A stretch of DNA of 64,000 nt, taken from positions 45,296 through 109,295 of the forward strand of contig CAINLR010000141.1 of the NCBI GenBank assembly GCA_903850425.1. The letters are read 5' to 3'. The stretch is from an uncultured Verrucomicrobia subdivision 3 bacterium (GTDB lineage Bacteria; Verrucomicrobiota; Verrucomicrobiia; Limisphaerales; UBA11358). The translations under genes were made by a program, and so were the position numbers. Every line of letters begins with the position of its first letter. Position 1 is the first letter of the stretch. Below, in pieces: positions 1 through 64,000 of the stretch. Below the pieces are notes generated by a model. The model did no database searches and was not told the origin of the DNA. It saw nothing but the letters and a program-made list of their open reading frames with translations.

Positions 1-1527
1 GTCCAGCAGTCCGCCAACATTGACGGTGACATCGGAGGCGTTGGCAATTTGGTTGACTTTCAGCAGCTTCACGCTGCCACTGATGACCAGGTTAGCGGGG
101 ATGGCATAATCGAAACCGGGTTTGTTCAAGAGTAGTTTGGCCGGGGCATCAACCGTGGTGGTGCCCGCATAAGTGTTGGCCGCCGAGCCTTCAAAATAAT
201 GCGATCCGCTGCCGAACAATTCCAGACCGCCGGCGCCGCTGATCGGCCCGGCAATGTGCAGTTCAGAACCGGCGACCCAAGCGTCCAGCGTGGTGTTCGC
301 GCTGACGGTGACCGGTCCGGTCCAGGTGTTGATGCCGTTTTCCACATCCAAAGCGCCCCAACTGCTGTTAGCGCCAAGGCCAGCCAAGGTCAGCGCTTCG
401 TTGGTAATGACGATGCCGCCATCCAAAACCAGCGTGGCCCCGTTGGTGACCACGGTGCCGCTGCTGGTGCCCCCGAGAGCCGCCGCATTTTCCGCCCACA
501 GCCAGCCCTGGCTCACGGTCGTCAGTCCGGTATAAGTATTGGTGCCATACAAATAGAGATTGCCACCGCCCGTCTTCGTGATGGCCGCCGCGCCCTGCAT
601 GCTGTTGGAGACGATGAGACTGCCGCTCGCCACATTCATCACGCACGGCCCGGCCCCGAGTTGAAGCGTGCCCGTGCCGTAGATACTTCCCCCACCCGTC
701 ACGGTGATCGTGCTCGGTGCCACCAGCGTCAGCGGAGCGGTGCCCACATTGACACTGCCGCCGTTGTTCAAGGTCAAGCTGCCGCTGATATCCTCGTCGA
801 GATTATTCAAATCCAGCACCCCCAGGCCATTGATCGTGATGGGCTGACCATTCGGAATTTCCTGATCATACAATAGCTTGACCGTGGCACTGGCGGAACC
901 ATCACTGATGATCAAGGGGCCACCAAACGCCGCGTTTAAGGCACCGCACTGCAACAACAGGGTGCCGCCATTGACTCGCGTGGTGCCGGCATAAGCATTG
1001 GCACTGCCAGCGTAGGTCAGCGAACCAGGACCCGTTTTGATCAGTCCGACGGCCCCGCCCACATTGCCGGAGAGTTGCAAGCTGTCCGTGACCGCCACCG
1101 TCACATCCGCCGTGGTCAGAGTCAGGCTGTTTTCGATGGTGTTATTGCCGACGGCATTCGTGGCCATGATGCTGTTGGTCAGCGTGAAGGCGTTTCCTTT
1201 GATGTCAAATCCGCCCGCGAGGAAACGGATTTGGTTGAGGGTGAGGCTCGCAATATTGTTGCTGGTCACCAGCCCGACCGCGCCCTGAAAAACCAGCGAA
1301 TCCCCGTTGGCCGGAATGCCGGCGCCAAACCAATTGGCGCTGTTATTCCAACTGCCGTTGCCAGCGCCGCCGTTCCAAATCAGCGTGTTGGCCCCGGCGG
1401 GAACCGCCAGCAGACCGAGACAGAGCGTGAGTAGCACGGTCCAGCGTGCCGAAACGAAGTAGCTGCCTGACCTGAGTGATTGGCGGGAACGTGAAACAAG
1501 GGAAGCAATAATAGTGTTGGTGCTCAT
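1..1527 (-). CDS. Autotransporter-associated beta-strand (PATR) repeat protein, N-terminal part; C-terminus lies beyond the left window edge
   Basis: The reverse frame is open from the ATG at 1527 to position 1. It is absent from the ORF track because no stop falls in the window. My translation is MSTNTIIASLVSRSRQSL..TVLLTLCLGLLAVPAGANTLIWNGGAGNGSWNNSANWFGAGIPANGDSLVFQG..GLIKTGPGSLTYAGSANAYAGTTRVNGGTLLL. That is a signal peptide followed by motifs typical of PATR (TIGR02601-type) repeats. Confidence 0.7.
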   Translation of the reverse strand, partial: MSTNTIIASLVSRSRQSLRSGSYFVSARWTVLLTLCLGLLAVPAGANTLIWNGGAGNGSWNNSANWFGAGIPANGDSLVFQGAVGLVTSNNIASLTLNQIRFLAGGFDIKGNAFTLTNSIMATNAVGNNTIENSLTLTTADVTVAVTDSLQLSGNVGGAVGLIKTGPGSLTYAGSANAYAGTTRVNGGTLLLQCGALNAAFGGPLIISDGSASATVKLLYDQEIPNGQPITINGLGVLDLNNLDEDISGSLTLNNGGSVNVGTAPLTLVAPSTITVTGGGSIYGTGTLQLGAGPCVMNVASGSLIVSNSMQGAAAITKTGGGNLYLYGTNTYTGLTTVSQGWLWAENAAALGGTSSGTVVTNGATLVLDGGIVITNEALTLAGLGANSSWGALDVENGINTWTGPVTVSANTTLDAWVAGSELHIAGPISGAGGLELFGSGSHYFEGSAANTYAGTTTVDAPAKLLLNKPGFDYAIPANLVISGSVKLLKVNQIANASDVTVNVGGLLD

Positions 1528-1724
1528 GATTTCCTCGAGGGTTTGGTTTACCTACTTATGCGTTGGATTAACAAAGCAATCCTTGAGGTTACTAAAGCAA
1601 TAGTCAAGAAGTATTTAGTCTCTGATCGGAAACGCAGAATTGCCCGCATTTTGAACCTCCGCCGGGGCGAGTCTCAGACCGGTGCCGACTGAATTAATCG
1701 GCCAACATCAGGACCATGTCGCGT

Positions 1725-2207
1725 TTAATGCGGGTCTTCCCCGCGCAAGTGTGCCACGCCTTCGCGGATGGCGGGGGCTAAAATCTCCAGACATTCGCGC
1801 ACCGCGGTCGGCTTGCCCGGCAAATTCACGATGAGCGTTCGGCCGCGCGTGCCCGCCACAGCGCGCGATAAAATCGCCGTCCGCACTTTGGCGAACGATT
1901 GCATCCGCATGATTTCACCAAAGCCGGGCAACTCTTTTTCGAGCACTGCCCGCGTCGCCTCCGGGGTCACGTCCCGCGTGGAAATCCCCGTGCCGCCGGT
2001 GGTGATGACCAAATCGCATTTAGATTCGTCGGTAAAAAATTTCAGCGCCGCCGCAATCAATTCCACTTCGTCGGGCACAATCGCCGATTGAAAAATCGCC
2101 GCGTCGCCGAAAACTTCGCGCAACGCTTTTTCGATCGCCGGCCCGCTGCGATCCGCGTAAATGCCCGCGCTGGCGCGGTCGCTGATGGTGATGCGGCCGA
2201 TTTTCAT
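1725..2207 (-). CDS. mog: Molybdopterin adenylyltransferase (MogA/MoaB family)
   Basis: 160-aa ORF: MKIGRITISDRASAGIYADRSGPAIE...LVITTGGTGISTRDVTPEAT...LPGKP. This is the MoCF biosynthesis domain signature. It overlaps the moaC stop by 4 nt. Confidence 0.85.
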   Translation of the reverse strand: MKIGRITISDRASAGIYADRSGPAIEKALREVFGDAAIFQSAIVPDEVELIAAALKFFTDESKCDLVITTGGTGISTRDVTPEATRAVLEKELPGFGEIMRMQSFAKVRTAILSRAVAGTRGRTLIVNLPGKPTAVRECLEILAPAIREGVAHLRGEDPH

Positions 2208-2653
2208 TCTTTCACCTTTTCAATCACCCGGACGCCTTCGATTCGCATCGTTTTGTCCACCGCCTTGCACATGTCGTAGAGCGTCAAGGCCGCCACGCTC
2301 ACGCCGGTCAACGCCTCCATTTCCACGCCGGTCTGCGCGCAGGTCTCCGCCGTGCAAACAATCTCCACCGCGTCACGCCGCACTTTGAAAGTGAGCGCCA
2401 CATGCGTCAACGCCAGCGGATGGCACAGCGGAATCAGCTCGCTCGTGCGCTTCGCCGCCTGGAGGCCGGCAATCTGCGCCACCGTCAGCACGTCGCCTTT
2501 CGGTAGCGCATTTTTTTTCAGCGCGCGGATGGTGGCCGGTTCGCAAACCAGTCTGCCCTCAGCCACCGCGCGGCGATGCTGCACGGGTTTGGTGCCGACG
2601 TTAACCATGCGCGCCTTGCCGGCGGCGTTGAGATGGGAGAATTGTAGATTCAT
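2204..2653 (-). CDS. moaC: Cyclic pyranopterin monophosphate synthase MoaC
   Basis: 149-aa ORF with HLNAAGKARMVNVGTKP...TAELIPLCHPLALTHV...TGVEMEALTGVSVAALTLYDMCKA, a classic MoaC sequence. Confidence 0.9.
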   Translation of the reverse strand: MNLQFSHLNAAGKARMVNVGTKPVQHRRAVAEGRLVCEPATIRALKKNALPKGDVLTVAQIAGLQAAKRTSELIPLCHPLALTHVALTFKVRRDAVEIVCTAETCAQTGVEMEALTGVSVAALTLYDMCKAVDKTMRIEGVRVIEKVKE

Positions 2654-2657
2654 CGGA

Positions 2658-4355
2658 TTACGCGCCCAGCATAGCGGTCGTTGGTAAAAAATCCACCTCG
2701 GCGCCGGCGGCGAGGGAACCTTGATTTACCGGCACGCGCAACAGCGCATTGGCCGCCGCGAAACACGTCACGTCGCCGGAACTCGCCCACGCCAGCGGCT
2801 GCAACCGGATTTCACCGCCGGAAAACTCCAGGCGCGCCGGCCAGAGCGTTTCGCGCGGATTGGGTTTGTCGTCCAACTTTGCCGCCAGCGTGCCGCGCAA
2901 AAACCGTGGTGCGGCCTCGCCCACCAACCTGGCCAGCGCCGTCGCGACGGCGAAATGAAAACAGACGAAATGGGATAGCGGATTACCCGGCAAGCCAAAC
3001 GCCACGCACGCACCCTGGACGCCGAAGATGAGCGGCTTGCCGGGGCGAAGATTCACGTGGGAAAAAACAATCTCAAACCCCAGGTGCTCCAGCAACGGGC
3101 GGGTAAAATCTTTGTCGCCCACGCTGGCACCGCCGGAGATCAGCACGACATCGGCATTTGAGATTGGAGATTGGAGATTGGAGATTGCTGCCCGCGCCAA
3201 CTCGAAGTCTTCGGGCAAATGCCGCTGCACGATCTCGCCGGGCCAAGGCTGCAGCAGGCTGCGGATCAAAATGGAATTGCTGTCGCGGATTTGTCCCGGT
3301 TGCGGTGTTTGCCCGGGCGGGATAATTTCATCCCCGGTGGTGAGATGGACGACGCGCAAACGCGGACTCACGAGCGGTTGCGCGCAGCCCGCCGTTGCGA
3401 GCAGCGCCAGTTTTCCCGCGTCCAGACGTGCCCCCGCTGGGACCAACAACTGACCGGCCTTCACGTCCTCCCCGCGCCGGCGGACGTTGGGGACGAGCTC
3501 GTTCCGCACAATGTTGATGCGGTCGCCCTCGCGCTCCACATGCTCCTGCATCACCACGCGCAGGCCGCCGCACGGCAGCGGAGCACCGGTCGCCACCCGC
3601 ACGGCTTCGCCGGCTCGGAGTTGACGCGGCTGCCAGCCGGCGGCGTGAATCGTATCCACCACATGAAAATATTCGGATGCGTCATCGGCCAAAACCGCAA
3701 AGCCGTCACGGCTGGAACAATCAAACGGCGGTAAATCTTCCGGCGCGCTCACCGCCTCGCGCAGCACACGCTCAAACGCCTCGGCGAGCGGCGCGGGCAC
3801 GGCGGGCAAGGGCTGACAGCGTGATTGAATTTCCGCGATGGCTTCGTCCAGCGAGCGGAGCGCGGGACCGGAGCCCGCAGCGGTTGGCCATGAACGATCA
3901 CCGGTCTTGGCTGCAGACTTCTGAACTTCCAACGTGCCGCGGGTCACCGCCCCGCGCTCCGGCTCGAGACTCGGCCACGCCCGCCGCTTCCAAATCGGCA
4001 CATCCTGTTTGAGGCGGTCCATGAATTCGCCCAGCAAGGCAATGGCTTCCGCGCGATGTTTTGCAGCGACGCCAACATAGATCGCCGCCTCGCCCACGGG
4101 GACCACGCCGATGCGATGGAGGATGCGGGCCGCCTGACACGGGTGCCGCGCGGCAAGGGTCTCCAACAGCCGCCGGATTTCGCGCACGGCCATTTCGGGA
4201 TAAGCCTCGTATTCGAGCGCCGCAATTTGCGCGCCGTTTTCCGCCGCGCGAACCACGCCGCGAAATTCCAGCCACGCCCCCAGCGGGCCGAGGTGCGGCG
4301 GGAGCGAAATCTTTTCTGCGATGGCCGCGCCGGTCAGTTGGATTTCAATTTCCAT
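2658..4355 (-). CDS. Fusion protein: molybdopterin synthase catalytic subunit (MoaE-like N-terminus) plus molybdopterin molybdenumtransferase (MoeA)
   Basis: The first ~125 aa are MoaE-like (LEYEAYPEMA...HRIGVVPVGEAAIYVGVAAKHRAEA...DVPIWKRR). The remainder is MoeA-like (SLDEAIAEI...DCSSRDGFAV...ISGGASVGDKDF...GLPGNPLS...). It is a single uninterrupted 565-aa ORF. Confidence 0.85.
   Translation of the reverse strand: MEIEIQLTGAAIAEKISLPPHLGPLGAWLEFRGVVRAAENGAQIAALEYEAYPEMAVREIRRLLETLAARHPCQAARILHRIGVVPVGEAAIYVGVAAKHRAEAIALLGEFMDRLKQDVPIWKRRAWPSLEPERGAVTRGTLEVQKSAAKTGDRSWPTAAGSGPALRSLDEAIAEIQSRCQPLPAVPAPLAEAFERVLREAVSAPEDLPPFDCSSRDGFAVLADDASEYFHVVDTIHAAGWQPRQLRAGEAVRVATGAPLPCGGLRVVMQEHVEREGDRINIVRNELVPNVRRRGEDVKAGQLLVPAGARLDAGKLALLATAGCAQPLVSPRLRVVHLTTGDEIIPPGQTPQPGQIRDSNSILIRSLLQPWPGEIVQRHLPEDFELARAAISNLQSPISNADVVLISGGASVGDKDFTRPLLEHLGFEIVFSHVNLRPGKPLIFGVQGACVAFGLPGNPLSHFVCFHFAVATALARLVGEAAPRFLRGTLAAKLDDKPNPRETLWPARLEFSGGEIRLQPLAWASSGDVTCFAAANALLRVPVNQGSLAAGAEVDFLPTTAMLGA
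3160..3187. repeat. Tandem heptad array (GAGATTG x4) inside the moeA coding region
   Basis: Direct reading of gagattggagattggagattggagattg. It is translated in the gene frame as ..ISNLQSPISN.. immediately before the conserved DVVLISGGASVGDKD block. Confidence 0.85.
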
Positions 4356-4491
4356 TGTGTTAAGCCTCGCGCAAAGGTCGCCAAGAACGCAAAGAAAATA
4401 AACCTATTTGCAGGCCTGGCTGAGGCGGCGGAGATTTTAGTCCGAATCCTGTCCCCCCAGTTGTGACGATCCCAAATACTCGCGCCGGATT

Positions 4492-5232
4492 TCAGCGCGG
4501 GCACAAAAAACTAAGTTGCCGGCGGTCAATCCAGCCGTCGCCGTTCTGGGTGTGAACGAAACAATAGTCGCCGTGCTGGCGCAACTGGCGGACAGCTTCG
4601 CCTAGCGGCAATGACACCATCTCTTCCGCCGCCTGCGTGGGCGTCAGCCGCAGCGCCGTGTCTTTCGCCGTAACGATCGCGAGGTTGGACCGCGTGACCA
4701 AACCGACGAACGGTGCCAGGCACAACAAAAACACCCCTAACGCCAGCGCCGCCACGGTCTGGTGCCAGCCGGCTTTGCGCCATCGGAAAAATCCGGGCAA
4801 CGTCACCAGCGCCACCGCCAGCCACAAACTCCCGCCCGCGATCCACGTCCAGCTGTTGGCCGGCAGCCAGGTGGAGGTCTCCTCGAACCACGACAAGTCG
4901 GGCAGATTGATCTGGGTCATCTCCACGACATACGCCAGGTTGCTGCGCGCCGCGTGGTCAAAGGGATTCAGCCACGCCGCCTGCTCCCAAACCAAAACCG
5001 CCGCGCCCGCGTGGCCCGACCGCCATTCAGCCAGGCCAAGGTTCCGCAAGGTTCCCGCAGCGGTTTGGTTGGTGAGTGAATCTCGGAACGCCTGTGCCGA
5101 CTGCTCAAATTGTCCCGCTTCGTAGGCGGCAAGGCCGGCGCTAAAATGAGTTTCGCCCGCGCCGAAACTAATTTGGCCGCTGGCCATCAGCGCCAGCAAC
5201 AGCACCAGAAAATTTCTCAAGTGGGTCTTCAC
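4492..5232 (-). CDS. BatE-like TPR plus SH3 domain membrane protein
   Basis: The GTG at 5232 overlaps the batD stop (GTGA). The product VKTHLRNFLVLLLALMASG.. has a signal peptide, a TPR-like segment (AAYEAGQFEQSAQAFRDSL), TM helices and a C-terminal SH3-like tail (GDYCFVHTQNGDGWIDRRQL). The 462-aa track ORF is an upstream over-extension that overlaps batD. Confidence 0.6.
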   Translation of the reverse strand: MKTHLRNFLVLLLALMASGQISFGAGETHFSAGLAAYEAGQFEQSAQAFRDSLTNQTAAGTLRNLGLAEWRSGHAGAAVLVWEQAAWLNPFDHAARSNLAYVVEMTQINLPDLSWFEETSTWLPANSWTWIAGGSLWLAVALVTLPGFFRWRKAGWHQTVAALALGVFLLCLAPFVGLVTRSNLAIVTAKDTALRLTPTQAAEEMVSLPLGEAVRQLRQHGDYCFVHTQNGDGWIDRRQLSFLCPR

Positions 5233-7064
5233 AAGCGCGCCTCCAGCTTCAATAAAATTTCTTTCAACGCGGATTTTTCCGCCAGCAAACTGGTCTGGGT
5301 TCCAGCGGCCGTGGCAAACGCCGCCGCATCGGCGACGGCGAAAAAGCGCCGGACGGTTTCGCCATCTCTTCCGGCGCACTCGGTCGTCGTGAGAATTTGC
5401 AGCACATCGCCACAAACCAAGGCGCGCGGGGTCGCGGGATAATGCGGTGCGGTAGCAATCTGCAAGGCACTGATGCCGCAACCAACAAAACCAGCGGCAT
5501 TGCCATTTTGCGCCGCGAGTTCCAGCGAACGCATTTCCCGCCGCAACGCGCGCCGCGCCAGGCGGCGCCGGATAATCTCGGGATGCTGTTCGAGAAACCG
5601 GCGGCGGCGATCCCACCACCACAGTCCGCAAAAGCCCAGCGCGGGCAGCAGTTGCACGAGCGGGAACCAGCCGCGCATTTGCAGCGGCACGAGGCTGCCC
5701 GCCGTCCAACCGGGCGTCGGCGCGAGTTTGCTCAAGCTGATTTTCGCCTCCGGCTCCGCGGTGTTTTCGGAAAGCATCAGCGCCAGGTCGGCATTCGTCA
5801 GCACGTCGCCCGCCAGCACCGAGATAGGCATCGGCGCGATGGAGAGGTCCACATATTTGCCAAGCGCCGGATCGAAACAACTGAACGGAATGGCCGGCGT
5901 GGCGCGCGGATCGGTGGTCAGCGGAATCAGATTGAATTGGAAACTGGCTCCGGGATTGGTGGTTCCCAGGCCGGGAACGATCGCGCCACGCACGGCGGGA
6001 AAAACCTGCCAGCCCGGCACGCGCGGCGGCGGCGGTGGATTGATCCGGCCCAGATTTTTTTCGCCGCGAATAACCACCGTGAGCAGCACCGGCTCGCCGA
6101 CTTTCAGCACGTTCGTGGCGAGGCTCGCCGGATCGCTCCGGTAGCGGCCGACCACGCCGGTGAAACCTGGCAATATGCTTTCGGTTGGCAGCGGACGAAC
6201 ATTGATCGTGACCGGTTCCGAATCGAGCAACAGCATGCTCGGCGGCCCGCCGGGAATGGTCACTTGGCCAGAAATGACAATCTGTCCCCCGAACTGATTG
6301 CCCGAGGTGAAGCCCTGCGCCGATAGTTTCAGCGGCCCGGAAGCAATCGGCGTGACGCTGGTGTCGTAAATGAACGCCGCGCCATTGCGACCATTTCCGC
6401 CGATCATCTGAATGGATTGGCGCACCGAATTTTTGTCCACCACAAAACTGTCGCCATTGAGCTGCACCTCGGACAATCCTTCGACCGCGCCGCCCGGACT
6501 CGACAGCAGCCGCACGCTGGCGTTGAAAACTTCACCCACGAAAACATTGGTGGCAGACGACTCAATGAGAAGTTGTCTGGCCTTCGTGTGCGGCTCCGGC
6601 AAGTCCGTTTTCACTTCCAATTGGGCCGCTGGCACCACCACCGGCTGGCCGTAAACTTCCACGGGAAATGCCGGAACGGTGAACTGCCCGGCCTCCGCCG
6701 CCCGGACTTCATAATCAAATGTGGCACACATTTGGTAAGAACCGGCGACGGATTGCATCGCCTGGCCGCTCGCGCTCAGATGGCATTTCAGAGGCGCCGG
6801 CAGCGGCAGCTTTTCCGGCCAGCTGACGGAAATGGCGGTCGCGTTGAACGTCACGCGATAAACGGCTTTTTCCCCCGGCTGAACCAGCGGTGGATCGAAT
6901 GACGCGGTGGCGGAAACCGGCGCGGAAATATTCACCGCCGGTTGCGACCGCACGATCTGAATCAACTGATCCGCCGTCGGGTTCACCAGCACTTGAGCGT
7001 GCGCGGTGGGAAATTGTCGTGCGGACAAAACCAGCAGCAGCACAATGAAAAAGTGGACACGCAT
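5229..7064 (-). CDS. BatD-like oxygen-tolerance protein
   Basis: Start chosen at MRVHFFIVLLLVLSA (signal peptide), 7 nt after the upstream stop. It is a large beta-rich periplasmic region with a C-terminal TM segment (WFPLVQLLPALGFCGLWWW). Its position in the operon after the TPR protein matches the canonical bat order. Confidence 0.65.
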   Translation of the reverse strand: MRVHFFIVLLLVLSARQFPTAHAQVLVNPTADQLIQIVRSQPAVNISAPVSATASFDPPLVQPGEKAVYRVTFNATAISVSWPEKLPLPAPLKCHLSASGQAMQSVAGSYQMCATFDYEVRAAEAGQFTVPAFPVEVYGQPVVVPAAQLEVKTDLPEPHTKARQLLIESSATNVFVGEVFNASVRLLSSPGGAVEGLSEVQLNGDSFVVDKNSVRQSIQMIGGNGRNGAAFIYDTSVTPIASGPLKLSAQGFTSGNQFGGQIVISGQVTIPGGPPSMLLLDSEPVTINVRPLPTESILPGFTGVVGRYRSDPASLATNVLKVGEPVLLTVVIRGEKNLGRINPPPPPRVPGWQVFPAVRGAIVPGLGTTNPGASFQFNLIPLTTDPRATPAIPFSCFDPALGKYVDLSIAPMPISVLAGDVLTNADLALMLSENTAEPEAKISLSKLAPTPGWTAGSLVPLQMRGWFPLVQLLPALGFCGLWWWDRRRRFLEQHPEIIRRRLARRALRREMRSLELAAQNGNAAGFVGCGISALQIATAPHYPATPRALVCGDVLQILTTTECAGRDGETVRRFFAVADAAAFATAAGTQTSLLAEKSALKEILLKLEARL

Positions 7065-7071
7065 ATTCTCG

Positions 7072-8013
7072 CTACCAGGTGCGCCCGGACCGGTCCTTGG
7101 GTTTGCCTGGTTCGCCCTGCCCCATCGGCAACTGCTTCCCATCGGGTTGAATTCCCATCATGATTTGTCCCGCTTGTTCGGGCGAAAGTTTCAAGCCCAT
7201 TTCCTGTCCGCCGCCGCCTTTGTCGGATTCCTCCTTGCCGCTCAATGATTCCGGCTTGGGCTTCTCGCCGCCATCATCATCTTCCTCCCCATCGTCACCG
7301 GGAGCGCCGGGCGGCATGTTCGGCGCGGGGATTTTTCCCTTCAACTGTTTCAACAATCCCTCCAGCTCGGCTTTTTTTCCATTCATGTTCGTCGCGGCCG
7401 ACTGCATCTCGCGCAGACTGTCCACCAGTTTGGCAATCGCCTGTGCCACGACCTCCGCATTTTTCACGGCATTGGTGTCGGCGGGATTCAGTTCGGCAGC
7501 ACTTTGAAAATCGCTGAGCGCGCGCCGCCATTTCGCCAGCGTTTTGCCATGTGCTTCCATGGCCTTTTTCACCGCCGCCGTCGCCGACTTCATTTCCTTG
7601 CGCACGCCACGACCAGCGACATACGCCTCGACCATCTGCTGGACATCGTTGCTCGCCAGCGCCTCAGCGGCCTTGTCCACCGCGCCCGCGCCCGCTTCCG
7701 TCGCAGCCCGGCTGCGTTTGGCGGTGCCTTCCGGGGATTTTTTCAACTCCTGTTTGCCTAGCGTGAAGCGCACATAGCCCAGATCGTAAAGCGCCTTGGG
7801 CGCGATCTTCTCCTCGCGCTGCTTGAGCGCGGTTTCCAACGCCGGTTCCGCCTCTTTCCAGTTTCCCGCGCGCATCTTTTCAATGCCAGCGTTGTAAAAA
7901 TCGCGGGCGGTTTCAGCTCGGGCGGCCGGGGAAGCAACGGGAACTTCGGCGTTGGTCACCACATTGGTAGCCGCCGAAACAGCGGGACAATTGAAGATGG
8001 AAAAAAGGAACAT
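7072..8013 (-). CDS. BatC-like TPR-domain protein (alternative start at 8121 would read through a palindromic repeat)
   Basis: MFLFSIFNCPAVSAA.. is a signal-like N-terminus. It is followed by a TPR-like segment (ARDFYNAGIEKMRAGNWKEAEPALETALK), coiled-coil and an acidic Gly-rich tail. The ATG at 8121 forms an ATGA overlap with the batB stop and is in the same frame. Confidence 0.6.
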   Translation of the reverse strand: MFLFSIFNCPAVSAATNVVTNAEVPVASPAARAETARDFYNAGIEKMRAGNWKEAEPALETALKQREEKIAPKALYDLGYVRFTLGKQELKKSPEGTAKRSRAATEAGAGAVDKAAEALASNDVQQMVEAYVAGRGVRKEMKSATAAVKKAMEAHGKTLAKWRRALSDFQSAAELNPADTNAVKNAEVVAQAIAKLVDSLREMQSAATNMNGKKAELEGLLKQLKGKIPAPNMPPGAPGDDGEEDDDGGEKPKPESLSGKEESDKGGGGQEMGLKLSPEQAGQIMMGIQPDGKQLPMGQGEPGKPKDRSGRTW

Positions 8014-8111
8014 CCAACATCCAACATCCAACACCCAACAACGAATGGCCGAGCGGCGTCCACCTGCGCCATGATTGGATATTCGATGTTGGATGTTCGA
8101 TGTTGGATGTT
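8009..8111. repeat. Palindromic GAT-heptad element A (arms 8009-8045 and 8076-8111)
   Basis: The left arm is aacatccaacatccaacatccaacacccaacaacgaa. The right arm is ttggatattcgatgttggatgttcgatgttggatgtt, the near reverse complement. The spacer is ~30 nt. Confidence 0.85.
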
Positions 8112-8117
8112 TCGCGT

Positions 8118-9146
8118 TCATGTCACTATTCCTTTTGCGCGTCGCGTGCCGATCAGCGATTCCACCACCAGCAGCAACAGCCCCGCCGCGACCGGCCAAT
8201 AGAATCGTTCCACGCCCCGACTATGCGTGCGCTGCAAACCCGCCGCGCGATCCAGAGTCTCCACTGCCGAGCGCACTTTCGCCAGTCCTTCGCCAAGTTG
8301 GCCCAGCGGAAAATAATTCCCACCGGTCGCCTGCGCGATGGCCGTCAGCGTTTTTTCATCCAACCGACTCACCACCGGCTCACCTTTGGCGTCGCGCACC
8401 AGTTCCATTTGGCCGACCGGATTCAACATTTGAATCTCGCTGCCCGCCGGCGAACCGAGGCCCACGGTGAAAACCACCACGCCGTTGGTGGCCAATGATT
8501 TCGCGGTTGCCACGCCACCTTTTTCCAGATCTTCGCCATCGGTCAGCAGCACGACGAGTTTGCGCCGGCTGTTTTTTTCCATCGCATGATTCGCCTCGCG
8601 GAGCGCCCGGCCGATGTCGGTGCCAGGGATGGGAATCGTTTTTTCATCCAAGGCTTGCAGCGCGGTTTCAAACGCATCGTAGTCCAACGTCAACGGGCAC
8701 TGCAAAAACGCGCTGCCCGCAAACCCGACCAAACCCACACGACCGCGGCCGTGCAAGCGGACAAAATCGTTGATGGCCAGCTTCGCACGCTGCAGCCGGT
8801 TGGGCCGGACATCCGTGGACAACATGCTGTAGGAACCATCGAGCACAAAGACCACATCCTCGCCAAGCCATTGGCTGCTGGACTTTAATTCGCCCCATTG
8901 CGGACGCGCCAGCGCCAGGCCGGCCAGCGCCAATGCGAGCAACAGCAAACCATTCTTGAATCGCCGCCGCGCCGGACTGTGCGACCTTGTGAGTTCTTCA
9001 ACGAAACGCGGCGAGGCGATTTGCGCCAGTTGCTGTTTGCGCTGCACCGCCGCGCGATGATGCAGCCACGCCAGCAACGCGGGCGCGACCACCGCGAGCA
9101 ACAGCCACTGCGGCGCTTCAAAATGCGGATGTGAAAAATCCATCAT
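8118..9146 (-). CDS. BatB-like von Willebrand factor A domain membrane protein
   Basis: 342 aa with two N-terminal TM helices. The VWA/MIDAS block is DVVFVLDGSYSMLSTDVRPNRLQRAK...VVLLTDGED, and there is a C-terminal TM helix. Confidence 0.85.
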   Translation of the reverse strand: MMDFSHPHFEAPQWLLLAVVAPALLAWLHHRAAVQRKQQLAQIASPRFVEELTRSHSPARRRFKNGLLLLALALAGLALARPQWGELKSSSQWLGEDVVFVLDGSYSMLSTDVRPNRLQRAKLAINDFVRLHGRGRVGLVGFAGSAFLQCPLTLDYDAFETALQALDEKTIPIPGTDIGRALREANHAMEKNSRRKLVVLLTDGEDLEKGGVATAKSLATNGVVVFTVGLGSPAGSEIQMLNPVGQMELVRDAKGEPVVSRLDEKTLTAIAQATGGNYFPLGQLGEGLAKVRSAVETLDRAAGLQRTHSRGVERFYWPVAAGLLLLVVESLIGTRRAKGIVT

Positions 9147-9206
9147 GGAGCTAATCGCAGTTCATGGAATTGGTCCGTGCTTGAGTGACGGTTTGATTGA
9201 GAGCGG

Positions 9207-9310
9207 TGGAAAAGCGGCGGAGGGCCGCCGCAGTCCAAGACGCTTCGCGCGGGTCGCGGCGTCTGAAAACGCCACGCGTCTTGGACTGCGCCAGCCCTCT
9301 GGCACTTTGT
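9207..9310. repeat. REP doublet (inverted pair of the gcagtccaagacgc-type unit)
   Basis: ggaaaagcggcggagggccgccgcagtccaagacgcttcgcgcg...cgcgtcttggactgcgccagccctctggc. The two halves are reverse complements. The same unit flanks the RAYT gene at 35.3-36.1 kb. Confidence 0.8.
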
Positions 9311-9380
9311 GCGAGATACGAACGCCCACGAAATATCCGCTCGAACCCAAGCACGCCCTGCAATGGCAAAGCCTGATTCC

Positions 9381-9415
9381 AAATCGTAAATCGTAAATCG
9401 CAAATCATAAATGCT
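9381..9415. repeat. Tandem heptad array (AAATCGT-type x5) in the batA-batB spacer
   Basis: Direct reading: aaatcgt aaatcgt aaatcgc aaatcat aaatgct. The reverse complement gives GATTTAC/GATTTGC heptads. Confidence 0.8.
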
Positions 9416-10456
9416 TCATGGCACGCGGCGATAACGTGTGTTGGCCAAAATCAACTCCAGCGCGAGCAAGCTCACCGCCGCCAGCAGCGGCCAGTGAAAC
9501 AGCGGCTCGTAAGTCGCATACCGCTTGATTTTGACCTCGGTTTTCTCCAGTTGATCAATCTGGTTGTAAATATTCAGCAACTCGCGCCGGTTAGTCGCGC
9601 GATAAAATTTCCCATGCGACAGGTCCGCCATTTTGCCGAGCACGGAATAATTCGCCGGCTGCAACAACAGCGTCGGAATGACATTGCCATTGGCATCGAG
9701 TTTTAGTTTTCCCGTGGCGGGATCGAACGCCGGCATGTAACACGGTTTCTCAATGCCGATGCCGATGGTGTAAATCTTCGACCCCACGGCGGCGGCCAGT
9801 TGCGCGGCCGGGAAGGGTTCGATCTCGCCTTTGTTGTTATCGCCATCGGTCAGCAAAATAATGACGCGGCTCTTGCTGTTCGGCACAGCCTTGAGGCGCT
9901 TGGCCGCAACCACAATCGCATCGCCGATGGCCGTGCCCAGATCGCCAATCGTGCCGACGTGCAGCCGGTGTAAGTTCTCGGCGAGCCAGTCGTGGTTCAG
10001 GGTCAGCGGGCTGGCGAGATAGGGCACGCCCGAGAAAACGACCAACCCAATGCGATCATTGGGCCTCTTGTGGATGAAATCGCCCAGCACCTCGTCGGCA
10101 ATGTCGAAGCGCGTCACTTTTTCGCTGGGCGCACCCATGTCTATCGCCGCCATGGACCACGACAGATCCAGCACGAGCATGATGTCAATGCCCGGTGTCT
10201 CGGTTTCAACGTGGTGGTTCGCCAGTCGTGGCCCGGCCAAAGTCACAATGCCCAGCGCGACCACGAGCAGCCGCAGAAAAATTAAAATCCGTCCCGGTGC
10301 CGCCTTGGCTTTGGCTCCCGCGGCGCGTGCAATCTCCGCGCTGGAAAACTTCAGCGCCGAGAACGTGCCAACCTTTCCGCGCAGCAACGCATAGATCGGC
10401 AATAGCGCGAGCAGGCTGAGCAACCACGGATATTCAAATTCAAAATTCTCCATCAT
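9416..10456 (-). CDS. BatA-like von Willebrand factor A domain membrane protein
   Basis: 346 aa with N-terminal TM helices. The VWA block is DIMLVLDLSWSMAAIDM...RVIILLTDGDNNKGE, and there is a C-terminal TM helix. It has a 4-nt overlap with the upstream gene. Confidence 0.85.
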   Translation of the reverse strand: MMENFEFEYPWLLSLLALLPIYALLRGKVGTFSALKFSSAEIARAAGAKAKAAPGRILIFLRLLVVALGIVTLAGPRLANHHVETETPGIDIMLVLDLSWSMAAIDMGAPSEKVTRFDIADEVLGDFIHKRPNDRIGLVVFSGVPYLASPLTLNHDWLAENLHRLHVGTIGDLGTAIGDAIVVAAKRLKAVPNSKSRVIILLTDGDNNKGEIEPFPAAQLAAAVGSKIYTIGIGIEKPCYMPAFDPATGKLKLDANGNVIPTLLLQPANYSVLGKMADLSHGKFYRATNRRELLNIYNQIDQLEKTEVKIKRYATYEPLFHWPLLAAVSLLALELILANTRYRRVP

Positions 10457-11148
10457 GCGCGCCGGCCTTGAGTTGAGGTTGCGGCCAAAGGCCGGAGTTG
10501 CGCCCGCCGCTGCTCGGCGCGCTCGATCAAATTCAACGCCTGATCTACGGCCTTGATTGGGACTGAAGCTGTCGCCGATGAAAACTTTTGCGCGTCACAG
10601 GCGCGCAAGAAATCAATCGCCGTCACGGCAAGCTCCGCGCCTATTTGGTCGCGGCCGGAAAGCAGCCGACCGAATTCGGCGGTGGTGAATTCGCCCGCCG
10701 GCAGTTGAAAGGCCGCGATGAAATAATGGCGGACGACCTGAGAGACGCGACTGAGAATCGCGCCGTCCTCCGGCTGCTGTCGCAGGCTTGCCAACGCCTG
10801 GCGAACTTGTTCTTCGGGAGAAATAATGTTTTTTGATTGGGAACGGCCGATCAGCCAGAGGACCAGCGCCATTACAACAATCGCAGCAAGCCCCACTAAA
10901 ATCATAGAACTTGCATGCTGCTCGACGAACGTGGGCGGCAACTCGCCATAAGGTGGCAATAACTTCAACGGGCCACTTTTATCGGCCGCGCCGGTCTGGC
11001 CATGAAGCGGTCGTGTGATAAGAAGAAGCAAAATCATCAAGGGAAACATCCCACAACGAACATCCCACAACGAACATCCACTCAAGCCAAGGCGCGTGGG
11101 CGTTGGCTGTTGGATGTTCGTTGTTGGATGTTGGATGTTTTTCATCAT
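10453..11148 (-). CDS. Small membrane protein in the DUF4381 position of bat operons (alternative start at 11049)
   Basis: It sits between the DUF58 and batA genes. It has one TM helix (MILVGLAAIVVMALVLWLIG) followed by a helical tail. The first 33 codons are read through palindromic element B. An internal MFPLMILLLL start lies at 11049. Confidence 0.55.
   Translation of the reverse strand: MMKNIQHPTTNIQQPTPTRLGLSGCSLWDVRCGMFPLMILLLLITRPLHGQTGAADKSGPLKLLPPYGELPPTFVEQHASSMILVGLAAIVVMALVLWLIGRSQSKNIISPEEQVRQALASLRQQPEDGAILSRVSQVVRHYFIAAFQLPAGEFTTAEFGRLLSGRDQIGAELAVTAIDFLRACDAQKFSSATASVPIKAVDQALNLIERAEQRRAQLRPLAATSTQGRRA
11045..11139. repeat. Palindromic GAT-heptad element B (arms 11045-11080 and 11108-11139)
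   Basis: The left arm is aacatcccacaacgaacatcccacaacgaacatcca and the right arm is tgttggatgttcgttgttggatgttggatgtt. It has the same architecture as element A. Confidence 0.85.
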
Positions 11149-12101
11149 TACCGACGCCTCCGGCCCCGGCGGATTTCAAAAAACCGCTGCAGGGTTTGAG
11201 CAAACGGTTCGACCGTGTTCAGCCGCAAGGTATCCACCGCGGTGCGGTTCAACGACTGGTCCAGTTGCTCCAATCGTTCTTCGTTAATCGAAGCGAAGCG
11301 ATTGCGGACTGCGCTGCGACTGGAGTCCAGTTCGAGGATTTCGCCCGTCTCGGCATCTTCAATCGTGAGCAATCCGGCATCCGGCAACTGACTTTCGCGC
11401 GGATCGTGCAGATGCAAGCAGACCAGATCGTGCCGCGCGTTCGTGATCCCGAGTTCTTGGATGACGTCGCGCCCCCTCAGCCCGCCCCTTTCGCCATCCG
11501 ATGGGGAGAGGCTGGCGAAGCCGGGTGCGGGGTTCGTCGCGCTGTGCAAAAAATCCGTAAGCAGAAAAACAATCGAGCGGCGCGGCAAGGTGTGATTCAA
11601 AAACGCCAGGGCAGCGGGAATATCCGTGCCGCGCTTCTTCGGCGTGAAGGCGAGCATTTCGCGGACGATGCGCAAAATATGGCGACGGCCTTTGCGCGGC
11701 GGAATGAACAATTCCACCGACTCGGTGAACAGCAGCAGCGCGACTTTATCGCCGTTGCGCGTGGCGGAAAGCGCGAGCGTGGCGGCGACCTCGGCGGCGT
11801 ATTCGCGTTTGGAACGATCGCCCGAACCGAAGGCTGATGAGCCGGAGACATCCACCGCCAGCACGGCGGCGAGTTCGCGTTCCTCGCGGAAGCGTTTCAC
11901 GAATGGCCGGCCCATGCGATGGGTGACGTTCCAGTCGATGTCGCGCACATCGTCGCCCGGGATGTATTCGCGCAACTCCTCGAAGTCCATGCCGCGCCCC
12001 TTGAAATGGCTCAAGTAGGCGCCCACCATCGTGTCGTTGACGAGGCGATTGGTGCGCAACTCCACGCGGCGGACGGTTTCCAAGAGTTCAGTGATTGTCA
12101 T
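11148..12101 (-). CDS. DUF58 family protein (MoxR-associated, VWA-like)
   Basis: Start set at MTITELLETVRRVELRTNRL.., matching the start of the duplicated fragment at 19315. Motifs present are YIPGDDVRDIDWNVTHR and LAVDVSGS. The 34 extra N-terminal codons in the track ORF are unsupported. Confidence 0.85.
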   Translation of the reverse strand: MTITELLETVRRVELRTNRLVNDTMVGAYLSHFKGRGMDFEELREYIPGDDVRDIDWNVTHRMGRPFVKRFREERELAAVLAVDVSGSSAFGSGDRSKREYAAEVAATLALSATRNGDKVALLLFTESVELFIPPRKGRRHILRIVREMLAFTPKKRGTDIPAALAFLNHTLPRRSIVFLLTDFLHSATNPAPGFASLSPSDGERGGLRGRDVIQELGITNARHDLVCLHLHDPRESQLPDAGLLTIEDAETGEILELDSSRSAVRNRFASINEERLEQLDQSLNRTAVDTLRLNTVEPFAQTLQRFFEIRRGRRRR

Positions 12102-12616
12102 TGGGAAACGCAATAAACCCCAGGCAAACACTGTGGTTCTGCGAAGCTTTGCCGTTTGGGCAAACCTGTGCAAAAACCGGCATAACGGGGCAAAGAAGGG
12201 CAAAGAAAGGGGCCAAGGGTTTGCACCCGTTCAATTCCCGATCAGTTGTTTCTGCCGATGACATTTTGCGATATTGTTGGCCGAACGTTGCTATCACGTC
12301 GAGCTTCATTCGGCATATTTTCAGCCATTAAACGACGCGTGTCCACACCGATGCTTTGCATGGCTAAAAACACCGAGAATGAGCTGGTGAGGCACGACAC
12401 AGCCCTCGCCAAAAAATAGCGAGCGGCGGTCTTGCGAGCGCTTGGGCGGAATAGTCTCGATCTTAGCCGGTGCGGAAAGGATCAGACCTGGATTTGCCGC
12501 TTTGGCCGGAAGCGGACCAGCGGCGTGATCTGATCACGCACCGCCTGCTTAATTACGCCCGTGCATTTGCCAGCCGAGCGCTATTTTCACTGGCACACCC
12601 AGATGTCAAATCCCGG

Positions 12617-15600
12617 CTAGGGCGAAAGCCGCACCCGGTAGTAACGGCGACCAGACGAACCGGCATTGGTGTCGTTATATTGAAATGGGGTGGCGGGTGC
12701 GAGATTGGTCAGCAGATCGCTCCAGAGCGACAAATTTGTGCTGGTGGAAATGATGTAGTCCGGCCCGGTGGTGCCGTTAACCTGCAATTTAAACTGCGCG
12801 TTGGTGTAGCCAAGTGCGGTCAATGTGACCGGAGTCAATGGGCGCACGATCACGGAGAATGACTTGCTGTCGCTCAAATGCTGGCTGTTGATTGCCAGAG
12901 GACTATTGTCCGTTACTTGCACCTGAATCGTGTTCGTGGTGTTTGCCAGCGCCGTGGTTGGGCGCCAGTTGAACACCCCTGCAGTGGTGATTCCCGCGCC
13001 GGCAGGCGGACTGATGAGTGAGAATGTCAGGGCATTGGCGGGGAGGTCGGCATCCGTTGCCGTCGCGGTGAAGCTGACGGTCTGGCCTGGATTCACGCTG
13101 AAGTTAGCCAATGCCCCCAGCACCGGAGCGACATTCACTTCGTTGACCACTACGGTAAAGCTATTCGTCGCCGACAAATTGGGCGAACCATTATCAATGA
13201 CCTTCGTCGTGAAAGTATTTGTGCTCGGCCCGTCGGCTTCAGTCGTCGCCCAGGTGATGATGCCATTAGTCGAAATTGTCGCGGCGGTCGGTGCCACCAA
13301 CAGCGAATAGCTCAGCAGATTAGTGGGGATGTCCGCGTCCGTAGCAGTGTTGGTGACGAGGAGTGTTGTCAGTTCGTTGATCATCACTTGGGTTTGCGTG
13401 GGCAGCACCGGGGCGCTGTTCACTTCATTAACGACAATTTGATAACTATTGGTAACACTCAATGATTTCGCATTGATCGCCAGCGGATTCGTATCGGTGA
13501 CGCTGATCGTGACGGTGTTAGTGCTCGGTCCTTGCGCTTCAGTTGGCGTCCAGGTGATGGCGCCACTGGTGGAAACCGCGAGTCCGGACGGACCGGAAAC
13601 CAAGGCAAAGACTAATGGGTTGGAGGGTTGGTCGGCGTCGGTCGCGGTGGCCGTCGCAGAATAGAGGGCCAACTCATTGATATTCGTGTTCGCCGGCAAC
13701 GTCAGGACCGGCGCTACGTTCACCTCATTCACAAAAACAGTAAAGGAGTTGGTCGCGCTCAGGCTTTTGGCATTGACCGCATAAACATTGCTGTCCGTAA
13801 CCACGGTGGTGAAAATATTCGTGCCGGGGCCCTGCGCTTCTGTCGGCGTCCAGGTGATAATGCCGTTCGTGCTGATGACGGCATTGGTTGGCGCCACGAG
13901 CAGGCTGTAAGTCAACGGATTTACCGGCAGATCCGCATCCACCGCCGTGTTGGTCACAACCAGCGTCGTCAATTCGTTGACCGAGAGATTCGTCTGCGTC
14001 GGCAGGACTGGCGCCGTGTTGATCTCATAAACGATGACGCTGAAAGTATTCGTATCACTCAAGCTGGGGGCTCCATTGTCGGCTACTTTCATCGTAAAGG
14101 TGTTGGTGCTGGGCCCTTGCGCTTCATTGGGCGTCCAGGTAATCACACCGGCGGCCGAAAGGCTCGCATTCGTGGGTGCAGCCAGCAGGGTGTAAGTCAA
14201 ACTATCTGCCGGAAGGTCCAGGTCAGTGGCCGTATTGGTCACGACTAATACCGTTAGTTCGTTGATGGCGCGATTAGTTTGCGCCGACAAAATCGGCGCT
14301 GAGTTCAACACGGCGAGAGTGAAGATGGCGGCCCCATAATTTGTGCTCCACGCTTGTTTTGAAGGTAAAAGAAAATTGGTGAATACTCCGGTCTGCGATC
14401 CGTAGGACAGGACGTCAAAAGAATTGCCGGCAATGGGATAGTAACCATTGTTCAAAGTCACGCTGACCGTGCCGGCAAGCGTTGCGCTGCCAGACAGATA
14501 GATTCGACCGTAGTCGCTGAGAGTATTGATGCCAAAATTCAACCGGCCACCCGAGAGGTCATAAATCCCATTCAAACTGATGGTGCCCGCCTGGGCGTCC
14601 AAAGTCCCCAAATTGAAGAATGGAGCATAGATGGTCGCCGTGTCACTGCCGCTGGATTTTCGGACTGTGCCATAGTTTACCACGGAAGGTGTGCCACTAC
14701 CACTGCCGTCGTTATAATAGGCAATTAATGAACCGGTCTGTAAGTCAATCACACCTCTTTCCGCATTCACCAGCAACCCGTTGCCACCACCATAGGCAGA
14801 ATATTGAATGCAGCGGATGCCGCCATTCGTGAGCACGATGGTTCCACGATTGGTAATCACCCCAACGAATTCCAAATAACTACCATTGCCGGGATTTACC
14901 ACCAGCATACCATTCGTCGCCACAGAACCCACGCTGGTGGATGCGATCTGCCCGCTACTCCAAACCAACTGGCCCGCGATGCTGCCGTTAAGCGCCAGGG
15001 TGCCGCCGTTCAGGCCGTTCGTTCCCGCGCCTGTAATCGTGCCATCCATTTCATAGTTATTGGGGTAAGCCACGGTTGCCCCAGGTTCGGCCTGATACAC
15101 GCCGCTGCCATTGCCACCGCCGTTCAGACTGATTGTGCCGGATTGCGCGTCCAACAGGCCGGCATTGTAGAACGGGGCAGCGATGACGGTCGTATCGTTA
15201 CCATTGGATTTACGCACGGTGCCATCATTGACCAGCGAAGGAGTGCCGGTGCCGGTGCCGTCCGTGTAATAGGCAATTAAGGCTCCGGTCTGGAAGTCAA
15301 TCAACCCCCCGGCCGCATTCACCAGCAAGCCATGACCACCACCGTAGCTGGAATATTCGATGCAGCGAATGCCGCCGTTCGTCAGCACGATGGTTCCACG
15401 ATTGGTAATCACCCCAACGAATTCCACATAGCTGCCATTGCCGGGATTTACCGACAACACGGCATTCGTCGCCACCGTCAAGACGCAGCCCGCGCCAATC
15501 TGGCCACCATTCCAATCAAGCCGGCTGGCGATCACAGCATTGGTGCCCGCCAAAACCGCATCGCCCGATAGGATCGCAGCGGCCGTATTCAAGCTCCCGT

Positions 15601-17059
15601 TCACGGCAATCTCGCCATGCACAAAGGTATCCAGGCCAGCACCGGTCAGCGCGCTGCCCACTTGATAATCATTGGCGAAACTCAAGGTGGCTCCGGCCTC
15701 GGCCAAAAACACGCCGTTGCCGCTGCCACCAGCACCACTTAGGCTGAGCGTGCCGGTTTGCACATCCAAGGTTCCGGCATTAAAAAATGGCGGCTTAATG
15801 ACCGTCGTGTCCGCACTGTGGGATTTGCGGATGATCCCATAGTTGACCACCGATGGGGTTCCAATACCGCTGCCGTCCGTATAAAAATCAATGAGCGAAC
15901 CACTCTGCAGATCGATCAGACCGCTCGCGGCATTCACCAATAATCCGCGACCACTTCCATAACTACCGTATTCAATGCAACGAATGCCGCCGTTGGTCAA
16001 CTGGACTCTGCCATAGTTGGTCACCACACCGGAAAATTCCAAGTAGCTGCCGTTACTCGGATTTACCACCATCTGTCCATTGGTCGCGACGGAACCCACG
16101 CTGGCCGCGCTAATCTGCCCGCCAACCCAGAGCAGTTGACCAGTTACCTTGCCATTCAGCGTGAGGTATCCACCGGTTAACACATTGGTTCCAGCCCCGG
16201 CCATTGTGCCGTCCACCTGATAGTTATTCGGATAGACGATCGTCGCCCCCGCCTCGGCTTGATAGACGCCCCCGCCATTGCCGCCGCCATCCAAGCTGAT
16301 GGATCCCGTCTGCGCATCTAAAGTTCCATAATTATACAACGGAGCCTTAATGTCAGTAGTATCGCTGCCATTCGATTTGTGGATGGTGCCGTAATTGACT
16401 ACGGCGGGAATGCCGCTACCGCTGCCGTCCGCGTAATACTCCAAATAGCTGCCGCTTTGCAGGTCAATCAGTCCGCCAGCGTTGTTCATCAGCAAGCCGT
16501 AACCACCGCCGTAGCTGCTCAGTTCAATGCAACGAATGCCGCCATTGGTAATCGCCATGACGCCGCGGTTGGTAATGACGCCTGAGAATTCCAAGTAGCT
16601 GCCCGGGCTAGGATTCACCATCACCAAGCCATTCGTCGCTACCGCCAGAAAACAATCCCCGTTGATCCGGCCGGCGGTCCAATCCATTCGCCCATTAATG
16701 GTGAGCAGGCCGCCACCCGCCAAAACGCCGCCATTGAGCGCGAGGATGCCGTTGGTGTTTACCCGACTGGAGCTGGTCAGGGTCAGACTATTCGCTCCCG
16801 AAGAAAGGGTCTGCTTGCCACTGTTGCCGCCCAGCGTCAGGCTGGCGACGGCGGCGGCAAGATCCAGCGTGACCGAGTAGGTCCCGGCCTGAGTGACCAG
16901 GACATCATTGGTCGGTCCGGGAACCTGATTAGGCGACCAACTGGCTGCATCACTCCAATTCCCCCCGGCCAAGTTCGTCCAAGTGATGCTCGTGGCCCGG
17001 GCGGAATAACTTAAGAGAAGGAAGACGCTAAGAATAACACCTGATAATTGTTTGTGCAT
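12617..17059 (-). CDS. Large secreted repeat adhesin-like protein (4 x ~185-aa Cys-containing repeats, 5 x cadherin-like repeats, C-terminal YYRV module)
   Basis: It has a signal peptide, MHKQLSGVILSVFLLLSYSARA. There are four repeats centred on TNGGIRCIE(Y/L)SSYGGG.GLL.NA.GLID.Q(S/T)G. There are five ~100-aa units of the form APVL..QTN...NEL..L.VTNTATDADLP.N.L.Y.L...P..A.I...G.ITWTPTEAQGPSTN. The C-terminus is ...GRRYYRVRLSP. Confidence 0.8.
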   Translation of the reverse strand: MHKQLSGVILSVFLLLSYSARATSITWTNLAGGNWSDAASWSPNQVPGPTNDVLVTQAGTYSVTLDLAAAVASLTLGGNSGKQTLSSGANSLTLTSSSRVNTNGILALNGGVLAGGGLLTINGRMDWTAGRINGDCFLAVATNGLVMVNPSPGSYLEFSGVITNRGVMAITNGGIRCIELSSYGGGYGLLMNNAGGLIDLQSGSYLEYYADGSGSGIPAVVNYGTIHKSNGSDTTDIKAPLYNYGTLDAQTGSISLDGGGNGGGVYQAEAGATIVYPNNYQVDGTMAGAGTNVLTGGYLTLNGKVTGQLLWVGGQISAASVGSVATNGQMVVNPSNGSYLEFSGVVTNYGRVQLTNGGIRCIEYGSYGSGRGLLVNAASGLIDLQSGSLIDFYTDGSGIGTPSVVNYGIIRKSHSADTTVIKPPFFNAGTLDVQTGTLSLSGAGGSGNGVFLAEAGATLSFANDYQVGSALTGAGLDTFVHGEIAVNGSLNTAAAILSGDAVLAGTNAVIASRLDWNGGQIGAGCVLTVATNAVLSVNPGNGSYVEFVGVITNRGTIVLTNGGIRCIEYSSYGGGHGLLVNAAGGLIDFQTGALIAYYTDGTGTGTPSLVNDGTVRKSNGNDTTVIAAPFYNAGLLDAQSGTISLNGGGNGSGVYQAEPGATVAYPNNYEMDGTITGAGTNGLNGGTLALNGSIAGQLVWSSGQIASTSVGSVATNGMLVVNPGNGSYLEFVGVITNRGTIVLTNGGIRCIQYSAYGGGNGLLVNAERGVIDLQTGSLIAYYNDGSGSGTPSVVNYGTVRKSSGSDTATIYAPFFNLGTLDAQAGTISLNGIYDLSGGRLNFGINTLSDYGRIYLSGSATLAGTVSVTLNNGYYPIAGNSFDVLSYGSQTGVFTNFLLPSKQAWSTNYGAAIFTLAVLNSAPILSAQTNRAINELTVLVVTNTATDLDLPADSLTYTLLAAPTNASLSAAGVITWTPNEAQGPSTNTFTMKVADNGAPSLSDTNTFSVIVYEINTAPVLPTQTNLSVNELTTLVVTNTAVDADLPVNPLTYSLLVAPTNAVISTNGIITWTPTEAQGPGTNIFTTVVTDSNVYAVNAKSLSATNSFTVFVNEVNVAPVLTLPANTNINELALYSATATATDADQPSNPLVFALVSGPSGLAVSTSGAITWTPTEAQGPSTNTVTISVTDTNPLAINAKSLSVTNSYQIVVNEVNSAPVLPTQTQVMINELTTLLVTNTATDADIPTNLLSYSLLVAPTAATISTNGIITWATTEADGPSTNTFTTKVIDNGSPNLSATNSFTVVVNEVNVAPVLGALANFSVNPGQTVSFTATATDADLPANALTFSLISPPAGAGITTAGVFNWRPTTALANTTNTIQVQVTDNSPLAINSQHLSDSKSFSVIVRPLTPVTLTALGYTNAQFKLQVNGTTGPDYIISTSTNLSLWSDLLTNLAPATPFQYNDTNAGSSGRRYYRVRLSP

Positions 17060-17207
17060 AAAACTCTAATAATTAAGATGAACATTAAACACCTCGCAGG
17101 ATTTGTAAAGCCAAACCCATGTCGTTTTTCTTGGTTCAGTAACTAGTTCAATGTTCTAGCTTTTGTGGGCATGGCCGAGCGCCGCCAATGACTGTTTAGC
17201 CGCGGAA

Positions 17208-18944
17208 TCATTGACCAGCGTAGGCGACGCGCCAGAGCGTGCCATTGCCATCCTCGCTCACCAGCAACGCGCCATCGTGCGCCACGGCTACGCCCACCGG
17301 CCGCCCCCACACGCTATGGTTGTCCACCACAAACCCGGTCAGAAAGTCTTCGTAGTCGCCGGTGGGAAGGCCGTGCTCGAGATGCGCGCGCACGACCTTG
17401 TAGCCCGTGCGCAACGAGCGATTCCACGAACCATGCAGCGCGGCAAAGGCTTCCCCGCGATAGGCGGCCGGGAACACCGCCCCGCCGTCGGTGGCGGTAT
17501 AGAAGGTCATCTCCAACGAGGCCGAATGCGCTTGCTCAAGAATGTCGGGGACAATGACCTTGCCCGCGAGATCCGGGCGCTCACCGGCATGCCGTGGGTC
17601 TGCGTGGCTGCCTGAATAATACCAAGGCCAGCCGTAGAATCCGCCTTCCTTTACCCGCGTGACATAATCCGGCACCAGGTCATCGCCCAAGCCGTCGCGT
17701 TCATTGGTGGAAACCCACAAGTCGCCGGTTTCCGGATTCACCGCCAGCCCGACGCCGTTGCGAATACCGGTCGCGAATGCACGCAGCGGTGCGTGTCCCT
17801 CGGGATCGGTGACGAGAATATTCGCCCGGCGGGTTTCTGCGCCCCAAGCGGCACCCAAGCCATGCGCGGCTTCCCACTCCGCGATGGCTTGCGGATTCTT
17901 TTTGCCCATGTCCTCGGCCACATTGGAGCCAGAACCAACCGAGATAAACATACGTTTGCCGTCGCGGGAAAATGCCACGTCGCGCGTGCTATGCCCGCCG
18001 TGGCTGTCGCTGAGCTGCGGGACAACGATCTGAGCCTCGCCGCGCGCCTTCAAATCGCCGTTGCCATACGCGAAGCGGACGACCGAGTTATTGTTCGCGA
18101 CATAGACCCACTGCGGATTATCTCCGGCAGGATAAAAGGCGATGCCGAAAGGCTGATCGAGGCCGGCGGCAAAAATCTGATTTTCCGAGGGCGCGTCCGC
18201 TCCGTCGGCTGCGCGCAAGACGCGGATTCGACGCGCGCCGGTTTCCGCGAGAAAAATGTCGCCATTCGGCGCCACGCGCAACAAGCGCGGATTGGATAGG
18301 CCAGCGGCAAACTGGCGCACGGTAAAGCCGGGGGGAACCGACAGCGTGGCACCAGCGGGTTGTTTGACCACTTGCGGCCCATTGCCCGCCGAAGCGGTTC
18401 GGAACGGCGGCGGCAACGCGGCGGCGAGGATGTGGTGCTTGACTCCCGGAGCCGCATGTTGCCAAGCCCCGCCGTCCGCTTCCACCGTCGCCGGCAATAG
18501 TTGCACCACACTGTTGGAGAGCGTAACTCCGGCCGGAATCATCAGCGTCGCAAGGTAAGCAATCACATCGAGACGGTTGGTGGCCTCCGGCACGGGCAAC
18601 GGCATGGTGGTGCCCGGAACCGCCAGCAACGGATTCACCAGGAAGTGGTCCAGCGTGGCGGAATCCCAGACGATCCCTGATTCACTCAGAGCTTTCGTGT
18701 GGTTAAAACCCAAACTAGAACCAGCGCGCCGCCCCACGACGCCGACCAGCGTGGGGCCTTGTTTGATGATCACCGTGTTGCCCGGCCCCAAGTTGGGCGT
18801 GTGACAGATGGCGCAGTTCGCTTGAAAAAAAGCTTTGCCACGGCTGGAATCGCCCGCCGCCCGATCCTGGGCTGCCGCCGGATGGCCAGCCCCGGCCACT
18901 GCCAGCACGATGAAAAAAAGCCCGCGGAGAAATGACAGCTTCAT
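17208..18944 (-). CDS. Cytochrome c domain fused to PQQ-dependent (sorbosone/glucose dehydrogenase-type) beta-propeller oxidoreductase
   Basis: It has a signal peptide and a CAICH haem-binding motif near the N-terminus. These are followed by a ~400-aa region typical of soluble sugar dehydrogenases (PNGDIFLAETGARRIRVL.., DGKRMFISVGSGSN, GIRNGVGLAVNPETGDLWVSTNERDGLGDDLVPDY). Confidence 0.8.
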   Translation of the reverse strand: MKLSFLRGLFFIVLAVAGAGHPAAAQDRAAGDSSRGKAFFQANCAICHTPNLGPGNTVIIKQGPTLVGVVGRRAGSSLGFNHTKALSESGIVWDSATLDHFLVNPLLAVPGTTMPLPVPEATNRLDVIAYLATLMIPAGVTLSNSVVQLLPATVEADGGAWQHAAPGVKHHILAAALPPPFRTASAGNGPQVVKQPAGATLSVPPGFTVRQFAAGLSNPRLLRVAPNGDIFLAETGARRIRVLRAADGADAPSENQIFAAGLDQPFGIAFYPAGDNPQWVYVANNNSVVRFAYGNGDLKARGEAQIVVPQLSDSHGGHSTRDVAFSRDGKRMFISVGSGSNVAEDMGKKNPQAIAEWEAAHGLGAAWGAETRRANILVTDPEGHAPLRAFATGIRNGVGLAVNPETGDLWVSTNERDGLGDDLVPDYVTRVKEGGFYGWPWYYSGSHADPRHAGERPDLAGKVIVPDILEQAHSASLEMTFYTATDGGAVFPAAYRGEAFAALHGSWNRSLRTGYKVVRAHLEHGLPTGDYEDFLTGFVVDNHSVWGRPVGVAVAHDGALLVSEDGNGTLWRVAYAGQ

Positions 18945-19057
18945 ATTAAAATAAGTTCGGTTGCATTAAAATGCTGCGGGATGCTAATGAATTAACCTGC
19001 CGGATGTCAGTATCATTCGTAATGCGTTCCATCACCCAGAACGATGGCAGGATGCGC

Positions 19058-19315
19058 TCAAATATCCACCGCCAGCACAGCGGCAAGTTCGCGTTCCGCG
19101 CGGAAGCGTTTCACAAATGGCCGGCCCATGCGATGCCTGACGCTCCAGTCAATATCGCGCAGATCGTCGCCCGGGATGTATTCGCGCAACTCCTCGAAGT
19201 CCATGCCGCGCCCCTTGAAATGACTCAAATAAGCGCCCACCACCGTGTCGTTGACGAGGCGATTGGTGCGCAACTCAACGCGGCGGACGGTTTCGAGAAG
19301 TTCGGTGACGGTCAT
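19058..19315 (-). pseudogene. Truncated 5' fragment of a DUF58 gene (85 codons), still start/stop-coupled to the upstream gene
   Basis: MTVTELLETVRRVELRTNRLVNDTVVGAYLSHFKGRGMDFEELREYIPGDDLRDIDWSVRHRMGRPFVKRFRAERELAAVLAVDI*. This aligns without gaps to the first 84 codons of the full DUF58 gene at 11148-12101. The homology ends abruptly at ~19064. Confidence 0.75.
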
Positions 19316-19725
19316 TTTTGCGGTCTGAAGTCCTCAACGTATTTCGGCTCACCGACCAATTCTAATTTTACTCCGCGACTTTTGATTGTCACTGCGTGAA
19401 TGGAGTCGCAGACCAAATGCATCTCGGTGGGTTTTGCAACTTCAAGCGGCGTGGGAATCAAATTATTGTGCCGCTCGCCATCCACCACAATTTCACCACC
19501 CATTAAATCGCATGGCCAATCTGGAAAATTGCCGCTGATGGATGCTTCAGAAAAAATCAATCTGGCTTCCTGAACCCAACCAGTGCCAGCATCAAATGCA
19601 GGACGTCTTTCAGATTTGTGGAGATACGCTGGCTGGAAATGCACAATTACAGCGCCGTTATGCTCGATAATCTCGGCAATCGTCGAATCCTCTATTTCCA
19701 TTGTGGTATTCACAATTTCCTTCAC
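19312..19725 (-). CDS. Hypothetical protein (137 aa from GTG 19725, or 129 aa from ATG 19701), AT-richer than its neighbours
   Basis: The ORF is wedged between moxR (GTGA overlap) and the DUF58 fragment (ATGA overlap). I recognise no motif in it. Its base composition is visibly lower in GC than the flanking genes. Confidence 0.5.
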   Translation of the reverse strand: MKEIVNTTMEIEDSTIAEIIEHNGAVIVHFQPAYLHKSERRPAFDAGTGWVQEARLIFSEASISGNFPDWPCDLMGGEIVVDGERHNNLIPTPLEVAKPTEMHLVCDSIHAVTIKSRGVKLELVGEPKYVEDFRPQK

Positions 19726-20702
19726 GGCACCGGCACGGCATACAAAATCTTTTTGACGATGGCGTCGCTCGTCACGGACTGCGCCTCGGCCTCGTAAGTC
19801 AGGATGATGCGGTGGCGCAGGACGTCGGGGCCGATGCTTTTCACGTCCTCGGGAATCACATAGTCGCGGCCTTGCAGCAGCGCCCAGGCTTTGGCGGCGA
19901 TGGTCAGATAAATTGTCGCGCGCGGCGACGCGCCGAACTGGATGAAATGTTTCAGGTCGAGCTGGTAGTCCTCCGGCTTGCGCGTGGCGAAAACCAGTTT
20001 GACGATGTAATCGCGGATCTTTTCGTCCACGTGGATCTGGTCCACGATTTTTTGCGTGGCCAGAATTTCGTCAAGATCGACGACGGGCTTGATGATGGTT
20101 TCCGGCGCGGTGAACGCCATGCGATCCAGAATGTGCCGTTCCTCCGCGAACGACGGATAATCCAAAATCACCTTGAACATGAAGCGGTCCACCTGCGCTT
20201 CGGGCAAGGGATAGGTGCCTTCCTGATCAATTGGATTTTCCGTGGCGAGCACAAGAAACGGCGACGGTAGCTTGCGCGTTTCGCCGCCGAGCGTGACCTG
20301 ACGTTCCTGCATCGCTTCGAGCAGCGCACTTTGCACTTTCGCCGGCGCGCGATTGATTTCGTCGGCGAGCACGAAGTTCGCGAACACCGGCCCTTGCGTG
20401 ACGTGATATTTTCCGTCCTGCGGCGAATAAATCAGATTGCCGACAATATCGGCGGGCAATAAGTCCGGTGTGAATTGAATGCGGCGAAAGCTGGCGTTGA
20501 CGGCCGACGCGAGCGTGCGGACGGAAAGCGTTTTGGCGAGGCCGGGCACGCCTTCGAGCAGGACGTGGCCGTTGGCGAGCAGGCCGACGAGCAGTCGCTC
20601 CACCAATTGTTCCTGCCCGACAATCACGCGACCCACTTCGGTGCGCAAGGTGCGAATCCAAGCGGAAGTTTCCGCGACCTGTTCTTTTAACGGTTTGCTC
20701 AT
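19722..20702 (-). CDS. moxR: MoxR-family AAA+ ATPase
   Basis: 326 aa. Walker A is LLEGVPGLAKT and Walker B is FVLADEINRAPAKVQSALLEAMQE. It also contains LATENPIDQEGTYPLPEAQVDRF, textbook for MoxR/RavA-like ATPases. Confidence 0.92.
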   Translation of the reverse strand: MSKPLKEQVAETSAWIRTLRTEVGRVIVGQEQLVERLLVGLLANGHVLLEGVPGLAKTLSVRTLASAVNASFRRIQFTPDLLPADIVGNLIYSPQDGKYHVTQGPVFANFVLADEINRAPAKVQSALLEAMQERQVTLGGETRKLPSPFLVLATENPIDQEGTYPLPEAQVDRFMFKVILDYPSFAEERHILDRMAFTAPETIIKPVVDLDEILATQKIVDQIHVDEKIRDYIVKLVFATRKPEDYQLDLKHFIQFGASPRATIYLTIAAKAWALLQGRDYVIPEDVKSIGPDVLRHRIILTYEAEAQSVTSDAIVKKILYAVPVP

Positions 20703-20811
20703 GGCCGCAGAATTTAGGGCGTGAAATGGAGGAACTCAAGCGCCGTCGCAGCTCACAAGGTGCATTTTCGCTTTGCGCCCGGGCGCGAAAATGCTTAACG
20801 TCTGGCTGGTT

Positions 20812-20885
20812 TGTCCGATGGTGTAATGGTAACACAGCGCTCTTTGGAGGCGTTATTCATGGTTCGAATCCATGTCGGACAGCCA
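20812..20885 (+). tRNA. tRNA-Gln (anticodon UUG)
   Basis: Hand-folded cloverleaf. The acceptor stem is TGTCCGA/TCGGACA with a U1:A72 pair, discriminator G and encoded CCA. The D stem is GTGT/ACAC. The anticodon loop is CTTTGGA (anticodon TTG). The T arm is CATGG-TTCGAAT-CCATG. Confidence 0.9.
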
Positions 20886-20941
20886 CTTTTGCTAAGGAAA
20901 TCCAGGGTTCTACAAATCTTTGCACAGAGTTTGCCCGGATT

Positions 20942-21193
20942 CCCGCGCGGCAAACGGCAGGTGATCTCGCAGCGGTGTTGGAAGACATTGAGATGCCGCC
21001 AGGTGAGCACCTCCGTGTGGTCATAACAGAACACGAAGCCGCCCGCTTGCGGACAGCGCGTCAACGCCCACAGCTTGGACGTCTCGCGGATCTCCAGAAA
21101 TACCGTGCCGCTTGCCCGTTCAAACCGGCTTTCGATCACTTCCCAGTTCAGGCCCAAGCCCAGCAATTCGTGGAATAGTTTTTCAGGCGTCAT
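20942..21193 (-). pseudogene. Remnant of an ISL3-family transposase (N-terminal ~84 codons only)
   Basis: MTPEKLFHELLGLGLNWEVIESRFE...VFLEIRETSKLW...CYDHTEVLTWRHLNVFQHRCEITCRLPRG resembles the N-terminal zinc-finger region of ISL3 transposases, with the second Cys pair degraded. Beyond ~20942 the track ORF reads antisense through tRNA-Gln, so that part is not genuine. Confidence 0.6.
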
Positions 21194-21249
21194 CCCCGCA
21201 GCCTACCCAACTCATATTCCTATTCCATCGAAAACAGCGGGGAACCAGT

Positions 21250-22774
21250 CTAAGCCGTATCAATGTAGTTGAAAAGAAGCCACCGATCAGGAACTGATTG
21301 GTGGTAGATGAAAACAACACAATCGTCGGGCACACGCCCGGTTCACCAAACGGTGGCTGGGGAATTTGAAGTCAAAAGCGGCGGCAAATCAATCACGATC
21401 GGGTTCACTGATCAACGCTTGAGTCCCCACGCGGGCAGCGCCACTTTCTGGAGTTGGTTGCGGCCGCTCGACTGGGACCAGCTCCTGGCGGCCGCGTTGC
21501 CGCAGCCGTTGCCAACCTCCAACAATCATCTGCTGCCGCTGGAAACAGCGCTGGCCTTCATGCACGGCTTGCTCTGTGATGCGCGCAAGCTGACGCATGT
21601 GGCTTATCTGCGCCGCGATTCGGTGGTGCCAGAGCTGATCGGCGTGCGCCGGGTGGCCAGCCAGTCAGCGCTCTCACGGTTCTTCCAGGGTTTTGATTCC
21701 GCAGGGACCAATCTGCGGTGTTTCCGTCCGTTGTGGCATTGGGGTCTGCACCGCTTGCCCAGTGCCAAAGCGGGCTACACGCTGGACTTGGATTCGACCC
21801 GGCTCCTGCACGAGGACGGCCATCAGGAGGGCGTGGCGGTCGGTTACACCCGGCAGGGACTCAAACCGTGTCTGCATCCGCTGCTGGCGGTGATTGCCGA
21901 GGTGCGGTTGGTGGCGCAACTGTGGTTGCGACCCGGCAACGCGTCCTGTGGCGGCAACGGCACGGCGTTCTTCCTCGACTTGTGGGACAACCTGCCCAGC
22001 CATCTTCGTCTCCGGGGCGTGCGTGCCGACGCGGGCTTTTGCCTGCCGGAACTGCTGGCCTTGTGGGAACAACTGAAGCTGCCCTATGTGGTCGTGGCAC
22101 AGTTAAGTCAGCCGATTCAAAAGCTGATCAAAGGGGATCTGCCGTGGACGCGGACGGAGGTGCCAGGCACGGAAGTGACCGAACTGGCATACCAGTCCCT
22201 GAACTGGCCGCAGCCGCGCCGGCTGGTGTTGATCCGTCATCAGCTGCGGGATGCGGACGAAGGCCGTGTGGGCAAACGGCTGCTGGACGTGCCCGGCTAT
22301 CGCTTTCAAGCCTTGGTGACCAGCCTGCCGACGGCGACCCACCCGCCGTTGGCGGTGTGGCGTTACTATAATGGGCGGGCGGACTGCGAGAATGTCATCA
22401 AGGAACTCCAATCGGGTTTTGCCTTGCCGACGCTGTGCCTGGAGAAGTTCTGGGCGACGGAAGCGGCGTTGAGTCTAGCCACGCTGACTTACAACCTGAC
22501 GGTGCTCTTTCAACGGCATCTGGGCTGGCAGCAAAAGGTGACGATCCATTCACGGCGGTTCTGGCTGTTCGTGACGGCGGGCGTGTTGAGTTATGCCCAA
22601 GGCAAAACCACCATCAAACTGGCCGTGCCAGAACGCGAACGCGCTTGGTGGCGGCGCTTATGGGGGAAAATATTGAGCCCATTCCCCAACGGCAATGCAG
22701 TAGAAAACCGCCCGGCTTTCACAGGGTAAATCCGCGTGAAAAATGAACCCTCTACTGCATGGTTCCGGCTAAGG
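21250..22774 (+). mobile_element. IS1380/IS4-like insertion sequence (boundaries tentative)
   Basis: It carries a single DDE transposase gene. Candidate imperfect terminal inverted repeats are ctaagccgtatcaatgtagttga (21250-21272) and tctactgcatggttccggctaag (22751-22773), about 16-17 of 23 matched by eye. A possible 4-bp duplication, cagt, lies at 21246-21249 and 22775-22778. Confidence 0.45.
21308..22729 (+). CDS. DDE transposase, IS1380/IS4-like
   Basis: 473 aa. Candidate catalytic residues sit in TLDLDST and RADAGF. The motif YYNGRADCENVIKELQ is a Y-x2-R-x3-E-x6-K-type signature. Confidence 0.8.
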   Translation: MKTTQSSGTRPVHQTVAGEFEVKSGGKSITIGFTDQRLSPHAGSATFWSWLRPLDWDQLLAAALPQPLPTSNNHLLPLETALAFMHGLLCDARKLTHVAYLRRDSVVPELIGVRRVASQSALSRFFQGFDSAGTNLRCFRPLWHWGLHRLPSAKAGYTLDLDSTRLLHEDGHQEGVAVGYTRQGLKPCLHPLLAVIAEVRLVAQLWLRPGNASCGGNGTAFFLDLWDNLPSHLRLRGVRADAGFCLPELLALWEQLKLPYVVVAQLSQPIQKLIKGDLPWTRTEVPGTEVTELAYQSLNWPQPRRLVLIRHQLRDADEGRVGKRLLDVPGYRFQALVTSLPTATHPPLAVWRYYNGRADCENVIKELQSGFALPTLCLEKFWATEAALSLATLTYNLTVLFQRHLGWQQKVTIHSRRFWLFVTAGVLSYAQGKTTIKLAVPERERAWWRRLWGKILSPFPNGNAVENRPAFTG

Positions 22775-22948
22775 CAGTGCAGATCAGAACCGTGATGCCC
22801 TTGCGTTTGAGTTCAATGGATCAACTTTGCTTCTCGCCGCTATAGTTGGAGCGGATGACAACCGAGGTGGTAGGGCCCGGTTCGGGATTCATCTATCCAG
22901 AAACGCCGCAGGATAGATTTGGTCTAACCCTATGAAATCCAATAAAAA

Positions 22949-23025
22949 TGGCGGGAGCGGCGGGGCTCGAACCCGTAACCTCTGCCGTGACAGGGCAGCG
23001 CTCTAACCAATTGAGCTACGCCCCC
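22949..23025 (-). tRNA. tRNA-Asp (anticodon GUC)
   Basis: The reverse complement folds as GGGGGCG-TA-GCTC-AATTGGTTA-GAGC-G-CTGCC-CTGTCAC-GGCAG-AGGTT-ACGGG-TTCGAGC-CCCGC-CGCTCCC-G-CCA. It has one A/C mismatch in the T stem and one G:U pair in the acceptor stem. Confidence 0.88.
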
Positions 23026-23278
23026 GCGATGGGGAGTCAGACAATAAAAAAATAAACGGGCAGCGTCAAGGCTTGGTTGGGAAATTCGCAGAATAAAAAT
23101 CCGGGCAGCAGACGCCAAGGAGGTGGGGGTGGGGAACCCCGCTGAAGAAACGTGCTGCTACCCGAATAATGTCAATGTTACAATTTGGCAACGGCTTGTC
23201 AATCTTCTTGCGCCGGGAGCGCGCGCGGACGGGCATTTCCTGCCTTTACCCGCGCCGGGTTTTGCTTGAAGCTGCGTT

Positions 23279-24376
23279 GTGGTCGCGCTGGAATCCATTT
23301 CATTATTCCGCCAACTGAGCCGCCCTGAGCTTCAGGCCCTGCGACTCATCGCGCTGGAGCGCCGTTTTGAGGCCGGCCAGGAAATCTTCCGCGAAGGTGC
23401 GCCCGGCGACGGCGTTTACTTTGTCAAAGACGGCCTGGTGGAAATCTCCGCCGGCAGCGGCACCACCCGCCGGGTGTTTTCCCGGCTCGGTCCGGGCGAA
23501 ATTTTTGGTGAAATGTCCCTCATCGAACACCGACCGCGCTCGGCCACGGCCACGGCGGCGGCGGCGGCGGAAGTTTATTTTTTGCCGCGCGGTGAACTCC
23601 TGCCATTTATTCAACGCTCGCCGGGCCTGGCGTTTGCCCTGCTCCAACAAATCAGCCACCGCCTGCGGGAACTCAATCAACTGCATGTCCGGGAACTCGT
23701 GCAGGCGGAGAGCCTTGCGGTCATTGGCCGTTTTGCGCAGGGGATCGTGCATGACCTCAAGAATCCGTTGAGCATCATCAGTCTCGCCTCCGAGGTGTTC
23801 GAAATGCCCGGCCTCAGCGCGGAAATCCGCGCCAGCTCACAACTGCGCATCCGCAAGCAGGTGGAGCGCATCAGCGACCTGGTCAGCGACATCCTGATTT
23901 TCACCCAGGGTTCCAGCGCGGAGGCAGGACTCCAGACCAGTGATTATGGGGCGTTTGTGGTTGAATTGCTTGGTGATCTCCGGGCCGAGGCGGAACTCAA
24001 ATCGGCCCGGATTGAAATGCCGCACGCGCCACCCGCCGTGCCGGTGCGGTTTGATCCGCGCCGCTTGAGCCGCGTCTTTTTCAACCTCGTCCACAACGCC
24101 ACGGATGTGATGCTCAACGGCGGATATATTTACCTGCGCTTCCAGTGCAACGGGAATGAAATCGTCACCGAGATGGAAGACACCGGTCCCGGCATTGCGC
24201 CGCAAATTGCCGGCCAGCTTTTTGAACCGTTTGCCACGCATGGTAAAACCCACGGCACCGGGCTGGGCTTGTCCCTCTGCAAGAAGATCATTGAGGACCA
24301 CGGCGGGAACATCGCCGTCCGCAGCGAAGCCGGGCACGGGGCGATTTTCCGGTTTACCTTGCCCCTGGCGAAATGA
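23279..24376 (+). CDS. Cyclic-nucleotide-binding domain plus histidine kinase
   Basis: GTG start. The N-terminal cNMP-binding fold contains FREGAPGDGVYFVKDGLVEIS...GEIFGEMSLI..RPRSATA. It is followed by a HisKA block (GIVHDLKNPLS) and an HATPase_c domain (DTGPGI...GTGLGLSLCKKIIEDHGG). Confidence 0.8.
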   Translation: MVALESISLFRQLSRPELQALRLIALERRFEAGQEIFREGAPGDGVYFVKDGLVEISAGSGTTRRVFSRLGPGEIFGEMSLIEHRPRSATATAAAAAEVYFLPRGELLPFIQRSPGLAFALLQQISHRLRELNQLHVRELVQAESLAVIGRFAQGIVHDLKNPLSIISLASEVFEMPGLSAEIRASSQLRIRKQVERISDLVSDILIFTQGSSAEAGLQTSDYGAFVVELLGDLRAEAELKSARIEMPHAPPAVPVRFDPRRLSRVFFNLVHNATDVMLNGGYIYLRFQCNGNEIVTEMEDTGPGIAPQIAGQLFEPFATHGKTHGTGLGLSLCKKIIEDHGGNIAVRSEAGHGAIFRFTLPLAK

Positions 24377-24459
24377 AGACGTGCGGCGTGAACTGAAAGC
24401 TTCCCGGCGGTGAGCGCGCACTTTACAAATCACGTTTCCCGTTTCACGCTTCCCGCCAC

Positions 24460-26496
24460 ATGAACCGCATCCGGCTTCTTTCCGAACAGGTCGCCAACCA
24501 GATCGCCGCCGGCGAAGTGGTGGAGCGTCCGGCCAGCGTCGTCAAGGAACTCGTGGAAAACTCGCTCGATGCTGACGCTCGGAAAATCACCGTTGAAATC
24601 GGCGCGGGCGGGCGCAGCCTCATCCGCATCACGGACGATGGTTTTGGCATGAGCCGCGACGACGCTTTGCTTTGCCTCGAACGCCACGCCACCAGTAAAA
24701 TTCAGAAAGCTGAGGATCTCGCGTCCATCGCCACCATGGGTTTTCGGGGCGAAGCCGTGCCCAGCATTGCCAGCGTCAGCCGCTTCACGCTCACCACGCG
24801 CGAGCGCGACAACCCTTCCCCCGAAGGCACGCAAATCATCATCAACGGCGGCACCATTGCCGAGGTGAAGGCCGCCGGCAGCGCCCCCGGCACGAGCGTG
24901 GAAGTGCGCCAGTTGTTTTTCAATCTGCCCGCGCGCCGGAAATTTTTGCGCACGGAAGAAACCGAGGCTGCGCACATCCAGCACTATCTCACGCTGGCGG
25001 CGCTGGCGTTTCCCGAAGTCGCGTTCACTTTTGTCAAAGACGGCCGCAACGTCTGGCAATTGCCCGCCGTCAAATCCGGCGCGGCCACCTCCAGCCGCAT
25101 CGCGGCCTTGCGCGAACGCCTCCGCGCGTTGCTCGGGGATGAAAAACTGGTGCCCGTCAATTTTTCCGCCGCGCTCGACGACGACAATGCTGCCACGCCG
25201 GACGAGGCGGACATTTTTGAAACCGCCTCGCCGGAAAAGCCAGCGGCCGAGCAAATCTCAAATCTCAAATCTCACATCCGCGTCTGGGGACTGATCGGTT
25301 CGCCCGGCGTCTCGCGGGCAACCCGCGACGGCCAGTTCGTTTTCGTCAACCGCCGGCCCGTTGAAAATCGCGGCGTCAACTACGCGTTGATCGAGGGTTA
25401 TCATAATTCGCTGATGAAAGGCCGTTATCCGGTCTGCTGCCTGTTCCTCGAAATTGATCCCGCCGCCGTGGACGTGAACATCCACCCGGCCAAGCGCGAG
25501 GTGAAATTCCACCGCGAATTTGAAGTGCGGAAATTCGTGGCGCAGGCCGTGCATGAGGCGCTGCTCGCCTTTCATTCCGAGCCGGAAAAATCAAGCATCA
25601 AGCCCGGTGTCGAGACGCCGCACGCACATAGCCACCAACTGGAACATCCGCAAATCATTCCGCCCCAGCCCGCGCCCACACCGGCCGCGCCGCCAAATCC
25701 TCCGGCACCGTTCCAACCAGCGCCTGTCATTCCGGCTCAAATAGCCGCACCCGCCGCGCAAACACCTTTGAAAATGGGTTTCTCGCTGTCACCGGCGAAA
25801 GCCGAACCAGCAACGAACGCGGTGGACATGCCCTCGGCACCCGGCTATCCGCCCGCCGCAATTCCCCATCCAGCCGCCAGCCTCCCGCTGCCCGGAGCCA
25901 CGCCGTTGCTGAACGTCCCGCTCCGCCTCGTCGGCGTGGTCGGCAAACTCTATGTGCTGCTGGAATCAGATCGCGGCCTGGTGCTGCTCGACCAGCACGC
26001 GGCGCACGAGCGGATTTTGTTTGAGCAAATGTTGAACCGACTTGAAGAACAGGGGACGACGCCCTCGCAGAAATTGCTGCTGCCGGAGACCATCGAGCTG
26101 CCGCCGCGCGACGCCCAGTTCCTGCGCGAGCAGCTCACCGCGCTCACGCGGCTCGGCGTCGGCTTGAGCGAATTTGGCGAACGGACCTTTCTCCTTGATG
26201 CCCTGCCGCCGTTCGTCAAGGTGCCGGACGCGCGCCGGTTTGTGTTCGATCTGGTGGATGAACTGCGCGCCGCCGGGCGCGAAGTGAATCTCGCGCGGCT
26301 CGGCGAACACACCGTGGCCAAGACCGTCTGCCGCCATGCCGTGAAGGCCAACGACCCGCTGGGCGGCGCGGAACTGGAAAATCTCGTGGCAGATTTGCGC
26401 CGCTGCGCGATGCCTTACACCTGCCCGCACGGCCGCCCGACCTTGATTGAGATGAATTACCGTGAACTGGAGAAAAAGTTTGGCCGGGTGCAATAG
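24460..26496 (+). CDS. mutL: DNA mismatch repair protein MutL
   Basis: IRLLSEQVANQIAAGEVVERPASVVKELVENSLDA...DDGFGM; the C-terminal dimerisation domain contains LLDQHAAHERILFE and CPHGRPT. Confidence 0.92.
   Translation: MNRIRLLSEQVANQIAAGEVVERPASVVKELVENSLDADARKITVEIGAGGRSLIRITDDGFGMSRDDALLCLERHATSKIQKAEDLASIATMGFRGEAVPSIASVSRFTLTTRERDNPSPEGTQIIINGGTIAEVKAAGSAPGTSVEVRQLFFNLPARRKFLRTEETEAAHIQHYLTLAALAFPEVAFTFVKDGRNVWQLPAVKSGAATSSRIAALRERLRALLGDEKLVPVNFSAALDDDNAATPDEADIFETASPEKPAAEQISNLKSHIRVWGLIGSPGVSRATRDGQFVFVNRRPVENRGVNYALIEGYHNSLMKGRYPVCCLFLEIDPAAVDVNIHPAKREVKFHREFEVRKFVAQAVHEALLAFHSEPEKSSIKPGVETPHAHSHQLEHPQIIPPQPAPTPAAPPNPPAPFQPAPVIPAQIAAPAAQTPLKMGFSLSPAKAEPATNAVDMPSAPGYPPAAIPHPAASLPLPGATPLLNVPLRLVGVVGKLYVLLESDRGLVLLDQHAAHERILFEQMLNRLEEQGTTPSQKLLLPETIELPPRDAQFLREQLTALTRLGVGLSEFGERTFLLDALPPFVKVPDARRFVFDLVDELRAAGREVNLARLGEHTVAKTVCRHAVKANDPLGGAELENLVADLRRCAMPYTCPHGRPTLIEMNYRELEKKFGRVQ
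25252..25279. repeat. Tandem heptad array (CAAATCT x3 plus CACATCC) inside mutL
   Basis: Direct reading: caaatct caaatct caaatct cacatcc. It is translated as ..QISNLKSHI.. in a low-complexity stretch of mutL just upstream of the conserved GQFVFVNRRPVE block. The reverse complement gives GATGTGA GATTTGA GATTTGA GATTTG. Confidence 0.85.
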
Positions 26497-26698
26497 GTGG
26501 CAGACCCGCAAGATTTCATGCTGTCCGAGACGATGCCAGCCCGATTATTACTGGCGCGAACGGCAGCCAAGCCCGCCGCGCACCGCGCTCCGCCTTACCA
26601 TTTTTCAAAAATAATTTGTCCGGTGTGAAAACTACGCGACCGAAACGCGAATAATTCTTGCCTTTGCTGGCATTGTCCGCAATTTAACGGGCTTCATT

Positions 26699-27736
26699 AT
26701 GAGCAAGAAAATCTTTATCGGCACGGATAGCGGCGCAACCACCACCAAACTGTGCGCAGTTTGGGAAAACGGCGAGCCGGTTTCGAACAAAGTGTTGCAG
26801 CGCTCCACCAGTTCGGAGAACGGGCGCGGCGCCGTCATCGCCTCGTGGATTGCGGGCGTCAGCGATTTTCTCGCGCAGAATAATTTGGAATGGTCGCAGA
26901 TCGCGGGCGTGGGCCTGGCGATTCCCGGACCTTACGAGCGTTACGGCGTTTTCAGCAAGACGCCGAATTTGCCCGCCAGCTTCTCCGGCTGGGATGTGTT
27001 TTCCGATTACAGCGCGGCGCTCGCCAAGCAGGCCGACCGGCCGCTGCACCTGGTCGTTGGCAATGATGGCAATTACGGCGGCGTGGCCGAAGCCCAACTC
27101 GCGCGCGGCAAAACCCGCGCCACGGTCATGATGCTCATGCCCGGCTCCGGCCTCGGCGCGGCTTACGTCGGCGCGGACGGCCTCTGTCTCGATGGCGACA
27201 CGCTCGCCGGCATGGAAGCCGGCCACATGTCCGCCGCCGTGCATCTGCTCGGCCTCACGGGCAAGCCTTTCACCTGCGGCTGCGGCCGCGACTGGGGCTG
27301 CGTGGAAGCTTACACGACCATTTCCGGTCTGCCGCAATTGCTCGCCGAGTTCATCAAACGCCATCCCGAGCACGAACTCGCCAAATCCACCGCCCCCATC
27401 AAGGAAAAAGTTTTGTCCCTCCGCACCCGCGCGCAAAAGGGTGACGCCCTCGCGCTGGAGATTTTTGACTTTCAAGCGCGCGTCATGGGTCTGCACGTCG
27501 CCAACATGGTGATGGCGCTGGACCCCGGCATCGTCGTCATCGGCGGTGGCTTGATGGATCACGAAGCGACCACGCCGGAATTTCGCGAGCGCTACATGCG
27601 CGTGATCCGCGAGACCGCCATTCCGTATCTGTGGGCGCCGCAAAAAGGCACCATCAAGATCCTGCCAGCGGAACTCGGCGAACTCTCGCAAGCCATCGGC
27701 GCGGCGCTGGTGGCGCTGTATCAGAGCCAGAGATAA
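26699..27736 (+). CDS. ROK-family sugar kinase
   Basis: It has the N-terminal ATPase motif IGTDSGATTTKL, the block VGNDGNYGGVAEA, and the ROK zinc motif GHM....CGCGRDWGCVEAY. Confidence 0.85.
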   Translation: MSKKIFIGTDSGATTTKLCAVWENGEPVSNKVLQRSTSSENGRGAVIASWIAGVSDFLAQNNLEWSQIAGVGLAIPGPYERYGVFSKTPNLPASFSGWDVFSDYSAALAKQADRPLHLVVGNDGNYGGVAEAQLARGKTRATVMMLMPGSGLGAAYVGADGLCLDGDTLAGMEAGHMSAAVHLLGLTGKPFTCGCGRDWGCVEAYTTISGLPQLLAEFIKRHPEHELAKSTAPIKEKVLSLRTRAQKGDALALEIFDFQARVMGLHVANMVMALDPGIVVIGGGLMDHEATTPEFRERYMRVIRETAIPYLWAPQKGTIKILPAELGELSQAIGAALVALYQSQR

Positions 27737-27829
27737 TTTTTGGGGGAGCTTGAAATATTTTCAACCGGTGCAATCAGTGCCAGCTTGCGCAGTTGAACTT
27801 GCCCCACGCATCGGCTATTTTCAGAAACC

Positions 27830-28057
27830 ATGAATTCAAATCTGATTCGCGAGCGGCTGAACCGGGACACGAAACCGTTCGTGTTCCGGTTGAGCGACGG
27901 CTCGCGCGTGGCGGTGGCGCATCCGGATTTTGTGGCGGTGGCACCAGGCATCGTGGTTGTCATTGACTCCAAAACGCAGGCGCAGACGCATATTGATCCG
28001 TTGCATGTCGTTGCCATTGAAGAAAAGCGATCCACCAAATCCAACGGCAAGCATTAA
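27830..28057 (+). CDS. Small hypothetical protein (75 aa)
   Basis: The ORF has an ATG start, fills the gap between the ROK gene and leuC, and runs in the same direction. I recognise no motif. Confidence 0.4.
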   Translation: MNSNLIRERLNRDTKPFVFRLSDGSRVAVAHPDFVAVAPGIVVVIDSKTQAQTHIDPLHVVAIEEKRSTKSNGKH

Positions 28058-28078
28058 ATTTTTTCCACCAACTTTACC

Positions 28079-29452
28079 ATGACGCTTACTGAAAAAATCC
28101 TCGCGCGCGCGGCCGGCAAACCCACCGTCCAGGCCGGCGACAACATCTGGGTGAACGCCGACGTGCTCATGACGCACGATGTTTGCGGGCCGGGCACCAT
28201 CGGCGTGTTCAAACGCGAATTCGGCCAAGCCGCGAAGGTCTGGGACAAGAAGAAAATCGTCATCATTCCCGACCACTACATCTTCACCGCTGACTCCAAG
28301 TCCAACCGCAACGTGGACATCCTCCGCGATTTTTCGCGCGAGCAGGGCATCGAATATTTCTACGACGTGATTGATGACCAGAACGGCCACTGGGTTTTTG
28401 ATGCCGTCAAAGGCAACATGAAACGCCAATACGGTTCGCGCTACGCCGGCGTCTGCCACACGGCGTTGCCGCAGAAGGGCCACACGCGTCCCGGTGAAAT
28501 TCTGTTCGGCACCGACTCGCACACCTGCATGGCGGGCGCGTTCAACCAGTTCGCCACCGGCATCGGCAATACCGACGCGGGTTTCGTGATGGGCACGGGC
28601 AAGTTGCTCATCAAAGTTCCCGAGACGATGCACTTCCGGCTCGAAGGCAAATTGCAGCCCGGCGTCATGGCCAAGGACATCATCCTCCATTGCATCGGCG
28701 AGATCGGTTTCGACGGCGCGACCTATCGCGCGTTGCAGTTTGACGGCGAAGGCGCGCTCAACCTCTCGATGGACGACCGCATGACCATCGCCAACATGGC
28801 CATCGAAGCGGGCGGCAAGAATGCCATGTTTGAATTTGATTCACGCACGGCGGAATATGTTGACGCGCGTGTGAAATTGAATGGCACCAAGTCCACCTAC
28901 GAACCGGTTGCCCGCGACAAGAGCGAAAAATTTGTTTACGAACACGTCGTAGATTTGAGCCAGTTGGAACCGACCGTGGCGTGTCACCCTGATCCGGGCC
29001 AGCGCAAAAAAGCGAAGGACATGGACATGAAATTGGACCGCGCCTATGTCGGTTCGTGCACTGGTGGCAAGACGAGCGACTTCGTGGAATTCGCCCGCGT
29101 GTTGCGCGGCAAAAAAGTGGTCATTGATACCTTTGGCGTGCCCGCGACGCCGGAGATCGTGCGCGATTTGCAGTCCACCTATTGGGGCAACACGACCATC
29201 TGGGAAATTCTCGTGAGCGCCGGTGTGCAGATGACCGAGAACGCCGGCTGCGCCGCGTGCCTCGGCGGCCCGGTGGACACCTTCGGCCGCATCAACAAAT
29301 CCGGCATCAAGTGCATCAGCGCGACGAACCGCAATTTCCCCGGCCGCATGGGCGACAAGGAATCGCAGGTGTTTCTCGCGTCGCCGATGACCGTGGCCGC
29401 GAGCGCCTTGACCGGCAAGGTGACGGATCCGCGCGAGTATTTGGGGAATTAA
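28079..29452 (+). CDS. leuC: Aconitase-family dehydratase large subunit (3-isopropylmalate dehydratase / homoaconitase LeuC type)
   Basis: MTLTEKILARAAG...VLMTHDVCGPG...GTDSHTCMAGA...YVGSCTGGKTSDF...SATNRNFPGRMG. These are the Fe-S cluster Cys motifs of the aconitase superfamily. Confidence 0.85.
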   Translation: MTLTEKILARAAGKPTVQAGDNIWVNADVLMTHDVCGPGTIGVFKREFGQAAKVWDKKKIVIIPDHYIFTADSKSNRNVDILRDFSREQGIEYFYDVIDDQNGHWVFDAVKGNMKRQYGSRYAGVCHTALPQKGHTRPGEILFGTDSHTCMAGAFNQFATGIGNTDAGFVMGTGKLLIKVPETMHFRLEGKLQPGVMAKDIILHCIGEIGFDGATYRALQFDGEGALNLSMDDRMTIANMAIEAGGKNAMFEFDSRTAEYVDARVKLNGTKSTYEPVARDKSEKFVYEHVVDLSQLEPTVACHPDPGQRKKAKDMDMKLDRAYVGSCTGGKTSDFVEFARVLRGKKVVIDTFGVPATPEIVRDLQSTYWGNTTIWEILVSAGVQMTENAGCAACLGGPVDTFGRINKSGIKCISATNRNFPGRMGDKESQVFLASPMTVAASALTGKVTDPREYLGN

Positions 29453-29472
29453 TCCGAAAACTTAGTTCAACC

Positions 29473-29514
29473 AAAGCCCGGCAGAGCGTGATGCTTTGCC
29501 GGGCTTTTGTTTTT
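29473..29514. terminator. Rho-independent terminator-like hairpin between convergent genes
   Basis: aaagcccggcagagcgtgatgctttgccgggcttttgttttt. It has a GC-rich stem (gcccggca/tgccgggc) followed by a T run on the plus strand and an A run on the other side. Confidence 0.55.
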
Positions 29515-29646
29515 ATCCAGTGGCTGTGTAAAATCTTGGAAGATTCCCTTTGCGGAATTGCCGCCACCCTTGAATCGCGCACCATGGCCGTGTGCATCGC
29601 CCGCGCGGCGACTGCTGTTCAGAAAGCTTCTCAGGCCGGCTTAAGT

Positions 29647-30906
29647 TTACACCAGTTCCGTTGCCGGCAGATAGACCGTGAAGATGGAGCCTTCGCCGAT
29701 CTGGGTGTGGCAGTGCAGCGCGCCGCCGGCTTCCTTGATGAGCCGCTGGACAATGTTGAGGCCGAGGCCGGTGCCGTGTTGCGAGCCCTTGGTGGTGAAG
29801 TAAGGCTGAAATATCTTCGGCAGCACCGCCGCCGGAATCCCCGGCCCGGTGTCGCGCACCCATAATTTCACGAGCGGCGCGGTGTTGTCCAGGTTTTCGA
29901 GATTGAGCAGGCGGTCATGCGGCCCGTCTTTGAAGGTCGCCAGATTCAACGGCTGCGACAGCACTTCGCCGCCGAGGGCGACCGCATGGGACTGGGGCGC
30001 GCACTGAAACGCGTTCACGGTCAGATTGAGCAGAATCTGGATCAAATCCGTGCCGTTGATTTTTACGGCCACATCCTTCGTAAGCGGCGTCAGTTGGAAT
30101 TCATTGCCGTGCAGATTCGGATGCACGCGCACAAGTTGTTCGAGGTCGAGCAGCAACTGGTTCACGCTGACCGGCGTGCTGTCCTGGTCCTGCTGCCGGA
30201 GGAAACCGAGGTAGCGCCGCGAAATATCAATGCAATTCCCGACCTGCCGCTCGATGATGCTCAGCCGTTCGCGGATGAATTCCAAGTCTTCCAGTTCCAG
30301 TCGCGAGGCCCGGTTCAACTTCTTGTTCAACAACTGGACGAACCCGGAAATCACCGTGAGCGGGCCGTTGATGTCGTGAATGATGCTCGCGTAAATATCA
30401 CCGCGCGTCTTGGCGATTTGTTCTTCGACGCGCTGGCTTTGCAATTCGTCCACCAGTTCATTGACTTTTTCCGCGCTGGAATGGATTTCACTTTCCAGCA
30501 ACCGGCGTTGCATCGCCTGGCCCACGGCGGCGCGCATGGTCGCAATGTCAAACGGCTTGTTGATGTAGTCGCACGCGCGCAACCGCAAGGCCTGCCGGAT
30601 GGTGTCGGTCGTCTCAAACGCCGTCATCATGATCACCTCGATGTCGGGGTTCACATATTTGAGGCGCTCCAAAACTTCAATGCCCGACATGCCCGCCATG
30701 CGGATGTCCAGCACGGCCACATCAATCGGGTGTTTCTGTGCGAGTTCAATCGCGGTCGGTCCATCTTCGGCCATGAGCAGGTCATAACTGTCCTTGAAAA
30801 TCACCCGCAGCGACAGGCGCGGTCCTTCCTCGTCATCCACAATCAACAACTTGCCGCGCCGTTTCGGCGGCGGCGGCGTGATGGCTTCCAGCAAGTTGGA
30901 CATCAT
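29647..30906 (-). CDS. Hybrid response-regulator receiver plus histidine kinase
   Basis: The REC domain contains LLIVDDEEG...DVAVLDIRMAGMSG. A coiled-coil follows, then an H-box (ASIIHDINGPLT) and an HATPase_c domain (DTGPGI...GTGLGLNIVQRLIKEAGG). Confidence 0.8.
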   Translation of the reverse strand: MMSNLLEAITPPPPKRRGKLLIVDDEEGPRLSLRVIFKDSYDLLMAEDGPTAIELAQKHPIDVAVLDIRMAGMSGIEVLERLKYVNPDIEVIMMTAFETTDTIRQALRLRACDYINKPFDIATMRAAVGQAMQRRLLESEIHSSAEKVNELVDELQSQRVEEQIAKTRGDIYASIIHDINGPLTVISGFVQLLNKKLNRASRLELEDLEFIRERLSIIERQVGNCIDISRRYLGFLRQQDQDSTPVSVNQLLLDLEQLVRVHPNLHGNEFQLTPLTKDVAVKINGTDLIQILLNLTVNAFQCAPQSHAVALGGEVLSQPLNLATFKDGPHDRLLNLENLDNTAPLVKLWVRDTGPGIPAAVLPKIFQPYFTTKGSQHGTGLGLNIVQRLIKEAGGALHCHTQIGEGSIFTVYLPATELV

Positions 30907-30936
30907 CCGCCGAAACTACCGCAAAAAAAACCGGCC

Positions 30937-32241
30937 TCAAGCAGAAAGCAACTGCCGCAGCCACTCCAACCCCTGCGTCGCCGTCACCTCCTTGAAGGTG
31001 AGGCGATCCCAAGCATTCAAATATCTTCTCACCGCCACGCCGCCAGCCGAGGCCAGCGCGATGAAAACCGTCCCCACCGGTTTGTCCGCCGTGCCGCCGC
31101 CCGGCCCGGCGATCCCGGTGATCGCCACCGCCAGGTCCGCCCCGAATTGCTGCCGCGCGCCCGCTGCCATTTCCCGCGCAACCACTTCGCTCACCGCGCC
31201 ATGCGCGGCGAGCGATGCGGACCGAACCCCGAGAAATGTTGCTTTTGCCGCATTGCTGTAGCACACCACGCCGCCGAGAAAAACCGCGGATGCGCCCGGC
31301 ACATTCGTGAGCCGCTGCGCCATGTTTCCGCCGGTGCAGGATTCCGCCAACGCCAGTGTTTGCTTCTTTTGCGCCAGAAGTTTGACGACCACGGTTTCAA
31401 TTTCATCGTCGTCGAAACCAAAAATAGTTGCGCCGAGATTCTTCCGCGCCACGGCCTCGCCCGCACGGACGAGGTCCTCCGCCCCCAGCCCGCTGGCGGT
31501 CAGCCGCACGTCTACCGCGCCGGGCCGCGCACAATAGCCGACTTCCAAGCCGGCCTTCACCAGCGGTTGTAAATCGCTTTCCACCTTCTCCTGCACGCTC
31601 GATTCGCCGACGCCGGTGGTCCGCAAGGTGCGGCAGACAAAAATCTCCCTGACAAATTCACGCTTCAGCCAAGGCGCAATCGAATCATCAAACATCGGCC
31701 GCAGTTCGCGGGGCGGGCCGGGCAGCATCACGAGCCATTTTGGGGAAGCAGATGGCAGATGGGAGATGGTAGGTGGGGAGGTTTCAGCCCCAACTCCCAG
31801 CTTCCAACTTCCATTTCCTATTTTCATCGCCAGTCCCGGCGCGGTTCCATTTTGATTCAGGAAAACCAGCGCGCCTTCGGGCACAAACGTTTCCACACTG
31901 GTTTTCGCCGGGCGCGGACGATTCCGCCTCGCAAAAAAGTTTTCGATATGCGCGAGCACCGCCTGGTTCTCAATCAGCTTTTTGCCGAGCAGTTCGGCGA
32001 TGAGTTCGCGCGTGATGTCGTCCGAGGTCGGACCGAGACCGCCGGTGGTGATGACCAGATCCGCGCGGCTCAAGGCTTCGCGCACGGCCTGCTGGATTTC
32101 GTGGCCGGTGTCGCCAATGGCCACCTGCCGCGTGACGACGTGGCCGAGATCGGCGAGGCGGCGGCAAAGCCATTGCTGATGCGTGTTCAGGACGCGGCCG
32201 AGCATCAGTTCGCTGCCGGTGTTGACGAGTTCGACGTTCAT
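30937..32241 (-). CDS. cinA: CinA-family protein (MoCF-like N-domain plus nicotinamide-nucleotide amidase-like C-domain)
   Basis: Start set at MNVELVNTGSELMLGRVLNTHQ. Conserved blocks are ITTGGLGPTSDDITRE and ESCTGG. The 13 extra codons in the track ORF are unsupported. The gene contains an in-frame palindromic repeat at 31745-31826. Confidence 0.85.
   Translation of the reverse strand: MNVELVNTGSELMLGRVLNTHQQWLCRRLADLGHVVTRQVAIGDTGHEIQQAVREALSRADLVITTGGLGPTSDDITRELIAELLGKKLIENQAVLAHIENFFARRNRPRPAKTSVETFVPEGALVFLNQNGTAPGLAMKIGNGSWKLGVGAETSPPTISHLPSASPKWLVMLPGPPRELRPMFDDSIAPWLKREFVREIFVCRTLRTTGVGESSVQEKVESDLQPLVKAGLEVGYCARPGAVDVRLTASGLGAEDLVRAGEAVARKNLGATIFGFDDDEIETVVVKLLAQKKQTLALAESCTGGNMAQRLTNVPGASAVFLGGVVCYSNAAKATFLGVRSASLAAHGAVSEVVAREMAAGARQQFGADLAVAITGIAGPGGGTADKPVGTVFIALASAGGVAVRRYLNAWDRLTFKEVTATQGLEWLRQLLSA
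31745..31826. repeat. Imperfect palindromic GAT-heptad element C inside the cinA coding region
   Basis: The left arm is gcagatg gcagatg ggagatg gtaggtg ggg. The right arm is ccccaactcccagcttccaacttccatttcc. About 5 of 7 positions per heptad are complementary by hand alignment. It is translated as ..KIGNGSWKLGVGAETSPPTISHLPSASPKW.. Confidence 0.7.
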
Positions 32242-32254
32242 AAAACTCCCAGAA

Positions 32255-32323
32255 GAAACCACGAAATACACAAAACACACGAAAGAAAATTTCTTTTTCG
32301 TGTCGTTCGCGGGTTTCGTGGAT
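32255..32323. repeat. A/C-rich palindromic element in the cinA upstream region
   Basis: gaaaccacgaaatacacaaaacacacgaaagaaaa|tttctttttcgtgtcgttcgcgggtttcgtgg. The inner stem pairs acacgaaagaaa with tttctttttcgtgt, and the outer pair is ccacgaaa/tttcgtgg. Confidence 0.7.
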
Positions 32324-32328
32324 CAAAA

Positions 32329-33174
32329 CTATTTCTTCGGTGCCTTCGGCTTCGGCTTGCGCGCGTCGGCGTTGAAGGTTCCCAGCAGATAACTTCTTTC
32401 GTTGTCCGGCGTGCAGAGCCAGATTTTCCCCGGCAAACGGTTGTTGGCCAGTTCGCCGAACTCCAGCCGCATCGCGTAGCGGTCGTCGTAATTTTCCTTT
32501 TGCACCGTGCCGCCCGCGTCCTTCCAGCGCAAGGTCACTTTCGCGGCCTTGTCTGCGTTGGTCATCACATTGATGGCCTTGCCGGACAACGCCTCCGGCT
32601 GCGCACCGCCGAAATTGACCTGCACCCCAAACTCAAACTGCCCGCGCCCCTGGCGCAGCGTCAGCAACCCGTTCTGAAAACTCACGCGCTCCGCGATGAA
32701 ATCCTGGGCGTGAATCCGTCCCGCCACCGGTGTATCGGGAATCGCATTTGTGCCGAGCGCCAACAGCCAGTTCGTGTCGTTTGCGGGCGGCGCGACCAGG
32801 GCGGGTTTGGCCGGTGCCTTGACCGCTTGATTGGCGACCACCGGCTGATTTTTGGCCCATTCAGGTTTGGAGTTGTTTTTATGAATCACCAACGCTGCAC
32901 CCGCCGACAACACCAGGACCACGACGACCGCCGCCGCCAGCAGAAATTTATTGTCCGCCGCCGGCGGGGCGGGAGCGGCCACATTTGAAACCGTGGCTTT
33001 TTTTTCCACCACCTTGGAACCCGTCAAAATGAATTTCTGATCGGCGGACGCGGGTGCCTGCGGCGCGGTGATTTTCTGGAAGCACGTCGGGCAGTCCATC
33101 ACCGTGCCGGCCTGTGACGAATCACACCTCATGTGCTGGCCGCAGACGGGACATGCATATTTGAATTCGCTCAT
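32329..33174 (-). CDS. Membrane-anchored protein with an N-terminal zinc-ribbon
   Basis: Start set at MSEFKYACPVCGQHMRCDSSQAGTVMDCPTCFQKI (CxxC...CxxC). A TM helix follows (LLAAAVVVVLVLSAGAALVI), then a ~170-aa extracytoplasmic domain. The upstream 90 codons of the track ORF overlap the argH promoter and start. Confidence 0.55.
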   Translation of the reverse strand: MSEFKYACPVCGQHMRCDSSQAGTVMDCPTCFQKITAPQAPASADQKFILTGSKVVEKKATVSNVAAPAPPAADNKFLLAAAVVVVLVLSAGAALVIHKNNSKPEWAKNQPVVANQAVKAPAKPALVAPPANDTNWLLALGTNAIPDTPVAGRIHAQDFIAERVSFQNGLLTLRQGRGQFEFGVQVNFGGAQPEALSGKAINVMTNADKAAKVTLRWKDAGGTVQKENYDDRYAMRLEFGELANNRLPGKIWLCTPDNERSYLLGTFNADARKPKPKAPKK

Positions 33175-33361
33175 GCTGTGGCGCCAACATTTCACATCTC
33201 CGTGGCGCTGGCAATGCGCTTTTTTCAAACCGGCCGGCACAAAACCAAAAGCTGACGGGAAACGGCGCTGGCAAACCGCTGGGCGATTTAGAGCGACTGC
33301 AGCCGGCGGAAAAAATCTGTGTTCATCCGTGGCCATCTGTGGTTTTAATGATGGCGCAACT

Positions 33362-34762
33362 ATGAGCAAAAAATCTCCCGTTTCCCGCAGCGGCCGTTTC
33401 ACCGGCGGTCCCGCCGCCGACGTCGCCCAGTTTACCGAATCCATTTCTTACGATTGGCGGCTCTGGAAACACGACATTCTCGGCTCCCTCGCGCACGCCG
33501 CGATGCTGCGCAAAATTGGGGTGTTGACCCGGGCGGAACAGATCGCCATCACGCGCGGACTCAACACCATCGGCAAGGAAATCAAAGCCGGGAAGTTTTC
33601 GTGGAAGCCGGAACTCGAAGACATTCATATGAATATCGAGGCCGAGTTGACGAAGCGCGTTCCCGCCGGCGCAAAATTGCACACCGCCCGCTCGCGCAAC
33701 GACCAGGTCGCGCTCGACATGCGCCTCTGGCTGCGCGATGAAATCACCGCGCTGCTCGGCGACATCGCCGGCCTGCAACGCGCCCTCGTTTCGCTCGGCG
33801 AGAAAAATTCTGACGTCCTTATCCCCGGCTACACGCACATGCAGCGCGCGCAACCGGTCTATCTCGCGCACCATCTGCTCGCCTACGTCGAGATGCTCGA
33901 ACGCGATTGCGAGCGTCTCTGGGACTGCCAGTCGCGCGTGAACGTCTGTCCGCTCGGCAGCGGCGCGATCGCCGGCTCCACGCTGCCGTTGGACCGCGTG
34001 CTCGTCGCCAAATTGCTCGGCTTCGTTGACGCTAGCGGCAAGGTTCAGTTGACGCAAAATTCCATGGACGCCGTGAGCGACCGCGATTTCACCGTCGAAT
34101 TCTGCGCCGCCGGTGCGTTGCTCGCCGTGCATCTCTCGCGGCTGGCGGAGGACGTGATCCTCTGGGCCGGCGCGGAATTTCATTTCATCAAGATCGCCGA
34201 CGCCTACACCACCGGCTCGTCGCTCATGCCGCAGAAGAAAAATCCCGACATCGCCGAACTCACACGCGGCAAGAGCGGCCGCGTTTTCGGCAACCTGATG
34301 TCGCTGCTCACGCTGCTGAAGGGGTTGCCGATGACCTACAACCGCGATTTGCAGGAGGACAAGGAACGGCTGTTCGACACCGCCGACACCGTGCGCGCCA
34401 CCACGCGCCTCATGGCCGCGATGCTGTCGCACACGACGATCAACCGCGCCGCCTGCGCCGTCGCCGCGAGCGATCCGGCATTGCTCGCCACCGACCTGGC
34501 GGATTATCTCGTGCGCAAAGGCATGGCGTTCCGGCCCGCGCATCATGTCGTCGGCGCGGTGGTGGCACAGGCGGAAAAAGCCGGCAAACCGCTGAACCAA
34601 CTGACGCTCGCAGAACTGCAAACCGTGGACAAAACCTTTGGCCGCGACGCGCTGGGCGTGTTCAATCTGAAGACGGCTATGGCCAGCCGCAACCTCACTG
34701 GCTCCCCCGGAACAAAGGAAGTCGCGAAGCAACTGGCAAGATGGCGGGAACAGTTAAGTTGA
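33362..34762 (+). CDS. argH: Argininosuccinate lyase
   Basis: Start at MSKKSPVSRSGRFTGGP. Motifs are TARSRNDQV, GYTHMQRAQP and GSSLMPQKKNPD (the fumarate-lyase signature). Confidence 0.92.
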   Translation: MSKKSPVSRSGRFTGGPAADVAQFTESISYDWRLWKHDILGSLAHAAMLRKIGVLTRAEQIAITRGLNTIGKEIKAGKFSWKPELEDIHMNIEAELTKRVPAGAKLHTARSRNDQVALDMRLWLRDEITALLGDIAGLQRALVSLGEKNSDVLIPGYTHMQRAQPVYLAHHLLAYVEMLERDCERLWDCQSRVNVCPLGSGAIAGSTLPLDRVLVAKLLGFVDASGKVQLTQNSMDAVSDRDFTVEFCAAGALLAVHLSRLAEDVILWAGAEFHFIKIADAYTTGSSLMPQKKNPDIAELTRGKSGRVFGNLMSLLTLLKGLPMTYNRDLQEDKERLFDTADTVRATTRLMAAMLSHTTINRAACAVAASDPALLATDLADYLVRKGMAFRPAHHVVGAVVAQAEKAGKPLNQLTLAELQTVDKTFGRDALGVFNLKTAMASRNLTGSPGTKEVAKQLARWREQLS

Positions 34763-35196
34763 CCTTGCCAATTATGGATTGGCTATCCGCAGATCTTGAT
34801 CGTAGCGATGCCGTGAAGACTGGCATTGGGCTCCTCCTTCTGCTCCTATTCATTGCAAGTTTGATTTGGTTTGGACGTAAAAAATTGCTGATAACGATTC
34901 CACTGGTTGTGATCATTTTGCTTTTAGCTGCCATCGCCATTCCTGGCATGGTGCCTGCCCACAGTGAAGCTCGAAAGGATGGTTGCATTAATAATCTGCG
35001 ACGGATTCGTGAAGCGAAAATTCAGTGGGAGCAGGCGGTTTATCGAAAGCCAATCATTTCCCAAGAAGATCTGGTCGGCACTAACAAGTATTTTCATTTC
35101 ATGCCAGCTTGTCCAAGTGGAGGCACATACACCATTGGGGCGGTGAATCAAAACCCGACGTGCAGCTTCGCGGAACGCGGGCACACATTAGAGTAA
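34741..35196 (+). CDS. Hypothetical membrane protein with a Cys-containing C-terminal domain (start uncertain; ATG at 34774 also possible)
   Basis: It has two hydrophobic segments. These are followed by GCINNLRRIREAKIQWEQ...CPSGGTYTIGAVNQNPTCSF, which resembles the globular part of pseudopilin-like proteins common in Verrucomicrobia and Planctomycetes. The DNA is AT-richer than its surroundings. Confidence 0.5.
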   Translation: MAGTVKLTLPIMDWLSADLDRSDAVKTGIGLLLLLLFIASLIWFGRKKLLITIPLVVIILLLAAIAIPGMVPAHSEARKDGCINNLRRIREAKIQWEQAVYRKPIISQEDLVGTNKYFHFMPACPSGGTYTIGAVNQNPTCSFAERGHTLE

Positions 35197-35269
35197 ACCA
35201 GACTCGTCCCTCAAATTTTTCTTTGCGTCCGTTCTATCTGCCATTGCCTGAAAACCACCGGCCTGCCCA

Positions 35270-35378
35270 TAAAAAGCGGTAGAGGGCTACCGCAGTCCAA
35301 GACGCTTTCGCGCGCGCGTGGGTCGTCGTCATTCGCGCCAGCGTCTTGGACTGCGCCAGCCCCCTGGCGCTTTTCCAT
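35270..35378. repeat. REP doublet downstream of the RAYT gene
   Basis: agagggctaccgcagtccaagacgctttcgcgcgc...gcgccagcgtcttggactgcgccagccccctggcgcttttcca. The two halves form an inverted pair. Confidence 0.8.
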
Positions 35379-35435
35379 CGCATTACTTCACGCCCGGCCA
35401 TTGACGATGACATGAAACAATCAGTGTTCCCACAG

Positions 35436-36005
35436 TCACCAATCCGCGTCCACCTCAAATTCATCCGCCACCGCAATCCGATCCGTCTTGAACCGGTATA
35501 TTGATTTCACCATCGCTGCCGAAGCGGTGCGTTCAATCCAAGCCGCTGAGCACCACGGATATTGGCACGCGACCGACTCCAGCCCGTGTTTCACCGCATT
35601 CTGATGGACGTAGTTCAGCCGCGCCAGATACGACCGTTGATGCGTGAGCCTGGATTCCCGGAAGTTGAACCACACCTGCCGGCCTTGAGAATCATCGAGC
35701 TGGTTCACCCACTCCGCCGTTTTGACGTGCAGCATACTCAACATGTCGCTCAAGCTGGAAGCGTCTTCGGCATCGGCGGGTGAATGAGCCATGAAATGAT
35801 AATGGTTCGAGAACACCGCCCACGCCTCCAGTTGCCAGCCAAATTTTTCCGCCACTGTCAGCAAACCGCGCTGCAAAACCCGCAAGCGTTTTGCGCCGCG
35901 AAAATGGTGAGCTTTCTGATAAGTGGATGCGGTGACAAAATAGGTTCCACCAACGCAAAGCTGGTTCGTGGGTGCGTGCGGCCAAGGTGTGCTTGGTTCA
36001 GGCAT
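35436..36005 (-). CDS. REP-associated tyrosine transposase (RAYT, IS200/IS605-like Y1 HUH enzyme)
   Basis: Start set at MPEPSTPW (ATG at 36005). The HUH motif is in FSNHYHFMAH and the catalytic-Tyr helix is RLNYVHQNAVKHGL. The 378-aa track ORF runs on through a REP unit and into the divergent GT2 gene, so the extension is rejected. Confidence 0.8.
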   Translation of the reverse strand: MPEPSTPWPHAPTNQLCVGGTYFVTASTYQKAHHFRGAKRLRVLQRGLLTVAEKFGWQLEAWAVFSNHYHFMAHSPADAEDASSLSDMLSMLHVKTAEWVNQLDDSQGRQVWFNFRESRLTHQRSYLARLNYVHQNAVKHGLESVACQYPWCSAAWIERTASAAMVKSIYRFKTDRIAVADEFEVDADW

Positions 36006-36061
36006 GAATTGACAATGGTTCGCGTGAGCCAGGAAGTGAAGCCAAATTTTCTTCCCGTGCG

Positions 36062-36105
36062 TGGAAAAGCGCCAGGGGGCTGGCGCAGTCCAAGACGCTT
36101 CGCGT
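36062..36105. repeat. Single REP unit upstream of the RAYT gene
   Basis: tggaaaagcgccagggggctggcgcagtccaagacgcttcgcg is the reverse complement of the distal half of the 35270-35378 doublet. Confidence 0.8.
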
Positions 36106-36270
36106 CGGCGTGGGTCGCCAGGGATCGCCAGTCTCCAGGACCATGCTCGTATCTGCTGACCTTGCGCGGGCTGGCTAAACGCATAAGCCATACCCAAACC
36201 ATTCGCGGCGCGAATCGTGGTCGCGTTACGGCCCGGCCCTGCTAGAATTTCCCGGCTGCCTAGCCTGCCC

Positions 36271-37344
36271 ATGAGCGCCACAAAACTATCGCTGGTCATG
36301 ATCGCCAAGAACGAGGCGCGCTGCCTCGCGCGTTGCCTCCAGAGCGTCCGCGGCTTGGCCGACGAGATCATCGTCACCGACACCGGTTCGACGGACGATA
36401 CGGTGAAGATCGCCAAGGCAAATGGCGCAACCGTCTCGCACTTCACCTGGACCAGCGACTTCGCCGCCGCGCGAAACTTCGCGCTCGCACAAGCCACCGG
36501 CGATTGGATGCTCGTGCTCGATGCCGACGAATGGGCCAGCGAAACTCTGGCGCAAGAAATCAAAAATTTCATCGCAGGTCCGCCGCAGATCGGCCGCTTG
36601 AAAATCGTCAGCGACTTCCGGCACCACGGTCAAACGCAGCGTTCCAGCACCTTTGTCTCGCGCCTGTTTCCGCGCGGCGCAACATTCGCAGGCCGCATCC
36701 ACGAGCAGATTACCTCCCCCCTGCCACGCGTGAACCTGGCCGGGGAACTCTGGCACGACGGTTATCTCGAAACCAAAAAGACGGATCGCAATGTCAAGAT
36801 GTTGACGGCCGAGATTGCGCGTGAGCCGCAGAACGCCTATCTCCATTTTCAACTGGCACTTGAATACACCTCGCTCGGCCAGCCGCAAAACGCCTTTGCC
36901 AGCCTGCAAAAAGCCCGCGCGCACCTGAAGCCGTCCGACCCGTTCGCGCCAAACGTCGTGGTGGACTTTCTCTACGCCGCGATGGAGTTGAAGCAGTTCG
37001 ATGCCGGACTTGAAGTCCTCCGCGCCGCCGAAAACCAGCTCGCGGACTTCCCGGATTTTCATCACGTCTGCGGCTTGTTCTACCTGAAATTTGTGGGCAG
37101 CAATCCGGCGCAGCATATTGCCGACCTGCCGAAGATCGAACAGAGTTTTCAGCGCAGCCTCGCCCTCGGCGAAACGGACAAATACAAAAGCGTCCACGGC
37201 TCCGGCAGTTTTCTGGCGAACTATAATCTTGGCGTCTTCTACCACGTCTTTGGTGACGACGCCCGCGCCCAGAACTATCTTCAGCTTGCCGAGCAACAAG
37301 GCTACGCGCCCGCCGCCGCGCTCCTGAAAAAACTGAAGCCCTGA
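36271..37344 (+). CDS. Family-2 glycosyltransferase with C-terminal TPR region
   Basis: Start at [16 protein letters not shown]. The GT2 motifs are [12 protein letters not shown] and LVLDADE. TPR-like repeats follow ([27 protein letters not shown]). Confidence 0.8.
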
Positions 37345-37723
37345 CGTGGTTCCACGCGGCTTCCAGCCATCAGACGCAGCCAACCCACCTGACCGGAGCG
37401 CCGGTTCAATGCGGGTGGCCAAGGCGCCGCGAGCAGTATCCGGCGACGGGTGGTGGGACTGGCAAGATGCCGGTTGCACTACATTAGCCATGCCGGCTGC
37501 GCGGGCAAATCGGATCGCGTGGCGACTCAGTCCAGCGAGCTGGATTCCCGCCACCCTTGCCGCCGATTCGTCCAATTGGAAGACCCAGCTTTACATTCCC
37601 GTAGCTTTGAGCGACAACATCCGCTGCACCATGATGAAAAGATTGTCTCGTGCCAACGCCTGCTTGCTGGACGCGGCTAATGGTCGGCGCGGATTGGAAA
37701 TTCATCGGTCAGCTAGAGCATTT

Positions 37724-40504
37724 ATGAGCATTCTCAACACCAACCTGGCCCGTCTCGTGATGTCGGGACTGCTGCTGTGGATCGTCCCGGTGGCTTCGGC
37801 CGTAGAGTTCCACGTCGCCCCGGATGGCAACGACGTTTGGAGCGGCAAGCTGGTCCGCCCCAACGCAGCCCGCACTGACGGGCCGTTAGCGACCCTCATC
37901 GGTGCGCGCGATGCCATCCGTCATTTGAAGCAAGCGGGGCAACTCCTGGAACCAGTAACCGTGGTGGTGGCCGCAGGCCGCTACGAAAGCCTCACGCCTC
38001 TCGAACTGAATTTTGAAGACACCGGCACCGCGTCAGCACCGATTACCTATCAAGCCGCCAAAGACGCGCACCCGGTATTCAGCGGCGGTCGCACGATTAA
38101 AGGCTGGCAAAGAGGAACCAACGGAGTCTGGCAGGCTCAATTGCCGAAAGTCGCCGCCGGACATTGGTATTTTGAACAGCTCTGGGTGAATGGTCACCGC
38201 GCCACCCGCGCCCGAACGCCGAATCATTTCTGGTATTACCTGCGGGATGTGCAAGAGGAACCGCTCGGCATTCAAGGCGGCCGGCGCACCCAGGAGGCCC
38301 GACAAACGGTGCGTTTGCGGCCCGACGACTTTAAAGCTGTCGCTGGCCTCTCGCCGGAAGAACTCAAGGACATGAACCTGATAGTCTATCATAACTGGGA
38401 TGTGACTCGGCGCTTTATTGACAAGTTAGACGAACCCGAACAGTCGCTCTTCACCAGCGGCGAAGGGATGAAGTCGTGGAACCCGTGGCGCCAGAACGCA
38501 CAGTTCATACTAGAGAATGCCCGCCGCTTTCTGGACGCTCCGGGCGAATGGTTCCTGAGTAGGGAGGGAACACTCTACTATCAACCATTGCCGGGTGAAG
38601 ATATGAATCAGGCCGAGGTCATCGCACCGGTAGCCGAGAAGTTCATCGTCATTCGAGGTGATCCAGCAGCGGGCAAGTTCGTCGAGCATCTGACTTTCAA
38701 AGGACTGGCTTTCGAACATGCGCAGTGGCTAACGCCGCCGGGCGGCTTTGAACCAGCCCAAGCAGCGGCACCGATTGATGCCGTGGTCATGGCGGATGGT
38801 GCCCGCAAGCTCGCGTTTGAGGATTGTGCGTTCAGCCATATCGGCACCTACGGCATCTGGTTTCGGCATGGTTGCCAGGATGATGTCATTCGCCATTGCC
38901 GAATCGAAGACTTTGGCGCTGGTGGCGTGCGCATTGGTGAAACGCAAATGCCGAAAGACTCCGCTGCCAGCACCAGCCACATTATTGTTGACAACAATAT
39001 CATTCGTCACGGTGGCTATATCTTCCCGTGCGCCGTGGGCGTGTGGATCGGGTTTAGTCCAGACAACCAGATTACCCACAACGAAATTGCCGATCTATTT
39101 TACACTGGCATCAGCGTGGGCTGGCGCTGGGGTTATGCAGAGAGCAACTGCAAACGAAACGATATTTCCTTCAATCATGTCCATCATCTGGGCTGGGGAC
39201 TGCTGAGTGACATGGGCGGCATCTACACGCTTGGGCCCTCGGAAGGGACTACGGTGCGCAACAATGTATTTCATGACATCCAGGCCTATTCCTACGGCGG
39301 TTGGGGACTCTATACCGACGAAGGCAGCACTGGCATACTGTTCGAGAACAACCTGGTCTATGACACCAAGACTGGCAGCTTCCATCAGCACTACGGCAAG
39401 GAAAACATTCTGCGGAACAATATTCTGGTGAATAGCCTGGAACATCAATTACAAGTCACTCGCGTGGAAGACCACCTCTCCTTTACCTTCGAGCACAACC
39501 TTGTCTATTGGACGAACAGTAGTCCGGCGCTGGCCGGAGCCTGGCTGGAAAATCGCCAACTCACCCAGAGTAATCTCTACTGGAATGCCAATAGTTCTCC
39601 CGTCACCTTTGCCGGCAAGTCTCTCGCAGACTGGCAGCATATTTTGATAAAGGCACCGGCTACGAATGATTCAGTGGACAAACCTCAATGGGCTGGGATA
39701 GGTCGTGAACAAGGCAGTCAGATCGCCGATCCACTCTTTGTTGACGCTGCCCTACACGACTTTCATCTCCAACCAAACTCTCCAGCCTTGAAGCTTGGCT
39801 TCAAGCCCTTTGATTACTCGCAAGCCGGGGTGTATGGCGATGCTGCCTGGCGGGCGGAAGTGCAGCGGGCGACCTACCCGCCGCTGGGAATGGCACCAAA
39901 ACCAACGCCGGCACCGATGGCGTTTGATTTCGAGCACGACCGAACGGGCAAGCCACCGCGCGATTTTGAAATCAGCCTGGATGGCAGAGGCGATTCGATC
40001 CTCGTTACCGACGAGACCGCGGCAACGGGGCATCATAGCCTGAAAATAATTGACGCGCCGGGGCTCAGGAATATCTGGCAGCCGCATCTCTACCTCAAGA
40101 CGGACTACCACGAAGGACAGGTGCGAAACCGCTTTGCCCTGCGACTCGAAGCCGGAGCGAAGGTGGCCTTTGAGTGGCGCGATTGGAGCCAGGCGGAATA
40201 TCACACCGGCCCGCAGCTTACTGTGCGCGAGGGCAAGCTTAGAGTCGGCGGTCAGGAACTGCTTGAGCTGCCCGACAACCAGTGGGTGCGATTCGAAGTG
40301 ACCACCAGTCTTGGTTCGACTGACAAAGGAAGTTGGTCACTGACGGTCACGGTTCCTGGCCAGGCACCACACGAATGGAAGAACCTTGCCTACGGCAGTC
40401 CGCAATTCAAAACACTCACTTGGATCGGCTTTACGAGCGATGCCAACGAGAAAACTATATTCTATTTGGATGACTTTGTCGTGGAGTCAACATCGTCGCA
40501 GTAA
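37724..40504 (+). CDS. Secreted right-handed parallel beta-helix protein (start uncertain)
   Basis: The signal-like start is [26 protein letters not shown]. It is followed by [15 protein letters not shown] and beta-helix repeats ([11 protein letters not shown].., [18 protein letters not shown].., [34 protein letters not shown]). Confidence 0.7.
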
Positions 40505-40528
40505 CTGGGAACCAAGCTAGGACTTTGC

Positions 40529-41527
40529 TCAAGCCACATTCGCGTAGCGCGAATGTCCATCCAAGTAGGCCCAATGCCGGTAGGGTTCATACTGGCTCTT
40601 CGCCGCACAACGCTTCTCCAATGCCGCCATTTCTTCGGAGGTATATGGCTTGAAATTCGCCGCCACGCTCGCGTTCTGCTTCAGCCAGGCGAGTGAGTCA
40701 ATGCCGGAAATCAATGTTGTGATCGGCAAACTCAGGGTATAACGCAAGGCTTCCTCGGACGTGATGATGCCGTCTTTGACCGACTGACCATTGCCGCCCA
40801 ACGTTTTCATCGCCAGCGGCGCAATGCCTTGTTTGATCAACTCCGGCAACACGAGTTTTTGAAATCCTTCCGCGTGTGAGTCGAAGACCGACAACGGCAT
40901 TTGAACCGTGTCGAAAGGATATTTATGCGCCAAGACCCGCAAGTGCATCTTCGGATTCAGATGTCCCGTGAAACCGCAGTATCGAATTTTCCCCTGTTTG
41001 CGGGCCTGCTCAATAGCTTCGATGACTCCGCCGGGCGCGAAGATGGCCTCAACTTCCGCTTCCGAACCGATCTGATGCACTTGCCAGAGATCAAGGTGAT
41101 CGGTCTTCAGTCGCGTCAGGGACTGTTCCAGCATGGCCAGGGCTTTTTCCTTACCCTGCTGTCCTGGCCGGTGCGTGCAAACCTTGGTCATGAGAAAAAC
41201 CTGGTCGCGTTTGCCGGCGAGCGCTTGGCCCATCCACTCCTCGCCCCGGCCTTCGTGATATTCCCAGGCGTTGTCGAAGAACGTCACGCCATAATCAATG
41301 GCTTCATGCGCGATGCGCGTCGCCTCCTCAACCGTCTTCGCAACCGCCAGGGTATGTCCGCCGATGCCCAGCGACGAAACCTGTTCGTCATGCCGTCCGA
41401 GTTTGCGGTGGGGCACTTTTAGCTCCGGAGCGCTGGCGAGGGTGGTCCGGTTCAGCGCCACGGCAGCACCGGCAATTCCCACGGTCTTCAAAAAAGTTCG
41501 GCGGTTTTGGTAGGCTGAATGACGCAT
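40529..41527 (-). CDS. Aldo/keto reductase with a twin-arginine signal peptide
   Basis: It begins MRHSAYQNRRTFLKTVGIAGAAVAL (a Tat motif). It is followed by an AKR fold (GVTFFDNAWEYHEGRGE, HLDLWQVHQ, IRYCGFTGH). Confidence 0.88.
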   Translation of the reverse strand: MRHSAYQNRRTFLKTVGIAGAAVALNRTTLASAPELKVPHRKLGRHDEQVSSLGIGGHTLAVAKTVEEATRIAHEAIDYGVTFFDNAWEYHEGRGEEWMGQALAGKRDQVFLMTKVCTHRPGQQGKEKALAMLEQSLTRLKTDHLDLWQVHQIGSEAEVEAIFAPGGVIEAIEQARKQGKIRYCGFTGHLNPKMHLRVLAHKYPFDTVQMPLSVFDSHAEGFQKLVLPELIKQGIAPLAMKTLGGNGQSVKDGIITSEEALRYTLSLPITTLISGIDSLAWLKQNASVAANFKPYTSEEMAALEKRCAAKSQYEPYRHWAYLDGHSRYANVA

Positions 41528-41678
41528 GGTTCGATTCTGTATTTTGACAGCACAAAAGAAAGCAGAATCGCGAGCGAATCAGAAGCCGCCGCATCCAGAC
41601 ACGGAAACATCGCCGGCCGGCAGCGGAAAAAACTTCCCGGCCAGATCGTTGGTCGGGGAGGGACCAGCGAAAGGGCAA

Positions 41679-42389
41679 TTATTTATTTGAGCCGCTGATC
41701 TTGCTGAGCAGGCGCAGGAGTTCCAGATAGAGCCACACCAGCGTGATCAAAAGTCCCATGGCGCAATACCACTCCATATACTTGGGTTTCTCCGCGCGCA
41801 CGCCGTCCTCGATCATACGGAAATCAACCAGCAGATTGGCCGCCGCAATCCCGGTCGTGACCAGGCTGATGCCGATGCCAATCCAGCCCGCTTGGTGAAT
41901 GTAAGGCATGTTGACTCCGAACATGCGCAACCCCATGTCCACGAGGTAAACCACGGCCACGGCCGCGGTCGCGGCAAAAATGCCGGTCACCAAGCCGTCG
42001 GTCACTTTGACAATCCGGGAGGCGTAAAGTCCCAGCAGCACAAACAAAACCGCCGCCGTCAACAGGCCGGCATTCAGGGCGATGCCCGGGTATTTAATAT
42101 TGTAGAACAGCGCGATGCCGCCCAGCACCAGGCCTTCCAATAGCGCGTAAACCGGTGCCAGCACCGGCGTCCACTCCGCCTTGAAAGTGCCGATCATCGC
42201 GACAATGAAGCCGCCGAGGAGCGCGCCGAGGATGGCGCCGCCACTGAGGCCATGCGTCCAGGCGTAATCGCCGGCGCACAGGCAGATCACCAGAAGCACG
42301 CCCGTCCGGTTGATCGTGCCGTTGAGCGTCATGGGGCGGTCCCCTGTGCTCACTTCATCAAGGCCGCGGGTCAAAAATGGATTGCTCAT
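41679..42389 (-). CDS. Bax-inhibitor-1/YccA family membrane protein
   Basis: Start at MSNPFLTRG. There are seven hydrophobic helices, and the C-terminus (KPKYMEWYCAMGLLITLVWLYLELLRLL) is typical of the BI-1 family. Confidence 0.85.
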   Translation of the reverse strand: MSNPFLTRGLDEVSTGDRPMTLNGTINRTGVLLVICLCAGDYAWTHGLSGGAILGALLGGFIVAMIGTFKAEWTPVLAPVYALLEGLVLGGIALFYNIKYPGIALNAGLLTAAVLFVLLGLYASRIVKVTDGLVTGIFAATAAVAVVYLVDMGLRMFGVNMPYIHQAGWIGIGISLVTTGIAAANLLVDFRMIEDGVRAEKPKYMEWYCAMGLLITLVWLYLELLRLLSKISGSNK

Positions 42390-42657
42390 AATTTTTCCAA
42401 AACGAACGAAGACATACTTACGGGAACTGGGCGCGCTTGTAAATCCCACGCTGCAACCCTCGGTCGCCAGACGCGGCGCGTGACCATCCCCTGTTTCGGT
42501 GATTGGAGCCTCACCATGTCGGGGTATTGCCTCGTTTGAAGAAATAAAACTATCATCCCGCTACACATGTCATCCCAGGGCTTTGTCCCGTCAGCCCAAC
42601 GCCTGCCAATGTTCATTGGCCAGGCTTCTGGCATTGGCATGATTGGCAAACGAGCGC

Positions 42658-45576
42658 ATGACGGCGCCGAAGCCCCATCGCTCCGGCGGCCCTAAGCTGA
42701 GATCCGTGAATTCCTGCACATTATCATTCTTGGTTCGCGGCTGTCGGCAACTGGCGTCGGCAATTTGCCTGGGCCTGCTGCTGCCAGTGGCCGCCCCGCC
42801 GTCGCGGGCAGCGGCGGCCCCGGCAATGATATTTTGCAATGGCGGCATGGGCGGCGCCGCCGGGTTGACCGCTGCGCAGATCAGCGGATTGCGCGCGTCG
42901 GGCATGACGACAATGGTCATTTTCAACCTGGGCGTTGCGACCAATGGCGACTTCACGTATGGCGGCACGGTCTGCAGCAACGGCGTCTATGTGGGGCCGT
43001 CGAACTGGGGCTCGCTGCTCAGCCAATGCCGCACCCAGCCATCAAGCATCACGCGAATTGAAATCTGCATCGGCGGTTGGACCGACCCGAGCTGGACCAA
43101 CATCAAGAACCTCATCGCCGCCAACAGCACCAATGTTCTCTACCAAAACTTGCTCGCCTTGAAGAATGCGCTGGGCCTTGATGCGATTGACAACGATGAC
43201 GAAGCGGCCTACGACTCCGCATCCACCATCAAGTTTGGCCAGATGTGCGCCTCGGTTGGCTTGAAGTCTACGCTCTGTCCCTACACCAATCCCGGCTACT
43301 GGCAGGCGGTGAAGACCGGCTTGGGCACCAACTGCGACCAGGTCTATCTGCAATGTTACGATGGCGGCGCGGGCAACAGCCCCGCGACGTGGAACACTTA
43401 CTTCGGTGGATTGAAGGTGGTCACTGGCTATTGGGATTGGGAACGCGACACCACCTTTCTAACCAAAATGCAGCAAGGACAAAACGGTGGCTCCACCGGA
43501 GGCTTTCTGTGGCCTTCCTGCACCGGCTGCAATCCACCCGCCGATGGCAATGAGATGAGCCAGTATGCCGCCTGGATTCTCGACACCTTCAATCCCGTGG
43601 TGCTACCTGTAACGGCGGCGGATGTGGTAGGCAGCCAAGTTACGTTTGCCGTAGCTTTGGGCGGCAATAATACCTATCAGTGGAAGATGATTCGCGGCGG
43701 CACAACGAATACTATTCCCGGCGCAACGAATGCAGCGCTGACCCTGGTGAACCTGCAACTCACAAACACGGCAGTCTATCAAGTCGTCGTCTCGAATACT
43801 GCCGGCCTGGTGGTGAGCAGCCCGGGTTCGCTCACGGTGGCCGGCGCGCCGACCGCGGTGAACAATGTCATCGCCACCTATGCCGGGCAGACCGGCCTGG
43901 GCTATGGCATTCCGTTCACGCCCACCTGGACGCTGGCACCAGCGAGCGCGGTTGCCGGTCAGGCCCCGATCAGCACCAATGGCAACTTTAATCTGGAGAC
44001 CTTTGGCGGTGGTCGGAATGTCAATACTCTGACCGCTGGAGGCAGTCTTACGATCAGCCAGCCCGGAGGTGTGACGGGCACGAACTACCTGACCTGCGGC
44101 AATGGCAGCGGAGCTGGTTCCGCTTTGATCTACACGCTGACCAACACTTCCACCGGCGGTTACAGCGTCACGAACATCACGGTCTATGGTGGTTGGAAGG
44201 ACGCCGGCCGTGATCAGCAGGCTTACGCCGTTTACTATTCCAAGTTGTCCACACCCGCTACCTTCATCCTGCTGGGAAGTGTGAACTACAATCCGGCGAA
44301 TGCTTCCAACGCCCCATCCGCCACGCGGGCCACGCTGACAGCGGCGTCCGGCGCGCTGGCAACCAATGTGGCGGCGGTTAAATTTGACTTTACCAATCCG
44401 GCTTCGGAGAACGGTTACTGTGGCTACGCAGAAATTGCAGTCTATGGCGTGCCGGTCAGTCCGGTCGTGGCCCAGAATACGTTGCCGGCCACGGCGGCGG
44501 ATGTCGTCGGCAGCCAGGTCAGCTTTACGGCGGCATTTGCTTCCGCTAATCCGCTAGCCTACCAGTGGCTGAAGATCAGTGGTGGCACCACGAACCCGGT
44601 TGCCGGTGCGACGAATGCGACGTTGACCCTAACCAATCTTCAATTAACCGACACGGCGAACTACCAACTGCGGGCCACCAATGCGTTTGGCATGGCTTTC
44701 AGCAGTGTGAGTGCGCTCACCGTAAGCAGCGTGCCTGTGGCCGAGAACAACATTATCACTTCCTACGCCGCCCAAACAGGTCTGGGCAGTGCGGCAACCA
44801 ACTTTGTGCCAACGTGGAGTATTGCGCCGGGCAGTTTGATCGCCGGCCAGTCGCCCAGCAGCGTGGGCAGCGGTAGTTTCAGTCTCTACTTGGCAGGTGT
44901 CGTTGCGACGCTGACCGACGGCAGCTTTGGCTGGCTGAACTATTGGCCGAACACCGGGAGCAGTCCATCCGAAGTGACTTGCGGAACCGCCGTCGGCGGT
45001 GCCGGACAGTCGGTGACTTACACGCTGACCGGTTCAGTCAGCGGCTACACGCTCACTAACCTCGTAGTCTATGGCGGGTGGGGCGACGCGGGTCGCGATC
45101 AACAAGCCTATACGGTGTATTACTCCAAAGTAGCGACGCCCACGACTTTCATCCCACTCGGCCCGGTCAACTACAATCCGGCAAATCCTGCGGGCGTTCA
45201 GTCTGCCACCCGGGCGACGCTGACGCCGGTGAACGGAGTCTTGGCCACCAATGTCGCGGCGGTGAAGTTCGATTTCACCACGCCGGCCCCGGAGAATGCC
45301 TATTGCGGCTATTCGGAAATTGATCTTTACGGCTTGCCCACGCCGGTCATGGCAACGAATCCCACGAACATTACATTTCAAATATCAGCCAACGCCCTGC
45401 GGCTCAGTTGGCCGGCTGATCACACGGGTTGGCGGTTGCAGGCGCAAACCAATGACGTGACCCTGGGTTTGGGGACCAACTGGGTAGATGTCGCGGGCGC
45501 GACCGGCACCAACCAGATGGCCCTTCCCATTAATCCGGCGAGCGGCGGCGTCTTTTATCGAATGGTCAACCCGTGA
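42658..45576 (+). CDS. Secreted multidomain protein: GH18-like TIM-barrel domain, then 2 x (Ig-like plus ~200-aa beta-sandwich-like module), then a C-terminal FYRM module (start uncertain; track ORF starts at TTG 42643)
   Basis: The hydrophobic leader is ICLGLLLPVAAPPSRAAAA. GH18-like hallmarks are CIGGWTD and LGLDAIDNDDE, which fits the DxxDxDxE pattern. Ig-like units carry YQWK/YQWLK..GG...GATNA.LTL.NLQ. Two modules carry VYGGW(K/G)DAGRDQQAY. Confidence 0.7.
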   Translation: MTAPKPHRSGGPKLRSVNSCTLSFLVRGCRQLASAICLGLLLPVAAPPSRAAAAPAMIFCNGGMGGAAGLTAAQISGLRASGMTTMVIFNLGVATNGDFTYGGTVCSNGVYVGPSNWGSLLSQCRTQPSSITRIEICIGGWTDPSWTNIKNLIAANSTNVLYQNLLALKNALGLDAIDNDDEAAYDSASTIKFGQMCASVGLKSTLCPYTNPGYWQAVKTGLGTNCDQVYLQCYDGGAGNSPATWNTYFGGLKVVTGYWDWERDTTFLTKMQQGQNGGSTGGFLWPSCTGCNPPADGNEMSQYAAWILDTFNPVVLPVTAADVVGSQVTFAVALGGNNTYQWKMIRGGTTNTIPGATNAALTLVNLQLTNTAVYQVVVSNTAGLVVSSPGSLTVAGAPTAVNNVIATYAGQTGLGYGIPFTPTWTLAPASAVAGQAPISTNGNFNLETFGGGRNVNTLTAGGSLTISQPGGVTGTNYLTCGNGSGAGSALIYTLTNTSTGGYSVTNITVYGGWKDAGRDQQAYAVYYSKLSTPATFILLGSVNYNPANASNAPSATRATLTAASGALATNVAAVKFDFTNPASENGYCGYAEIAVYGVPVSPVVAQNTLPATAADVVGSQVSFTAAFASANPLAYQWLKISGGTTNPVAGATNATLTLTNLQLTDTANYQLRATNAFGMAFSSVSALTVSSVPVAENNIITSYAAQTGLGSAATNFVPTWSIAPGSLIAGQSPSSVGSGSFSLYLAGVVATLTDGSFGWLNYWPNTGSSPSEVTCGTAVGGAGQSVTYTLTGSVSGYTLTNLVVYGGWGDAGRDQQAYTVYYSKVATPTTFIPLGPVNYNPANPAGVQSATRATLTPVNGVLATNVAAVKFDFTTPAPENAYCGYSEIDLYGLPTPVMATNPTNITFQISANALRLSWPADHTGWRLQAQTNDVTLGLGTNWVDVAGATGTNQMALPINPASGGVFYRMVNP

Positions 45577-45592
45577 CTTGGAAAATGTCTCC

Positions 45593-48500
45593 ATGCTATC
45601 TGCTATGAAAAAAGTTTTGTTAGTCAGCCTGCTGGCGGTTGGTGGTCTCGCGGCGATGCTGTGGTGGCATCGGTCGCCAGTCGTGTCCAGGCAATTGCCG
45701 CAGTCATTCCAAGTCTTCGCTGCCGCGAGTGTCTCGCCGACGAATGGGTCTCTGACAGTTACCAAGTCAACGGCGGCTCAACCTGGAGCCCGCGAGATGG
45801 ACCTAGTCGTGAATCCCTACGCCGCCGGACTGCGGGAACCTGGCAAATCCAAACGGAATTGGGAAGCTGACTATATTGCTTCCTTCAAACCGGCAACCGC
45901 CGGTGACCCGGTGCGCTTTGAATTGACCGGCGGCGTCCTGGCCGAAGGTAAAGTAAAGATCATTCAAGTCGAAGGCGGCGAAGTGACTTATGTTTCCGGT
46001 GAGTTGACGGCGCCGGAGACTGGAAAGTTTTTCTTCCTGACGCCTCCGGTCGGTGGCAAGGCGGGCAAAGCCGTCGGCGTGGTGGAATTCCCGGCAAGCA
46101 AGACCGCGTATCGCATCGAACCCACTGGACCCAATGGCGACCCGGAATTATGGCAGCGCCGCATGGATGAAGTCCTTTGTCTGGACATGCCGGAAGCCAA
46201 CCCAGCGATGCTGCAAGCGGCGGCGGCGGCGACCAACGCGATGGAGAACCTTATCCCTTTGCGCCCCGACCAGGTGCCGGATTATGTGCCGAGTTACAAT
46301 GCCAACATAGTCTCGCTGCAGAGTTATCCGGGCTCACCCGCCGTGCTGTTGCTGGATTTCGCGGGAGGCTATACACCGACTTGGGGCGGCGTCACCTATG
46401 GGCGCCCGCCAGTAAGCAACGCCACCATCAAGGATATTTGGAAGCGCGTTGCGGAAGATTACCTGCCATTCAACATCAATGTGACGACCGACAGCAAAGT
46501 TTTTCAGGCCGCCGCGCAAGGTAGTCGCCAGCGTTGTTGTTTCACCACCACCCCGATTACGGCGGCCGGCGTGGCTTATGAAGGCTCGTGGAATTGGGGC
46601 GGCGACACGCCTTGCTGGTCAGTATATTATGTCGGTAAACCGGCGGCTGAAGTGGGTGCGCATGAGCCGGGCCACACGCTGGGTTTGAGCCATGAAACGC
46701 AGGATATTCCCAACGGCACGAATGCTCCAACCCATAACGAGTATTACACCGGCCAAGGTTCCGGTGCCGTCGGCTGGGCGCCCATCATGGGCGCGGCTTA
46801 CTATCAGCCGGTGACCACTTTTGCCAAGGGCGAGTATCAGTATGCCGGAAATTTGGAGGATCAATTGCACACGATTACCACTGCGAACAACAATGTCACC
46901 TACCGGACGGATGACACGGGCAGCGCGCTGGCGACTTCACGCTATCTTGAAGTCTATACCAATGGCACGACGTTTGCCGAAGGCGTGATCGAGCGCACCG
47001 ACGACACGGATGCTTTTCAATTCACCACCACAGGCGGCGCGGTGAACCTGACGGCTAATCCCGTGGGCGACTGGTCAGACCTGGCCATGATGGCCACTTT
47101 GGCGGATGCGATGGATACGGTCATTGCGAGCAATAACCCCCAGACCGTGCTCTCGGCGAACATCACGACTAACTTGCCCGCCGGAACATATACGCTCCGG
47201 GTCACGGGAGCCGGCCGCAACGACCCGGTCCTGACCGGTTTCAGCTCGTATTGCAGCCACGGATATTATTCGGTCACCGGCAATGTGGCCGGGGCGCGTC
47301 AGCCGACCCGCTTGAGCGTGGCCGAACACGCGACCAACAACACCTTGGTGGGTCCGGTTTCCGCTAGCAATCCCAACAGCAGTCCATTGGTCTATGCCAT
47401 CGTCTCGGGCAATACCGGCGCGACGTTTTCCGTGGATAACTCCGGCGTGGTCAACGTCGCGAACAATGCGCTGCTGGATTATTACAAGCTGGCCACCAAC
47501 ACAACCCTGTATGCGGCGCAGTTTGAAGTGTTCATGAACATCACCAACGTGAACAACCCGACCTTGACGGAACTGAACCGGCGAGTGGTGATCGCGGTTC
47601 AGAAATTGTATGCGCCCGTGCCGGCAGCCTTGGTTGCTTCCGTGGACACCAGTTTACGGATTGATCTTTCCTGGGTGGGTGGGATGGAAGCGGCCAGTTA
47701 CAACGTGAAGCGCTCGACGATCCATCTTGGGCCTTACACGACGGTGGCCAGTCCGACGGACACCAGTTACACCGACTCAGGATTAACCAACGGCGTGACC
47801 TATTACTATGTGGTCTCGGCGGTGAACACCAATGGCGAGAGCGCGAATTCAGCGGAATCCAGCGCGGTGGCGCAGTCGGTCGCGGGCTTCGGCTTTGAGG
47901 CGCCGAGCATAGGTTCGGGCAACTATTCTTACAACCCAACGGGAGGTTTCTGGACTTACAGCACCCAGACTGGGAATAGCGGTTCGGGCATCGTGGCGAA
48001 CGGCAGCGGTTTTTCCAATCCCAATGCACCGGAAGGAACGCAGGCTGCCTTTGTCCAGAGCTATGGAAGTATTTCCCAGACTCTATCCGGCTTTACTCCC
48101 GGAACCAGTTATACGATCACTTACTCGGCCGCCCAACGCTCCGGTTCCAGCCAGCACGGTGGGGAGTCTTGGAATGTGGTCATTGATGGCAATGTGATCA
48201 AGGTCAACAGCCCGGGTTCGACCAGTTACACGACTTATACCGCCACGTTCACCGCCACGGCCACGACCCACACGCTCGCCTTTGCCGGCACGGACTTGGC
48301 GGGCGGCGACAACACAGTGTTCGTTGACAACGTGCGTTTCAGCCCCCTCCTGCAACCGGTGGCGGCGGCTGTGGCCTTGACCGTTCCGGCCAATAATGCG
48401 GTGATGGCCGCCGCCGCGCCAGCCAACCTGACTGCTACGGTGACCACCAATGGCAACATTATTAACGGAGTGCAGTTCTACTCTGACACCATCACGTTGC

Positions 48501-51500
48501 TTGGACAGATTACGAATGCCCCTTACACATTCGCGTGGGCGAATGTCACGGCGGGAAGCCATACCGTTTTTGCCCGGGTGCTGTTCGACAACGGCAGCTC
48601 GGCGGATTCTGCCCCGGTCAAACTTACGGTCCTCAATCGCAACCTGAATTTAGGTTTTGAAGTTCCTAGCCTTGGCTCGGGTAACTATTCTTATAACCCC
48701 GGTGGCGGTTCCTGGACCTTCACCGACAGTTCTGGGAATAGTGGTTCGGGCATCGCCGCGAATGGCAGTGGCTTCGGCAATCCCAACGCGCCGCAAGGCA
48801 CCCAGGCGGCCTTGGTGCAAGGTTATGGCAGCATCAGCCAGACGTCGTCCGGCTTTGCGCCGGGCACGAATTACACCATCACTTACTCCGCCGCGCAACG
48901 ATCCGGGACCGCGCAGCATGGGGGCGAATCGTGGAATGTCGCCATTGATAACACGGTGGTCCAGACGAACAATCCGGGGTTGACCAGCTACACAACCTAT
49001 ACCGCCAGCTTCACGGCGTCGGCGGCAACGCATACCCTGTCCTTCGTGGGCACCGACCTGGCTGGCGGCGACAACACCGTCTTCATTGACAACGTAAGTT
49101 TCAATCCGCCGCTCGCGACCCTCTCAACTCCGGACTTAATCACCAATACCTGGCCGGTGACGGCGGTGGATGTGGCGGGCAATCAGGTGGCGTTCATGGC
49201 GACCTTCAGCAGCACCAATTCAACGACCTACCAATGGCAGAAAATTGTTGGCGGACTGATGGCGGACATCGCTGGCGCGACGAACACCATGCTGACTTTG
49301 ACCAATCTGCAAGTGAGTGACACGGCTTCCTATCGTTTGCAGGCCTCAAATAGTTTTGGGGTTGCCGTCAGCACCGCGAGTCCGCTGGCCGTCTCCAATG
49401 TGCCGGCGGCCGTGACGAATGTGCTCATCGCCTATGCCGCCCAAACGGGACTTGGCAGCGCACTCACGAACTTTACTCCCACGTGGCCCTTTGTCCCAGG
49501 GAGTCTGATTGCCGGCCAATCACCCAGCAGCGCCGGCAGCGGCAGCTTTGGTCAGAACATCGGCCTGCTGACCGATGGGTCGTTTGGGTGGATTACTTAC
49601 TGGCCCGGCGTTGGTCTCAGCCCGGCGGAAGTCACCTGTGGCTCCAGCGCGGGGCAGTCAGTCACTTATACTCTCGGCAGTGCTGCTAGCGGTTATAGCA
49701 TTTCCAATATCGTGGTCTATGGCGGCTGGGGTGATGCCGGTCGCGACCAACAGGCTTACACGGTTTCGTATTCCACCGTGGCCAACCCTACAACTTTCAT
49801 CCCGTTGGCGAGTGTTGACTACAACCCCGCGAATCCGGGCGCAGTCCAGTGCGCCACGCGTTCCTCCTTGAAATCTTCCACCACCGGCCCGCTCGCCACC
49901 AACGTCGCGGCTTTAATGTTTGATTTTACAACCCCGGCACCGGAGAACGGCTATTGTGGCTATACGGAAATCGCCGTGTATGGCACGTCACTCGAACCGG
50001 CGGTGATCGTGAACACGCTGCCGGCGACGGCGGCGGATGTCGTAGGCAGCCAGGTCACTTTCACCGCAGCCTTCTCCGGCACGGCTCCCTTAGCTTACCA
50101 ATGGAAGAAGATTAGTGGCGGACTAACTAACAATGTGGCCGGAGCAACCAATGCGACGCTGACGCTGGCCAACCTACAACTGGGTAACACGGCGAGCTAC
50201 CAACTCCAGGCGTCAAATGCCTATGGCGTGGCGGTGAGTTCACCCAGTTCACTCACGGTGTCCAGCGCGCCGGGTGCAGTTAATAATCTGATCGCCTCCT
50301 ATGCCGCGCAAACCGGCTTTGGGGGCAATACATTTTTTCTGCCCACGTGGACAGTCGCGAGCAGCAACAGCTTGATTGCGGGGCTGTCACCCTCCAGTTC
50401 GGCGGGCAACTTCAGCTTGAACACCGGCGGCAGAACCGTGAATTCGCTGACCGCGGGCGACAGTTTGACCATCGGGCCGACCTCCGCCACTGATACCACC
50501 ATTAACTACATCACCTGCGGAAATAGCGGCGGTGCCGGGACGTTAGTGACTTACACCCTGACCGGCTTTACCGCGGGCTACACGCTGACCAATATTACCG
50601 TCTTTGGCGGTTGGAAGGATGCCGGGCGCGATCAGCAGGCCTATACGGTTTCTTATTCCAAGGTAACGGCACCGGCGGCGTTCATTTCGCTGGGGACCGT
50701 CAATTACAATCCGGCTAACCCAGCTTCCGTTCAGTCGGCCACGCGCGCCACCCTGACGGCGGCGAACGGTGTCCTGGCCACAAACGTGGCCGCCGTGAAG
50801 TTTGACTTCACCACGCCAACTTCTGAAAATGGTTACGTTGGCTACAGCGAAATTCTTTTATCCGGAATGCCTTCAGCGCAACCCGTCAAGTGGGCGGTTG
50901 GCAATGGCAACTGGGACAACAGCTCGCCCAACTGGAAGTCGCTCGTCACCGCCGGCACCACTAGTTTTCTGGAAAGCAATCTCACCGCGTTGGACGACAG
51001 TGCGATCGGTTCCAGCCCGATCACCGTGACGCTTACCGGCAATCATGCGCCCAGCGTGCTTACAAATAATTCCACAAAGAACTACTTCCTCGCCGGCAAC
51101 TTCGGTATCACCAATGGCAACTTGGTGAAGAATGGTGTCAGCACGCTGACACTCGCCAATGGCGGGGCGAACAACTTCTCCAGTATCCAAATCAACAATG
51201 GTTCGCTGCAAGTGGGCAACAACGATACCACTGGCAGCTTGGGCGTGGGCAACGTGACCAACAATGGCACGCTGATTTTTAATCGCGCCGACAGCTTGAG
51301 CGTGGGCAACCTCATTGCGGGCACCGGCGCCGTCGTGCAGAGCGGCGGGGGCACGGTAGGATTCAGTGCGGCCAATACTTATTCTGGCCCGACCACCGTC
51401 AGCGCGGGGACCTTGGCTTTGAGCGGCGCGGGAACCATCAGTTCCAGTGCGCAAATTTTGCTGACTGGAGGAGCGGTCATAGATGCTTCAGGTCGCCCGG

Positions 51501-52111
51501 ATCAAACCCTGACTTTGGGCAATGGCCAGGTGCTCAAAGGTAGTGGCAAGGTGCAAGGCTTGTTGAATGCGCTGGCGGGTTCCACCATTAATCCCGGTGA
51601 TACCATTGGCACTTTGACCGTGCAGAGCAATGTGATCCTGCAGGGCACTCTGTTGATGGAATTGAACCGCACCAATGCGCAGGCCGCCGACCAACTGCTC
51701 AGCACTGCCGGCACCATCTCGGCCGGAGGGATCTTGACCGTTACCAATCTAGGCCCGACGCTACAGCCGGGTGACACCTTTCAATTATTTACCCAGCCCG
51801 TCAACGGCTTTGCGACGGTGAACTTGCCCGATGTCGCGCCCAATGCGTGGGTGAATCAATTATCTGACGACGGAACGATTCGCGTGCTTTCTACGGCGTC
51901 CACCAATCTCCTGGCGCAACTGGCCGAAGGAACCCTGACCTTGAGCTGGCCCAGCGATCACATCGGCTGGCGTCTTCAAGTTCAGACCAATGATTTGACC
52001 ACCGGTCTCGGCACGAATTGGTGGGATGTGGCCGGTGCCACGATTACGAACCAGATGTCCTTTCCCATCAGCCCTGACCAAGGCGGCGTCTTTTATCGTT
52101 TGCTCTTTTGA
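45593..52111 (+). CDS. Giant secreted multidomain protein with metzincin-type zinc protease motif, PPC-like, FN3, duplicated CBM-like, Ig plus beta-sandwich modules, PATR repeats and a C-terminal FYRL module
   Basis: Start set at MLSAMKKVLLVSLLAVGGLAA; the 35 upstream track codons overlap the previous gene. The zinc motif is HEPGHTLGLSHE (46661-46696). An FN3-like unit reads LSWVGGMEAASYNVKRS..YYYVVSAVN. There are two ~150-aa repeats of the form GFE.PS.GSGNYSYNP.GG.W....GNSGSGI.ANGSGF. PATR-type repeats read NGVSTLTLANGGANNFSSIQINNGSLQVGN... Confidence 0.75.
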   Translation: MLSAMKKVLLVSLLAVGGLAAMLWWHRSPVVSRQLPQSFQVFAAASVSPTNGSLTVTKSTAAQPGAREMDLVVNPYAAGLREPGKSKRNWEADYIASFKPATAGDPVRFELTGGVLAEGKVKIIQVEGGEVTYVSGELTAPETGKFFFLTPPVGGKAGKAVGVVEFPASKTAYRIEPTGPNGDPELWQRRMDEVLCLDMPEANPAMLQAAAAATNAMENLIPLRPDQVPDYVPSYNANIVSLQSYPGSPAVLLLDFAGGYTPTWGGVTYGRPPVSNATIKDIWKRVAEDYLPFNINVTTDSKVFQAAAQGSRQRCCFTTTPITAAGVAYEGSWNWGGDTPCWSVYYVGKPAAEVGAHEPGHTLGLSHETQDIPNGTNAPTHNEYYTGQGSGAVGWAPIMGAAYYQPVTTFAKGEYQYAGNLEDQLHTITTANNNVTYRTDDTGSALATSRYLEVYTNGTTFAEGVIERTDDTDAFQFTTTGGAVNLTANPVGDWSDLAMMATLADAMDTVIASNNPQTVLSANITTNLPAGTYTLRVTGAGRNDPVLTGFSSYCSHGYYSVTGNVAGARQPTRLSVAEHATNNTLVGPVSASNPNSSPLVYAIVSGNTGATFSVDNSGVVNVANNALLDYYKLATNTTLYAAQFEVFMNITNVNNPTLTELNRRVVIAVQKLYAPVPAALVASVDTSLRIDLSWVGGMEAASYNVKRSTIHLGPYTTVASPTDTSYTDSGLTNGVTYYYVVSAVNTNGESANSAESSAVAQSVAGFGFEAPSIGSGNYSYNPTGGFWTYSTQTGNSGSGIVANGSGFSNPNAPEGTQAAFVQSYGSISQTLSGFTPGTSYTITYSAAQRSGSSQHGGESWNVVIDGNVIKVNSPGSTSYTTYTATFTATATTHTLAFAGTDLAGGDNTVFVDNVRFSPLLQPVAAAVALTVPANNAVMAAAAPANLTATVTTNGNIINGVQFYSDTITLLGQITNAPYTFAWANVTAGSHTVFARVLFDNGSSADSAPVKLTVLNRNLNLGFEVPSLGSGNYSYNPGGGSWTFTDSSGNSGSGIAANGSGFGNPNAPQGTQAALVQGYGSISQTSSGFAPGTNYTITYSAAQRSGTAQHGGESWNVAIDNTVVQTNNPGLTSYTTYTASFTASAATHTLSFVGTDLAGGDNTVFIDNVSFNPPLATLSTPDLITNTWPVTAVDVAGNQVAFMATFSSTNSTTYQWQKIVGGLMADIAGATNTMLTLTNLQVSDTASYRLQASNSFGVAVSTASPLAVSNVPAAVTNVLIAYAAQTGLGSALTNFTPTWPFVPGSLIAGQSPSSAGSGSFGQNIGLLTDGSFGWITYWPGVGLSPAEVTCGSSAGQSVTYTLGSAASGYSISNIVVYGGWGDAGRDQQAYTVSYSTVANPTTFIPLASVDYNPANPGAVQCATRSSLKSSTTGPLATNVAALMFDFTTPAPENGYCGYTEIAVYGTSLEPAVIVNTLPATAADVVGSQVTFTAAFSGTAPLAYQWKKISGGLTNNVAGATNATLTLANLQLGNTASYQLQASNAYGVAVSSPSSLTVSSAPGAVNNLIASYAAQTGFGGNTFFLPTWTVASSNSLIAGLSPSSSAGNFSLNTGGRTVNSLTAGDSLTIGPTSATDTTINYITCGNSGGAGTLVTYTLTGFTAGYTLTNITVFGGWKDAGRDQQAYTVSYSKVTAPAAFISLGTVNYNPANPASVQSATRATLTAANGVLATNVAAVKFDFTTPTSENGYVGYSEILLSGMPSAQPVKWAVGNGNWDNSSPNWKSLVTAGTTSFLESNLTALDDSAIGSSPITVTLTGNHAPSVLTNNSTKNYFLAGNFGITNGNLVKNGVSTLTLANGGANNFSSIQINNGSLQVGNNDTTGSLGVGNVTNNGTLIFNRADSLSVGNLIAGTGAVVQSGGGTVGFSAANTYSGPTTVSAGTLALSGAGTISSSAQILLTGGAVIDASGRPDQTLTLGNGQVLKGSGKVQGLLNALAGSTINPGDTIGTLTVQSNVILQGTLLMELNRTNAQAADQLLSTAGTISAGGILTVTNLGPTLQPGDTFQLFTQPVNGFATVNLPDVAPNAWVNQLSDDGTIRVLSTASTNLLAQLAEGTLTLSWPSDHIGWRLQVQTNDLTTGLGTNWWDVAGATITNQMSFPISPDQGGVFYRLLF

Positions 52112-52139
52112 CCGACATAACTTTAACTCCGAAACAAAC

Positions 52140-55085
52140 ATGAACTACACAAAACGCATCCTAACCTTGGGGGCCATGCTGCTGGCTGGCCTATGTTCGG
52201 CGTCCGTCGCCACGAAAAACCTCCGCTGCGAATATCTCCCGGACCCGCTGGGCATTGATGCCACGAGTCCACGCCTGAGCTGGATTCTGGAATCCAGCCA
52301 GCGCAGCGAAAAGCAAACGGCCTATCAGGTGCTGGTGGCGTCGGCGCCGAAACTATTAAATCAGGACAAGGGCGATCTATGGGACAGCGGCAAAGTGGCC
52401 GCGGATGATAGCTCTCAGATCGTCTATGCGGGCAGCCCGTTGACTTCGCGCCAGAGTTGCTTCTGGAAAGTGCGGGCGTGGGACCGCGAGGGCAAACCTG
52501 GCAAATGGAGTTCGGTTGCCGAATGGCACATGGGATTGCTCAACCCTTCCGACTGGAAGGCGCAGTGGGTTATGGCCGAAACACCGGCAACCGCGTCCGC
52601 TGCCACATTGGTTATTCGCCGCGCCACCTACCAGGCGGGCGAGCAGAGCGGCGTGGCGGATGTGACGGCTGCGCTAGCCCGTCGGGTGAAGGGAAATCGT
52701 CTGAGCGTGCTGGTGAACAATAAATCCCTCGGCGTTGACCCGGCCCAAAATCAGGTGAAGCGCTTGCATGTAGAGTATGAATTGAACGGCAAACCGTTGA
52801 CCAAGGATATTGATGAAAACCAAACCCTAGTGCTGCCGGAAGATGCCGCCGGGATCCGGTATTTGCGGAAGCCGTTTGAACTAAAGTCATCCATCCAACG
52901 TGCGGTTCTCTATGCCACAGCCTTGGGGCTTTACGACGTGCGCATCAATGGCCAGCGCGTGGGCGATCATGTGCTGGCGCCCGATTGGACCGACTATCGC
53001 AAGCGCGTTCGCTACCAAGCCTACGATGTGACTTCGCTGCTCAAACCGGGCAACAATGCCTTGGGCGCACTGCTGGCGAATGGCTGGTTCAGCGGCCACA
53101 TTGGCAATGGCGCGAATGCCTTCTTCGGCCAAGTGCCGGCTCTTGCAGCACAACTCGAAGTGACTTACGCCGATGGCCGCACGGAGCAAGTTGTGACTGA
53201 TGCCTCCTGGAAATCGCAGCGCAGTCCGCTTCTATCCTCCGACTTTATGCTGGGCGAAGACTACGACGCTCGATTGGAAGTAAAGGGATGGGATCAACCT
53301 GGCTTGGATGACAGCCAGTGGGTTGCGACCTCGGTGCGGGATGAATCGGCGCGCAAACTGGAAGCGCAAGTCATGGAACCGGTGCGTGAAGTGATCCAAA
53401 TCAAACCCAAGTCGGTGACCGAACCCAAGCCCGGCCATTGGGTTTACGACCTCGGCCAAAACATGGTCGGCGTGGTCCAGTTGAAAGTATCCGCTCCCGC
53501 TGGAACTACGATTACTCTGCGTCATGCCGAAATGTTGAATCCCGACGGCACGCTCTACACGACCAACCTCCGCGGTGCCCCGTCGGTGGATCATTACATC
53601 TGCAAAGGCGGTGGCGTGGAAATCTGGCAACCGCGCTTTACGTTCCATGGGTTTCGGTATGCTGAAATAAGTGGGTTGGCAGGCAAGCCAGGCAAAGATG
53701 CGGTAACTGGAATCGTCATTACCTCCGACACCACGCGGACCGGCGAGTTTGCCTGTTCCGATCCGCGCATCAACCAGCTTCAATCCAACATCCAGTGGGG
53801 TCAGCGTGGCAACTACATCAGCATTCCGACCGATTGCCCGCAGCGCGACGAACGGCTGGGCTGGATGGGCGATGCCCAGGTCTTCATTCGCACAGCAACT
53901 TACAACGCCGATGTGGCCGCGTTCTTCACCAAATGGCTGGTGGACGTGGATGACGGACAGACGGCGGCGGGATCGTTCGCCGACGTGAATCCCAACACCA
54001 TGGGAGCCAACAGTGTTCCCGCCTGGGGCGATGCCGGCGTCATTTGTCCGTGGACGATCTATGAGGTCTATGGCGACAAGCGCATTTTGGAACGGCATCT
54101 GCCCGCGATGACCAAATGGGTGGACTATCTGCACTTGCACAGCCAGGATCTCATTCGCGTGAAAGATCGCGGCAATGACTATGGCGACTGGTTGTCCCAG
54201 CACGCGGATACACCCAAGGATTTGATTGGCACCGCTTACTTTGCCTACTCGACTCACTTGCTAGCTAAGTCCTATCGCGCCGTCGGCAATGAAGAACAGG
54301 CGGCCAAGTATGATAAACTGTTTCAGGACATCAAGGCCGCCTTCATCCAGCACTATGTGGCGGAGGATGGTCGCATCAAAGGTAATACACAATGTGTCTA
54401 TGCCATGGCGCTCAAGTTCGAGTTGCTCCCGGACAGCCTGCGCGCCAAAGCGGCTGACTATCTCGAAGAAGATATAAAGGCCAAGGGCGGACATCTCTCT
54501 ACTGGATTTGTCGGGGTGAGTTACTTGCTGCCGGTTTTGACTCAGGCAGGCAAAGCGGACACCGCCTACGGCTTGCTGCTGCAAGATACTTTCCCGTCAT
54601 GGCTATTCTCCGTGAAGCATGGAGCCACCACCATCTGGGAACGCTGGGATGGCTGGACTCCGGAGAAGGGCTTTCAAGATCCGGGCATGAACTCATTCAA
54701 TCACTATTCACTTGGTTCCTGCGGCGAATATCTGTTCGGCGGCATCGGTGGCATCCGACTCGCCAGCCCGGGCTTCAAGAACATTCGCATTGAACCCATC
54801 ATTCGCGACGGCTTGACTTGGGCCAAGACCAGCTTTGATTCCATTCATGGCAAGATCGCCACGCAATGGAAACGCGATGGCAACAAGCTGACGTTGGAGG
54901 TGACGGTGCCTGTGAACACGACCGCCATCGTCTATGTTCCGGCCAGTGATGTGAAAGACGTCACCGAGAGCGGCAAGCCGGTCGAGCACTTGGCTGGCGT
55001 GCAGTTCCTGAACTTCGACAACGGCCGCGCCCTGTTTGAAGTGGGCTCGGGGACTTATAGATTTGCTTCTGCCATCAAACCGTAG
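52140..55085 (+). CDS. Alpha-L-rhamnosidase (GH78)
   Basis: Start at MNYTKRILTLGAMLLAGLCSA. It continues LRCEYLPDPLGIDATSPRLSWIL, the characteristic GH78 N-terminus. Further blocks are TDCPQRDERLGWMGDA and WERW. Confidence 0.88.
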   Translation: MNYTKRILTLGAMLLAGLCSASVATKNLRCEYLPDPLGIDATSPRLSWILESSQRSEKQTAYQVLVASAPKLLNQDKGDLWDSGKVAADDSSQIVYAGSPLTSRQSCFWKVRAWDREGKPGKWSSVAEWHMGLLNPSDWKAQWVMAETPATASAATLVIRRATYQAGEQSGVADVTAALARRVKGNRLSVLVNNKSLGVDPAQNQVKRLHVEYELNGKPLTKDIDENQTLVLPEDAAGIRYLRKPFELKSSIQRAVLYATALGLYDVRINGQRVGDHVLAPDWTDYRKRVRYQAYDVTSLLKPGNNALGALLANGWFSGHIGNGANAFFGQVPALAAQLEVTYADGRTEQVVTDASWKSQRSPLLSSDFMLGEDYDARLEVKGWDQPGLDDSQWVATSVRDESARKLEAQVMEPVREVIQIKPKSVTEPKPGHWVYDLGQNMVGVVQLKVSAPAGTTITLRHAEMLNPDGTLYTTNLRGAPSVDHYICKGGGVEIWQPRFTFHGFRYAEISGLAGKPGKDAVTGIVITSDTTRTGEFACSDPRINQLQSNIQWGQRGNYISIPTDCPQRDERLGWMGDAQVFIRTATYNADVAAFFTKWLVDVDDGQTAAGSFADVNPNTMGANSVPAWGDAGVICPWTIYEVYGDKRILERHLPAMTKWVDYLHLHSQDLIRVKDRGNDYGDWLSQHADTPKDLIGTAYFAYSTHLLAKSYRAVGNEEQAAKYDKLFQDIKAAFIQHYVAEDGRIKGNTQCVYAMALKFELLPDSLRAKAADYLEEDIKAKGGHLSTGFVGVSYLLPVLTQAGKADTAYGLLLQDTFPSWLFSVKHGATTIWERWDGWTPEKGFQDPGMNSFNHYSLGSCGEYLFGGIGGIRLASPGFKNIRIEPIIRDGLTWAKTSFDSIHGKIATQWKRDGNKLTLEVTVPVNTTAIVYVPASDVKDVTESGKPVEHLAGVQFLNFDNGRALFEVGSGTYRFASAIKP

Positions 55086-55119
55086 GACAATCGCAACTTC
55101 TGTTGGATATTAAAACACT

Positions 55120-56535
55120 ATGAAACGACAACATAAGCCGCTCCCCGCTTTGATGGCTCCACTGCTCAAGACAAACCCCGTTCGTGTGGCGGCCATCGGT
55201 CTGGCAGTTCTAGCCTTCGGGCCGAGTGCCTTCGCCGACATTCAGACGACCATCGGCTATCACGCGGAGGGATTAGATTCGCCCGCCTTCACCTTCACGA
55301 ATGTTCCCTCGCCGGCACGCAACGACGCGGCTACTGACGCCAAGTTTACAATTGTAGCCGGCGAAGCCGACTCAAACGGCGGGGGCATCGAAGTTCTCCA
55401 CGATGGCAAACTTCCCGCCGAAGCAGACGAACCGGCGCGGAACTTCTTCCTGGCGGCGGGCACGAGCGGCGGCCGGATTCAGATTGATCTGGAGCACGCG
55501 CGCAAGCTCCACCAAGTGAATACTTACTCGTGGCATCCCAACACCCGCGGCCCGCAGGTCTATCAACTCTACGCCAGCGAGGGCACGGCGAGTGACTTCA
55601 ATGCCAAGCCGGAGAAGGACACTGATCCGCTCAAATGCGGCTGGACGCTGGTGGCCAAAGTGGATACGCGGCCCAGGGGCACCGAAGGCATGGGCCAGTG
55701 CGGGGTCAGCATCTCGGACACCACCGGCGTCATCGGGAACTACCGCTACCTGCTGTTTGATATTGCTCCGACGGAAACTGACGACACTTTTGGCAATACT
55801 TTCTACAGCGAGATTGACGTCGTCGAACTGAATGCTCCCGTTGAACCGGCGCTGGCGGCGGGCGCGGCTCCCTTGGTTGTGCATTCAGCGGATGGTTATT
55901 GCGAGATCAGCATTGATACTTCCAAAGAACCTGCGCTGAAGGAATGGGCTGAGCAGAAACTGGCTCCGGCCATCGTCGAGTGGTATCCCAAAATCGTGGC
56001 CATGATGCCGAGCGAGGGTTATAGCGCGCCCAGAAAATTCAGTGTGGTTATTCAGCCGGTGAATGGCGTCGCCTTCACCAGCGGCACGCGGATCGTGGCC
56101 AATTCGGTCTGGCTCGGTGGCGAACTCAAGGGCGAAGCCGTCGGCGCGATCATTCACGAAGTAGTCCATGTCGTCCAACAATACCGCGGCGGTCGCGGCA
56201 ATGGCGGCCGGGCGCCGGGCTGGCTGGTGGAAGGCATCCCCGACTATATCCGTTTCTTCAAGTTCGAACCGCAGAGCCACGGAGCCGATAACGTCTGGTT
56301 ACAACATCGCCGCAGCAATAACCTCAAATACGATGGCATGTATCGGATCAGCGCCAACTTTCTGGACTATGCCATCGAACACTATGACCCGAATAAAGTT
56401 CTTCTGACCAAAGTCAATGCGGCCTGTCGTCAGGGTAAGTATTCCGACGCCCTCTGGCAGGAACTTACCGGCAAATCGCTGGCCGACTTGAATGACGAAT
56501 GGAAGGCCGCCGCGCCCAAACCGCAGGCCAAGTAA
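55120..56535 (+). CDS. Secreted protein with an N-terminal beta-sandwich domain and a basic-secretory-protein (BSP) type putative metallopeptidase domain
   Basis: It has a signal peptide. The C-terminal half contains IIHEVVHVVQQY...PGWLVEGIPDYIRF, the pattern of the 'peptidase of plants and bacteria' family. Confidence 0.65.
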   Translation: MKRQHKPLPALMAPLLKTNPVRVAAIGLAVLAFGPSAFADIQTTIGYHAEGLDSPAFTFTNVPSPARNDAATDAKFTIVAGEADSNGGGIEVLHDGKLPAEADEPARNFFLAAGTSGGRIQIDLEHARKLHQVNTYSWHPNTRGPQVYQLYASEGTASDFNAKPEKDTDPLKCGWTLVAKVDTRPRGTEGMGQCGVSISDTTGVIGNYRYLLFDIAPTETDDTFGNTFYSEIDVVELNAPVEPALAAGAAPLVVHSADGYCEISIDTSKEPALKEWAEQKLAPAIVEWYPKIVAMMPSEGYSAPRKFSVVIQPVNGVAFTSGTRIVANSVWLGGELKGEAVGAIIHEVVHVVQQYRGGRGNGGRAPGWLVEGIPDYIRFFKFEPQSHGADNVWLQHRRSNNLKYDGMYRISANFLDYAIEHYDPNKVLLTKVNAACRQGKYSDALWQELTGKSLADLNDEWKAAAPKPQAK

Positions 56536-56581
56536 CCTTTGCCTCAACTCTTGAGTCAGTTGTTTTTCCACCTACCCGCTT

Positions 56582-58921
56582 ATGAAATCATCCCGTGCGA
56601 CCAAATTATCCCGGTCGCTTTTGTTCCTGGCCGGGGGCGCTTTAATCAGTCTTGGCCTGTCGAGCGTTGACGTCCAGGCGGCCGGCCAGGCGATGCTACC
56701 GTTGGCAAGCTATGTCCGGCCGTTTGTCGGCGCGCAAGGCGAGGGCAATACGTTTCCGGGCCCGTCTGTGCCCTTCGGCATGGTGCAGATCAGCCCGGAC
56801 ACGGACACCACCAACTGGGACACCGATTCCGGTTACGAATACACCGACCCGACCATTCAAGGTTTTAGTCTCACGCATCTCAGTGGCACGGGTTGTCCGG
56901 ATCTCGGTGATTTTCTGTTCGTCCCACAAGTCGGCACGCCGGCGGTTGAAGCCGGTCCCAAGAATCATCCCGAGCTTGGCTATCAATCGCTATTCTCGCA
57001 CGCGGATGAGTCCGCCGCGGCCGGCTATTACAAAGTGAAACTGCAAAAGTCCGGCGTCACCACCGAACTCTCGGCGGGCGAACGTTCCGGCATTTTACGC
57101 TTCACCTTTCCGGCCAGCGACGAGGCGTCCATTTTGACAGACCTGAACCATGTCATTGACGGCGGCCGCTGGCATGTGGCCGAATCGCGGTTGCGCGTTG
57201 AAGACGGTTCCACCGTGACGGGTTTCCATCTGGTCAACGGCTGGGCGCGCGAGCGGTATCTCTACTTTGCAGCGCGTTATTCCCGTCCCTTCGACGAGGC
57301 GCTCATCATCAAGGATGGCAAGCCGGTGACTTACAAGAGCTATGTCAATTATCGCTTCCGCAGCCGCAACGAAGTCGTCGGCACGAACCTGCAGCTCCTC
57401 GCCAAATACAAAACCGGCGCGGGCGAAGTCATCCAGGTGAAAGTTGCCGTCTCCGCCGTCAGCGCCGCCAATGCGCTGGAAAATCTCAACGCGGAAATTC
57501 CCGGTTGGGATTTTAACAAGGTAAGAAACACCGCCTTTGAAAAATGGAATCACGAACTGAGCCGGATTCAGATCGAAGGCTCCGAGGAACAAAAGGCAAC
57601 ATTTTACACTTCGCTGTATCACGCCTTTCTGGTGCCCAACCTGTATCAGGACGTCAACGGCGAATACCGGGGCTTGGACCAGAACATCCACCATTCTAAA
57701 AAGTTCACCAAATACACCGTGTTCTCGCTTTGGGATACCTTTCGCGCCGAACATCCGCTGCTGGCTTTGATTCAGGAGCAACGCGATTCCGACATGATCA
57801 ACTCCATTCTCGATCATTACCATCAGAGCGCAGATCACCTGCTGCCGATGTGGGAACTGCAAGGCAATGAAACTTGGTGCATGATCGGCTACCACGCCGT
57901 GCCGGTGATCGTGGACGGCTACTTGAAGGGCGTGAAGGGCATTGATGCCAAGGACGCTTACGACGCCATCAAAACCACCGCGATGAATCCGCATTACGAC
58001 GGCCTGGCTTCCTACCGCAAACTGGGCTGGGTGCCCTTTGATGAGGAAGATGAGTCGCTTTCCAAGACCCTTGAATATGCCTATGACGACTATGCCATCG
58101 CGCAAATGGCCAAGGCGCTGGGCAAGACGGCTGACTATGATTACTTTCTGAATCGCTCGGCCAGCTTCAAGAACATTTACAATCCCGACCTTGGCTGGAT
58201 GTGCGCGAAGGATTCCCTGGGTCGCTGGCGCACGAATTTCAACGCCCACATGTTCGGTGGCGGCACCAATCTGCAGGATGTCACCGAAGGCACCAGCTCG
58301 CAATACTCCTGGTTTGTGCCGCAGGATGTGCCCGGCTTGATTGCGCTGATGGGCGGCAAGGAAAAGTTCGCCGCGAAACTGGACGCGCTGTTTGATGCGA
58401 AGCAATCCGAGCTGTTCACCAGGGAATTATCCGCGAATGATCTGCGCGGCTGCATCGGTGAATATTGGCACGGCAACGAACCGGCTCACCACGTCATCTA
58501 CCTGTATTGCTATGCCGGGCAGCCATGGAAGGCGGCGGAGAAACTGCACCAGATCGTCAAGACCCAATACGGCAGCCAGCCTGGCTCGCTTTGCGGCAAC
58601 GACGACTGCGGCCAGATGTCCGCCTGGTATATGTTCACCTGCCTGGGCTTCTATCCGGTGTGCCCGACGAGCGATTATTATGTAATCGGCGCGCCGCAGC
58701 TTCCCAAGGCCGTGATGAATCTCTCCAATGGCAAGAAGTTCACGATGACAGCGGAAAATCTCTCCGACGAAAACATCTACGTGCAATCCGTCCGCGTGAA
58801 CGGCCGGAACTGGGACTCACCGTTCCTGCCTTACAAGGAAGTGAAGAACGGCGGCAAGATTGTCTTCATCATGGGCCCGCAGCCGAGCCAGTGGGGAAGC
58901 AATGCTGGCAACCTCGAGTAA
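56582..58921 (+). CDS. GH92 alpha-mannosidase
   Basis: It has a signal peptide. The N-terminal block is GEGNTFPGPSVPFGMVQISPDT, with HLSGTGC following. The C-terminal blocks are YWHGNEPAHHVIYLY and GNDDCGQMSAWY, all classic GH92 blocks. Confidence 0.9.
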   Translation: MKSSRATKLSRSLLFLAGGALISLGLSSVDVQAAGQAMLPLASYVRPFVGAQGEGNTFPGPSVPFGMVQISPDTDTTNWDTDSGYEYTDPTIQGFSLTHLSGTGCPDLGDFLFVPQVGTPAVEAGPKNHPELGYQSLFSHADESAAAGYYKVKLQKSGVTTELSAGERSGILRFTFPASDEASILTDLNHVIDGGRWHVAESRLRVEDGSTVTGFHLVNGWARERYLYFAARYSRPFDEALIIKDGKPVTYKSYVNYRFRSRNEVVGTNLQLLAKYKTGAGEVIQVKVAVSAVSAANALENLNAEIPGWDFNKVRNTAFEKWNHELSRIQIEGSEEQKATFYTSLYHAFLVPNLYQDVNGEYRGLDQNIHHSKKFTKYTVFSLWDTFRAEHPLLALIQEQRDSDMINSILDHYHQSADHLLPMWELQGNETWCMIGYHAVPVIVDGYLKGVKGIDAKDAYDAIKTTAMNPHYDGLASYRKLGWVPFDEEDESLSKTLEYAYDDYAIAQMAKALGKTADYDYFLNRSASFKNIYNPDLGWMCAKDSLGRWRTNFNAHMFGGGTNLQDVTEGTSSQYSWFVPQDVPGLIALMGGKEKFAAKLDALFDAKQSELFTRELSANDLRGCIGEYWHGNEPAHHVIYLYCYAGQPWKAAEKLHQIVKTQYGSQPGSLCGNDDCGQMSAWYMFTCLGFYPVCPTSDYYVIGAPQLPKAVMNLSNGKKFTMTAENLSDENIYVQSVRVNGRNWDSPFLPYKEVKNGGKIVFIMGPQPSQWGSNAGNLE

Positions 58922-58944
58922 GCAGATTTTTTGCCGCCAGCACT

Positions 58945-59187
58945 ATGCGCAACTTTCTACCATTCGTAGCCTTGGCGCTCAGCTTTTTATTGGTAAGTTG
59001 CAGTAACTCGAAGCCTCTTTCTGATGTTGATGTTTCAGCGCAAGTCGTAGGATCTTGGAAGGTTCACGCATGATCTCCACAAGGCGTATCATCAAGCGGG
59101 CTGGTTACTATTCTTGCGGACGGTAACGTGATTTGCTATGTCAAGTATGTTAGGGGAAAATATGAATTAGCGATGAATTATGTTTAA
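58945..59187 (+). pseudogene. Small lipoprotein gene interrupted by an in-frame TGA (codon 43, at 59071-59073)
   Basis: MRNFLPFVALALSFLLVSCSN.. carries a lipobox (LVSC). The same frame continues after the TGA as SPQGVSSSGLVTILADGNVICYVKYVRGKYELAMNYV*. It ends 8 nt inside the RCC1 gene start. Confidence 0.35.
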
Positions 59188-60208
59188 GCTTTCAACCTTA
59201 ATAATTTTATTACCGAGTCTAGCAGTTGGCCAATTGCCATCTGGCTGGGTCATTGGTTGGGGAGATAATGATTATGGAGCTGCTACCGGAATTGCTTCTG
59301 TCATTGAGAAAAACGAGATGAAACGTCACGATGCAGTCGGTGTAGTTACAGTAGCGGGCCAACTCTTAAGAGATGCAGTATCCATTTCTGCTGGAAAGGA
59401 ACATGCGCTGGCCTTAAAAAAGGACGGGACTGTGGTTGCTTGGGGTGGCAATAATGTATGTGGTGAATTATCAGTTCCAACTGGTCTCAGTAATGTTGTC
59501 GCGGTTGGTGCTGGAGTTGGCTGGAGCGTGGCTCTAAAAAAGGACGGAACTGTGATTTCATGGGGTGGCTGTGGCCAAATAGCTCAACCGTCTGATTTAA
59601 CAAACATAGTAAAAATATCTGTTGGTTGTCTTCAGGCACTTGCACTTAGGAAAGATGGCGTTGTAATTAGTTGGGGCAACACGGTCGGAAAAATACCGGC
59701 TAATTTGCATAATGTTGTGGATGTTTGTGCTGGTGGTTTCCCTGGGCCACGTAATTTAGCCATAAAACAGGATGCCACAATTAGCCACTGGGGAAGCGAA
59801 ACCACTCATCACGATGCCACCCCGCCCAAAGATTTAATCAACATACTTTCTGTTGCAGTTGGAAGGAACCATAGTTTGGCATTACAGAGAGATGGCACAG
59901 TATTTGGTTGGGGATTTAATGAGCTTGGCCAAGCAACTGGTGTGCAAACAACTAATGATTCCCTAATCTCTAGCGGCTTAGTGACCATTGGAGGAATCAT
60001 CTTGAGCAATGTTGTTGGAATTGCTGCACATAATGATTTCAGCCTTGCCCTAAAAAATGATGGAACAATCGTTGGCTGGGGAGAGAAAATATCTCCTCAA
60101 AAGAAAATCCCAGTCGGATTAACCAACTTAGTAGCATTGGCAGTAGGCGATAGATTTTGCTTAGCCATCACGACAAACGCGGCCGTTGCCGAGAAGTTCC
60201 AGCATTAA
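59180..60208 (+). CDS. RCC1-repeat (beta-propeller) protein, secreted; markedly AT-richer than its surroundings
   Basis: A signal-like N-terminus is followed by ~7 repeats of the pattern G..H.LALK.DGTV..WG.N..GQ..(P).L.NVV.(I/V)AAG. Confidence 0.8.
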   Translation: MFKLSTLIILLPSLAVGQLPSGWVIGWGDNDYGAATGIASVIEKNEMKRHDAVGVVTVAGQLLRDAVSISAGKEHALALKKDGTVVAWGGNNVCGELSVPTGLSNVVAVGAGVGWSVALKKDGTVISWGGCGQIAQPSDLTNIVKISVGCLQALALRKDGVVISWGNTVGKIPANLHNVVDVCAGGFPGPRNLAIKQDATISHWGSETTHHDATPPKDLINILSVAVGRNHSLALQRDGTVFGWGFNELGQATGVQTTNDSLISSGLVTIGGIILSNVVGIAAHNDFSLALKNDGTIVGWGEKISPQKKIPVGLTNLVALAVGDRFCLAITTNAAVAEKFQH

Positions 60209-60462
60209 GCCGTGTTCCGGCTCAAAGCCAACTTTGGAGACGATGACCAGCGCAGGCAGGAGGAAGTGGTGCTGCGACTGCTGACGGGCGGCAAGGGTCG
60301 TGACAAAGTTTTGAGTCTTGATGAGCGATAGTTGGTTTTTCAAACAGAGGCTTGGAAAATAATTTCAAAAGAGCGAAACAAATGATGGCTGCGGTGACGG
60401 ATCATGGGTTTTATATTAAGGCAACGCATGAGTTTATGTTTACAACAACTACAAGTAACGGA

Positions 60463-61701
60463 ATGACATTGCGACCGCACAACGAATTGTTTTTGAACGA
60501 ACCCGCCAGCGATCTGCAAAATTGGTTACTGGATCCGGCGGTAACTTTTCTCAACCACGGCTCCTTTGGCGCGTGTCCCCGGCGCGTGCTGGCTGTCCAA
60601 GATGAATGGCGCGCGCGGATGGAGCGTCAGCCCTTGCAGTTTCTCGCGCGCGAACTCGAGCCGGCGATGGACGCCGCCCGCGCGGCGCTGGCGCAGTTTG
60701 TCGGCGCGGCGGCGGAGGATCTGGTCTTCGTGCCGAACGCCACGCACGGCATCAATTCCGTGCTGCGCTCGCTCACGTTCGAACCCGGCGATGAATTGCT
60801 CGTCACGAACCAGGAATACAACGCCAGCCGCAACGCGCTGGACTTTGTCGCCGCGCAGTTCGGCGCTCGCGTGGTGGTGGTGAACCTCCCGTTCCCATTG
60901 CAGAACGCGGACGAAGTCATTCTCCCGATCCTCGCCGCCGTGACGCCGCGCACGCGTCTGGCCCTGCTGGATCACGTCGTCAGTCAGACCGGTCTGGTCC
61001 TGCCGCTGGAACGATTGGTGAAGGAACTGGCCGCGCGCGGGGTCGAGACGCTCGTGGACGGCGCGCACGCGCCCGGCATGGTGCCGCTGGACCTGAAACA
61101 ACTGGGCGCGGCGTATTACACCGGCAATTGTCACAAGTGGCTGTGCGCCCCCAAAGGTTCGGCGTTTTTGTTCGTGCAGCCGCACCGGCAGAAGTTGATT
61201 CGTCCGCTGGCCATCAGCCACGGCGCTAATTCCGCGCGCACCGATCGCTCGCGCTTCCTGATCGAGTTCGGCTGGACCGGCACCGGCGATGTGACCGCGT
61301 GGTTGAGCGTGCCCGCCGCGATCCAGTTCATGGCGGAACAACTCCCCGGCGGCTGGCCGGAGGTCATGGCGCGCAATCGCGCGCTGGCGCTCGCCGCCCG
61401 GAAAATCCTCTGCACCGCGCTGGCCATTCCCGAACCGTGCCCGGCGGAATTTATCGGTTCACTGGCCGCGGTGTCGTTGCCGGATGCCGCGCCCGACGCG
61501 TTGCCCCGCTTGCCGATCAACGAGTATCCGCTCCAAGACGACCTGCGTTTGAAACACGGCATCGAGGTGCCGCTGATGCCCTGGCCGGCGCCGCCGAAAC
61601 GCCTGCTGCGCGTCTCAGCCCAGCTCTACAACTCGCTGCCGCAATACGAACGGTTGGCGCAGGCGCTCCGCGCTGAGTTGCAACTGGCCGGAAAAACATA
61701 A
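60463..61701 (+). CDS. Class-V aminotransferase-fold PLP enzyme (isopenicillin-N-epimerase / cysteine desulfurase-like); start uncertain (60352/60382/60463)
   Basis: Blocks are FLNHGSFGACP and VPNATHGINSV. The block VDGAHAPGMVPLDL..LGAAYYTGNCHKWLCAPKGSAFL contains the PLP-lysine context HK. Confidence 0.8.
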   Translation: MTLRPHNELFLNEPASDLQNWLLDPAVTFLNHGSFGACPRRVLAVQDEWRARMERQPLQFLARELEPAMDAARAALAQFVGAAAEDLVFVPNATHGINSVLRSLTFEPGDELLVTNQEYNASRNALDFVAAQFGARVVVVNLPFPLQNADEVILPILAAVTPRTRLALLDHVVSQTGLVLPLERLVKELAARGVETLVDGAHAPGMVPLDLKQLGAAYYTGNCHKWLCAPKGSAFLFVQPHRQKLIRPLAISHGANSARTDRSRFLIEFGWTGTGDVTAWLSVPAAIQFMAEQLPGGWPEVMARNRALALAARKILCTALAIPEPCPAEFIGSLAAVSLPDAAPDALPRLPINEYPLQDDLRLKHGIEVPLMPWPAPPKRLLRVSAQLYNSLPQYERLAQALRAELQLAGKT

Positions 61702-61850
61702 GCATCGCGTCGGCCCGCGCTGCGTTTGAGAGCCGGAACGCCCTCCTGATTTTGCCCGGCAGCGACCAAAATATTTCAGTTGAAAATCCTGGAACCCGTC
61801 CTAAAGTGGAAGTGCTGTTTCAAGCAACAATATTTTACGAAAGGTTTGCC

Positions 61851-63035
61851 ATGAAAACTTTGTTCGCTTCCACGATCACGCGTTGCAGTTTCCGGCTGGC
61901 GCTGGTTACGATCGCCGCATCCACCTTGACCGCCTCCGCCCAATGGCTGCCAACCGGTCCGCTCGTCGTCCCGCCGGTGCGGATCACCAGCCCGGTCAAC
62001 CACGCCACGTTTTATGCGCCGGTGAACATTCCCATTTTTGCCTTCACCACCCGCGAATATTCGTTGAGCCCGATCGTTCCGACGCTTGGCTCGGTCACGA
62101 ACGTCGAGTTTTTCGCCGGCACGAATGATCTGGGTGCCGGCTTCAACCTCGGCGCGTCCGGTTCACCTTTCGCGTTGCGGCCCATCCCGGCCATCTACGG
62201 CAATATCACTTGGGGATCATCCCTCACGCGGCTCGGCAATGTTTATTGCCTGACCTGGACCAACGCCGCTCCGGGCGCGGTCGCCTTGACCGCCGTGGCC
62301 AAAGGTCCGGCCGGCTACTGCGTCACATCCGCGCCGGTGAACATCACCATCTCCACCTCGCCCACCAACACCAATCCGACCGCGCTGGTAAGCATTTACG
62401 CCACCGATCCGATTGCCATCGCCGGCACGAATGCCTATGTCTGGCGCGGCGTGACCAACGTGACGCCGGCGTGGACGAACTGGAATCCCAGCGTGTTCCG
62501 CTGGTTCACCAATTGGGGACCGAAGAACGCGCTGTTCACGGTGCAACGCCTGGGCAATGCCAACAGCGATTTGACGGTGCGCTATCGTATCGGCGGCACG
62601 GCCAGCAACGGCGTGGACTACGCCACTTTGCCCGGCTCGGTGACCGTGCCCGCCGGCGCGGCTTACACGCTCATTCCCATTGTGCCGATTGACAACGGCG
62701 TCACGAATCGCAACAAAACCGTGGTGCTGACGCTGCTGGCCGCCACCAACATGCCAGCGGATTATCTGCTGCGACCGCCCACCCAGGCCGCCGCGCTGAT
62801 CATAGAAAATGGAATTCGTCCCGCGTCCGCGCTGCTGTCCGGCGGCGGTTTTCATCTCAACGCCACCGGCCCGGACGGCGCGTGGTTCTACGTCGAGTAT
62901 TCCACCGATTTCGTCAACTGGACGACGGCCAGCACCAACCAGGTGTTCCAAGGTTCCATTGACTTCATTGACCCCGATACCACGAGCCATCCGAACTGTT
63001 TCTATCGCGCGGTGCCGCTGCCCGCGTCGCCGTAG
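61851..63035 (+). CDS. Secreted protein with a Calx-beta-like domain and a C-terminal FYRA module
   Basis: Start at MKTLFASTITRCSFRLALVTIAASTLTASA. The Calx-beta-like block is LTVRYRIGGTASNGVDYATLPGSVTVPAGAAYTLIPIVPIDNG. The C-terminus is ..FVNWTTAST...HPNCFYRAVPLPASP. Confidence 0.65.
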   Translation: MKTLFASTITRCSFRLALVTIAASTLTASAQWLPTGPLVVPPVRITSPVNHATFYAPVNIPIFAFTTREYSLSPIVPTLGSVTNVEFFAGTNDLGAGFNLGASGSPFALRPIPAIYGNITWGSSLTRLGNVYCLTWTNAAPGAVALTAVAKGPAGYCVTSAPVNITISTSPTNTNPTALVSIYATDPIAIAGTNAYVWRGVTNVTPAWTNWNPSVFRWFTNWGPKNALFTVQRLGNANSDLTVRYRIGGTASNGVDYATLPGSVTVPAGAAYTLIPIVPIDNGVTNRNKTVVLTLLAATNMPADYLLRPPTQAAALIIENGIRPASALLSGGGFHLNATGPDGAWFYVEYSTDFVNWTTASTNQVFQGSIDFIDPDTTSHPNCFYRAVPLPASP

Positions 63036-63095
63036 CCGCTACCTAACTCTTGACGAGTTTCAGTTCCCCAACCGACTTTGCGCTCGGCGCCTTGC

Positions 63096-63800
63096 TCAGT
63101 GCGGCACTTTGGAAGCCATGTAGCGAACCACCGCCTCGGTGCGGGAACTGACATGGAGTTTTTCAAACACGTGTTTCAGGTGGCTGCACACGGTATCAAT
63201 GCTGATCTCCAATTTGTCGGCGATGAGCTTGTTCGAGTAGCCTTGCGAGAGCAGGACGAGGATCTGTTCTTCTCTCACTGACAGGCGCACGGATTCATCG
63301 CGCGCCTTGGCCTTGCGCCGGAACGACTCGATGACGCGCCGGGCAATCTGACTGGTCATGGGCGCGCCTCCACCCAACACATCAAGCAGGGCGATGCGCA
63401 AATCCGCCGGCTTGGTGCGTTTCAGCAGGTAACCGTCGGCACCCGCTTCGAGCGCGAGAAAGACCAGTTCCTGGTCGTCCATGGCGGTGAGGATGACGAT
63501 CTGGACCTCCGGCAGCAGCGCCTTGAGGCGCACGGTGCATTCAATGCCGGACATGCGGGGCAGGAAAATGTCCATCAGGACGACGTCGGGGTTTTCCTGC
63601 GGAATCAGCCGGATCGCCTCTTCGCCGGTGGTGCAGGCGCAAATGCAGGTGAAATCGGGAAACGAGTTGATCAGCTTGATCCAGCTCTCGCGGACTTTCG
63701 GCTGGTCTTCCACCAACGCCACTTTGAGGGCCTTTTTACGGGCGGATTCAGCGGCATGACTGAAGCTCGCCTTGATTGGTTTAACACTTGGTGGGGTCAT
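63096..63800 (-). CDS. NarL/LuxR-family response regulator
   Basis: Start set at MTPPSV. The REC domain contains VALVEDQP...DVVLMDIFLPRMSG. The C-terminal HTH is LSVREEQILVLLSQGYSNKLIADKLEISIDTVCSHLKHVFEKLHV. Confidence 0.88.
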   Translation of the reverse strand: MTPPSVKPIKASFSHAAESARKKALKVALVEDQPKVRESWIKLINSFPDFTCICACTTGEEAIRLIPQENPDVVLMDIFLPRMSGIECTVRLKALLPEVQIVILTAMDDQELVFLALEAGADGYLLKRTKPADLRIALLDVLGGGAPMTSQIARRVIESFRRKAKARDESVRLSVREEQILVLLSQGYSNKLIADKLEISIDTVCSHLKHVFEKLHVSSRTEAVVRYMASKVPH

Positions 63801-64000
63801 GAATTTGTGAGGGGTCTTTTGGCGGCAGGTTTTTCGGATCGCTGGTCGGCTCGGCAAAGGGCCGGGAGTTCCACAGCCACCTCCACAGATAGCGGCGCTG
63901 ATGCTTGAAGGGAATTCCAAATTCTATGCGGCAGCCTTGGCCCGGGGCGCTGGTCACCTGACAGCTCCCGCCCATCTCGTGCATACGCTGGTTGATGTTG
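63781..64000 (-). CDS. Sensor histidine kinase, C-terminal end only (rest beyond the right window edge)
   Basis: The frame is open to the window edge. ..NINQRMHEMGGSCQVTSAPGQGCRIEFGIPF matches the end of NarX/DegS-type HATPase domains. It overlaps the downstream response-regulator start by ~20 nt. Confidence 0.6.
   Translation of the reverse strand, partial: NINQRMHEMGGSCQVTSAPGQGCRIEFGIPFKHQRRYLWRWLWNSRPFAEPTSDPKNLPPKDPSQIHDPTKC

Follow-up and report, generated by a model that had tools for sequence, protein, structure and literature searches.

Stable palindromes within coding sequence are considered rare, and the textbook example among bacteria is restricted to Rickettsia. The Rickettsia palindromic elements (RPEs), or 'protein-coding palindromes' (Ogata et al., 2000, 2002, as summarized in PMC10969869 and PMC6649704), lie in frame within Rickettsia ORFs (PMC10969869), and template switching can form and homogenize palindromes (PMC6649704). 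Heptanucleotide repeats are known in bacteria as the cyanobacterial STRRs, the GGGAATC repeats of Xanthomonas and the TAACTGA repeats of Beggiatoaceae, and the Xanthomonas unit occurs as 70–75 convergent, stem-loop-capable pairs per genome (PMC4692102, PMC4679880). For REPs, which are short palindromes dispersed at operon junctions, roles in mRNA stabilization and transcription termination have been hypothesised (PMC3733652). In the literature collection searched, a query for heptameric repeats together with Verrucomicrobia found no paper. Here we describe a palindrome built of heptad repeats at the start of a batC-like gene in a verrucomicrobial window, i.e. the whole 64-kb stretch of DNA that was analysed, and compare it with orthologous junctions and with these systems.

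Anatomy and gene context of the palindrome

The features at the batB/batC junction are the following.

8009–8111, minus strand: heptad-repeat palindrome of 103 nt, from inverted repeat, period-7 arrays and RNA fold
8111–8074, minus strand: 5' arm of the palindrome on the mRNA, AACATCC/AACATCG units
8073–8047, minus strand: loop of the palindrome, 27 nt
8046–8009, minus strand: 3' arm of the palindrome on the mRNA, GGATGTT units
8119–8121, minus strand: batC-like ATG start overlapping the batB stop (ATGA), read directly and conserved in orthologues
8013–8015, minus strand: internal in-frame ATG in the last GGATGTT heptad, a candidate alternative start with a 313-aa product
7072–8121, minus strand: batC-like gene for a TPR protein of 349 aa (counted from the ATGA codon), from ORF, position and homologues
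8118–9146, minus strand: batB (VWA and BatA N-terminal domain), from ORF and Pfam; its stop TGA (8120–8118) overlaps the batC start

The gene order DUF58–BatA–BatB–TPR protein–BatD is that of a bat (Bacteroides aerotolerance-type) operon, with Pfam matches to DUF58, BatA and VWA (twice) and BatD. Because the TPR_16/TPR_1 matches in the batC-like product fall below the Pfam cutoff, the label 'BatC' rests on position, between BatB and BatD, and on the 515 homologues found. The initial annotation had placed an ATG at 8121 overlapping the batB stop, with a frame running through the palindrome into batC, and a second in-frame ATG (8015–8013) in the terminal GGATGTT; both can be read directly. The frame from the first ATG (8121–8119) reads MNAKHPTSNIQHRISNHGAGGRRSAIRCWVLDVGCWMFLFSIF... 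and is continuous with the downstream TPR protein, and the palindrome codes for about residues 4–37 (approximately 33–36 codons) of the leader, N-terminal to its hydrophobic core (FLFSIFNCPAVSA|ATN). An apparent 'bridging ORF' of 85 codons over the batA/batB spacer of the window was rejected, as the orthologous spacers (10 loci) carry stops in all frames.

The same annotation described a hairpin-forming element of about 100 nt with tandem-heptad arms, and this description stands. The inverted-repeat arms (8009–8046 and 8074–8111) are 38 nt each, 84% complementary and separated by a gap of 27 nt, and both contain a period-7 array (AACATCC x4.6 at 8009–8040 and TTGGATG x5.3 at 8075–8111) with a sub-period of 14 nt (TTGGATGTTCGATG). 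Both arms hold at least three head-to-tail 7-nt units, as in the STRR-like class, and the two arrays are close, convergent, made of the same unit and stem-loop-capable, as in the Xanthomonas type of pairing, whereas the G-rich, quadruplex-capable unit and intergenic site of the Xanthomonas repeats are not found here, AACATCC/GGATGTT being without G-tracts and inside the batC ORF. The suggested fold of the minus-strand RNA of 7990–8130 gave a minimum free energy of −58.5 kcal/mol against −37.7 ± 3.5 kcal/mol for 200 dinucleotide shuffles (z = −6.0), none of which was as stable as the native RNA, and the heptad 19-mer has 12 matches in the 64-kb window and 0 in 100 shuffles.

Searches for known RNA families did not identify the palindrome. 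With Rfam 15 at gathering score, the whole window yields two tRNAs only and no match at the palindrome; at E ≤ 1, there are just matches to eukaryotic miRNA-precursor models, so far below threshold that the palindrome is a generic hairpin to Rfam. An intrinsic (Rho-independent) terminator was considered and rejected: despite a T-run 3' of the stem, the terminator scan reports none at the site, because the loop is 27 nt and the criterion is 3–8 nt. The GTAG or CGTC end tetranucleotide that marks REP/BIME palindromes of 20–40 bp (PMC3733652) is absent, the ends being GGRAACATCC...GGATGTTCC and the arms 38 nt long.

Orthologous junctions and the start of batC

The relatives are Verrucomicrobiota MAGs. 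Eighty orthologous batC loci were collected by searching with just the mature portion of the protein, i.e. blind to the junction. Their junctions are of two sorts: compact ones, without a hairpin (z from −1.5 to +1.7), and expanded ones, which carry a palindrome and have z from −2 to −14 in most cases, with decayed palindromes in L142 (z = −0.7) and L136 (z = −0.8). Since hairpin-free compact orthologues exist, the hairpin is unnecessary for the operon to work. The expanded junctions include the unrelated heptad families GAAACGG (L159), TTTTTCA (L156) and CGAAGTC (L195), and in L150 and L195 inserts are nested within the loop. The base of the stem lies 2–10 nt from the start codon (in L138, the stem includes the ATG itself), and a T-run follows 3' of the right arm in most copies. 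When compact and expanded junctions were compared by eye, no clear target-site duplication of the MITE type was seen; the flanks are divergent.

The ATGA frame is open and in frame through the palindrome in all 17 expanded batB/batC junctions, which have eight different lengths (117, 180, 183, 186, 201, 204, 291 and 465 nt), and the compact orthologues L135, L145, L157 and L199 share the ATGA start, in frame. The orthologues thus indicate that the ATGA codon is the conserved, real start of batC and that the palindrome lies just downstream of it, inside the gene. The view of the site as an ATGA translational-coupling point is borne out, and the read-through is no ORF-caller artefact. The statement that the element lies between batB and the signal peptide and exactly fills the junction presumed a start at the internal ATG and has to be given up; with batC starting at the ATGA codon, there is no junction gap to fill. 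That the element 'remains translatable' holds across orthologues, but is uninformative for the window copy taken alone, because all three of its frames are open and 73% of heptads drawn from the same DNA and tandemised lack stops on both strands; the sole informative frame feature of that copy is its spacing of 108 nt (3n). The idea that stop-free heptads had been chosen was likewise dropped, 24 of the 38 distinct units being stop-free on both strands against the 73% expected from the same DNA.

The internal ATG is present in 9 of 12 related copies and missing in L137, L138, L141 and L159, and several copies, L137, L138 and L159 among them, have no downstream ATG at all. In-frame TTG codons occur in the right arm of copies without the internal ATG, and because of these codons a downstream start at a given locus is still formally allowed. 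In some contigs (P0121), batC is called from the internal ATG.

A second junction and the wider repeat class

The palindrome is not particular to the batB/batC junction: two more copies lie in the window, at the DUF58/DUF4381-like junction and in cinA, and arrays of the same heptad occur at more than 120 genome loci.

11045–11139, minus strand: second palindrome, same heptad family, at the beginning (first ~33 codons) of the DUF4381-like gene, from arrays and RNA fold (z = −8.0)
10453–11148, minus strand: DUF4381-like gene, host of the second palindrome; its ATG (11148–11146) overlaps the DUF58 stop (TAATG)
31741–31815, minus strand: third, decayed heptad palindrome (GCAGATG... / ...CCAACTT), from period-7 arrays
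30937–32280, minus strand: CinA-like gene, host of the third palindrome as an in-frame insert of ~25 residues

At the DUF58/DUF4381-like junction, all 22 of 22 loci have a start codon (ATG or GTG) at the stop of the upstream gene, from which an open frame runs through inserts of 0 to ~330 nt into the downstream gene, and the 13 palindrome-bearing loci among them are all in frame. The 29 elements (1567 codons) contain 0 stops in the frame of the start codon and 31 and 17 in the other two. The position in frame within an ORF that characterizes Rickettsia-type protein-coding palindromes is therefore found at 17/17 and 22/22 junctions, with translation itself predicted from the frames. In the CinA-like protein, residues 143–167 are without counterpart in the solved CinA chains 4uux and 6mr3.

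Among short periods, enrichment in the 64-kb window is limited to period 7 (5 strong runs, against 0–2 for periods 5, 6, 8 and 9), and ~480 kb of bat loci contain 155 period-7 arrays. AACATCC x3 occurs at the >120 genome loci, which span many phyla, several of them outside the verrucomicrobial lineage. Many of these loci share the architecture GGRAACATCC..CCAATG-loop-CATTGG..GGATGTTCC, and 39 of 120 genome-scan loci have a partner arm. Placed against the longest ORFs, the 120 arrays cluster qualitatively near ORF ends, a placement that is noisy in this GC-rich, unannotated DNA. The palindrome is a single member of a class of repeats that this verrucomicrobial lineage carries in abundance.

At least seven independent acquisitions are seen at the same two junction sites. 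Such repeated acquisition hints at targeting or benefit.

The two junctions together bear on the version of the initial annotation, in which a non-coding, REP-like element separates batB from a batC started at the internal ATG and the upstream open frame is incidental. That version would accommodate the GGA at a Shine–Dalgarno-like distance 5' of the internal ATG, the gene calls from that ATG (P0121) and the three open frames of the window copy, by which openness alone is uninformative. However, it is already disfavoured, and we consider it very improbable: the start frame is kept at every junction of both kinds over many independent lengths, its stop count of 0 stands against 48 in the other two frames, some copies are without the internal ATG, and compact orthologues such as L135 and L145 have the same ATGA start.

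The encoded peptide

Between the window and an 88% relative, the element shows 2 synonymous to 11 non-synonymous changes, compared with 85 to 32 elsewhere in the gene (Fisher p = 9e-5); over ten pairs, codon changes in the element are 28 synonymous to 115 non-synonymous, compared with ~587 to 611 in the comparison set. These ratios indicate that the palindrome-encoded peptide is unconstrained. At both junctions, the peptides encoded at a given site by unrelated heptads are likewise unrelated, and the consensus of ~100–150 bp with a conserved peptide that defines an RPE is not found, units and loops being variable and the peptide unconstrained. The first arm codes for a hydrophilic, net-positive segment and the second for a hydrophobic one in 28 of 29 copies, a polarity that matches the N-terminal region of a leader peptide followed by its hydrophobic core.

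This leader-like polarity is what could speak for a function of the repeat peptide itself (HPTSNIQ... / ...LDVGCWM), e.g. as a cytoplasmic tail or targeting signal. We find such a function hardly credible, since the element class as a whole shows this orientation of the arms (18 vs 2), non-synonymous changes dominate, the peptides at the site are unrelated wherever the heptads are, and the loop can be inverted.

DNA-level dynamics and the hairpin

The inversion of the loop is seen on comparing L137 with L139: against the reverse complement of the L139 loop, the core of the L137 loop agrees at 20 of 23 positions (direct match, 12; best of 5000 shuffles, 19), which points firmly to inversion in situ; heptad variants are, moreover, mirrored between the two arms. 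Slippage is seen as well. L207 equals the window over 1694 nt save for one missing GGATGTT, a deletion that cuts the ATGA frame after 52 codons and leaves the internal ATG as the only ATG in frame with BatC, so that an out-of-frame state can exist in the population. It is the sole length variant among the window-type contigs (L201–L203, L206 and L207), and every other palindrome-bearing junction examined keeps the frame; between P0011 and P0012, the difference is exactly three heptads. The initial proposal of two protein isoforms gains some support from the internal ATG, which is found in most related copies and is the sole in-frame ATG in L207.

The palindrome shares with phase-variable tracts a unit not divisible by 3 in a 5' coding region, and slipped-strand mispairing of this leader repeat could in principle toggle BatC and, via coupling, BatD and BatE. 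The opa CTCTT repeats in leader-peptide coding sequence are a precedent (PMC3745409), and the truncating L207 deletion and the three-heptad difference of P0011/P0012 are the kind of variation that such a contingency switch would produce. Against it, there are just three perfect heptad copies in arrays interrupted by variants, which would lower the slippage rate; save for L207, all copies examined are in the ON frame (17 at batB/batC, 13 at the second junction and contigs L201–L203 and L206); the internal ATG of L207 could still yield the full-length mature protein, so that its state is perhaps not OFF; and the organism, to judge from where the samples were taken, is apparently free-living in the environment, a setting in which one would less expect a classical contingency locus. 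We therefore regard the switch as quite improbable.

Selection on the hairpin was addressed by several comparisons. Purifying selection on the nucleotides of the arms was supported by one pair (0.16 against 0.37 at 4-fold sites) and mixed over ten, with three close pairs in which the element diverges at the neutral rate or faster, and the claim was withdrawn. Between the window and L204, arm divergence is 0.13 against 0.37 at 4-fold sites. Hairpins stay strong between orthologues with saturated 4-fold sites (about 0.5). On the mRNA strand, G.U-type exceed A.C-type mismatches by 78 to 48 overall and stand at 27 to 26 at batB/batC, counts in which variant copies are non-independent. The persistence of the hairpin and the G.U excess would fit selection on RNA structure, i.e. 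a function beyond tolerance.

On this evidence, the mRNA structure could be a selected cis-regulatory hairpin working at the coupling site, with translation through the palindrome a positional constraint only; possible jobs include batB-dependent initiation of batC, transcription attenuation (through the U-run 3') and stability of the up- or downstream mRNA segment. The stem base close to the start codon (with the ATG inside the stem in L138), the very high stability (z from −6 to −14), the persistence of structure at saturated orthologues, the overall G.U excess, the low arm divergence between window and L204, the repeated gain of unrelated palindromes at the same two coupling sites and the T-run after the right arm all favour such a role. 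We still hold it to be unlikely, if by no means negligible, in view of the many compact junctions without a hairpin, the decayed copies in L142 and L136, the lack of mismatch asymmetry at batB/batC itself, the neutral or faster divergence in the three close pairs, the occurrence of the class mid-gene in CinA and in many other contexts, and the silence of the terminator scan at a 27-nt loop.

Proposed explanation and significance

The reading that we favour, and consider probable on comparative sequence grounds, is that of a translated heptad palindrome whose upkeep depends on slippage and templating of the DNA and whose presence is tolerated in a leader peptide that is probably cleaved off. 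Its directly supported parts are the anatomy, the family membership, the in-frame conservation, the unconstrained peptide, the loop inversion and the slippage variant. As the palindrome follows the first codons (MNAK) and precedes the leader's hydrophobic core, ribosomes would translate through it, adding ~33 residues of indifferent sequence that are probably removed with the leader. Selection would then demand just a length of 3n and the absence of stops in the insert. Replication slippage in steps of 7 nt, together with templating or recombination between the arms, would make and renew the palindrome and would explain the mirrored heptad variants and the inverted loop. A hairpin of −58 kcal/mol ~10 nt after the start codon would be expected to hinder initiation by free ribosomes at batC, leaving initiation to ribosomes just off batB, and gain or loss of one heptad would break the long frame, as seen once in nature. 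The palindrome could plausibly serve to gate coupling or to switch the frame, and the gating of Bat stoichiometry or mRNA stability by the hairpin, as initially proposed, is a candidate function.

These elements could also be joined into a single, improbable reading, in which self-renewing coding palindromes seed preferentially in leader codons at overlapping junctions, where A-rich N-region codons followed by T-rich core codons would be natural quasi-palindromes, and are retained both as a ribosome-hand-over hairpin and as a slippage frame switch. If true, this dual use would provide free-living Verrucomicrobiota with heritable, reversible control of the stoichiometry or presence of envelope complexes, e.g. 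Bat.

The palindrome represents a mechanistically different kind of coding palindrome, made of 7-nt simple repeats that keep the reading frame at the same pair of gene starts in a single operon, and this in-frame placement holds across orthologues with saturated synonymous sites. Ongoing DNA dynamics are directly visible in the loop inversion and the one-heptad slippage allele. For annotation, N-terminal extensions such as NIQHPTSNIQ.../...WMLDVGCW and their starts should, in these phyla, not be trimmed away as artefacts; for evolution, leader peptides may be a safe harbour for repeats inside genes. The palindrome also offers a clean test case of a very stable hairpin 10 nt past a start codon versus translational coupling.

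Comparison with known systems

Like the REP/BIME elements and MITEs of proteobacteria (PMC3733652, PMC10969869), the palindromes described here are short, dispersed, located at operon junctions and able to form mRNA hairpins. Unlike them, they lack a GTAG/CGTC head and a unique consensus, neither a target-site duplication nor an associated transposase is in evidence, their arms are tandem repeats, and they are coding rather than extragenic. The coding palindromes of nematomorph mitochondria (PMC6649704) are similarly long inverted repeats in protein genes, for which maintenance by template switching has been proposed; however, both of their arms code for conserved functional regions under amino-acid selection. 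The opa CTCTT tracts of Neisseria (PMC3745409) share with the heptads a non-3n repeat at the leader-coding 5' end, where copy change shifts the frame, as in the one variant seen here (L207). Whereas opa tracts are long, perfect and one-armed and switch at ~1e-3 per generation, those described here form palindromes of short tracts with interruptions, the frame is kept in nearly all sampled alleles, and the internal ATG may rescue the protein.

With the other bacterial heptanucleotide repeats, the arrays have in common tandem 7-nt units that are over-represented relative to other periods, dispersed through the genome and often placed at gene boundaries, and with those of Xanthomonas also the inverted pairing of arrays, which is frequent there. 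The Xanthomonas and Nostoc units are G-rich and quadruplex-forming, in contrast to the unit here, and the arrays here differ from both in being paired within coding sequence, in frame, at one site across deep orthologues. The closest likeness in coding terms is to the RPEs, which, in the summaries cited above, are dispersed palindromes in frame within ORFs, read as an extra peptide, tolerated in permissive parts of proteins and able to decay. According to the same summaries, RPEs form families of ~100–150 bp, each with a conserved consensus and peptide, and occur in Rickettsia only. The palindromes here, by contrast, have tandem-heptad arms with a unit that varies by copy, locus-specific loops and an unconstrained peptide, and their preferred site is the leader peptide just after an overlapping start codon.

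Operon context and anatomy of the batB/batC palindrome

The palindrome lies in a bat operon, which carries a second copy of the same family; a third, decayed copy and further period-7 arrays of differing units occur in the window, in which seven is the sole enriched short period.

Bat operon members, heptad palindromes and other period-7 arrays in the window
12203-11148 (-), DUF58 gene, operon member
11148-10453 (-), DUF4381-like gene, operon member
11045-11139 (-), second palindrome (AACATCC/GGATGTT family), first ~33 codons of the DUF4381-like gene
10456-9416 (-), BatA, operon member
9146-8118 (-), BatB, operon member
8121-7072 (-), TPR protein in the BatC position (batC-like gene), operon member
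7142-5229 (-), BatD, operon member
31748-31813 (-), decayed heptad hairpin (also a period-7 array) within the CinA-like gene 30937-32280
3156, 9381, 24433, 25252, other period-7 arrays

The batB/batC element is a heptanucleotide-repeat palindrome. Its hairpin, initially annotated at 8009-8121, is present, with arms of 38 nt apiece (8009-8046 and 8074-8111) that are 84% complementary, lie 27 nt apart and each consist of a period-7 array (AACATCC/TTGGATG) with a 14-nt sub-period. Folded in mRNA sense (minus-strand RNA, 7990-8130), it reaches -58.5 kcal/mol against -37.7 ± 3.5 for shuffled sequences (z = -6.0; 0 of 200 equally stable), and no Rfam family matched it. Both ATGs of the initial annotation can be read directly: that at 8121-8119 overlaps the batB stop TGA (8120-8118) and continues in frame across the palindrome into the TPR protein, and the element supplies a further one in the same frame at 8015-8013. 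Three successive GGATGTT units at 8009-8030 place one ATG in each reading frame, each with GGA five bases upstream, so that the array could offer a downstream gene a start in any frame. The annotated translatability of the element gains little weight from the window copy alone, because all three of its frames are free of stops and 73% of heptads sampled from this DNA are stop-free on both strands; its support comes from orthologues.

Start codon of batC and in-frame conservation

Among 515 homologues found with the 349-aa product, many share one kind of N-terminus (MKGKH(P/S)T(S/F)NIQH...IGCW.L(D/N)V(G/E)CWMF) despite identities of only 53-66%, and others have an ordinary leader (MKxFQKxFKATLI...). 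Eighty metagenome loci were then retrieved with the mature protein part only, as a guard against gene-caller bias, and the batB stop and conserved mature region were located in each. Two kinds of junction were distinguished. Those of the compact kind are without a hairpin (z -1.5 to +1.7), and their batC ATG overlaps the batB stop or lies 7 nt past it; loci such as L135 and L145 show the ATGA without an insert (MKTFQNIF...). In expanded junctions the palindrome immediately follows codons 2-4, the distance from ATG to mature region being 117, 180, 183, 186, 201, 204, 291 or 465 nt, and the frame from ATGA is kept without stops in 17 of 17. This holds for unrelated heptads (GAAACGG in L159, TTTTTCA in L156, CGAAGTC in L195) and where an additional unrelated palindrome is nested in the loop (L150, 291 nt; L195, 465 nt). 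Several expanded junctions lack any downstream ATG (L137, L138, L159).

The second palindrome stands directly behind a start codon overlapping the DUF58 stop (TAATG) and also translates in frame (MMKNIQHPTTNIQQPTPTRLGLSGCSLWDVRCGMFPLMILLLL...). At this junction all 22 loci examined have an ATG or GTG at the upstream stop from which the gene's frame runs without stops through inserts of 0 to ~330 nt; 13 of the 22 contain palindromes, which belong to three or more unrelated kinds, and DUF4381-like orthologues carry AACATTC-type, CGAAATC-type or no palindrome at the same site, the frame always being kept. One locus (L153) has a duplication of the entire palindrome-plus-leader unit there (~550 nt), with the start-codon frame open. 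When the count is limited to the palindromes themselves (29 distinct elements, 1567 codons in each frame), the start-codon frame has 0 stops and the two alternative frames have 31 and 17. Given this count and the in-frame conservation at both junctions, batC most probably starts at ATGA, and the palindrome, initially annotated as filling a gap between batB and BatC, is then part of the coding sequence. The initial annotation thus holds as an observation, and its interpretation is supported in part: the element is most probably translated, not intergenic. Judged from sequence, it occupies the N-terminal region of the leader, with the hydrophobic core and then a conserved ...A.G|(S/A)TN motif following it; the form of the leader suggests that it is cleaved.

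The CinA-like copy points the same way. Residues 143-167 of this protein map to 31741-31815 (-), an in-frame insertion of ~25 residues; they have no counterpart in the solved CinA structures 4uux and 6mr3, where chain residues 143-145 are contiguous. Since this copy is in frame outside any operon junction, heptad palindromes behave as protein-coding palindromes more generally.

Constraint and DNA-level dynamics

The encoded peptide is unconstrained. Between the window and L204, an 88%-identical relative with an element of equal length, synonymous and non-synonymous codon changes number 2:11 in the element and 85:32 elsewhere in the gene (Fisher p = 9e-5), and ten orthologue pairs give 28:115 against ~587:611. 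Nucleotide-level constraint is not consistent: element divergence is 0.16 against 0.37 at 4-fold sites for the window and L204, and equals or exceeds the 4-fold-site rate in three close pairs. Most copies nevertheless form strong hairpins (z -4 to -14) across lineages with saturated 4-fold sites, so that pairing must be renewed by something; in L142 and L136 the hairpin has decayed.

Selection on the sense RNA predicts a mismatch asymmetry. That asymmetry is weak (G.U to A.C mismatches 78:48 overall, 27:26 at the batB/batC junction), and DNA-level processes have left stronger and direct signs. Heptad variants are mirrored from arm to arm (AACATCC/GGATGTT versus AACATTC/GAATGTT; AACAACC/GGTTGTT in genome-scan locus L011). 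At the batB/batC junction the loop cores form two groups, L132/L137/L138/L141 and L139/L144/L136, that are reverse complements of each other: the L137 core matches the reverse complement of L139 at 20 of 23 positions, against 12 directly and 19 in the best of 5000 shuffles. At least one inversion in situ has therefore taken place at the palindrome centre, and the frame is open either way round. Slippage is seen in L207 (ENA ERZ27313574 k141_344281), a contig from another sample that over 1694 nt differs from the window only in lacking one GGATGTT of the right arm (positions ~610-711); its ATGA frame ends after 52 codons, and the internal ATG alone is in frame with BatC. Template switching is an established route for palindrome formation and homogenisation (PMC6649704), and polymerase slippage has been put forward to explain why heptanucleotide repeats are over-represented (Mrazek 2007, cited in PMC4679880 and PMC4692102). 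The batC palindrome is conserved in position and free in sequence.

Heptad repeats elsewhere in the window and in other genomes

The exact 21-mer AACATCC x3 occurs at more than 120 loci of a species-representative genome collection, the majority in Verrucomicrobiota (Chthoniobacter, Pedosphaera, Limisphaerales), and others in Acidobacteriota, Gemmatimonadota, Bacteroidota, Chloroflexota and cyanobacteria. About one-third form a full hairpin whose ends recur from locus to locus (GGRAACATCC...CCAATG-loop-CATTGG...GGATGTTCC) and whose loops are specific to each; others are one-armed arrays, joined different heptads or arrays within long ORFs. The batB/batC palindrome is one of a family, not a bespoke device. 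Matches in distant phyla include single ones titled Pseudomonas rossensis and Bifidobacteriaceae MAGs; transfer, convergence or mis-binning may account for the sharing. In genome-scan locus L006, two genes are separated by an AACATCC palindrome (~7070-7220), which was read by eye as a mini-ORF of ~46 codons whose start and stop each overlap the neighbouring genes as ATGA.

Within the window, an ATTGGAG x4.6 array (3156-3187) lies inside a MoaE-MoeA fusion ORF (2658-4355, -), where it is translated as ...AISNLQSPISNADVV... immediately ahead of the conserved GGxS motif region. A CGTTTCC array (24433-24455) stops 5 nt short of the ATG (24460) of a MutL-like ORF, which contains a CAAATCT x3.9 array in frame (25252-25278, reading QISNLKSHI). 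The batA/batB spacer (9147-9415) has a one-armed ACGATTT array (9381-9412) beginning 4 nt past the batA stop, a unit also found in this spacer in L126, L137, L138, L159 and L161, and a separate palindromic repeat of another kind (~9219-9300). An 85-codon ORF (9151-9408) crosses the window spacer; in orthologous spacers every frame is interrupted by stops.

How the element may work

The palindrome may persist because nearly any insert of 3n nucleotides would be tolerated in the N-terminal region of the leader and, if the leader is cleaved, mature BatC would be unaltered. Arm orientation is strongly biased: in 28 of 29 in-frame copies, an A-rich arm encoding hydrophilic, net-positive residues precedes a T-rich arm encoding hydrophobic ones, which is the polarity of a leader peptide. 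This orientation is no proof of adaptation to the batC site, as it is general to the class (18 genome-scan hairpins versus 2 reversed).

A regulatory role is possible. Because the stem starts 2-10 nt past the start codon, it should impede independent initiation, and from the way translational coupling works one may reasonably infer that batC would be left to ribosomes terminating at batB; compact orthologues manage without a hairpin. A slip of one heptad switches the long frame off, a state seen once (L207) that could conceivably serve as a switch.

Comparison with known systems

Heptamer repeats are a known but little-studied bacterial feature. Our literature search for such repeats in Verrucomicrobia, incomplete in coverage, found no paper, and an earlier description is possible. 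Xanthomonas genomes each hold 70-75 convergent GGGAATC pairs, stem-loop capable and mainly intergenic (PMC4692102); the batC element resembles these as a paired heptamer repeat and differs in being, on its translated reading, coding rather than intergenic. In Beggiatoaceae, TAACTGA arrays immediately precede start codons (PMC4679880). Rickettsia is known to carry palindromic repeats in frame (Ogata 2000, 2002, via PMC10969869); stable structures are otherwise described as rare within coding sequence (PMC6649704). Neisseria opa genes have frame-shifting repeats in their leader-coding regions (PMC3745409), where the batC repeat also lies. The batC element joins these features, namely a paired, coding heptamer repeat, a leader peptide and an overlapping start, in a combination kept across deep orthologues.

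Follow-up and report, generated by a model that had tools for sequence, protein, structure and literature searches.

A DUF58 gene and its downstream neighbour overlap by their stop and start codons in the 64,000-nucleotide stretch of verrucomicrobial DNA analysed here (the window), and a palindrome of 7-base repeats, element B, lies immediately behind this overlap. The locus raises the question of whether the palindrome is an insertion or ancestral coding sequence, whether it is translated, and what maintains it at such a joint. The genes and elements of the operon are on the minus strand, and the coordinates and sequences quoted for element B in the original prediction were all found to be correct. 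The DUF58 gene (11148..12203; Pfam E=1.8e-72) is the upstream partner of the TAATG joint (11146..11150), in which its stop TAA at 11150-11148 overlaps an ATG at 11148-11146, with a second ATG next to the joint at 11145-11143. The first ATG is the opening codon of a 231-aa ORF belonging to a DUF4381-like gene (10453..11148; PF14316 at 22.2 bits, below the cutoff) for which 107 homologues were found and which occupies position x in the operon order MoxR-DUF58-x-BatA-BatB-BatC-BatD. The translation of the ORF (11148..10453) is MMKNIQHPTTNIQQPTPTRLGLSGCSLWDVRCGMFPLMILLLL, and it stays open across element B. A Shine-Dalgarno-like GGAGG (11157..11161) is located 8 nt before the ATG within the codons for the DUF58 C-terminal RRGRRRR, and a further in-frame ATG without such a motif is found at codon 34 (11047..11049) in the last GGATGTT heptad. 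This codon is followed by a hydrophobic core and c-region (10996..11046) that probably belong to a cleavable signal peptide with a putative cleavage site between FPLMILLLLITRPLHG and Q. The start calls for these genes differ between gene callers, giving proteins of 231, 209 or about 198 aa.

Element B (11045..11139) was delimited by arm search as a hairpin of about 95 bases composed of AACATCC/GGATGTT heptads, beginning 3-9 nt after the TAATG overlap. In the mRNA sense, its 5' arm (11096..11139) consists of five to six AACATCC-like units and codes for KNIQHPTTNIQQPT, the centre is a unique GC-rich loop (11082..11095), and the 3' arm (11045..11081), made of five GGATGTT/CGTTGTG units, codes for SGCSLWDVRCGMF. 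The arms are imperfect heptad arrays of 37 nt each (11045-11081 and 11096-11132) that are 84% complementary, with an extra outer heptad reaching 11139, and they form an A/U-rich stem of 35-45 bp with the codon 34 ATG (11049) at its base. The predicted RNA fold has an energy of -55.9 kcal/mol compared to -35.2 +/- 3.8 for shuffled sequences (z = -5.4), and none of the 200 shuffles folded as well. A second element of the same family and layout, element A (8009..8111), was found at the BatB/BatC joint, where the BatB stop overlaps the BatC start as ATGA (8118..8121); its hairpin has a z of -6.0, its last heptad contains an ATG and it is read in frame as MNAKHPTSNIQHRISN...CWVLDVGCWMFLFSIF. The claim that two joints of one operon share a single layout (overlap, palindrome, then an ATG in the last heptad) and that both remain open to in-frame read-through was thus borne out. 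GGATGTT occurs 18 times in the 64-kb window against an expectation of 8.05, a count reached by none of 100 shuffles, and eleven of these copies are inside elements A and B.

Comparison with orthologous operons shows that element B is an inserted element and not ancestral coding sequence, because orthologues without repeats (L015, L023, L005, L025 and L149/L150) carry short, unrelated N-termini and lack the N-terminal extension; the original prediction had named the same extension in repeat-free orthologues as its refutation, and this outcome was not observed. The MoxR-DUF58-Bat operon is conserved in 27 genomes, and the joint between DUF58 and the next gene holds arrays of the AACATCC, AACATTC, AACATCG, AACAACC, ACGAATG, CCGAAAT or GGCAGAA type, or nothing. 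Hairpin presence is patchy among orthologous joints and different heptads fill one and the same joint. In place of the single consensus element that had been envisaged, we found eight or more heptad families that have their architecture in common. The empty sites that were to be looked for do exist, as the operon of L149/L150 has no repeats at all and its joints are, with few exceptions, overlaps of 4 nt or 1 nt. At the BatB-to-BatC and BatC-to-BatD joints every hairpin is in frame, while those before BatA and BatB are intergenic with the start codon placed after the hairpin. The suggestion that elements are retained where they do not break coupling fits this distribution, with in-frame copies in signal-peptide N-termini and intergenic copies followed by a later start before BatA and BatB.

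The explanation that we favour, and hold to be somewhat better than an even prospect, is that element B is one translated member of a palindromic heptad family that is spread through the lineage and occurs at tight co-directional stop/start joints in Limisphaerales-type Verrucomicrobia. Ancestrally, the DUF58 stop would have overlapped the next start, with the C-terminal codons of DUF58 containing the Shine-Dalgarno motif, and element B lies just after this start, where it separates the 'MK' n-region of the signal peptide from its hydrophobic core. Its survival would be explained by the absence of stop codons, a length that is a multiple of three and a tolerant part of the protein that is probably cleaved off, and for these reasons it would be translated as a 33-aa N-terminal extension. 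With a hairpin beginning some 9 nt behind the start codon, initiation may be tied to the ribosome that is terminating on DUF58, and coupling would thereby be preserved or even enforced rather than broken. The palindromy itself may be upheld by a process at the DNA level, either arm-to-arm conversion or slippage, and not by selection on the sense RNA. Translation, signal-peptide cleavage, the role in coupling and the DNA-level upkeep of the palindrome are what we infer from these sequences.

The AACATCC hairpins are not confined to this operon. At least 121 further copies, all chosen for their inverted-array arrangement, were found in metagenomes, one heptad family thus being present at more than 120 unrelated loci, and only one of the 120 matches listed occurs in a bat operon. 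Among the matches listed for which both flanks were callable, 43 contexts are co-directional, one is convergent and one divergent (43/45); since every one of the six frames runs through the palindrome without a stop, the strands of the flanks were called not from ORFs but by a purpose-built codon model with an accuracy of about 87%. In these matches the first heptad lies 1-34 nt after the upstream stop in 39 of the 43 independent co-directional contexts (median 9 nt), and the next start follows the hairpin at a median of +13 nt. The tight spacing, together with the reading frame kept at 23 of 25 bat loci, upholds the view that the layout is not due to chance, and the proportion of co-directional contexts exceeds what simple tolerance predicts, which counts against the explanation favoured here and hints at function or targeting. 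Our literature search for heptad repeats in Verrucomicrobia found nothing, and the repeats apparently represent a large, undescribed family belonging to a single group of Verrucomicrobia from soil and peat.

The hairpin does not show the pattern of conservation expected from coding sequence. Among twelve orthologues, the signal core shows a coding-type pattern, with mean pairwise identities of 0.72/0.81/0.51 at codon positions 1/2/3, and the mature protein region has 0.74/0.80/0.53, whereas the signature of amino-acid selection, in which third positions are less conserved, was sought in the hairpin and was absent (0.73/0.69/0.72). In the consensus stem, 93.2% of cells are paired compared to 23-40% with displaced partner columns, and 17 double changes were counted between the arms against 6.7 +/- 2.6 in shuffles (0/500), a shuffle test that ignores phylogeny. 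To judge from these alignments, the 33 codons evolve as a nucleic-acid element in which the palindrome and the identity of the heptads are held and the amino acids are not.

Such constraint, with a hairpin of covarying arms kept although the mature protein averages only 63% identity, and with third positions at 0.72 in the hairpin against 0.53 in the gene body, could also point to a selected operon device that is neither selfish nor neutral. The hairpins would then act as RNA punctuation that sets the ratios of the cistrons through coupling, processing or stabilisation, possibly with the help of a heptad-binding protein. The co-directional placement (43/45) and the close fit of the hairpins against both stop and start agree with this, and for Beggiatoaceae it has been suggested that heptamer arrays beside start codons serve as regulator sites (PMC4679880). 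We nevertheless regard such a device as doubtful. On the sense strand, G·U pairs are no commoner than A·C mismatches (154 sense vs 146 antisense, p = 0.84) and the fold energies of the two strands show no asymmetry (p = 0.16), and because neither measure gave a signal we dropped the claim of selection on sense RNA structure. The patchy presence and the different heptads at one joint also speak against it, as do copies within enzyme genes of the window, where CinA, compared to PDB 4uux, has 25 inserted residues at the very position of a heptad palindrome and MoeA and MutL contain in-frame heptad arrays; the tolerance of these in-frame copies supports the translated family that we favour. No Rfam family matches the elements either, since at the gathering threshold only two tRNAs were found in the 64-kb window, and in E-value mode only generic miRNA-precursor look-alikes that scored 19-27 bits where the cutoffs are 50-100 bits.

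Element B is very probably read through as a 33-aa N-terminal extension, judging from the reading frames of its orthologues. In 23 of 25 loci, with gaps of 71-524 nt, the frame of the gene continues uninterrupted up to a start located -4 to +8 nt from the DUF58 stop, compared to 8/25 and 13/25 loci for the two other frames, and across 1,497 codons five stops were counted in the gene frame against 40 and 19 in the others. Part of this open-frame signal is free, as AACATCC/GGATGTT has no stop in any frame of either strand, so the real signal comes from the loops, the nested inserts and the length. Orthologous hairpins are also kin by descent, and the independent frame-preserving events are therefore few, by our estimate roughly 6-8. 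An SD-like motif was found at the upstream, stop-overlapping start in 21 of 24 loci, compared to none of six for the internal ATG. For annotation, 'NIQHPTSNIQ...LDVGCWMF' pseudo-motifs, many of which are in databases, would be translated repeats.

It is unlikely, on this evidence, that the palindrome is an untranslated intercistronic RNA with the true start at the ATG at 11049, sequestered in the stem until the upstream ribosome, or RNase III cutting the stem, exposes it. The majority of the family is truly intergenic (stop, hairpin, start), the ATG stands at the stem base, and the last-heptad codon is a methionine in 29 of 40 orthologues. Long perfect stems are substrates of RNase III, as shown for Correia elements (PMC10969869), and L026 has an in-frame stop in its loop, so that at least one lineage must start after its hairpin. 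Against these observations stand the frame and the SD-like motifs described above, and the codon in question is not ATG in 11 of the 40 orthologues. The heptad families of L014 and L009 have no ATG at all at the joint between DUF58 and the next gene, and among unrelated copies elsewhere the last heptad contains an ATG in frame in 9 of 35, which is the chance rate. The element-borne ATG pointed out in the original prediction is probably not the start.

The spread of one heptad family over so many loci would also be expected from a transposon-derived MITE or REP with a preferred target beside stop codons, such as ATGA. At filled BatA-to-BatB joints (L001, L021 and the window), ..CCATGA is kept on the left and occurs again before the BatB start, and TGATGA is present on either side of element B, 108 nt apart. 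A duplicated ATGA is required at such joints in any case, and both pairs may reflect no more than the requirement for a stop plus a start. The preference for a target site that had been suggested found no further backing among 117 copies scanned, in which no consistent target duplication was observed (flanking direct repeats of 0-3 nt). No common loop exists, as the loops differ between all copies, even within one genome, and the numbers of units are often unequal between the arms. The elements span about 50-110 nt as inverted 7-nt arrays around a unique GC-rich centre and end only in GRR...YYC without a GTAG or CGTC tag, and the viral contigs scanned with the AACATCC hairpin pattern gave no matches. 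A mobile origin of this type is improbable in our assessment.

Among known systems, element B and its family come nearest to the inverted heptameric repeats of Xanthomonas and to the Rickettsia palindromic elements (RPE) that are inserted in frame. The tandem heptamers GGGAATC of Xanthomonas and GGGGAYT of Nostoc occur at many loci with 70-75 inverted pairs per genome, mostly between same-direction ORFs and no more than about 50 bp from the upstream stop, and they are transcribed with potential stem-loops and a function that is unknown (Rehm et al. 2015, PMC4692102). The element B family likewise has inverted period-7 arrays in both arms that form stem-loops (z = -5.4 and -6.0), between same-direction ORFs and near the upstream stop. 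On the other hand, the units of Xanthomonas and Nostoc are rich in G and were investigated for their formation of G-quadruplexes, whereas GGATGTT/AACATCC has no GGG runs and is unable to form a G-quadruplex, and the present family belongs to another phylum, is inverted as a rule, includes several heptad families with one architecture and has copies in frame in 5' coding regions and in enzyme genes. RPE are palindromic, lie in frame in protein genes and are translated and tolerated (PMC10969869, PMC3733652), which resembles the protein-compatible in-frame copies in the DUF4381-like gene, BatC, BatD and CinA. They are, however, units of about 100-150 bp with a family consensus and no tandem heptads, confined to Rickettsia and not concentrated at stop/start joints, and given the heptad composition of element B, sequence homology between the two is unlikely.

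TAACTGA heptamers of Beggiatoaceae, cyanobacteria and Bacteroidetes form tandem arrays at numerous intergenic positions, frequently a few nt away from start codons, and their array lengths change in 7-nt steps (PMC4679880). These and the cyanobacterial STRR heptamers share with the element B family the tandem use of specific heptamers at many sites, although nearly all of their arrays are direct (a single inverted set among 170) and not palindromes abutting stop codons. REP/BIME, ERIC and Correia/NEMIS are also transcribed hairpins between co-transcribed genes, with known effects on mRNA through RNase III or RNase E cleavage and stabilisation. REP/BIME, however, is a palindrome of 20-40 bp with terminal GTAG or CGTC, and MITEs such as ERIC and Correia have terminal inverted repeats, a conserved core and a target duplication, none of which was found in the element B family with its microsatellite-like arms. 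No gene for a RAYT (Y1 transposase), the enzyme associated with REP/BIME, was noticed among the genes inspected in the window. Integron attC sites resemble the family in being imperfect palindromes directly after the stops of co-directional genes, and ATCCAAC and GTTGGAT happen to fit the attC core consensus, RYYYAAC/GTTRRRY. This candidate was rejected, as the other heptad families do not fit the consensus and the context is the conserved MoxR-DUF58-Bat operon; in addition, the units are tandem, unlike the single R''-L''/L'-R' site of attC, and no cassette array, intI or attI was seen. GGAUGU falls within the CsrA SELEX consensus RUACARGGAUGU, and a CsrA site was set aside since other heptad families have no GGA.

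A phase-variation switch, in which gain or loss of one 7-nt unit shifts the downstream frame and turns the gene on or off, is very unlikely. Seven is not divisible by three, the number of units per arm varies among intergenic copies, and the arrays lie at the 5' ends of ORFs, where simple repeats of phase variation are enriched (PMC4692102). However, in 24 of the 40 orthologues the last-heptad codon has index 33 and three variants of the extension are exactly 7 codons (three heptads, 21 nt) shorter, such that the length is either constant or different by exactly 21 nt, the imperfection of the arrays suppresses slippage, and the consensus assemblies are 'on' in 23 of 25 loci. Ancestral coding sequence or an intrinsic terminator is scarcely credible, for although the ORF is continuous and an A-run precedes the stem with a short T-run after it, the extension is missing from repeat-free orthologues, the codon-phase profile of the hairpin is flat, the stem is A/U-rich and 35-45 bp long where an intrinsic terminator has a short GC-rich one with at least five U behind it, the U-run is only 2-4 nt and then CC, the site lies inside a conserved operon, and a terminator scan called none at element A or B.

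A more speculative reading, to which we attach little probability, is a lineage-specific cistron-joining system in which the palindromes would be more than passive repeats. The hairpin would juxtapose stop and start, so that terminating ribosomes re-initiate across or through it, and its symmetry would be built and kept by a putative dedicated heptad-specific DNA or RNA activity. Such a system, if true, would account for the near-exclusive co-directional placement, the limited vocabulary of heptads and the unique loops.

The bat joints, either empty with an ATGA overlap or differently filled, represent a natural experiment in which a hairpin lands on an overlapping stop and start. Where a permissive signal-peptide N-terminus lies downstream, the insert appears to be kept in frame and translated, and where the N-terminus is conserved, a new start is found after the hairpin. 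Heptameric repeats of unknown function have already been reported in Xanthomonas, cyanobacteria and Beggiatoaceae, and the heptad elements of these Verrucomicrobia offer a way of testing how specific heptamers come to occupy hundreds of loci and whether they have a role in translation.

The DUF58 gene (12203..11148, minus strand; Pfam PF01882, E=1.8e-72) ends in a TAA stop codon (11150-11148, minus strand) that shares a base with an ATG at 11148-11146, giving TAATG. This ATG opens a 231-aa DUF4381-like ORF (11148..10453, minus strand) which reads MMKNIQHPTTNIQQPTPTRLGLSGCSLWDVRCGMFPLMILLLL... The element at this joint, element B, is a palindrome at 11139..11045, on the minus strand as are its host genes, with AACATCC-like heptads in the sense 5' arm and GGATGTT/CGTTGTG heptads in the 3' arm. 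The arms are 37 nt long and 84% complementary, and the RNA fold of -55.9 kcal/mol compares with -35.2 +/- 3.8 in shuffles (z = -5.4). An in-frame ATG at codon 34 (11049-11047, minus strand) lies inside the last heptad. Element A (8111..8009, minus strand; fold z = -6.0) has the same layout behind the ATGA overlap of BatB and BatC. The window contains 18 copies of GGATGTT where 8 are expected, and 11 of the 18 fall inside these two elements. All features of element B described in the original prediction were found in the sequence, and the layout claimed for two joints of one operon is borne out by element A.

In a protein search, the 231-aa ORF matched 107 homologues. About 40 have an N-terminus of the window type (MKxNIQHSTFNIQRRR..GRWKLNVQCSMFPLAILF), about 30, each of 209 aa, start with a short signal peptide of the ordinary kind (MKNKFHSTRRVWVATF...), and among the remainder some gene calls begin at the internal Met. 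DNA of 26 orthologous operons, taken from MAGs of Limisphaerales and Verrucomicrobia subdivision 3, showed that the joint between DUF58 and the next gene carries palindromes or arrays built of differing heptads: AACATCC in the window, AACATTC (L003, L004, L007), AACATCG (L001, L010), AACAACC (L002), ACGAATG/CATTCGT (L021), CCGAAAT/ATTTCGG (L014, L026) and GGCAGAA-type (L006, L009, L011, L012, L020). The joint is free of repeats in L005, L015, L023 and L025, and in the L149/L150 operon, which has no repeats at all, nearly all joints are 4-nt or 1-nt overlaps. The extension was not found in the repeat-free orthologues, and therefore the objection that it is ancestral coding sequence, which the original prediction had itself raised, fails; these comparisons show that element B is an inserted element and not ancestral coding sequence. 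In the repeat-free L149/L150 operon the start of the DUF4381-like gene (at 4001-4030) reads ATGAGAAATAAATTTTATTTCACG, with a small A/T palindrome GAAATAAA/TTTTATTTC, and that of BatC (at 6691-6740) reads MRMKNFQKCF; both may be remnants of lost hairpins or starting points for new ones.

The hairpin evolves as a nucleic-acid element. Averaged over 12 orthologues (66 pairs), identity at codon positions 1/2/3 is flat in hairpin codons 4-33 (0.73/0.69/0.72; amino-acid identity 0.52) and follows the usual coding pattern in the signal-peptide core (0.72/0.81/0.51; 0.60) and the mature protein (0.74/0.80/0.53; 0.63). In the pairwise comparison with the closest relative, L147 (75% amino-acid identity), the values agree, being 0.86/0.86/0.86 for the hairpin and 0.88/0.87/0.75 for the gene body. 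The alignment of twelve 108-nt stretches yields a consensus stem of 27 pairs, in which 93.2% of cells hold standard pairs compared with 23-40% for slid partner columns. Changes on both sides were counted in 17 cells versus 6.7 +/- 2.6 in shuffles (0/500), a control that ignores shared ancestry, and at three heptad positions of the stem C-G switches jointly to U-A.

Empty sites, which the original prediction had proposed to look for, were found along the operon. Among 27 operons, an empty ATGA overlap, the ancestral state of both joints, joins the DUF4381-like gene to BatA in 17 loci and BatA to BatB in 13. Where the joints before BatA and BatB are filled, the first array of simple one-hairpin fills begins 2-8 nt after the TGA, 0-28 nt separate the last array from the ATG, and the gene frame is usually discontinuous with the ATG retained. 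The N-termini of BatA and BatB form a conserved membrane domain (PF07584). BatC, BatD and the DUF4381-like gene all start with a signal peptide, and at the BatC and BatD joints every hairpin is in frame, between M(K/R)x and the hydrophobic core. A few nucleotides past the BatA stop (9418-9416) the window has a one-armed array, ATTTACG x3 (9380-9407, minus strand). Orthologous ATTTACG arrays occur at this joint in L004, L024 and L001; the CGTAAAT partner arm accompanies them in L004 and L024 and is degenerate in L001. In L002 and L003 the joint is an empty ATGA overlap. Upstream of BatA in three loci (L009 6763-6790; L014 3322-3346; L026 6731-6763), direct, non-palindromic GACTTTA/GCCTTTA arrays stop 5-10 nt short of the start codon, resembling the Beggiatoaceae TAACTGA arrays upstream of start codons.

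Element B lies downstream of a start codon that overlaps the DUF58 stop and has a Shine-Dalgarno-like motif, and the frame is kept through the hairpin. Across the joint gap of 71-524 nt, the gene frame is open in 23/25 loci to a start lying -4..+8 nt relative to the DUF58 stop, and the two other frames in 8/25 and 13/25. Over 1,497 codons the gene frame has 5 stops, four of them an alignment artefact in L023, and the others 40 and 19; L026 has a stop codon within the hairpin loop. Part of this openness comes free, since AACATCC/GGATGTT is stop-free in every frame, and the independent frame-preserving events are few, roughly 6-8 by our estimate. The last-heptad codon stands at index 33 in 24 of 40 heptad-class proteins and three others are shorter by exactly 7 codons (three heptads), as expected if a 7-nt repeat has to keep the frame. 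A Shine-Dalgarno-like motif precedes the upstream start by 5-18 nt in 21/24 loci and is encoded by the codons of the conserved DUF58 C-terminus RRGRRRG. These RRGRRR(G/R) codons (11151-11171; same position in L002-L026) carry GGAGG/GGAGA in 21/24 loci, and supplying this motif to the next gene may be the reason for their conservation. The ATG predicted ahead of the hydrophobic N-terminus is present at 11049 but is probably not the start: none of six internal ATGs examined is preceded by a Shine-Dalgarno-like motif, the codon encodes M in only 29 of 40 heptad-class orthologues (6 have L, 3 have T and 2 have V), and this joint also carries heptad families that lack an ATG, for example CCGAAAT. 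The original prediction is partly right: it holds for the inserted element and the shared layout, and probably not for the internal start. Element B is probably translated as an extension of the signal-peptide n-region.

In L022 a 524-nt gap between DUF58 and the next gene (315-839) holds several nested repeats and its gene frame is open for ~175 codons. The hairpin loops of orthologues P0045, P0056 and P0017 contain further repeat families, nested in frame (peptide signatures ..SGDTSPHSK.., ..PSPQPSPRLGGERE.., ..HGRDDRAT..). Translated hairpins of the AACATTC type (L003 1002-1028; proteins with ..WKLNVQCSMF..) have CAATGTT in the 3' arm instead of the perfect complement GAATGTT. Tandem GAATGTT would make TGA stops, and the use of CAATGTT leaves a periodic C·C mismatch, which looks like stop avoidance winning over pairing.

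The window has other repeats as well. A third heptad palindrome (31748-31830; z = -3.0) is in frame inside the CinA gene (30937..32280, minus strand), with GCAGATG-type and CCAACTTCC-type arms, and matches a 25-aa insertion (NGSWKLGVGAETSPPTISHLPSASP) in the MoCF domain relative to the solved structure PDB 4uux. A 31-nt-arm palindrome (CCACGAAATACACAAAACACACGAAAG..) at 32259-32321 overlaps the 5' end of this ORF (start 32280). GGAGATT x4 (3155-3190, plus strand) belongs to the reading frame of a MoaE-MoeA fusion gene (2658..4355, minus strand), where it encodes ISNLQSPISN right before the conserved MoeA motif DVVLISGG, and AAATCTC x3 (25250-25279) lies within MutL (24460..26496, plus strand; ..EQISNLKSHIR..). 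A separate 100-nt palindrome family with the core GCAGTCCAAGACGC / GCGTCTTGGACTGC has two copies (9211-9308 and 35272-35374), one of them in the BatA/BatB spacer.

A pattern scan of metagenome contigs found at least 120 AACATCC-type hairpin loci, with 1 of 120 in a bat-operon context among the matches listed. Viral contigs gave 0 copies. Flank strands were called by a codon log-odds model trained on window genes (61/70 held-out ORFs correct). Among the matches listed with both flanks callable (n=45), the flanks are co-directional in 43, convergent in 1 and divergent in 1 (binomial p ~3e-4 by our own arithmetic if 75% is expected). The first heptad follows the upstream stop by 1-34 nt (median 9) in 39/43, and the arrays have a median span of 96 nt. 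In 9/35 the last-heptad ATG is the next in-frame start, which is the chance rate of one third; otherwise that start lies 5-42 nt beyond the arrays (median 13). The ends show a weak GRR...YYC, and no consistent target duplication was found around the metagenome copies. Loops are unique, GC-rich, often bordered by CCAATG..CATTGG and different even in one genome, and unit numbers are often unequal between the two arms. No strand bias was seen in G·U pairs (154 sense, 146 antisense; p = 0.84), and folding energy was more favourable for the sense strand in 48 copies, against 32 for the antisense (p = 0.16); this symmetry gives no sign that a sense RNA, rather than a DNA palindrome, is kept. The elements matched no Rfam family, and a scan called no terminator-like site at element A or B.

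Among known systems, heptameric repeats in Xanthomonas and Nostoc come closest in architecture and placement; they lie between aligned ORFs at most 50 bp from the stop, with 70-75 inverted pairs per genome and no known function (PMC4692102). Their units are G-rich and form G-quadruplexes, whereas GGATGTT does not. Rickettsia palindromic elements are the closest to element B for in-frame translation (PMC10969869), and TAACTGA repeats and cyanobacterial STRR are related heptamer arrays (PMC4679880). REP, ERIC and Correia are functional analogues of a separate family: the tag, terminal inverted repeat and target duplication looked for were not found in the heptad hairpins. No description of heptad repeats in Verrucomicrobia was found in the literature searched.

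The data best support a palindromic heptameric repeat colonising stop/start joints, for which the bat-operon loci are an unusually clear comparative series. Element B would be tolerated as a stop-free multiple of three in a disposable segment. As no strand bias was seen, its palindromy and heptad identity would be maintained at the nucleotide level, plausibly through slippage and conversion between the arms. The very strong co-directional bias exceeds what tolerance alone predicts, which keeps a functional or targeting explanation alive. With a stem ~9 nt past the start codon, free 30S binding should be hindered, so initiation would depend on the ribosome finishing DUF58, and coupling would be preserved or enforced.

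What the first reader, a model, noticed from the sequence alone, without database searches (positions are those of the whole stretch)
11850..19315. MoxR-DUF58-Bat operon split by a ~7 kb two-gene block bounded by a diverged 252-bp duplication of the DUF58 5' end
Canonical bat loci run moxR, DUF58, small TM protein, batA-E. Here moxR (19722-20702) is followed by a 137-aa ORF and then only the first 84 codons of a DUF58 gene (19064-19315), which ends abruptly. About 7 kb further on, a full-length DUF58 gene begins with the same 252 nt (11850-12101) and continues into batA-E.

The intervening block (12102-19063) carries a 1480-aa adhesin-like gene and a cytochrome-c/PQQ-type dehydrogenase. Each has its own AT-rich upstream region.

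By hand alignment the two 252-nt copies are gap-free with roughly 21 mismatches. These give only 6 amino-acid changes in 84 codons, so most differences are synonymous. That pattern suggests the copies diverged as functional genes in separate lineages, rather than one decaying in place. It fits a Campbell-type or homology-facilitated recombination event that imported foreign DNA. A consequence is that the ATPase is now uncoupled from its VWA/DUF58 partners.
Basis: partly seen in the sequence, partly recalled or inferred. Interest (0 to 1): 0.62.

Follow-up and report, generated by a model that had tools for sequence, protein, structure and literature searches.

The report
Gene-end stub at a cargo hotspot
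The duplicated 252-nt piece of the DUF58 gene is real, but it is one of many leftover gene-end stubs in soil Verrucomicrobia (Limisphaerales), where the junction between moxR and DUF58 repeatedly picks up unrelated accessory genes by recombination.

Summary
Window 11850-12101 and 19064-19315 are gap-free 252-nt direct repeats with 21 mismatches and 6 amino-acid changes. They flank a 6.96-kb block holding a cytochrome-c/GSDH dehydrogenase and a 1480-aa adhesin. Independent metagenome assemblies show the same layout, so it is not an assembly artefact.

- The upstream copy (B) is a decaying stub. Its five replacements hit residues that are otherwise near-invariant and occur in no other homologue.
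- A and B are each other's closest relatives, and the inserted block has the same composition as the host.
- Synonymous enrichment is weak once A's mosaic first 23 nt and mutation bias are allowed for (p=0.02-0.11).

The main result is that this is not a one-off. Across 82 Limisphaerales loci the moxR-DUF58 gap runs from -1 nt to 7.6 kb and holds unrelated, mostly co-oriented cargo. Eleven of 25 loci with a gap of at least 400 nt carry stubs. DUF58 5' stubs always start at the ATG; moxR 3' stubs always end at the stop codon. All 22 stubs lie inside the gap.

The best explanation is recombinase-free cassette accretion anchored on the conserved gene ends. This resembles 'insertion with long target duplication' and displacement by homology-facilitated illegitimate recombination. 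Which cargo arrived last is unresolved. It is a new member of a known kind and of moderate interest.

The parts
19722..20702 (-). moxR AAA+ ATPase, the left conserved arm of the hotspot
   Evidence: Pfam AAA_3 9e-64 and AAA_lid_2. It is 91.7% nt identical to L088 moxR. Third-position identity to L092 rises 0.60/0.73/0.85 from 5' to 3', which indicates mosaicism.
19312..19725 (-). p137, a small accessory gene. Its start overlaps the moxR stop (GTGA) and its stop overlaps the stub's start codon (ATGA).
   Evidence: No Pfam hit. GC3 is 0.46 against 0.69 for the window. About 80 homologues exist. They occur in the same hotspot in L094 and L095/L096 and elsewhere in L099.
19058..19315 (-). DUF58 5' stub (copy B). 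Codons 1-84 (19064-19315) are homologous to the full gene; one foreign codon and a stop follow.
   Evidence: alignment; Pfam DUF58, profile positions 1-44 only; five derived replacements at near-invariant sites; signature residues VLSRA found only in the stub cluster P0200.
18945..19063 (-). Junction and AT-rich spacer between the stub end (19064) and the dehydrogenase start codon
   Evidence: Homology to DUF58 stops at 19063/19064. GC is 0.43. A promoter-like site lies at 19010-18981. There is no similarity to any fetched locus and no moxR 3' fragment here.
17208..18944 (-). Cargo gene 1: cytochrome-c + glucose/sorbosone-dehydrogenase-like protein (578 aa)
   Evidence: Pfam GSDH 1.5e-12 and Cytochrom_C 2.9e-6. 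GC3 is 0.717. The 80 homologue loci fetched (81% aa identity or less) never lie next to an adhesin, DUF58 or moxR.
12617..17059 (-). Cargo gene 2: repetitive Big_9/cadherin-like surface protein (1480 aa)
   Evidence: Pfam Big_9 and Cadherin_3. It has internal 350-900-nt repeats. GC3 is 0.658.
12102..12391 (-). Conserved leader directly upstream of the full DUF58, with a promoter-like TGGACA-17-GAAAAT at 12345-12317
   Evidence: It is 79% identical to L042 2362-2651 and recognisable in L009; in both, it lies directly upstream of DUF58. No Rfam family matched.
11148..12101 (-). Full-length DUF58/VWA gene. Copy A is 11850-12101. Its first 23 nt (12079-12101) are identical to L042; from about nt 24 it is closest to B.
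   Evidence: Pfam DUF58 1.3e-72 and VWA_2. Mosaic structure. Closest homologues are 90-92% identical at the amino-acid level.
5229..11148 (-). Rest of the bat operon: DUF4381-like protein (10453-11148), BatA (9416-10456), BatB (8118-9146), TPR protein (7072-8199), BatD-like protein (5229-7142)
   Evidence: Pfam. Gene calls and a faint BatD hit in the identical contig L001. The order is conserved in all relatives.

Best explanation
The locus is one instance of a clade-wide recombination hotspot. It sits between the last codons of moxR and the first roughly 250 nt of DUF58 in the MoxR-DUF58-Bat operon of Limisphaerales (Verrucomicrobia subdivision 3).

Proposed mechanism: DNA from the same locus in related genomes carries different cargo flanked by the conserved moxR 3' end and DUF58 5' end. 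It is added rather than swapped when only one conserved arm recombines homologously and the other end joins illegitimately. Equivalent routes are a single crossover with a circularised piece, or a tandem duplication followed by replacement of one cargo copy. Each such event leaves a truncated copy of a conserved gene end as a scar. Because the DNA just outside each conserved gene differs between genomes, DUF58 stubs always appear to start at the ATG and moxR stubs always appear to end at the stop codon.

In this window the scar is the 85-codon stub B. It is still fused to p137 and moxR and is now decaying. The working DUF58-bat genes sit 7 kb downstream behind a dehydrogenase, an adhesin and a conserved promoter-bearing leader.

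Shown here: the repeat; the stub's decay; the variable cargo; the recurrent, orientation- and boundary-constrained stubs; the absence of recombinase genes from all Pfam-scanned gap ORFs; and the mosaic 5' end of copy A.

Inferred: the recombination mechanism, the order of arrival of the cargo, and transcription of DUF58-bat from the leader.
For: Repeat and truncation. Independent assemblies.

Variable gap: -1 nt to about 5 kb in the relatives (7.6 kb in the window), and compact in the 90%-identical relative L088.

Cargo is unrelated between genomes. It includes a MazF toxin, DNA methylase, Schlafen-like helicase, GH35, SASA esterase, ankyrin proteins, KilA-N, DUF3800, IS200 and Mutator transposases, and ParE toxin-antitoxin modules.

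DUF58 5' stubs occur in the window, L011, L014, L016 (two), L026, L029, L036, L068, L092 (three), L094 and L095. All are co-oriented, all start at profile position 1, and their lengths run from 57 to 262 nt.

moxR 3' stubs occur in L012 (two), L016 (two), L018, L022, L026, L068, L092 and L095. All end at the stop codon.

Mini-loci (moxR stub-cargo-DUF58 stub) occur in L092 and L095. In L068 a DUF58 stub joins directly to a moxR stub, and L061 looks like the uninterrupted state.

All 22 stubs lie in the 4.6% of searched sequence that is gap. Eleven of 25 loci with a gap of at least 400 nt are affected, against no true stub in 44 compact loci.

No integrase was found in any Pfam-scanned gap ORF.

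B carries five unique replacements at near-invariant residues. A is a mosaic with an L042-like leader plus its first 23 nt. moxR is mosaic relative to L092.

Published analogues: insertion with long, variable target duplication and no mobility genes (PMC2853133); sequential displacement by homology-facilitated illegitimate recombination leaving gene-end remnants (PMC5361080).
Against: - No empty-site allele of this species was found, so neither the event nor its polarity was observed directly.
- Five independent stubs end within nt 63-68. That could indicate a preferred cut site or a site-specific activity rather than random illegitimate joins.
- All stubs are 262 nt or shorter. Random breakpoints do not predict this unless long repeats are lost quickly, which is an untested assumption.
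- Synonymous-site conservation, which frequent inter-lineage exchange should raise at the arms, is only slightly raised in DUF58 codons 21-60 (0.63 against about 0.52) and not at the moxR 3' end.
- The window's stub is joined to unrelated spacer DNA, not to a moxR stub as in L068.
- Most data come from MAGs and metagenome contigs, so some loci may be chimeric or incomplete.
Confidence: 0.7

Rival explanations
1. A resident moxR-p137-DUF58-bat operon was hit by one Campbell-type or homology-facilitated event. That event imported the dehydrogenase-adhesin-leader block together with a donor DUF58 5' end. Copy B is then the native 5' end and copy A (at least its start) is donor DNA.
For: The structure is the expected product of a single crossover. 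p137 is translationally coupled to both moxR and the stub, as in an intact operon. L094, a 91%-identical relative, also has moxR-p137 followed by a stub, but cut at about nt 104 and followed by different cargo. That fits repeated hits into a resident moxR-p137-DUF58 operon. A's first 23 nt and the leader have a different affinity (L042) from the gene body, which puts a crossover at about nt 23-38. Eight of eight C>T differences are synonymous (p=0.018).
Against: The block is compositionally native. A and B are sister sequences. No circular intermediate, donor or empty site was found. p137 is itself the compositional outlier (GC3 0.46) and occurs as an inserted mini-locus in L095, which suggests p137 rather than the block is the mobile part. 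The overall synonymous excess is not significant after corrections (p=0.11).
Confidence: 0.3
2. Reverse polarity. The resident locus was moxR-...-dehydrogenase-adhesin-leader-DUF58. A donor fragment moxR(3' part)-p137-DUF58(1-252) recombined homologously in moxR, and its DUF58 end joined illegitimately upstream of the dehydrogenase (classical HFIR). B is then donor DNA that diverged as part of a functional gene and has decayed since.
For: p137 has atypical composition and a patchy, mobile distribution. L095 carries a moxR stub-p137-DUF58 stub as an inserted mini-locus with both arms truncated. moxR shows a 5'-to-3' mosaic gradient relative to L092. The leader plus DUF58 arrangement exists as an established unit in L042 and L009 with no moxR nearby. 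This model explains mostly synonymous A-B differences plus later decay.
Against: Window moxR is uniformly about 92% identical to L088 with no clear breakpoint. No donor with a full-length B-like DUF58 was found, although the last search was not exhaustive for full-length proteins. This model needs the dehydrogenase-adhesin block to have been in the gap already, and no other genome shows that.
Confidence: 0.3
3. Site-specific integration of cassettes by a dedicated recombinase acting in trans (integron-like, or like islands that target a gene end and carry a replacement end), with the DUF58 5' region as the attachment site.
For: Cargo is mostly co-oriented (35 of 45 ORFs). Stubs form arrays (L092, L016). 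Five stubs end within nt 63-68 at ...CGCCTCGTCAACG. Heptamer repeats are enriched just upstream of the ATG.
Against: No integrase or recombinase was found in any Pfam-scanned gap ORF or in the window's insert. Stub ends range from nt 57 to 262, and moxR stubs start at 10 or more different positions. No shared motif was found at junctions or upstream of the ATGs. No Rfam or attC-like element was found.
Confidence: 0.05
4. Artefact or functional paralogue. Either the split is a mis-assembly, or copy B is a functional short protein kept by selection.
For: B keeps an open frame for all 84 codons and its non-synonymous fraction is below the uniform-neutral expectation (p=0.016).
Against: Identical layouts appear in at least four independent assemblies. 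B lacks the whole VWA domain. It has five replacements at near-invariant residues, unique to the stub. Stubs in other genomes are 19-43 codons long and degenerate. With the observed mutation spectrum, B is compatible with neutrality (p=0.11).
Confidence: 0.03

Closest known systems
Insertion with long target duplication (Nobusato et al. 2000, recalled from memory; Furuta, Abe & Kobayashi 2010, PMC2853133)
   Same: A gene block under 20 kb with no mobility genes is flanked by long direct repeats of variable length (46-423 bp in their tables). The repeats correspond to a single-copy sequence in a related genome and are 90-99% identical. The window has 252-bp repeats at 91.7% identity, a 6.96-kb insert, and a single copy in L088.
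   Different: Their cases were found by screening restriction-modification genes at scattered sites. Here the cargo is a dehydrogenase and an adhesin, the site is one fixed operon junction reused across a clade, and stubs of both flanking genes accumulate in arrays.
Sequential displacement arrays: T6SS effector-immunity modules in Vibrio cholerae (Kirchberger et al. 2017, PMC5361080), and Rhs/CDI orphan modules as cited there
   Same: A conserved stretch next to a variable region serves as a homology anchor. New modules are added rather than swapped, older material is pushed along, and remnants of the displaced gene end remain. The proposed mechanism is homology-facilitated illegitimate recombination without an integrase.
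   Different: In those systems the variable part is the 3' end of the conserved gene itself plus its immunity gene, and retention has a clear selective rationale. Here the cargo is functionally heterogeneous, sits between two different conserved genes, and scars come from both sides.
Evolutionary unit spanning the 3' region of one ORF, the intergenic region and the 5' region of the next ORF (Tsuru & Kobayashi 2008, PMC2568036; abstract only seen)
   Same: The transferable unit is bounded inside two adjacent genes rather than at gene borders, like the moxR stub-cargo-DUF58 stub mini-loci in L092 and L095.
   Different: That case concerns tandem paralogues within one species. I read only the abstract, so the comparison is limited.
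Gene-end replacement by site-specific elements (phage 21/e14 in icd; islands in the 5' end of dusA). Recalled from memory, not checked here.
   Same: The insert is flanked by a partial duplicate of the target gene end, so the gene stays intact and a displaced fragment remains. Differences between the copies are mostly synonymous.
   Different: Those elements encode an integrase and use a fixed crossover core. Here no integrase is present and stub ends vary from nt 57 to 262.
Canonical Bat/aerotolerance operon (moxR, DUF58, small TM protein, batA-E)
   Same: The window and all relatives carry moxR, DUF58/VWA, a small DUF4381-like protein, two BatA-domain VWA proteins, a TPR protein and a BatD-like protein in that order.
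   Different: In this clade moxR and DUF58 are often separated by 0.4-7.6 kb of accessory genes (25 of 69 loci).

Membership tests
MoxR-DUF58-Bat operon | MoxR-class AAA+ ATPase (AAA_3 with AAA_lid_2) | tested here: met
   AAA_3 9e-64, AAA_lid_2 2e-24 for window 19722-20702.
MoxR-DUF58-Bat operon | Full DUF58 protein with a VWA domain, followed by BatA-domain VWA proteins and TPR/BatD-like proteins | tested here: met
   DUF58 1e-72 plus VWA_2; BatA plus VWA in two proteins; TPR_16 below its cut-off. BatD only as a faint precomputed hit.
MoxR-DUF58-Bat operon | moxR immediately followed by DUF58 | tested here: not met
   In the window they are 7.6 kb apart. Adjacency holds in 44 of 69 relatives and in L088.
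Insertion with long target duplication (criteria of PMC2853133) | Insert under 20 kb, flanked by direct repeats longer than 30 bp | tested here: met
   6,962-bp insert and 252-bp repeats with 231 of 252 positions identical.
Insertion with long target duplication (criteria of PMC2853133) | No mobility genes in the insert | tested here: met
   Pfam finds only dehydrogenase and adhesin domains in the two cargo genes. A DDE transposase lies outside the insert, upstream of moxR.
Insertion with long target duplication (criteria of PMC2853133) | The repeat corresponds to a single-copy target in a related genome that lacks the insert | tested here: met
   L088-L091 (DUF58 90% aa identity) have one copy and moxR-83 nt-DUF58. 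This is a different species; no empty site of the same species was found.
Insertion with long target duplication (criteria of PMC2853133) | Cargo is a restriction-modification system (a criterion of their screen) | tested here: not met
   Cargo is a dehydrogenase plus an adhesin. This criterion defined their search, not the mechanism.
HFIR-type sequential displacement array | A conserved anchor borders a variable region whose content differs between related genomes | tested here: met
HFIR-type sequential displacement array | Remnants of displaced gene ends, sometimes several in a row | tested here: met
   One stub in the window; up to four in L092 and L016.
HFIR-type sequential displacement array | One homologous and one illegitimate (microhomology) junction, shown by comparison with donor and recipient | tested here: inconclusive
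   Neither donor nor recipient was identified for the window. In L068 versus L061, a DUF58 stub joins a moxR stub with only a weak GCG..AT overlap.
HFIR-type sequential displacement array | DNA uptake by natural transformation or another route in these organisms | not testable with these tools
   The organisms are uncultured and known only from MAGs and metagenome contigs.
Site-specific gene-end-replacing island / integron | Integrase or other recombinase encoded in or next to the inserted DNA | tested here: not met
   None in the window insert or in the 30 gap ORFs scanned. Only sporadic IS200 and Mutator transposases were seen.
Site-specific gene-end-replacing island / integron | Fixed crossover position (constant repeat boundary) | tested here: not met
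   Stub ends fall at nt 57-262, and moxR stub starts at profile positions 170-257. A partial cluster at nt 63-68 remains unexplained.
Campbell-type single-crossover integration | Direct repeats flank the insert, each a hybrid of donor and resident sequence around one crossover point | tested here: inconclusive
   A is a mosaic with a breakpoint at about nt 23-38. The reciprocal pattern in B cannot be tested without the donor.
Campbell-type single-crossover integration | A circular intermediate carrying one copy of the repeat | not testable with these tools
   This would need raw reads or PCR across the adhesin-leader-repeat-dehydrogenase junction.

The most novel reading that the evidence does not exclude
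The moxR|DUF58 junction of Limisphaerales could be a dedicated, recombinase-independent gene-capture site, a 'homology-arm integron'. In this reading the strongly conserved DUF58 5' end and moxR 3' end act as universal arms that let cassettes move between species. Captured genes would be expressed by operon read-through, which would explain the co-orientation. Local features such as the heptamer tandem repeats or a preferred break near nt 63-68 would actively promote capture. The stubs would then be the att-like footprints of a new class of cassette system rather than incidental scars.
Probability: 0.12. Interest if true: 0.7.

Novelty: new member of a known kind. Interest (0 to 1): 0.4.

Why it matters
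For this window, the finding turns an apparently singular 'split operon' into an ordinary product of a recurrent process. The 85-codon ORF is a pseudogene stub that should not be annotated as a DUF58 protein. The moxR/DUF58 separation should not be read as a unique functional uncoupling.

More generally, the locus shows that an integration hotspot can sit inside a conserved operon. It also keeps a readable record of past insertions, as stubs of both flanking genes, without any recombinase gene. That makes it a useful natural system for studying homology-anchored illegitimate gene gain in uncultured soil and peat Verrucomicrobia. It is also a caution for MAG assembly, since contigs L008 and L093 break at or near this junction.

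Tried and rejected
1. Assembly artefact. Rejected: identical layout in independent assemblies.
2. Compositional foreignness of the block (GC, GC3). No signal; only p137 is atypical.
3. Locating the dehydrogenase-adhesin pair in relatives. The 80 GSDH homologue loci fetched (81% identity or less) never have an adhesin, DUF58 or moxR nearby, so no donor context was found.
4. Searching for a full-length DUF58 with B's signature residues. None among 239 homologues, but the last search returned mostly short proteins and is not exhaustive.
5. Raised synonymous conservation at the arms as a sign of frequent exchange. Only a slight rise in DUF58 codons 21-60 and none at the moxR 3' end.
6. A breakpoint in window moxR to settle polarity. 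Uniform against L088, graded against L092; not decisive.
7. A shared motif at stub junctions or upstream of the ATGs. None is general; 'TTTTCC ATG' is frequent but occurs before both full genes and stubs.
8. Rfam scan of 11800-21400. Only a tRNA; no structured-RNA family in the conserved leader.
9. The idea that A's five 5'-terminal changes are adaptive de novo mutations for a new translation start. Rejected, because L042 has the identical 23 nt together with the homologous leader.
10. The 73-aa ORF overlapping the leader (12088-12309). Its hand translation does not look like a real protein and it was not pursued.
11. Structure prediction and fold searches. Not used, because the question concerns DNA rearrangement rather than protein function.

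Full report
**1. The observation.** All genes in the region lie on the minus strand. Aligning window 11850-12101 with 19064-19315 gives a gap-free 252-nt match with 21 mismatches (91.7% identity) and 6 amino-acid differences in 84 codons. Extending 150 nt on each side shows that homology begins at the base before the ATG and ends after codon 84. Copy B then reads ATT TGA and runs into unrelated AT-rich DNA, while copy A continues as a full gene.

- moxR (AAA_3, 9e-64) at 19722-20702
- a 137-aa ORF with no family ('p137') at 19312-19725
- an 85-aa ORF matching only the first 44 positions of the DUF58 model at 19058-19315
- a cytochrome-c + GSDH protein at 17208-18944
- a 1480-aa Big_9/cadherin-like protein at 12617-17059
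- a full DUF58/VWA protein at 11148-12101
- then a DUF4381-like protein, two BatA-domain VWA proteins and a TPR protein

The two cargo genes have AT-rich upstream spacers (GC 0.43 against 0.585 for the window). The same layout with identical proteins occurs in at least four independent metagenome assemblies made with different assemblers. The structure is therefore real.

**2. Who the organism is, and what relatives look like.** The full DUF58 has thousands of homologues. The closest are 90-92% identical, and those that carry a name are labelled Verrucomicrobiales or Verrucomicrobiota. A scan of GTDB species representatives returned 80 loci, mostly named Limisphaerales, Verrucomicrobia subdivision 3 or Pedosphaera.

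Mapping the window proteins onto these loci shows that distant relatives have moxR abutting or overlapping DUF58. Many closer relatives have 0.4-5 kb between the two genes. A relative with DUF58 at 90% identity (L088-L091) is compact (moxR-83 nt-DUF58). Another at 90% (L092) has 4.8 kb of different genes in the gap.

ORFs in the gaps are almost all unrelated between genomes. They encode a miscellany: SASA esterases, an N6/N4 DNA methylase, ankyrin proteins, MazF and ParE toxins, a Schlafen-like helicase, a GH35 galactosidase, an aspartyl protease, DUF3800, KilA-N, IS200-type and Mutator transposases, and others. No integrase was seen. Gap ORFs are mostly co-oriented with the operon (35 of 45, p=2e-4). 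This is the signature of an accessory-gene hotspot bounded by two conserved genes.

**3. The duplicated gene end is not unique.** A contig from a related strain (L094; moxR-p137 91% identical to the window) also has p137 followed by a DUF58 start. There the homology stops after about 104 nt, is heavily degraded, and leads into a SASA-like gene instead of the dehydrogenase.

A nucleotide profile of the first 330 nt of DUF58, searched over all loci, found extra partial copies in the window, L011, L014, L016 (two), L026, L029, L036, L068, L092 (three) and L095-L098. The L094 stub was identified separately, by direct alignment. Every one is in the operon orientation, starts at profile position 1 (the ATG) and lies between moxR and the real DUF58. 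Lengths run from 57 to 262 nt, and the window's stub is the longest. Stubs are 87-100% identical to their own genome's full copy, apart from the heavily degraded L094 stub. Five independent stubs end within nt 63-68.

The mirror-image search, with the last 303 nt of moxR, found partial moxR 3' ends in L012 (two), L016 (two), L018, L022, L026, L068, L092 and L095-L097. All are co-oriented, all end at the stop codon, and their 5' ends vary. Some loci contain whole mini-loci, a moxR stub, a cargo gene and a DUF58 stub: a 170-aa gene in L092 and a p137 homologue in L095. In L068 a DUF58 stub (87 nt) is joined directly to a moxR stub (46 nt). L061 has the same upstream gene followed by an uninterrupted DUF58, which looks like a before/after pair.

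Counting distinct loci:
- 11 of 25 loci with a gap of at least 400 nt carry a stub.
- None of 44 compact loci carries a true stub; the single hit, in L030, is a divergent second moxR-DUF58 pair.
- All 22 stubs fall in the 4.6% of the 1.28 Mb searched that is gap (chance about 3e-30).

**4. What the two copies in the window say.** Polarising the 21 differences with 80 orthologues gives three groups.
- B alone is derived at M25V, V52L, N58S, T60R and E73A. The outgroups agree with A at these sites in 77-80 of 80 cases.
- B is also derived at several third-position C>T changes.
- A alone is derived at five sites within its first 21 nt.

Among 239 DUF58 homologues retrieved in two searches, B's five residues occur only in the 85-aa stub cluster itself, and 232 carry the consensus MVNTE. 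B is therefore a decaying fragment.

A's odd first codons are not new mutations. L042 has the identical first 23 nt together with a homologous 290-nt leader directly upstream (79% identical; also recognisable in L009). Beyond nt 23, L042 falls to 87% while A is 93.5% identical to B. Copy A is thus a mosaic with a breakpoint near nt 23-38. A and B also share rare synonymous states (for example site 198, found in 2 of 61 outgroups) and are each other's nearest sequences.

Formal estimates:
- A versus B: dS 0.276, dN 0.040, omega 0.144
- A versus nine orthologues: omega 0.05-0.10
- B versus the same orthologues: omega 0.07-0.15

The naive model, in which the copies were identical at the event and B has been neutral since, is rejected (p about 0.005-0.016). 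After removing the mosaic first 23 nt and weighting by the observed mutation spectrum, however, there are 6 non-synonymous changes of 15 against 8.85 expected under neutrality (p=0.11). Only the C>T class stands out, with 8 of 8 synonymous (p=0.018). The evidence that the copies had already diverged as functional genes is therefore suggestive, not firm.

The block is not compositionally foreign: GC3 is 0.72 (dehydrogenase) and 0.66 (adhesin) against 0.69 +/- 0.09 for the window. p137 is atypical at 0.46. Homologues of the dehydrogenase (81% identity or less) are never next to an adhesin, DUF58 or moxR, so no donor context was found.

**5. Mechanism.** The regular boundaries follow from the hotspot itself. 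DNA just upstream of the DUF58 ATG and just downstream of the moxR stop differs between genomes, so any imported piece is homologous only inside the genes. Stubs arise when a piece from the same locus of another genome is added instead of swapped. There are three candidate routes.
- One conserved arm recombines homologously and the other end joins illegitimately (HFIR).
- The interval is tandemly duplicated, which creates a DUF58 stub-moxR stub joint like the one in L068, and one cargo copy is later replaced.

I cannot separate these routes. I also cannot tell which cargo in the window is newer. p137's composition, its patchy distribution and its occurrence as a doubly truncated mini-locus in L095 favour p137 + B as the newcomer. 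The L094 comparison and A's mosaic start favour insertion of the dehydrogenase-adhesin-leader block into a resident moxR-p137-DUF58 operon. moxR is mosaic relative to L092, with third-position identity of 0.60, 0.73 and 0.85 along the gene, but uniform against L088. This shows that crossovers occur in the arm but does not decide polarity.

All surviving stubs are 262 nt or shorter. This may be because longer direct repeats delete their cargo quickly; that is an inference I did not test. The expected rise in synonymous conservation at the arms is small.

**6. Expression.** The 290-nt leader conserved in the window, L042 and L009 contains a promoter-like TGGACA-17-GAAAAT at 12345-12317. The co-orientation of cargo also leaves read-through possible. 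Neither was tested.

**7. Comparison with what is known.** Two published patterns match well. The first is 'insertion with long target duplication': gene blocks without mobility genes, flanked by long, variable direct repeats that are single-copy in a related genome (PMC2853133). The second is sequential displacement at T6SS, Rhs and CDI loci, where a conserved anchor and an illegitimate second junction add modules and leave remnants, explicitly without an integrase (PMC5361080). A unit of evolution spanning the 3' part of one ORF, the spacer and the 5' part of the next has also been described (PMC2568036; abstract only). Site-specific gene-end replacement (phage 21/e14 in icd, dusA islands; recalled from memory) resembles the outcome but fails on two tested features: no integrase and no fixed crossover. 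Two papers mention MoxR, DUF58 and BatA together. By their titles and abstracts they concern other organisms and protein function, not a hotspot at this junction; I did not read them.

**8. Verdict.** The locus is one member of a recurrent, recombinase-free accretion hotspot inside the MoxR-DUF58-Bat operon of Limisphaerales, and the 85-codon ORF is a decaying scar. It is a new member of a known kind. It is of moderate interest to people who study bacterial genome plasticity and of low interest as a functional novelty.

Noticed in passing
L013, L016, L020, L023, L035, L038, L041, L054, L060, L065, L069, L070, L077, L079, L084, L088, L095: the 80 nt upstream of the DUF58 ATG: Tandem heptanucleotide repeats sit in the short moxR-DUF58 spacer. 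The unit differs between genomes (CGTAAAT, TTCGGAT, GGCAATC, CAGATTT, CGTCATG and others). They occur in 17 of 82 loci against 14 of 1640 random 80-nt windows. Their function is unknown; they could be regulatory, prone to slippage, or fragile sites that promote insertion.
   Followed up: partly
window 20812-23025: Directly upstream of moxR lie tRNA-Gln (20812-20885, +), a 473-aa DDE_Tnp_1_4 transposase (21308-22729, +) and tRNA-Asp (22949-23025, -). L088, L092 and L012 have no tRNA near moxR, so the left flank of the operon is also rearranged in this genome. The 132-aa ORF at 20795-21193 overlaps the tRNA and is probably spurious.
   Followed up: partly
window 19312-19725; L095 487-897; L099 2245-2655 and 10001-10411: p137 belongs to a family of about 80 small proteins (130-137 aa) with no Pfam domain. 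It has atypically low GC3 (0.46). It occurs both in this hotspot and elsewhere, including once right after a terminase-like ORF. It may be a small mobile or phage-related gene of unknown function.
   Followed up: partly
window 12102-12391; L042 2362-2651; L009 about 1653-1950: A conserved 290-nt non-coding leader lies upstream of DUF58 in three genomes that lack an adjacent moxR. It has conserved blocks (GCTGAAAATA...GAAGCTCGACG...CGCAAAATG and CCCCTTTCTTTGCCC) and no Rfam match. It could be a promoter plus a regulatory 5' UTR.
   Followed up: partly
window 12617-17059: The adhesin gene contains several internal direct repeats of 350-900 nt at 65-78% identity (tandem Ig-like modules). It is therefore itself prone to recombination and length variation.
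   Followed up: no
window 59180-60208 and 34741-35196: Two ORFs have much lower GC than the rest of the window (0.449 with GC3 0.35, and 0.478). They are likely to be other recently acquired genes.
   Followed up: no
L030 18748-19997: This genome has a second, divergent moxR-DUF58 pair (49% and 27% aa identity) about 8 kb downstream of the main operon. Paralogous MoxR-DUF58 modules therefore coexist in some genomes.
   Followed up: no
L008 (DATLVR010000091.1) and L093 (ERZ27256706 k141_151639): Contigs of the closest relatives end at DUF58 residue 10 (L008) or 178 nt upstream of DUF58, within a moxR 3' end (L093). Assembly breaks at this junction suggest repeats or strain heterogeneity there.
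   Followed up: no
L011, L020, L031, L034, L037, L056, L061, L079, L081, L085 (titled Bifidobacterium/Bifidobacteriaceae); L030, L038 (Ca. Acidoferrum); L072 (Ca. Sulfotelmatobacter); L078 (Ca. Sulfopaludibacter); L060 (Rhodospirillales): Public MAG records that carry this Limisphaerales-type operon (70-79% DUF58 identity) have titles naming unrelated taxa. These are probably mislabelled or contaminated bins.
   Followed up: no
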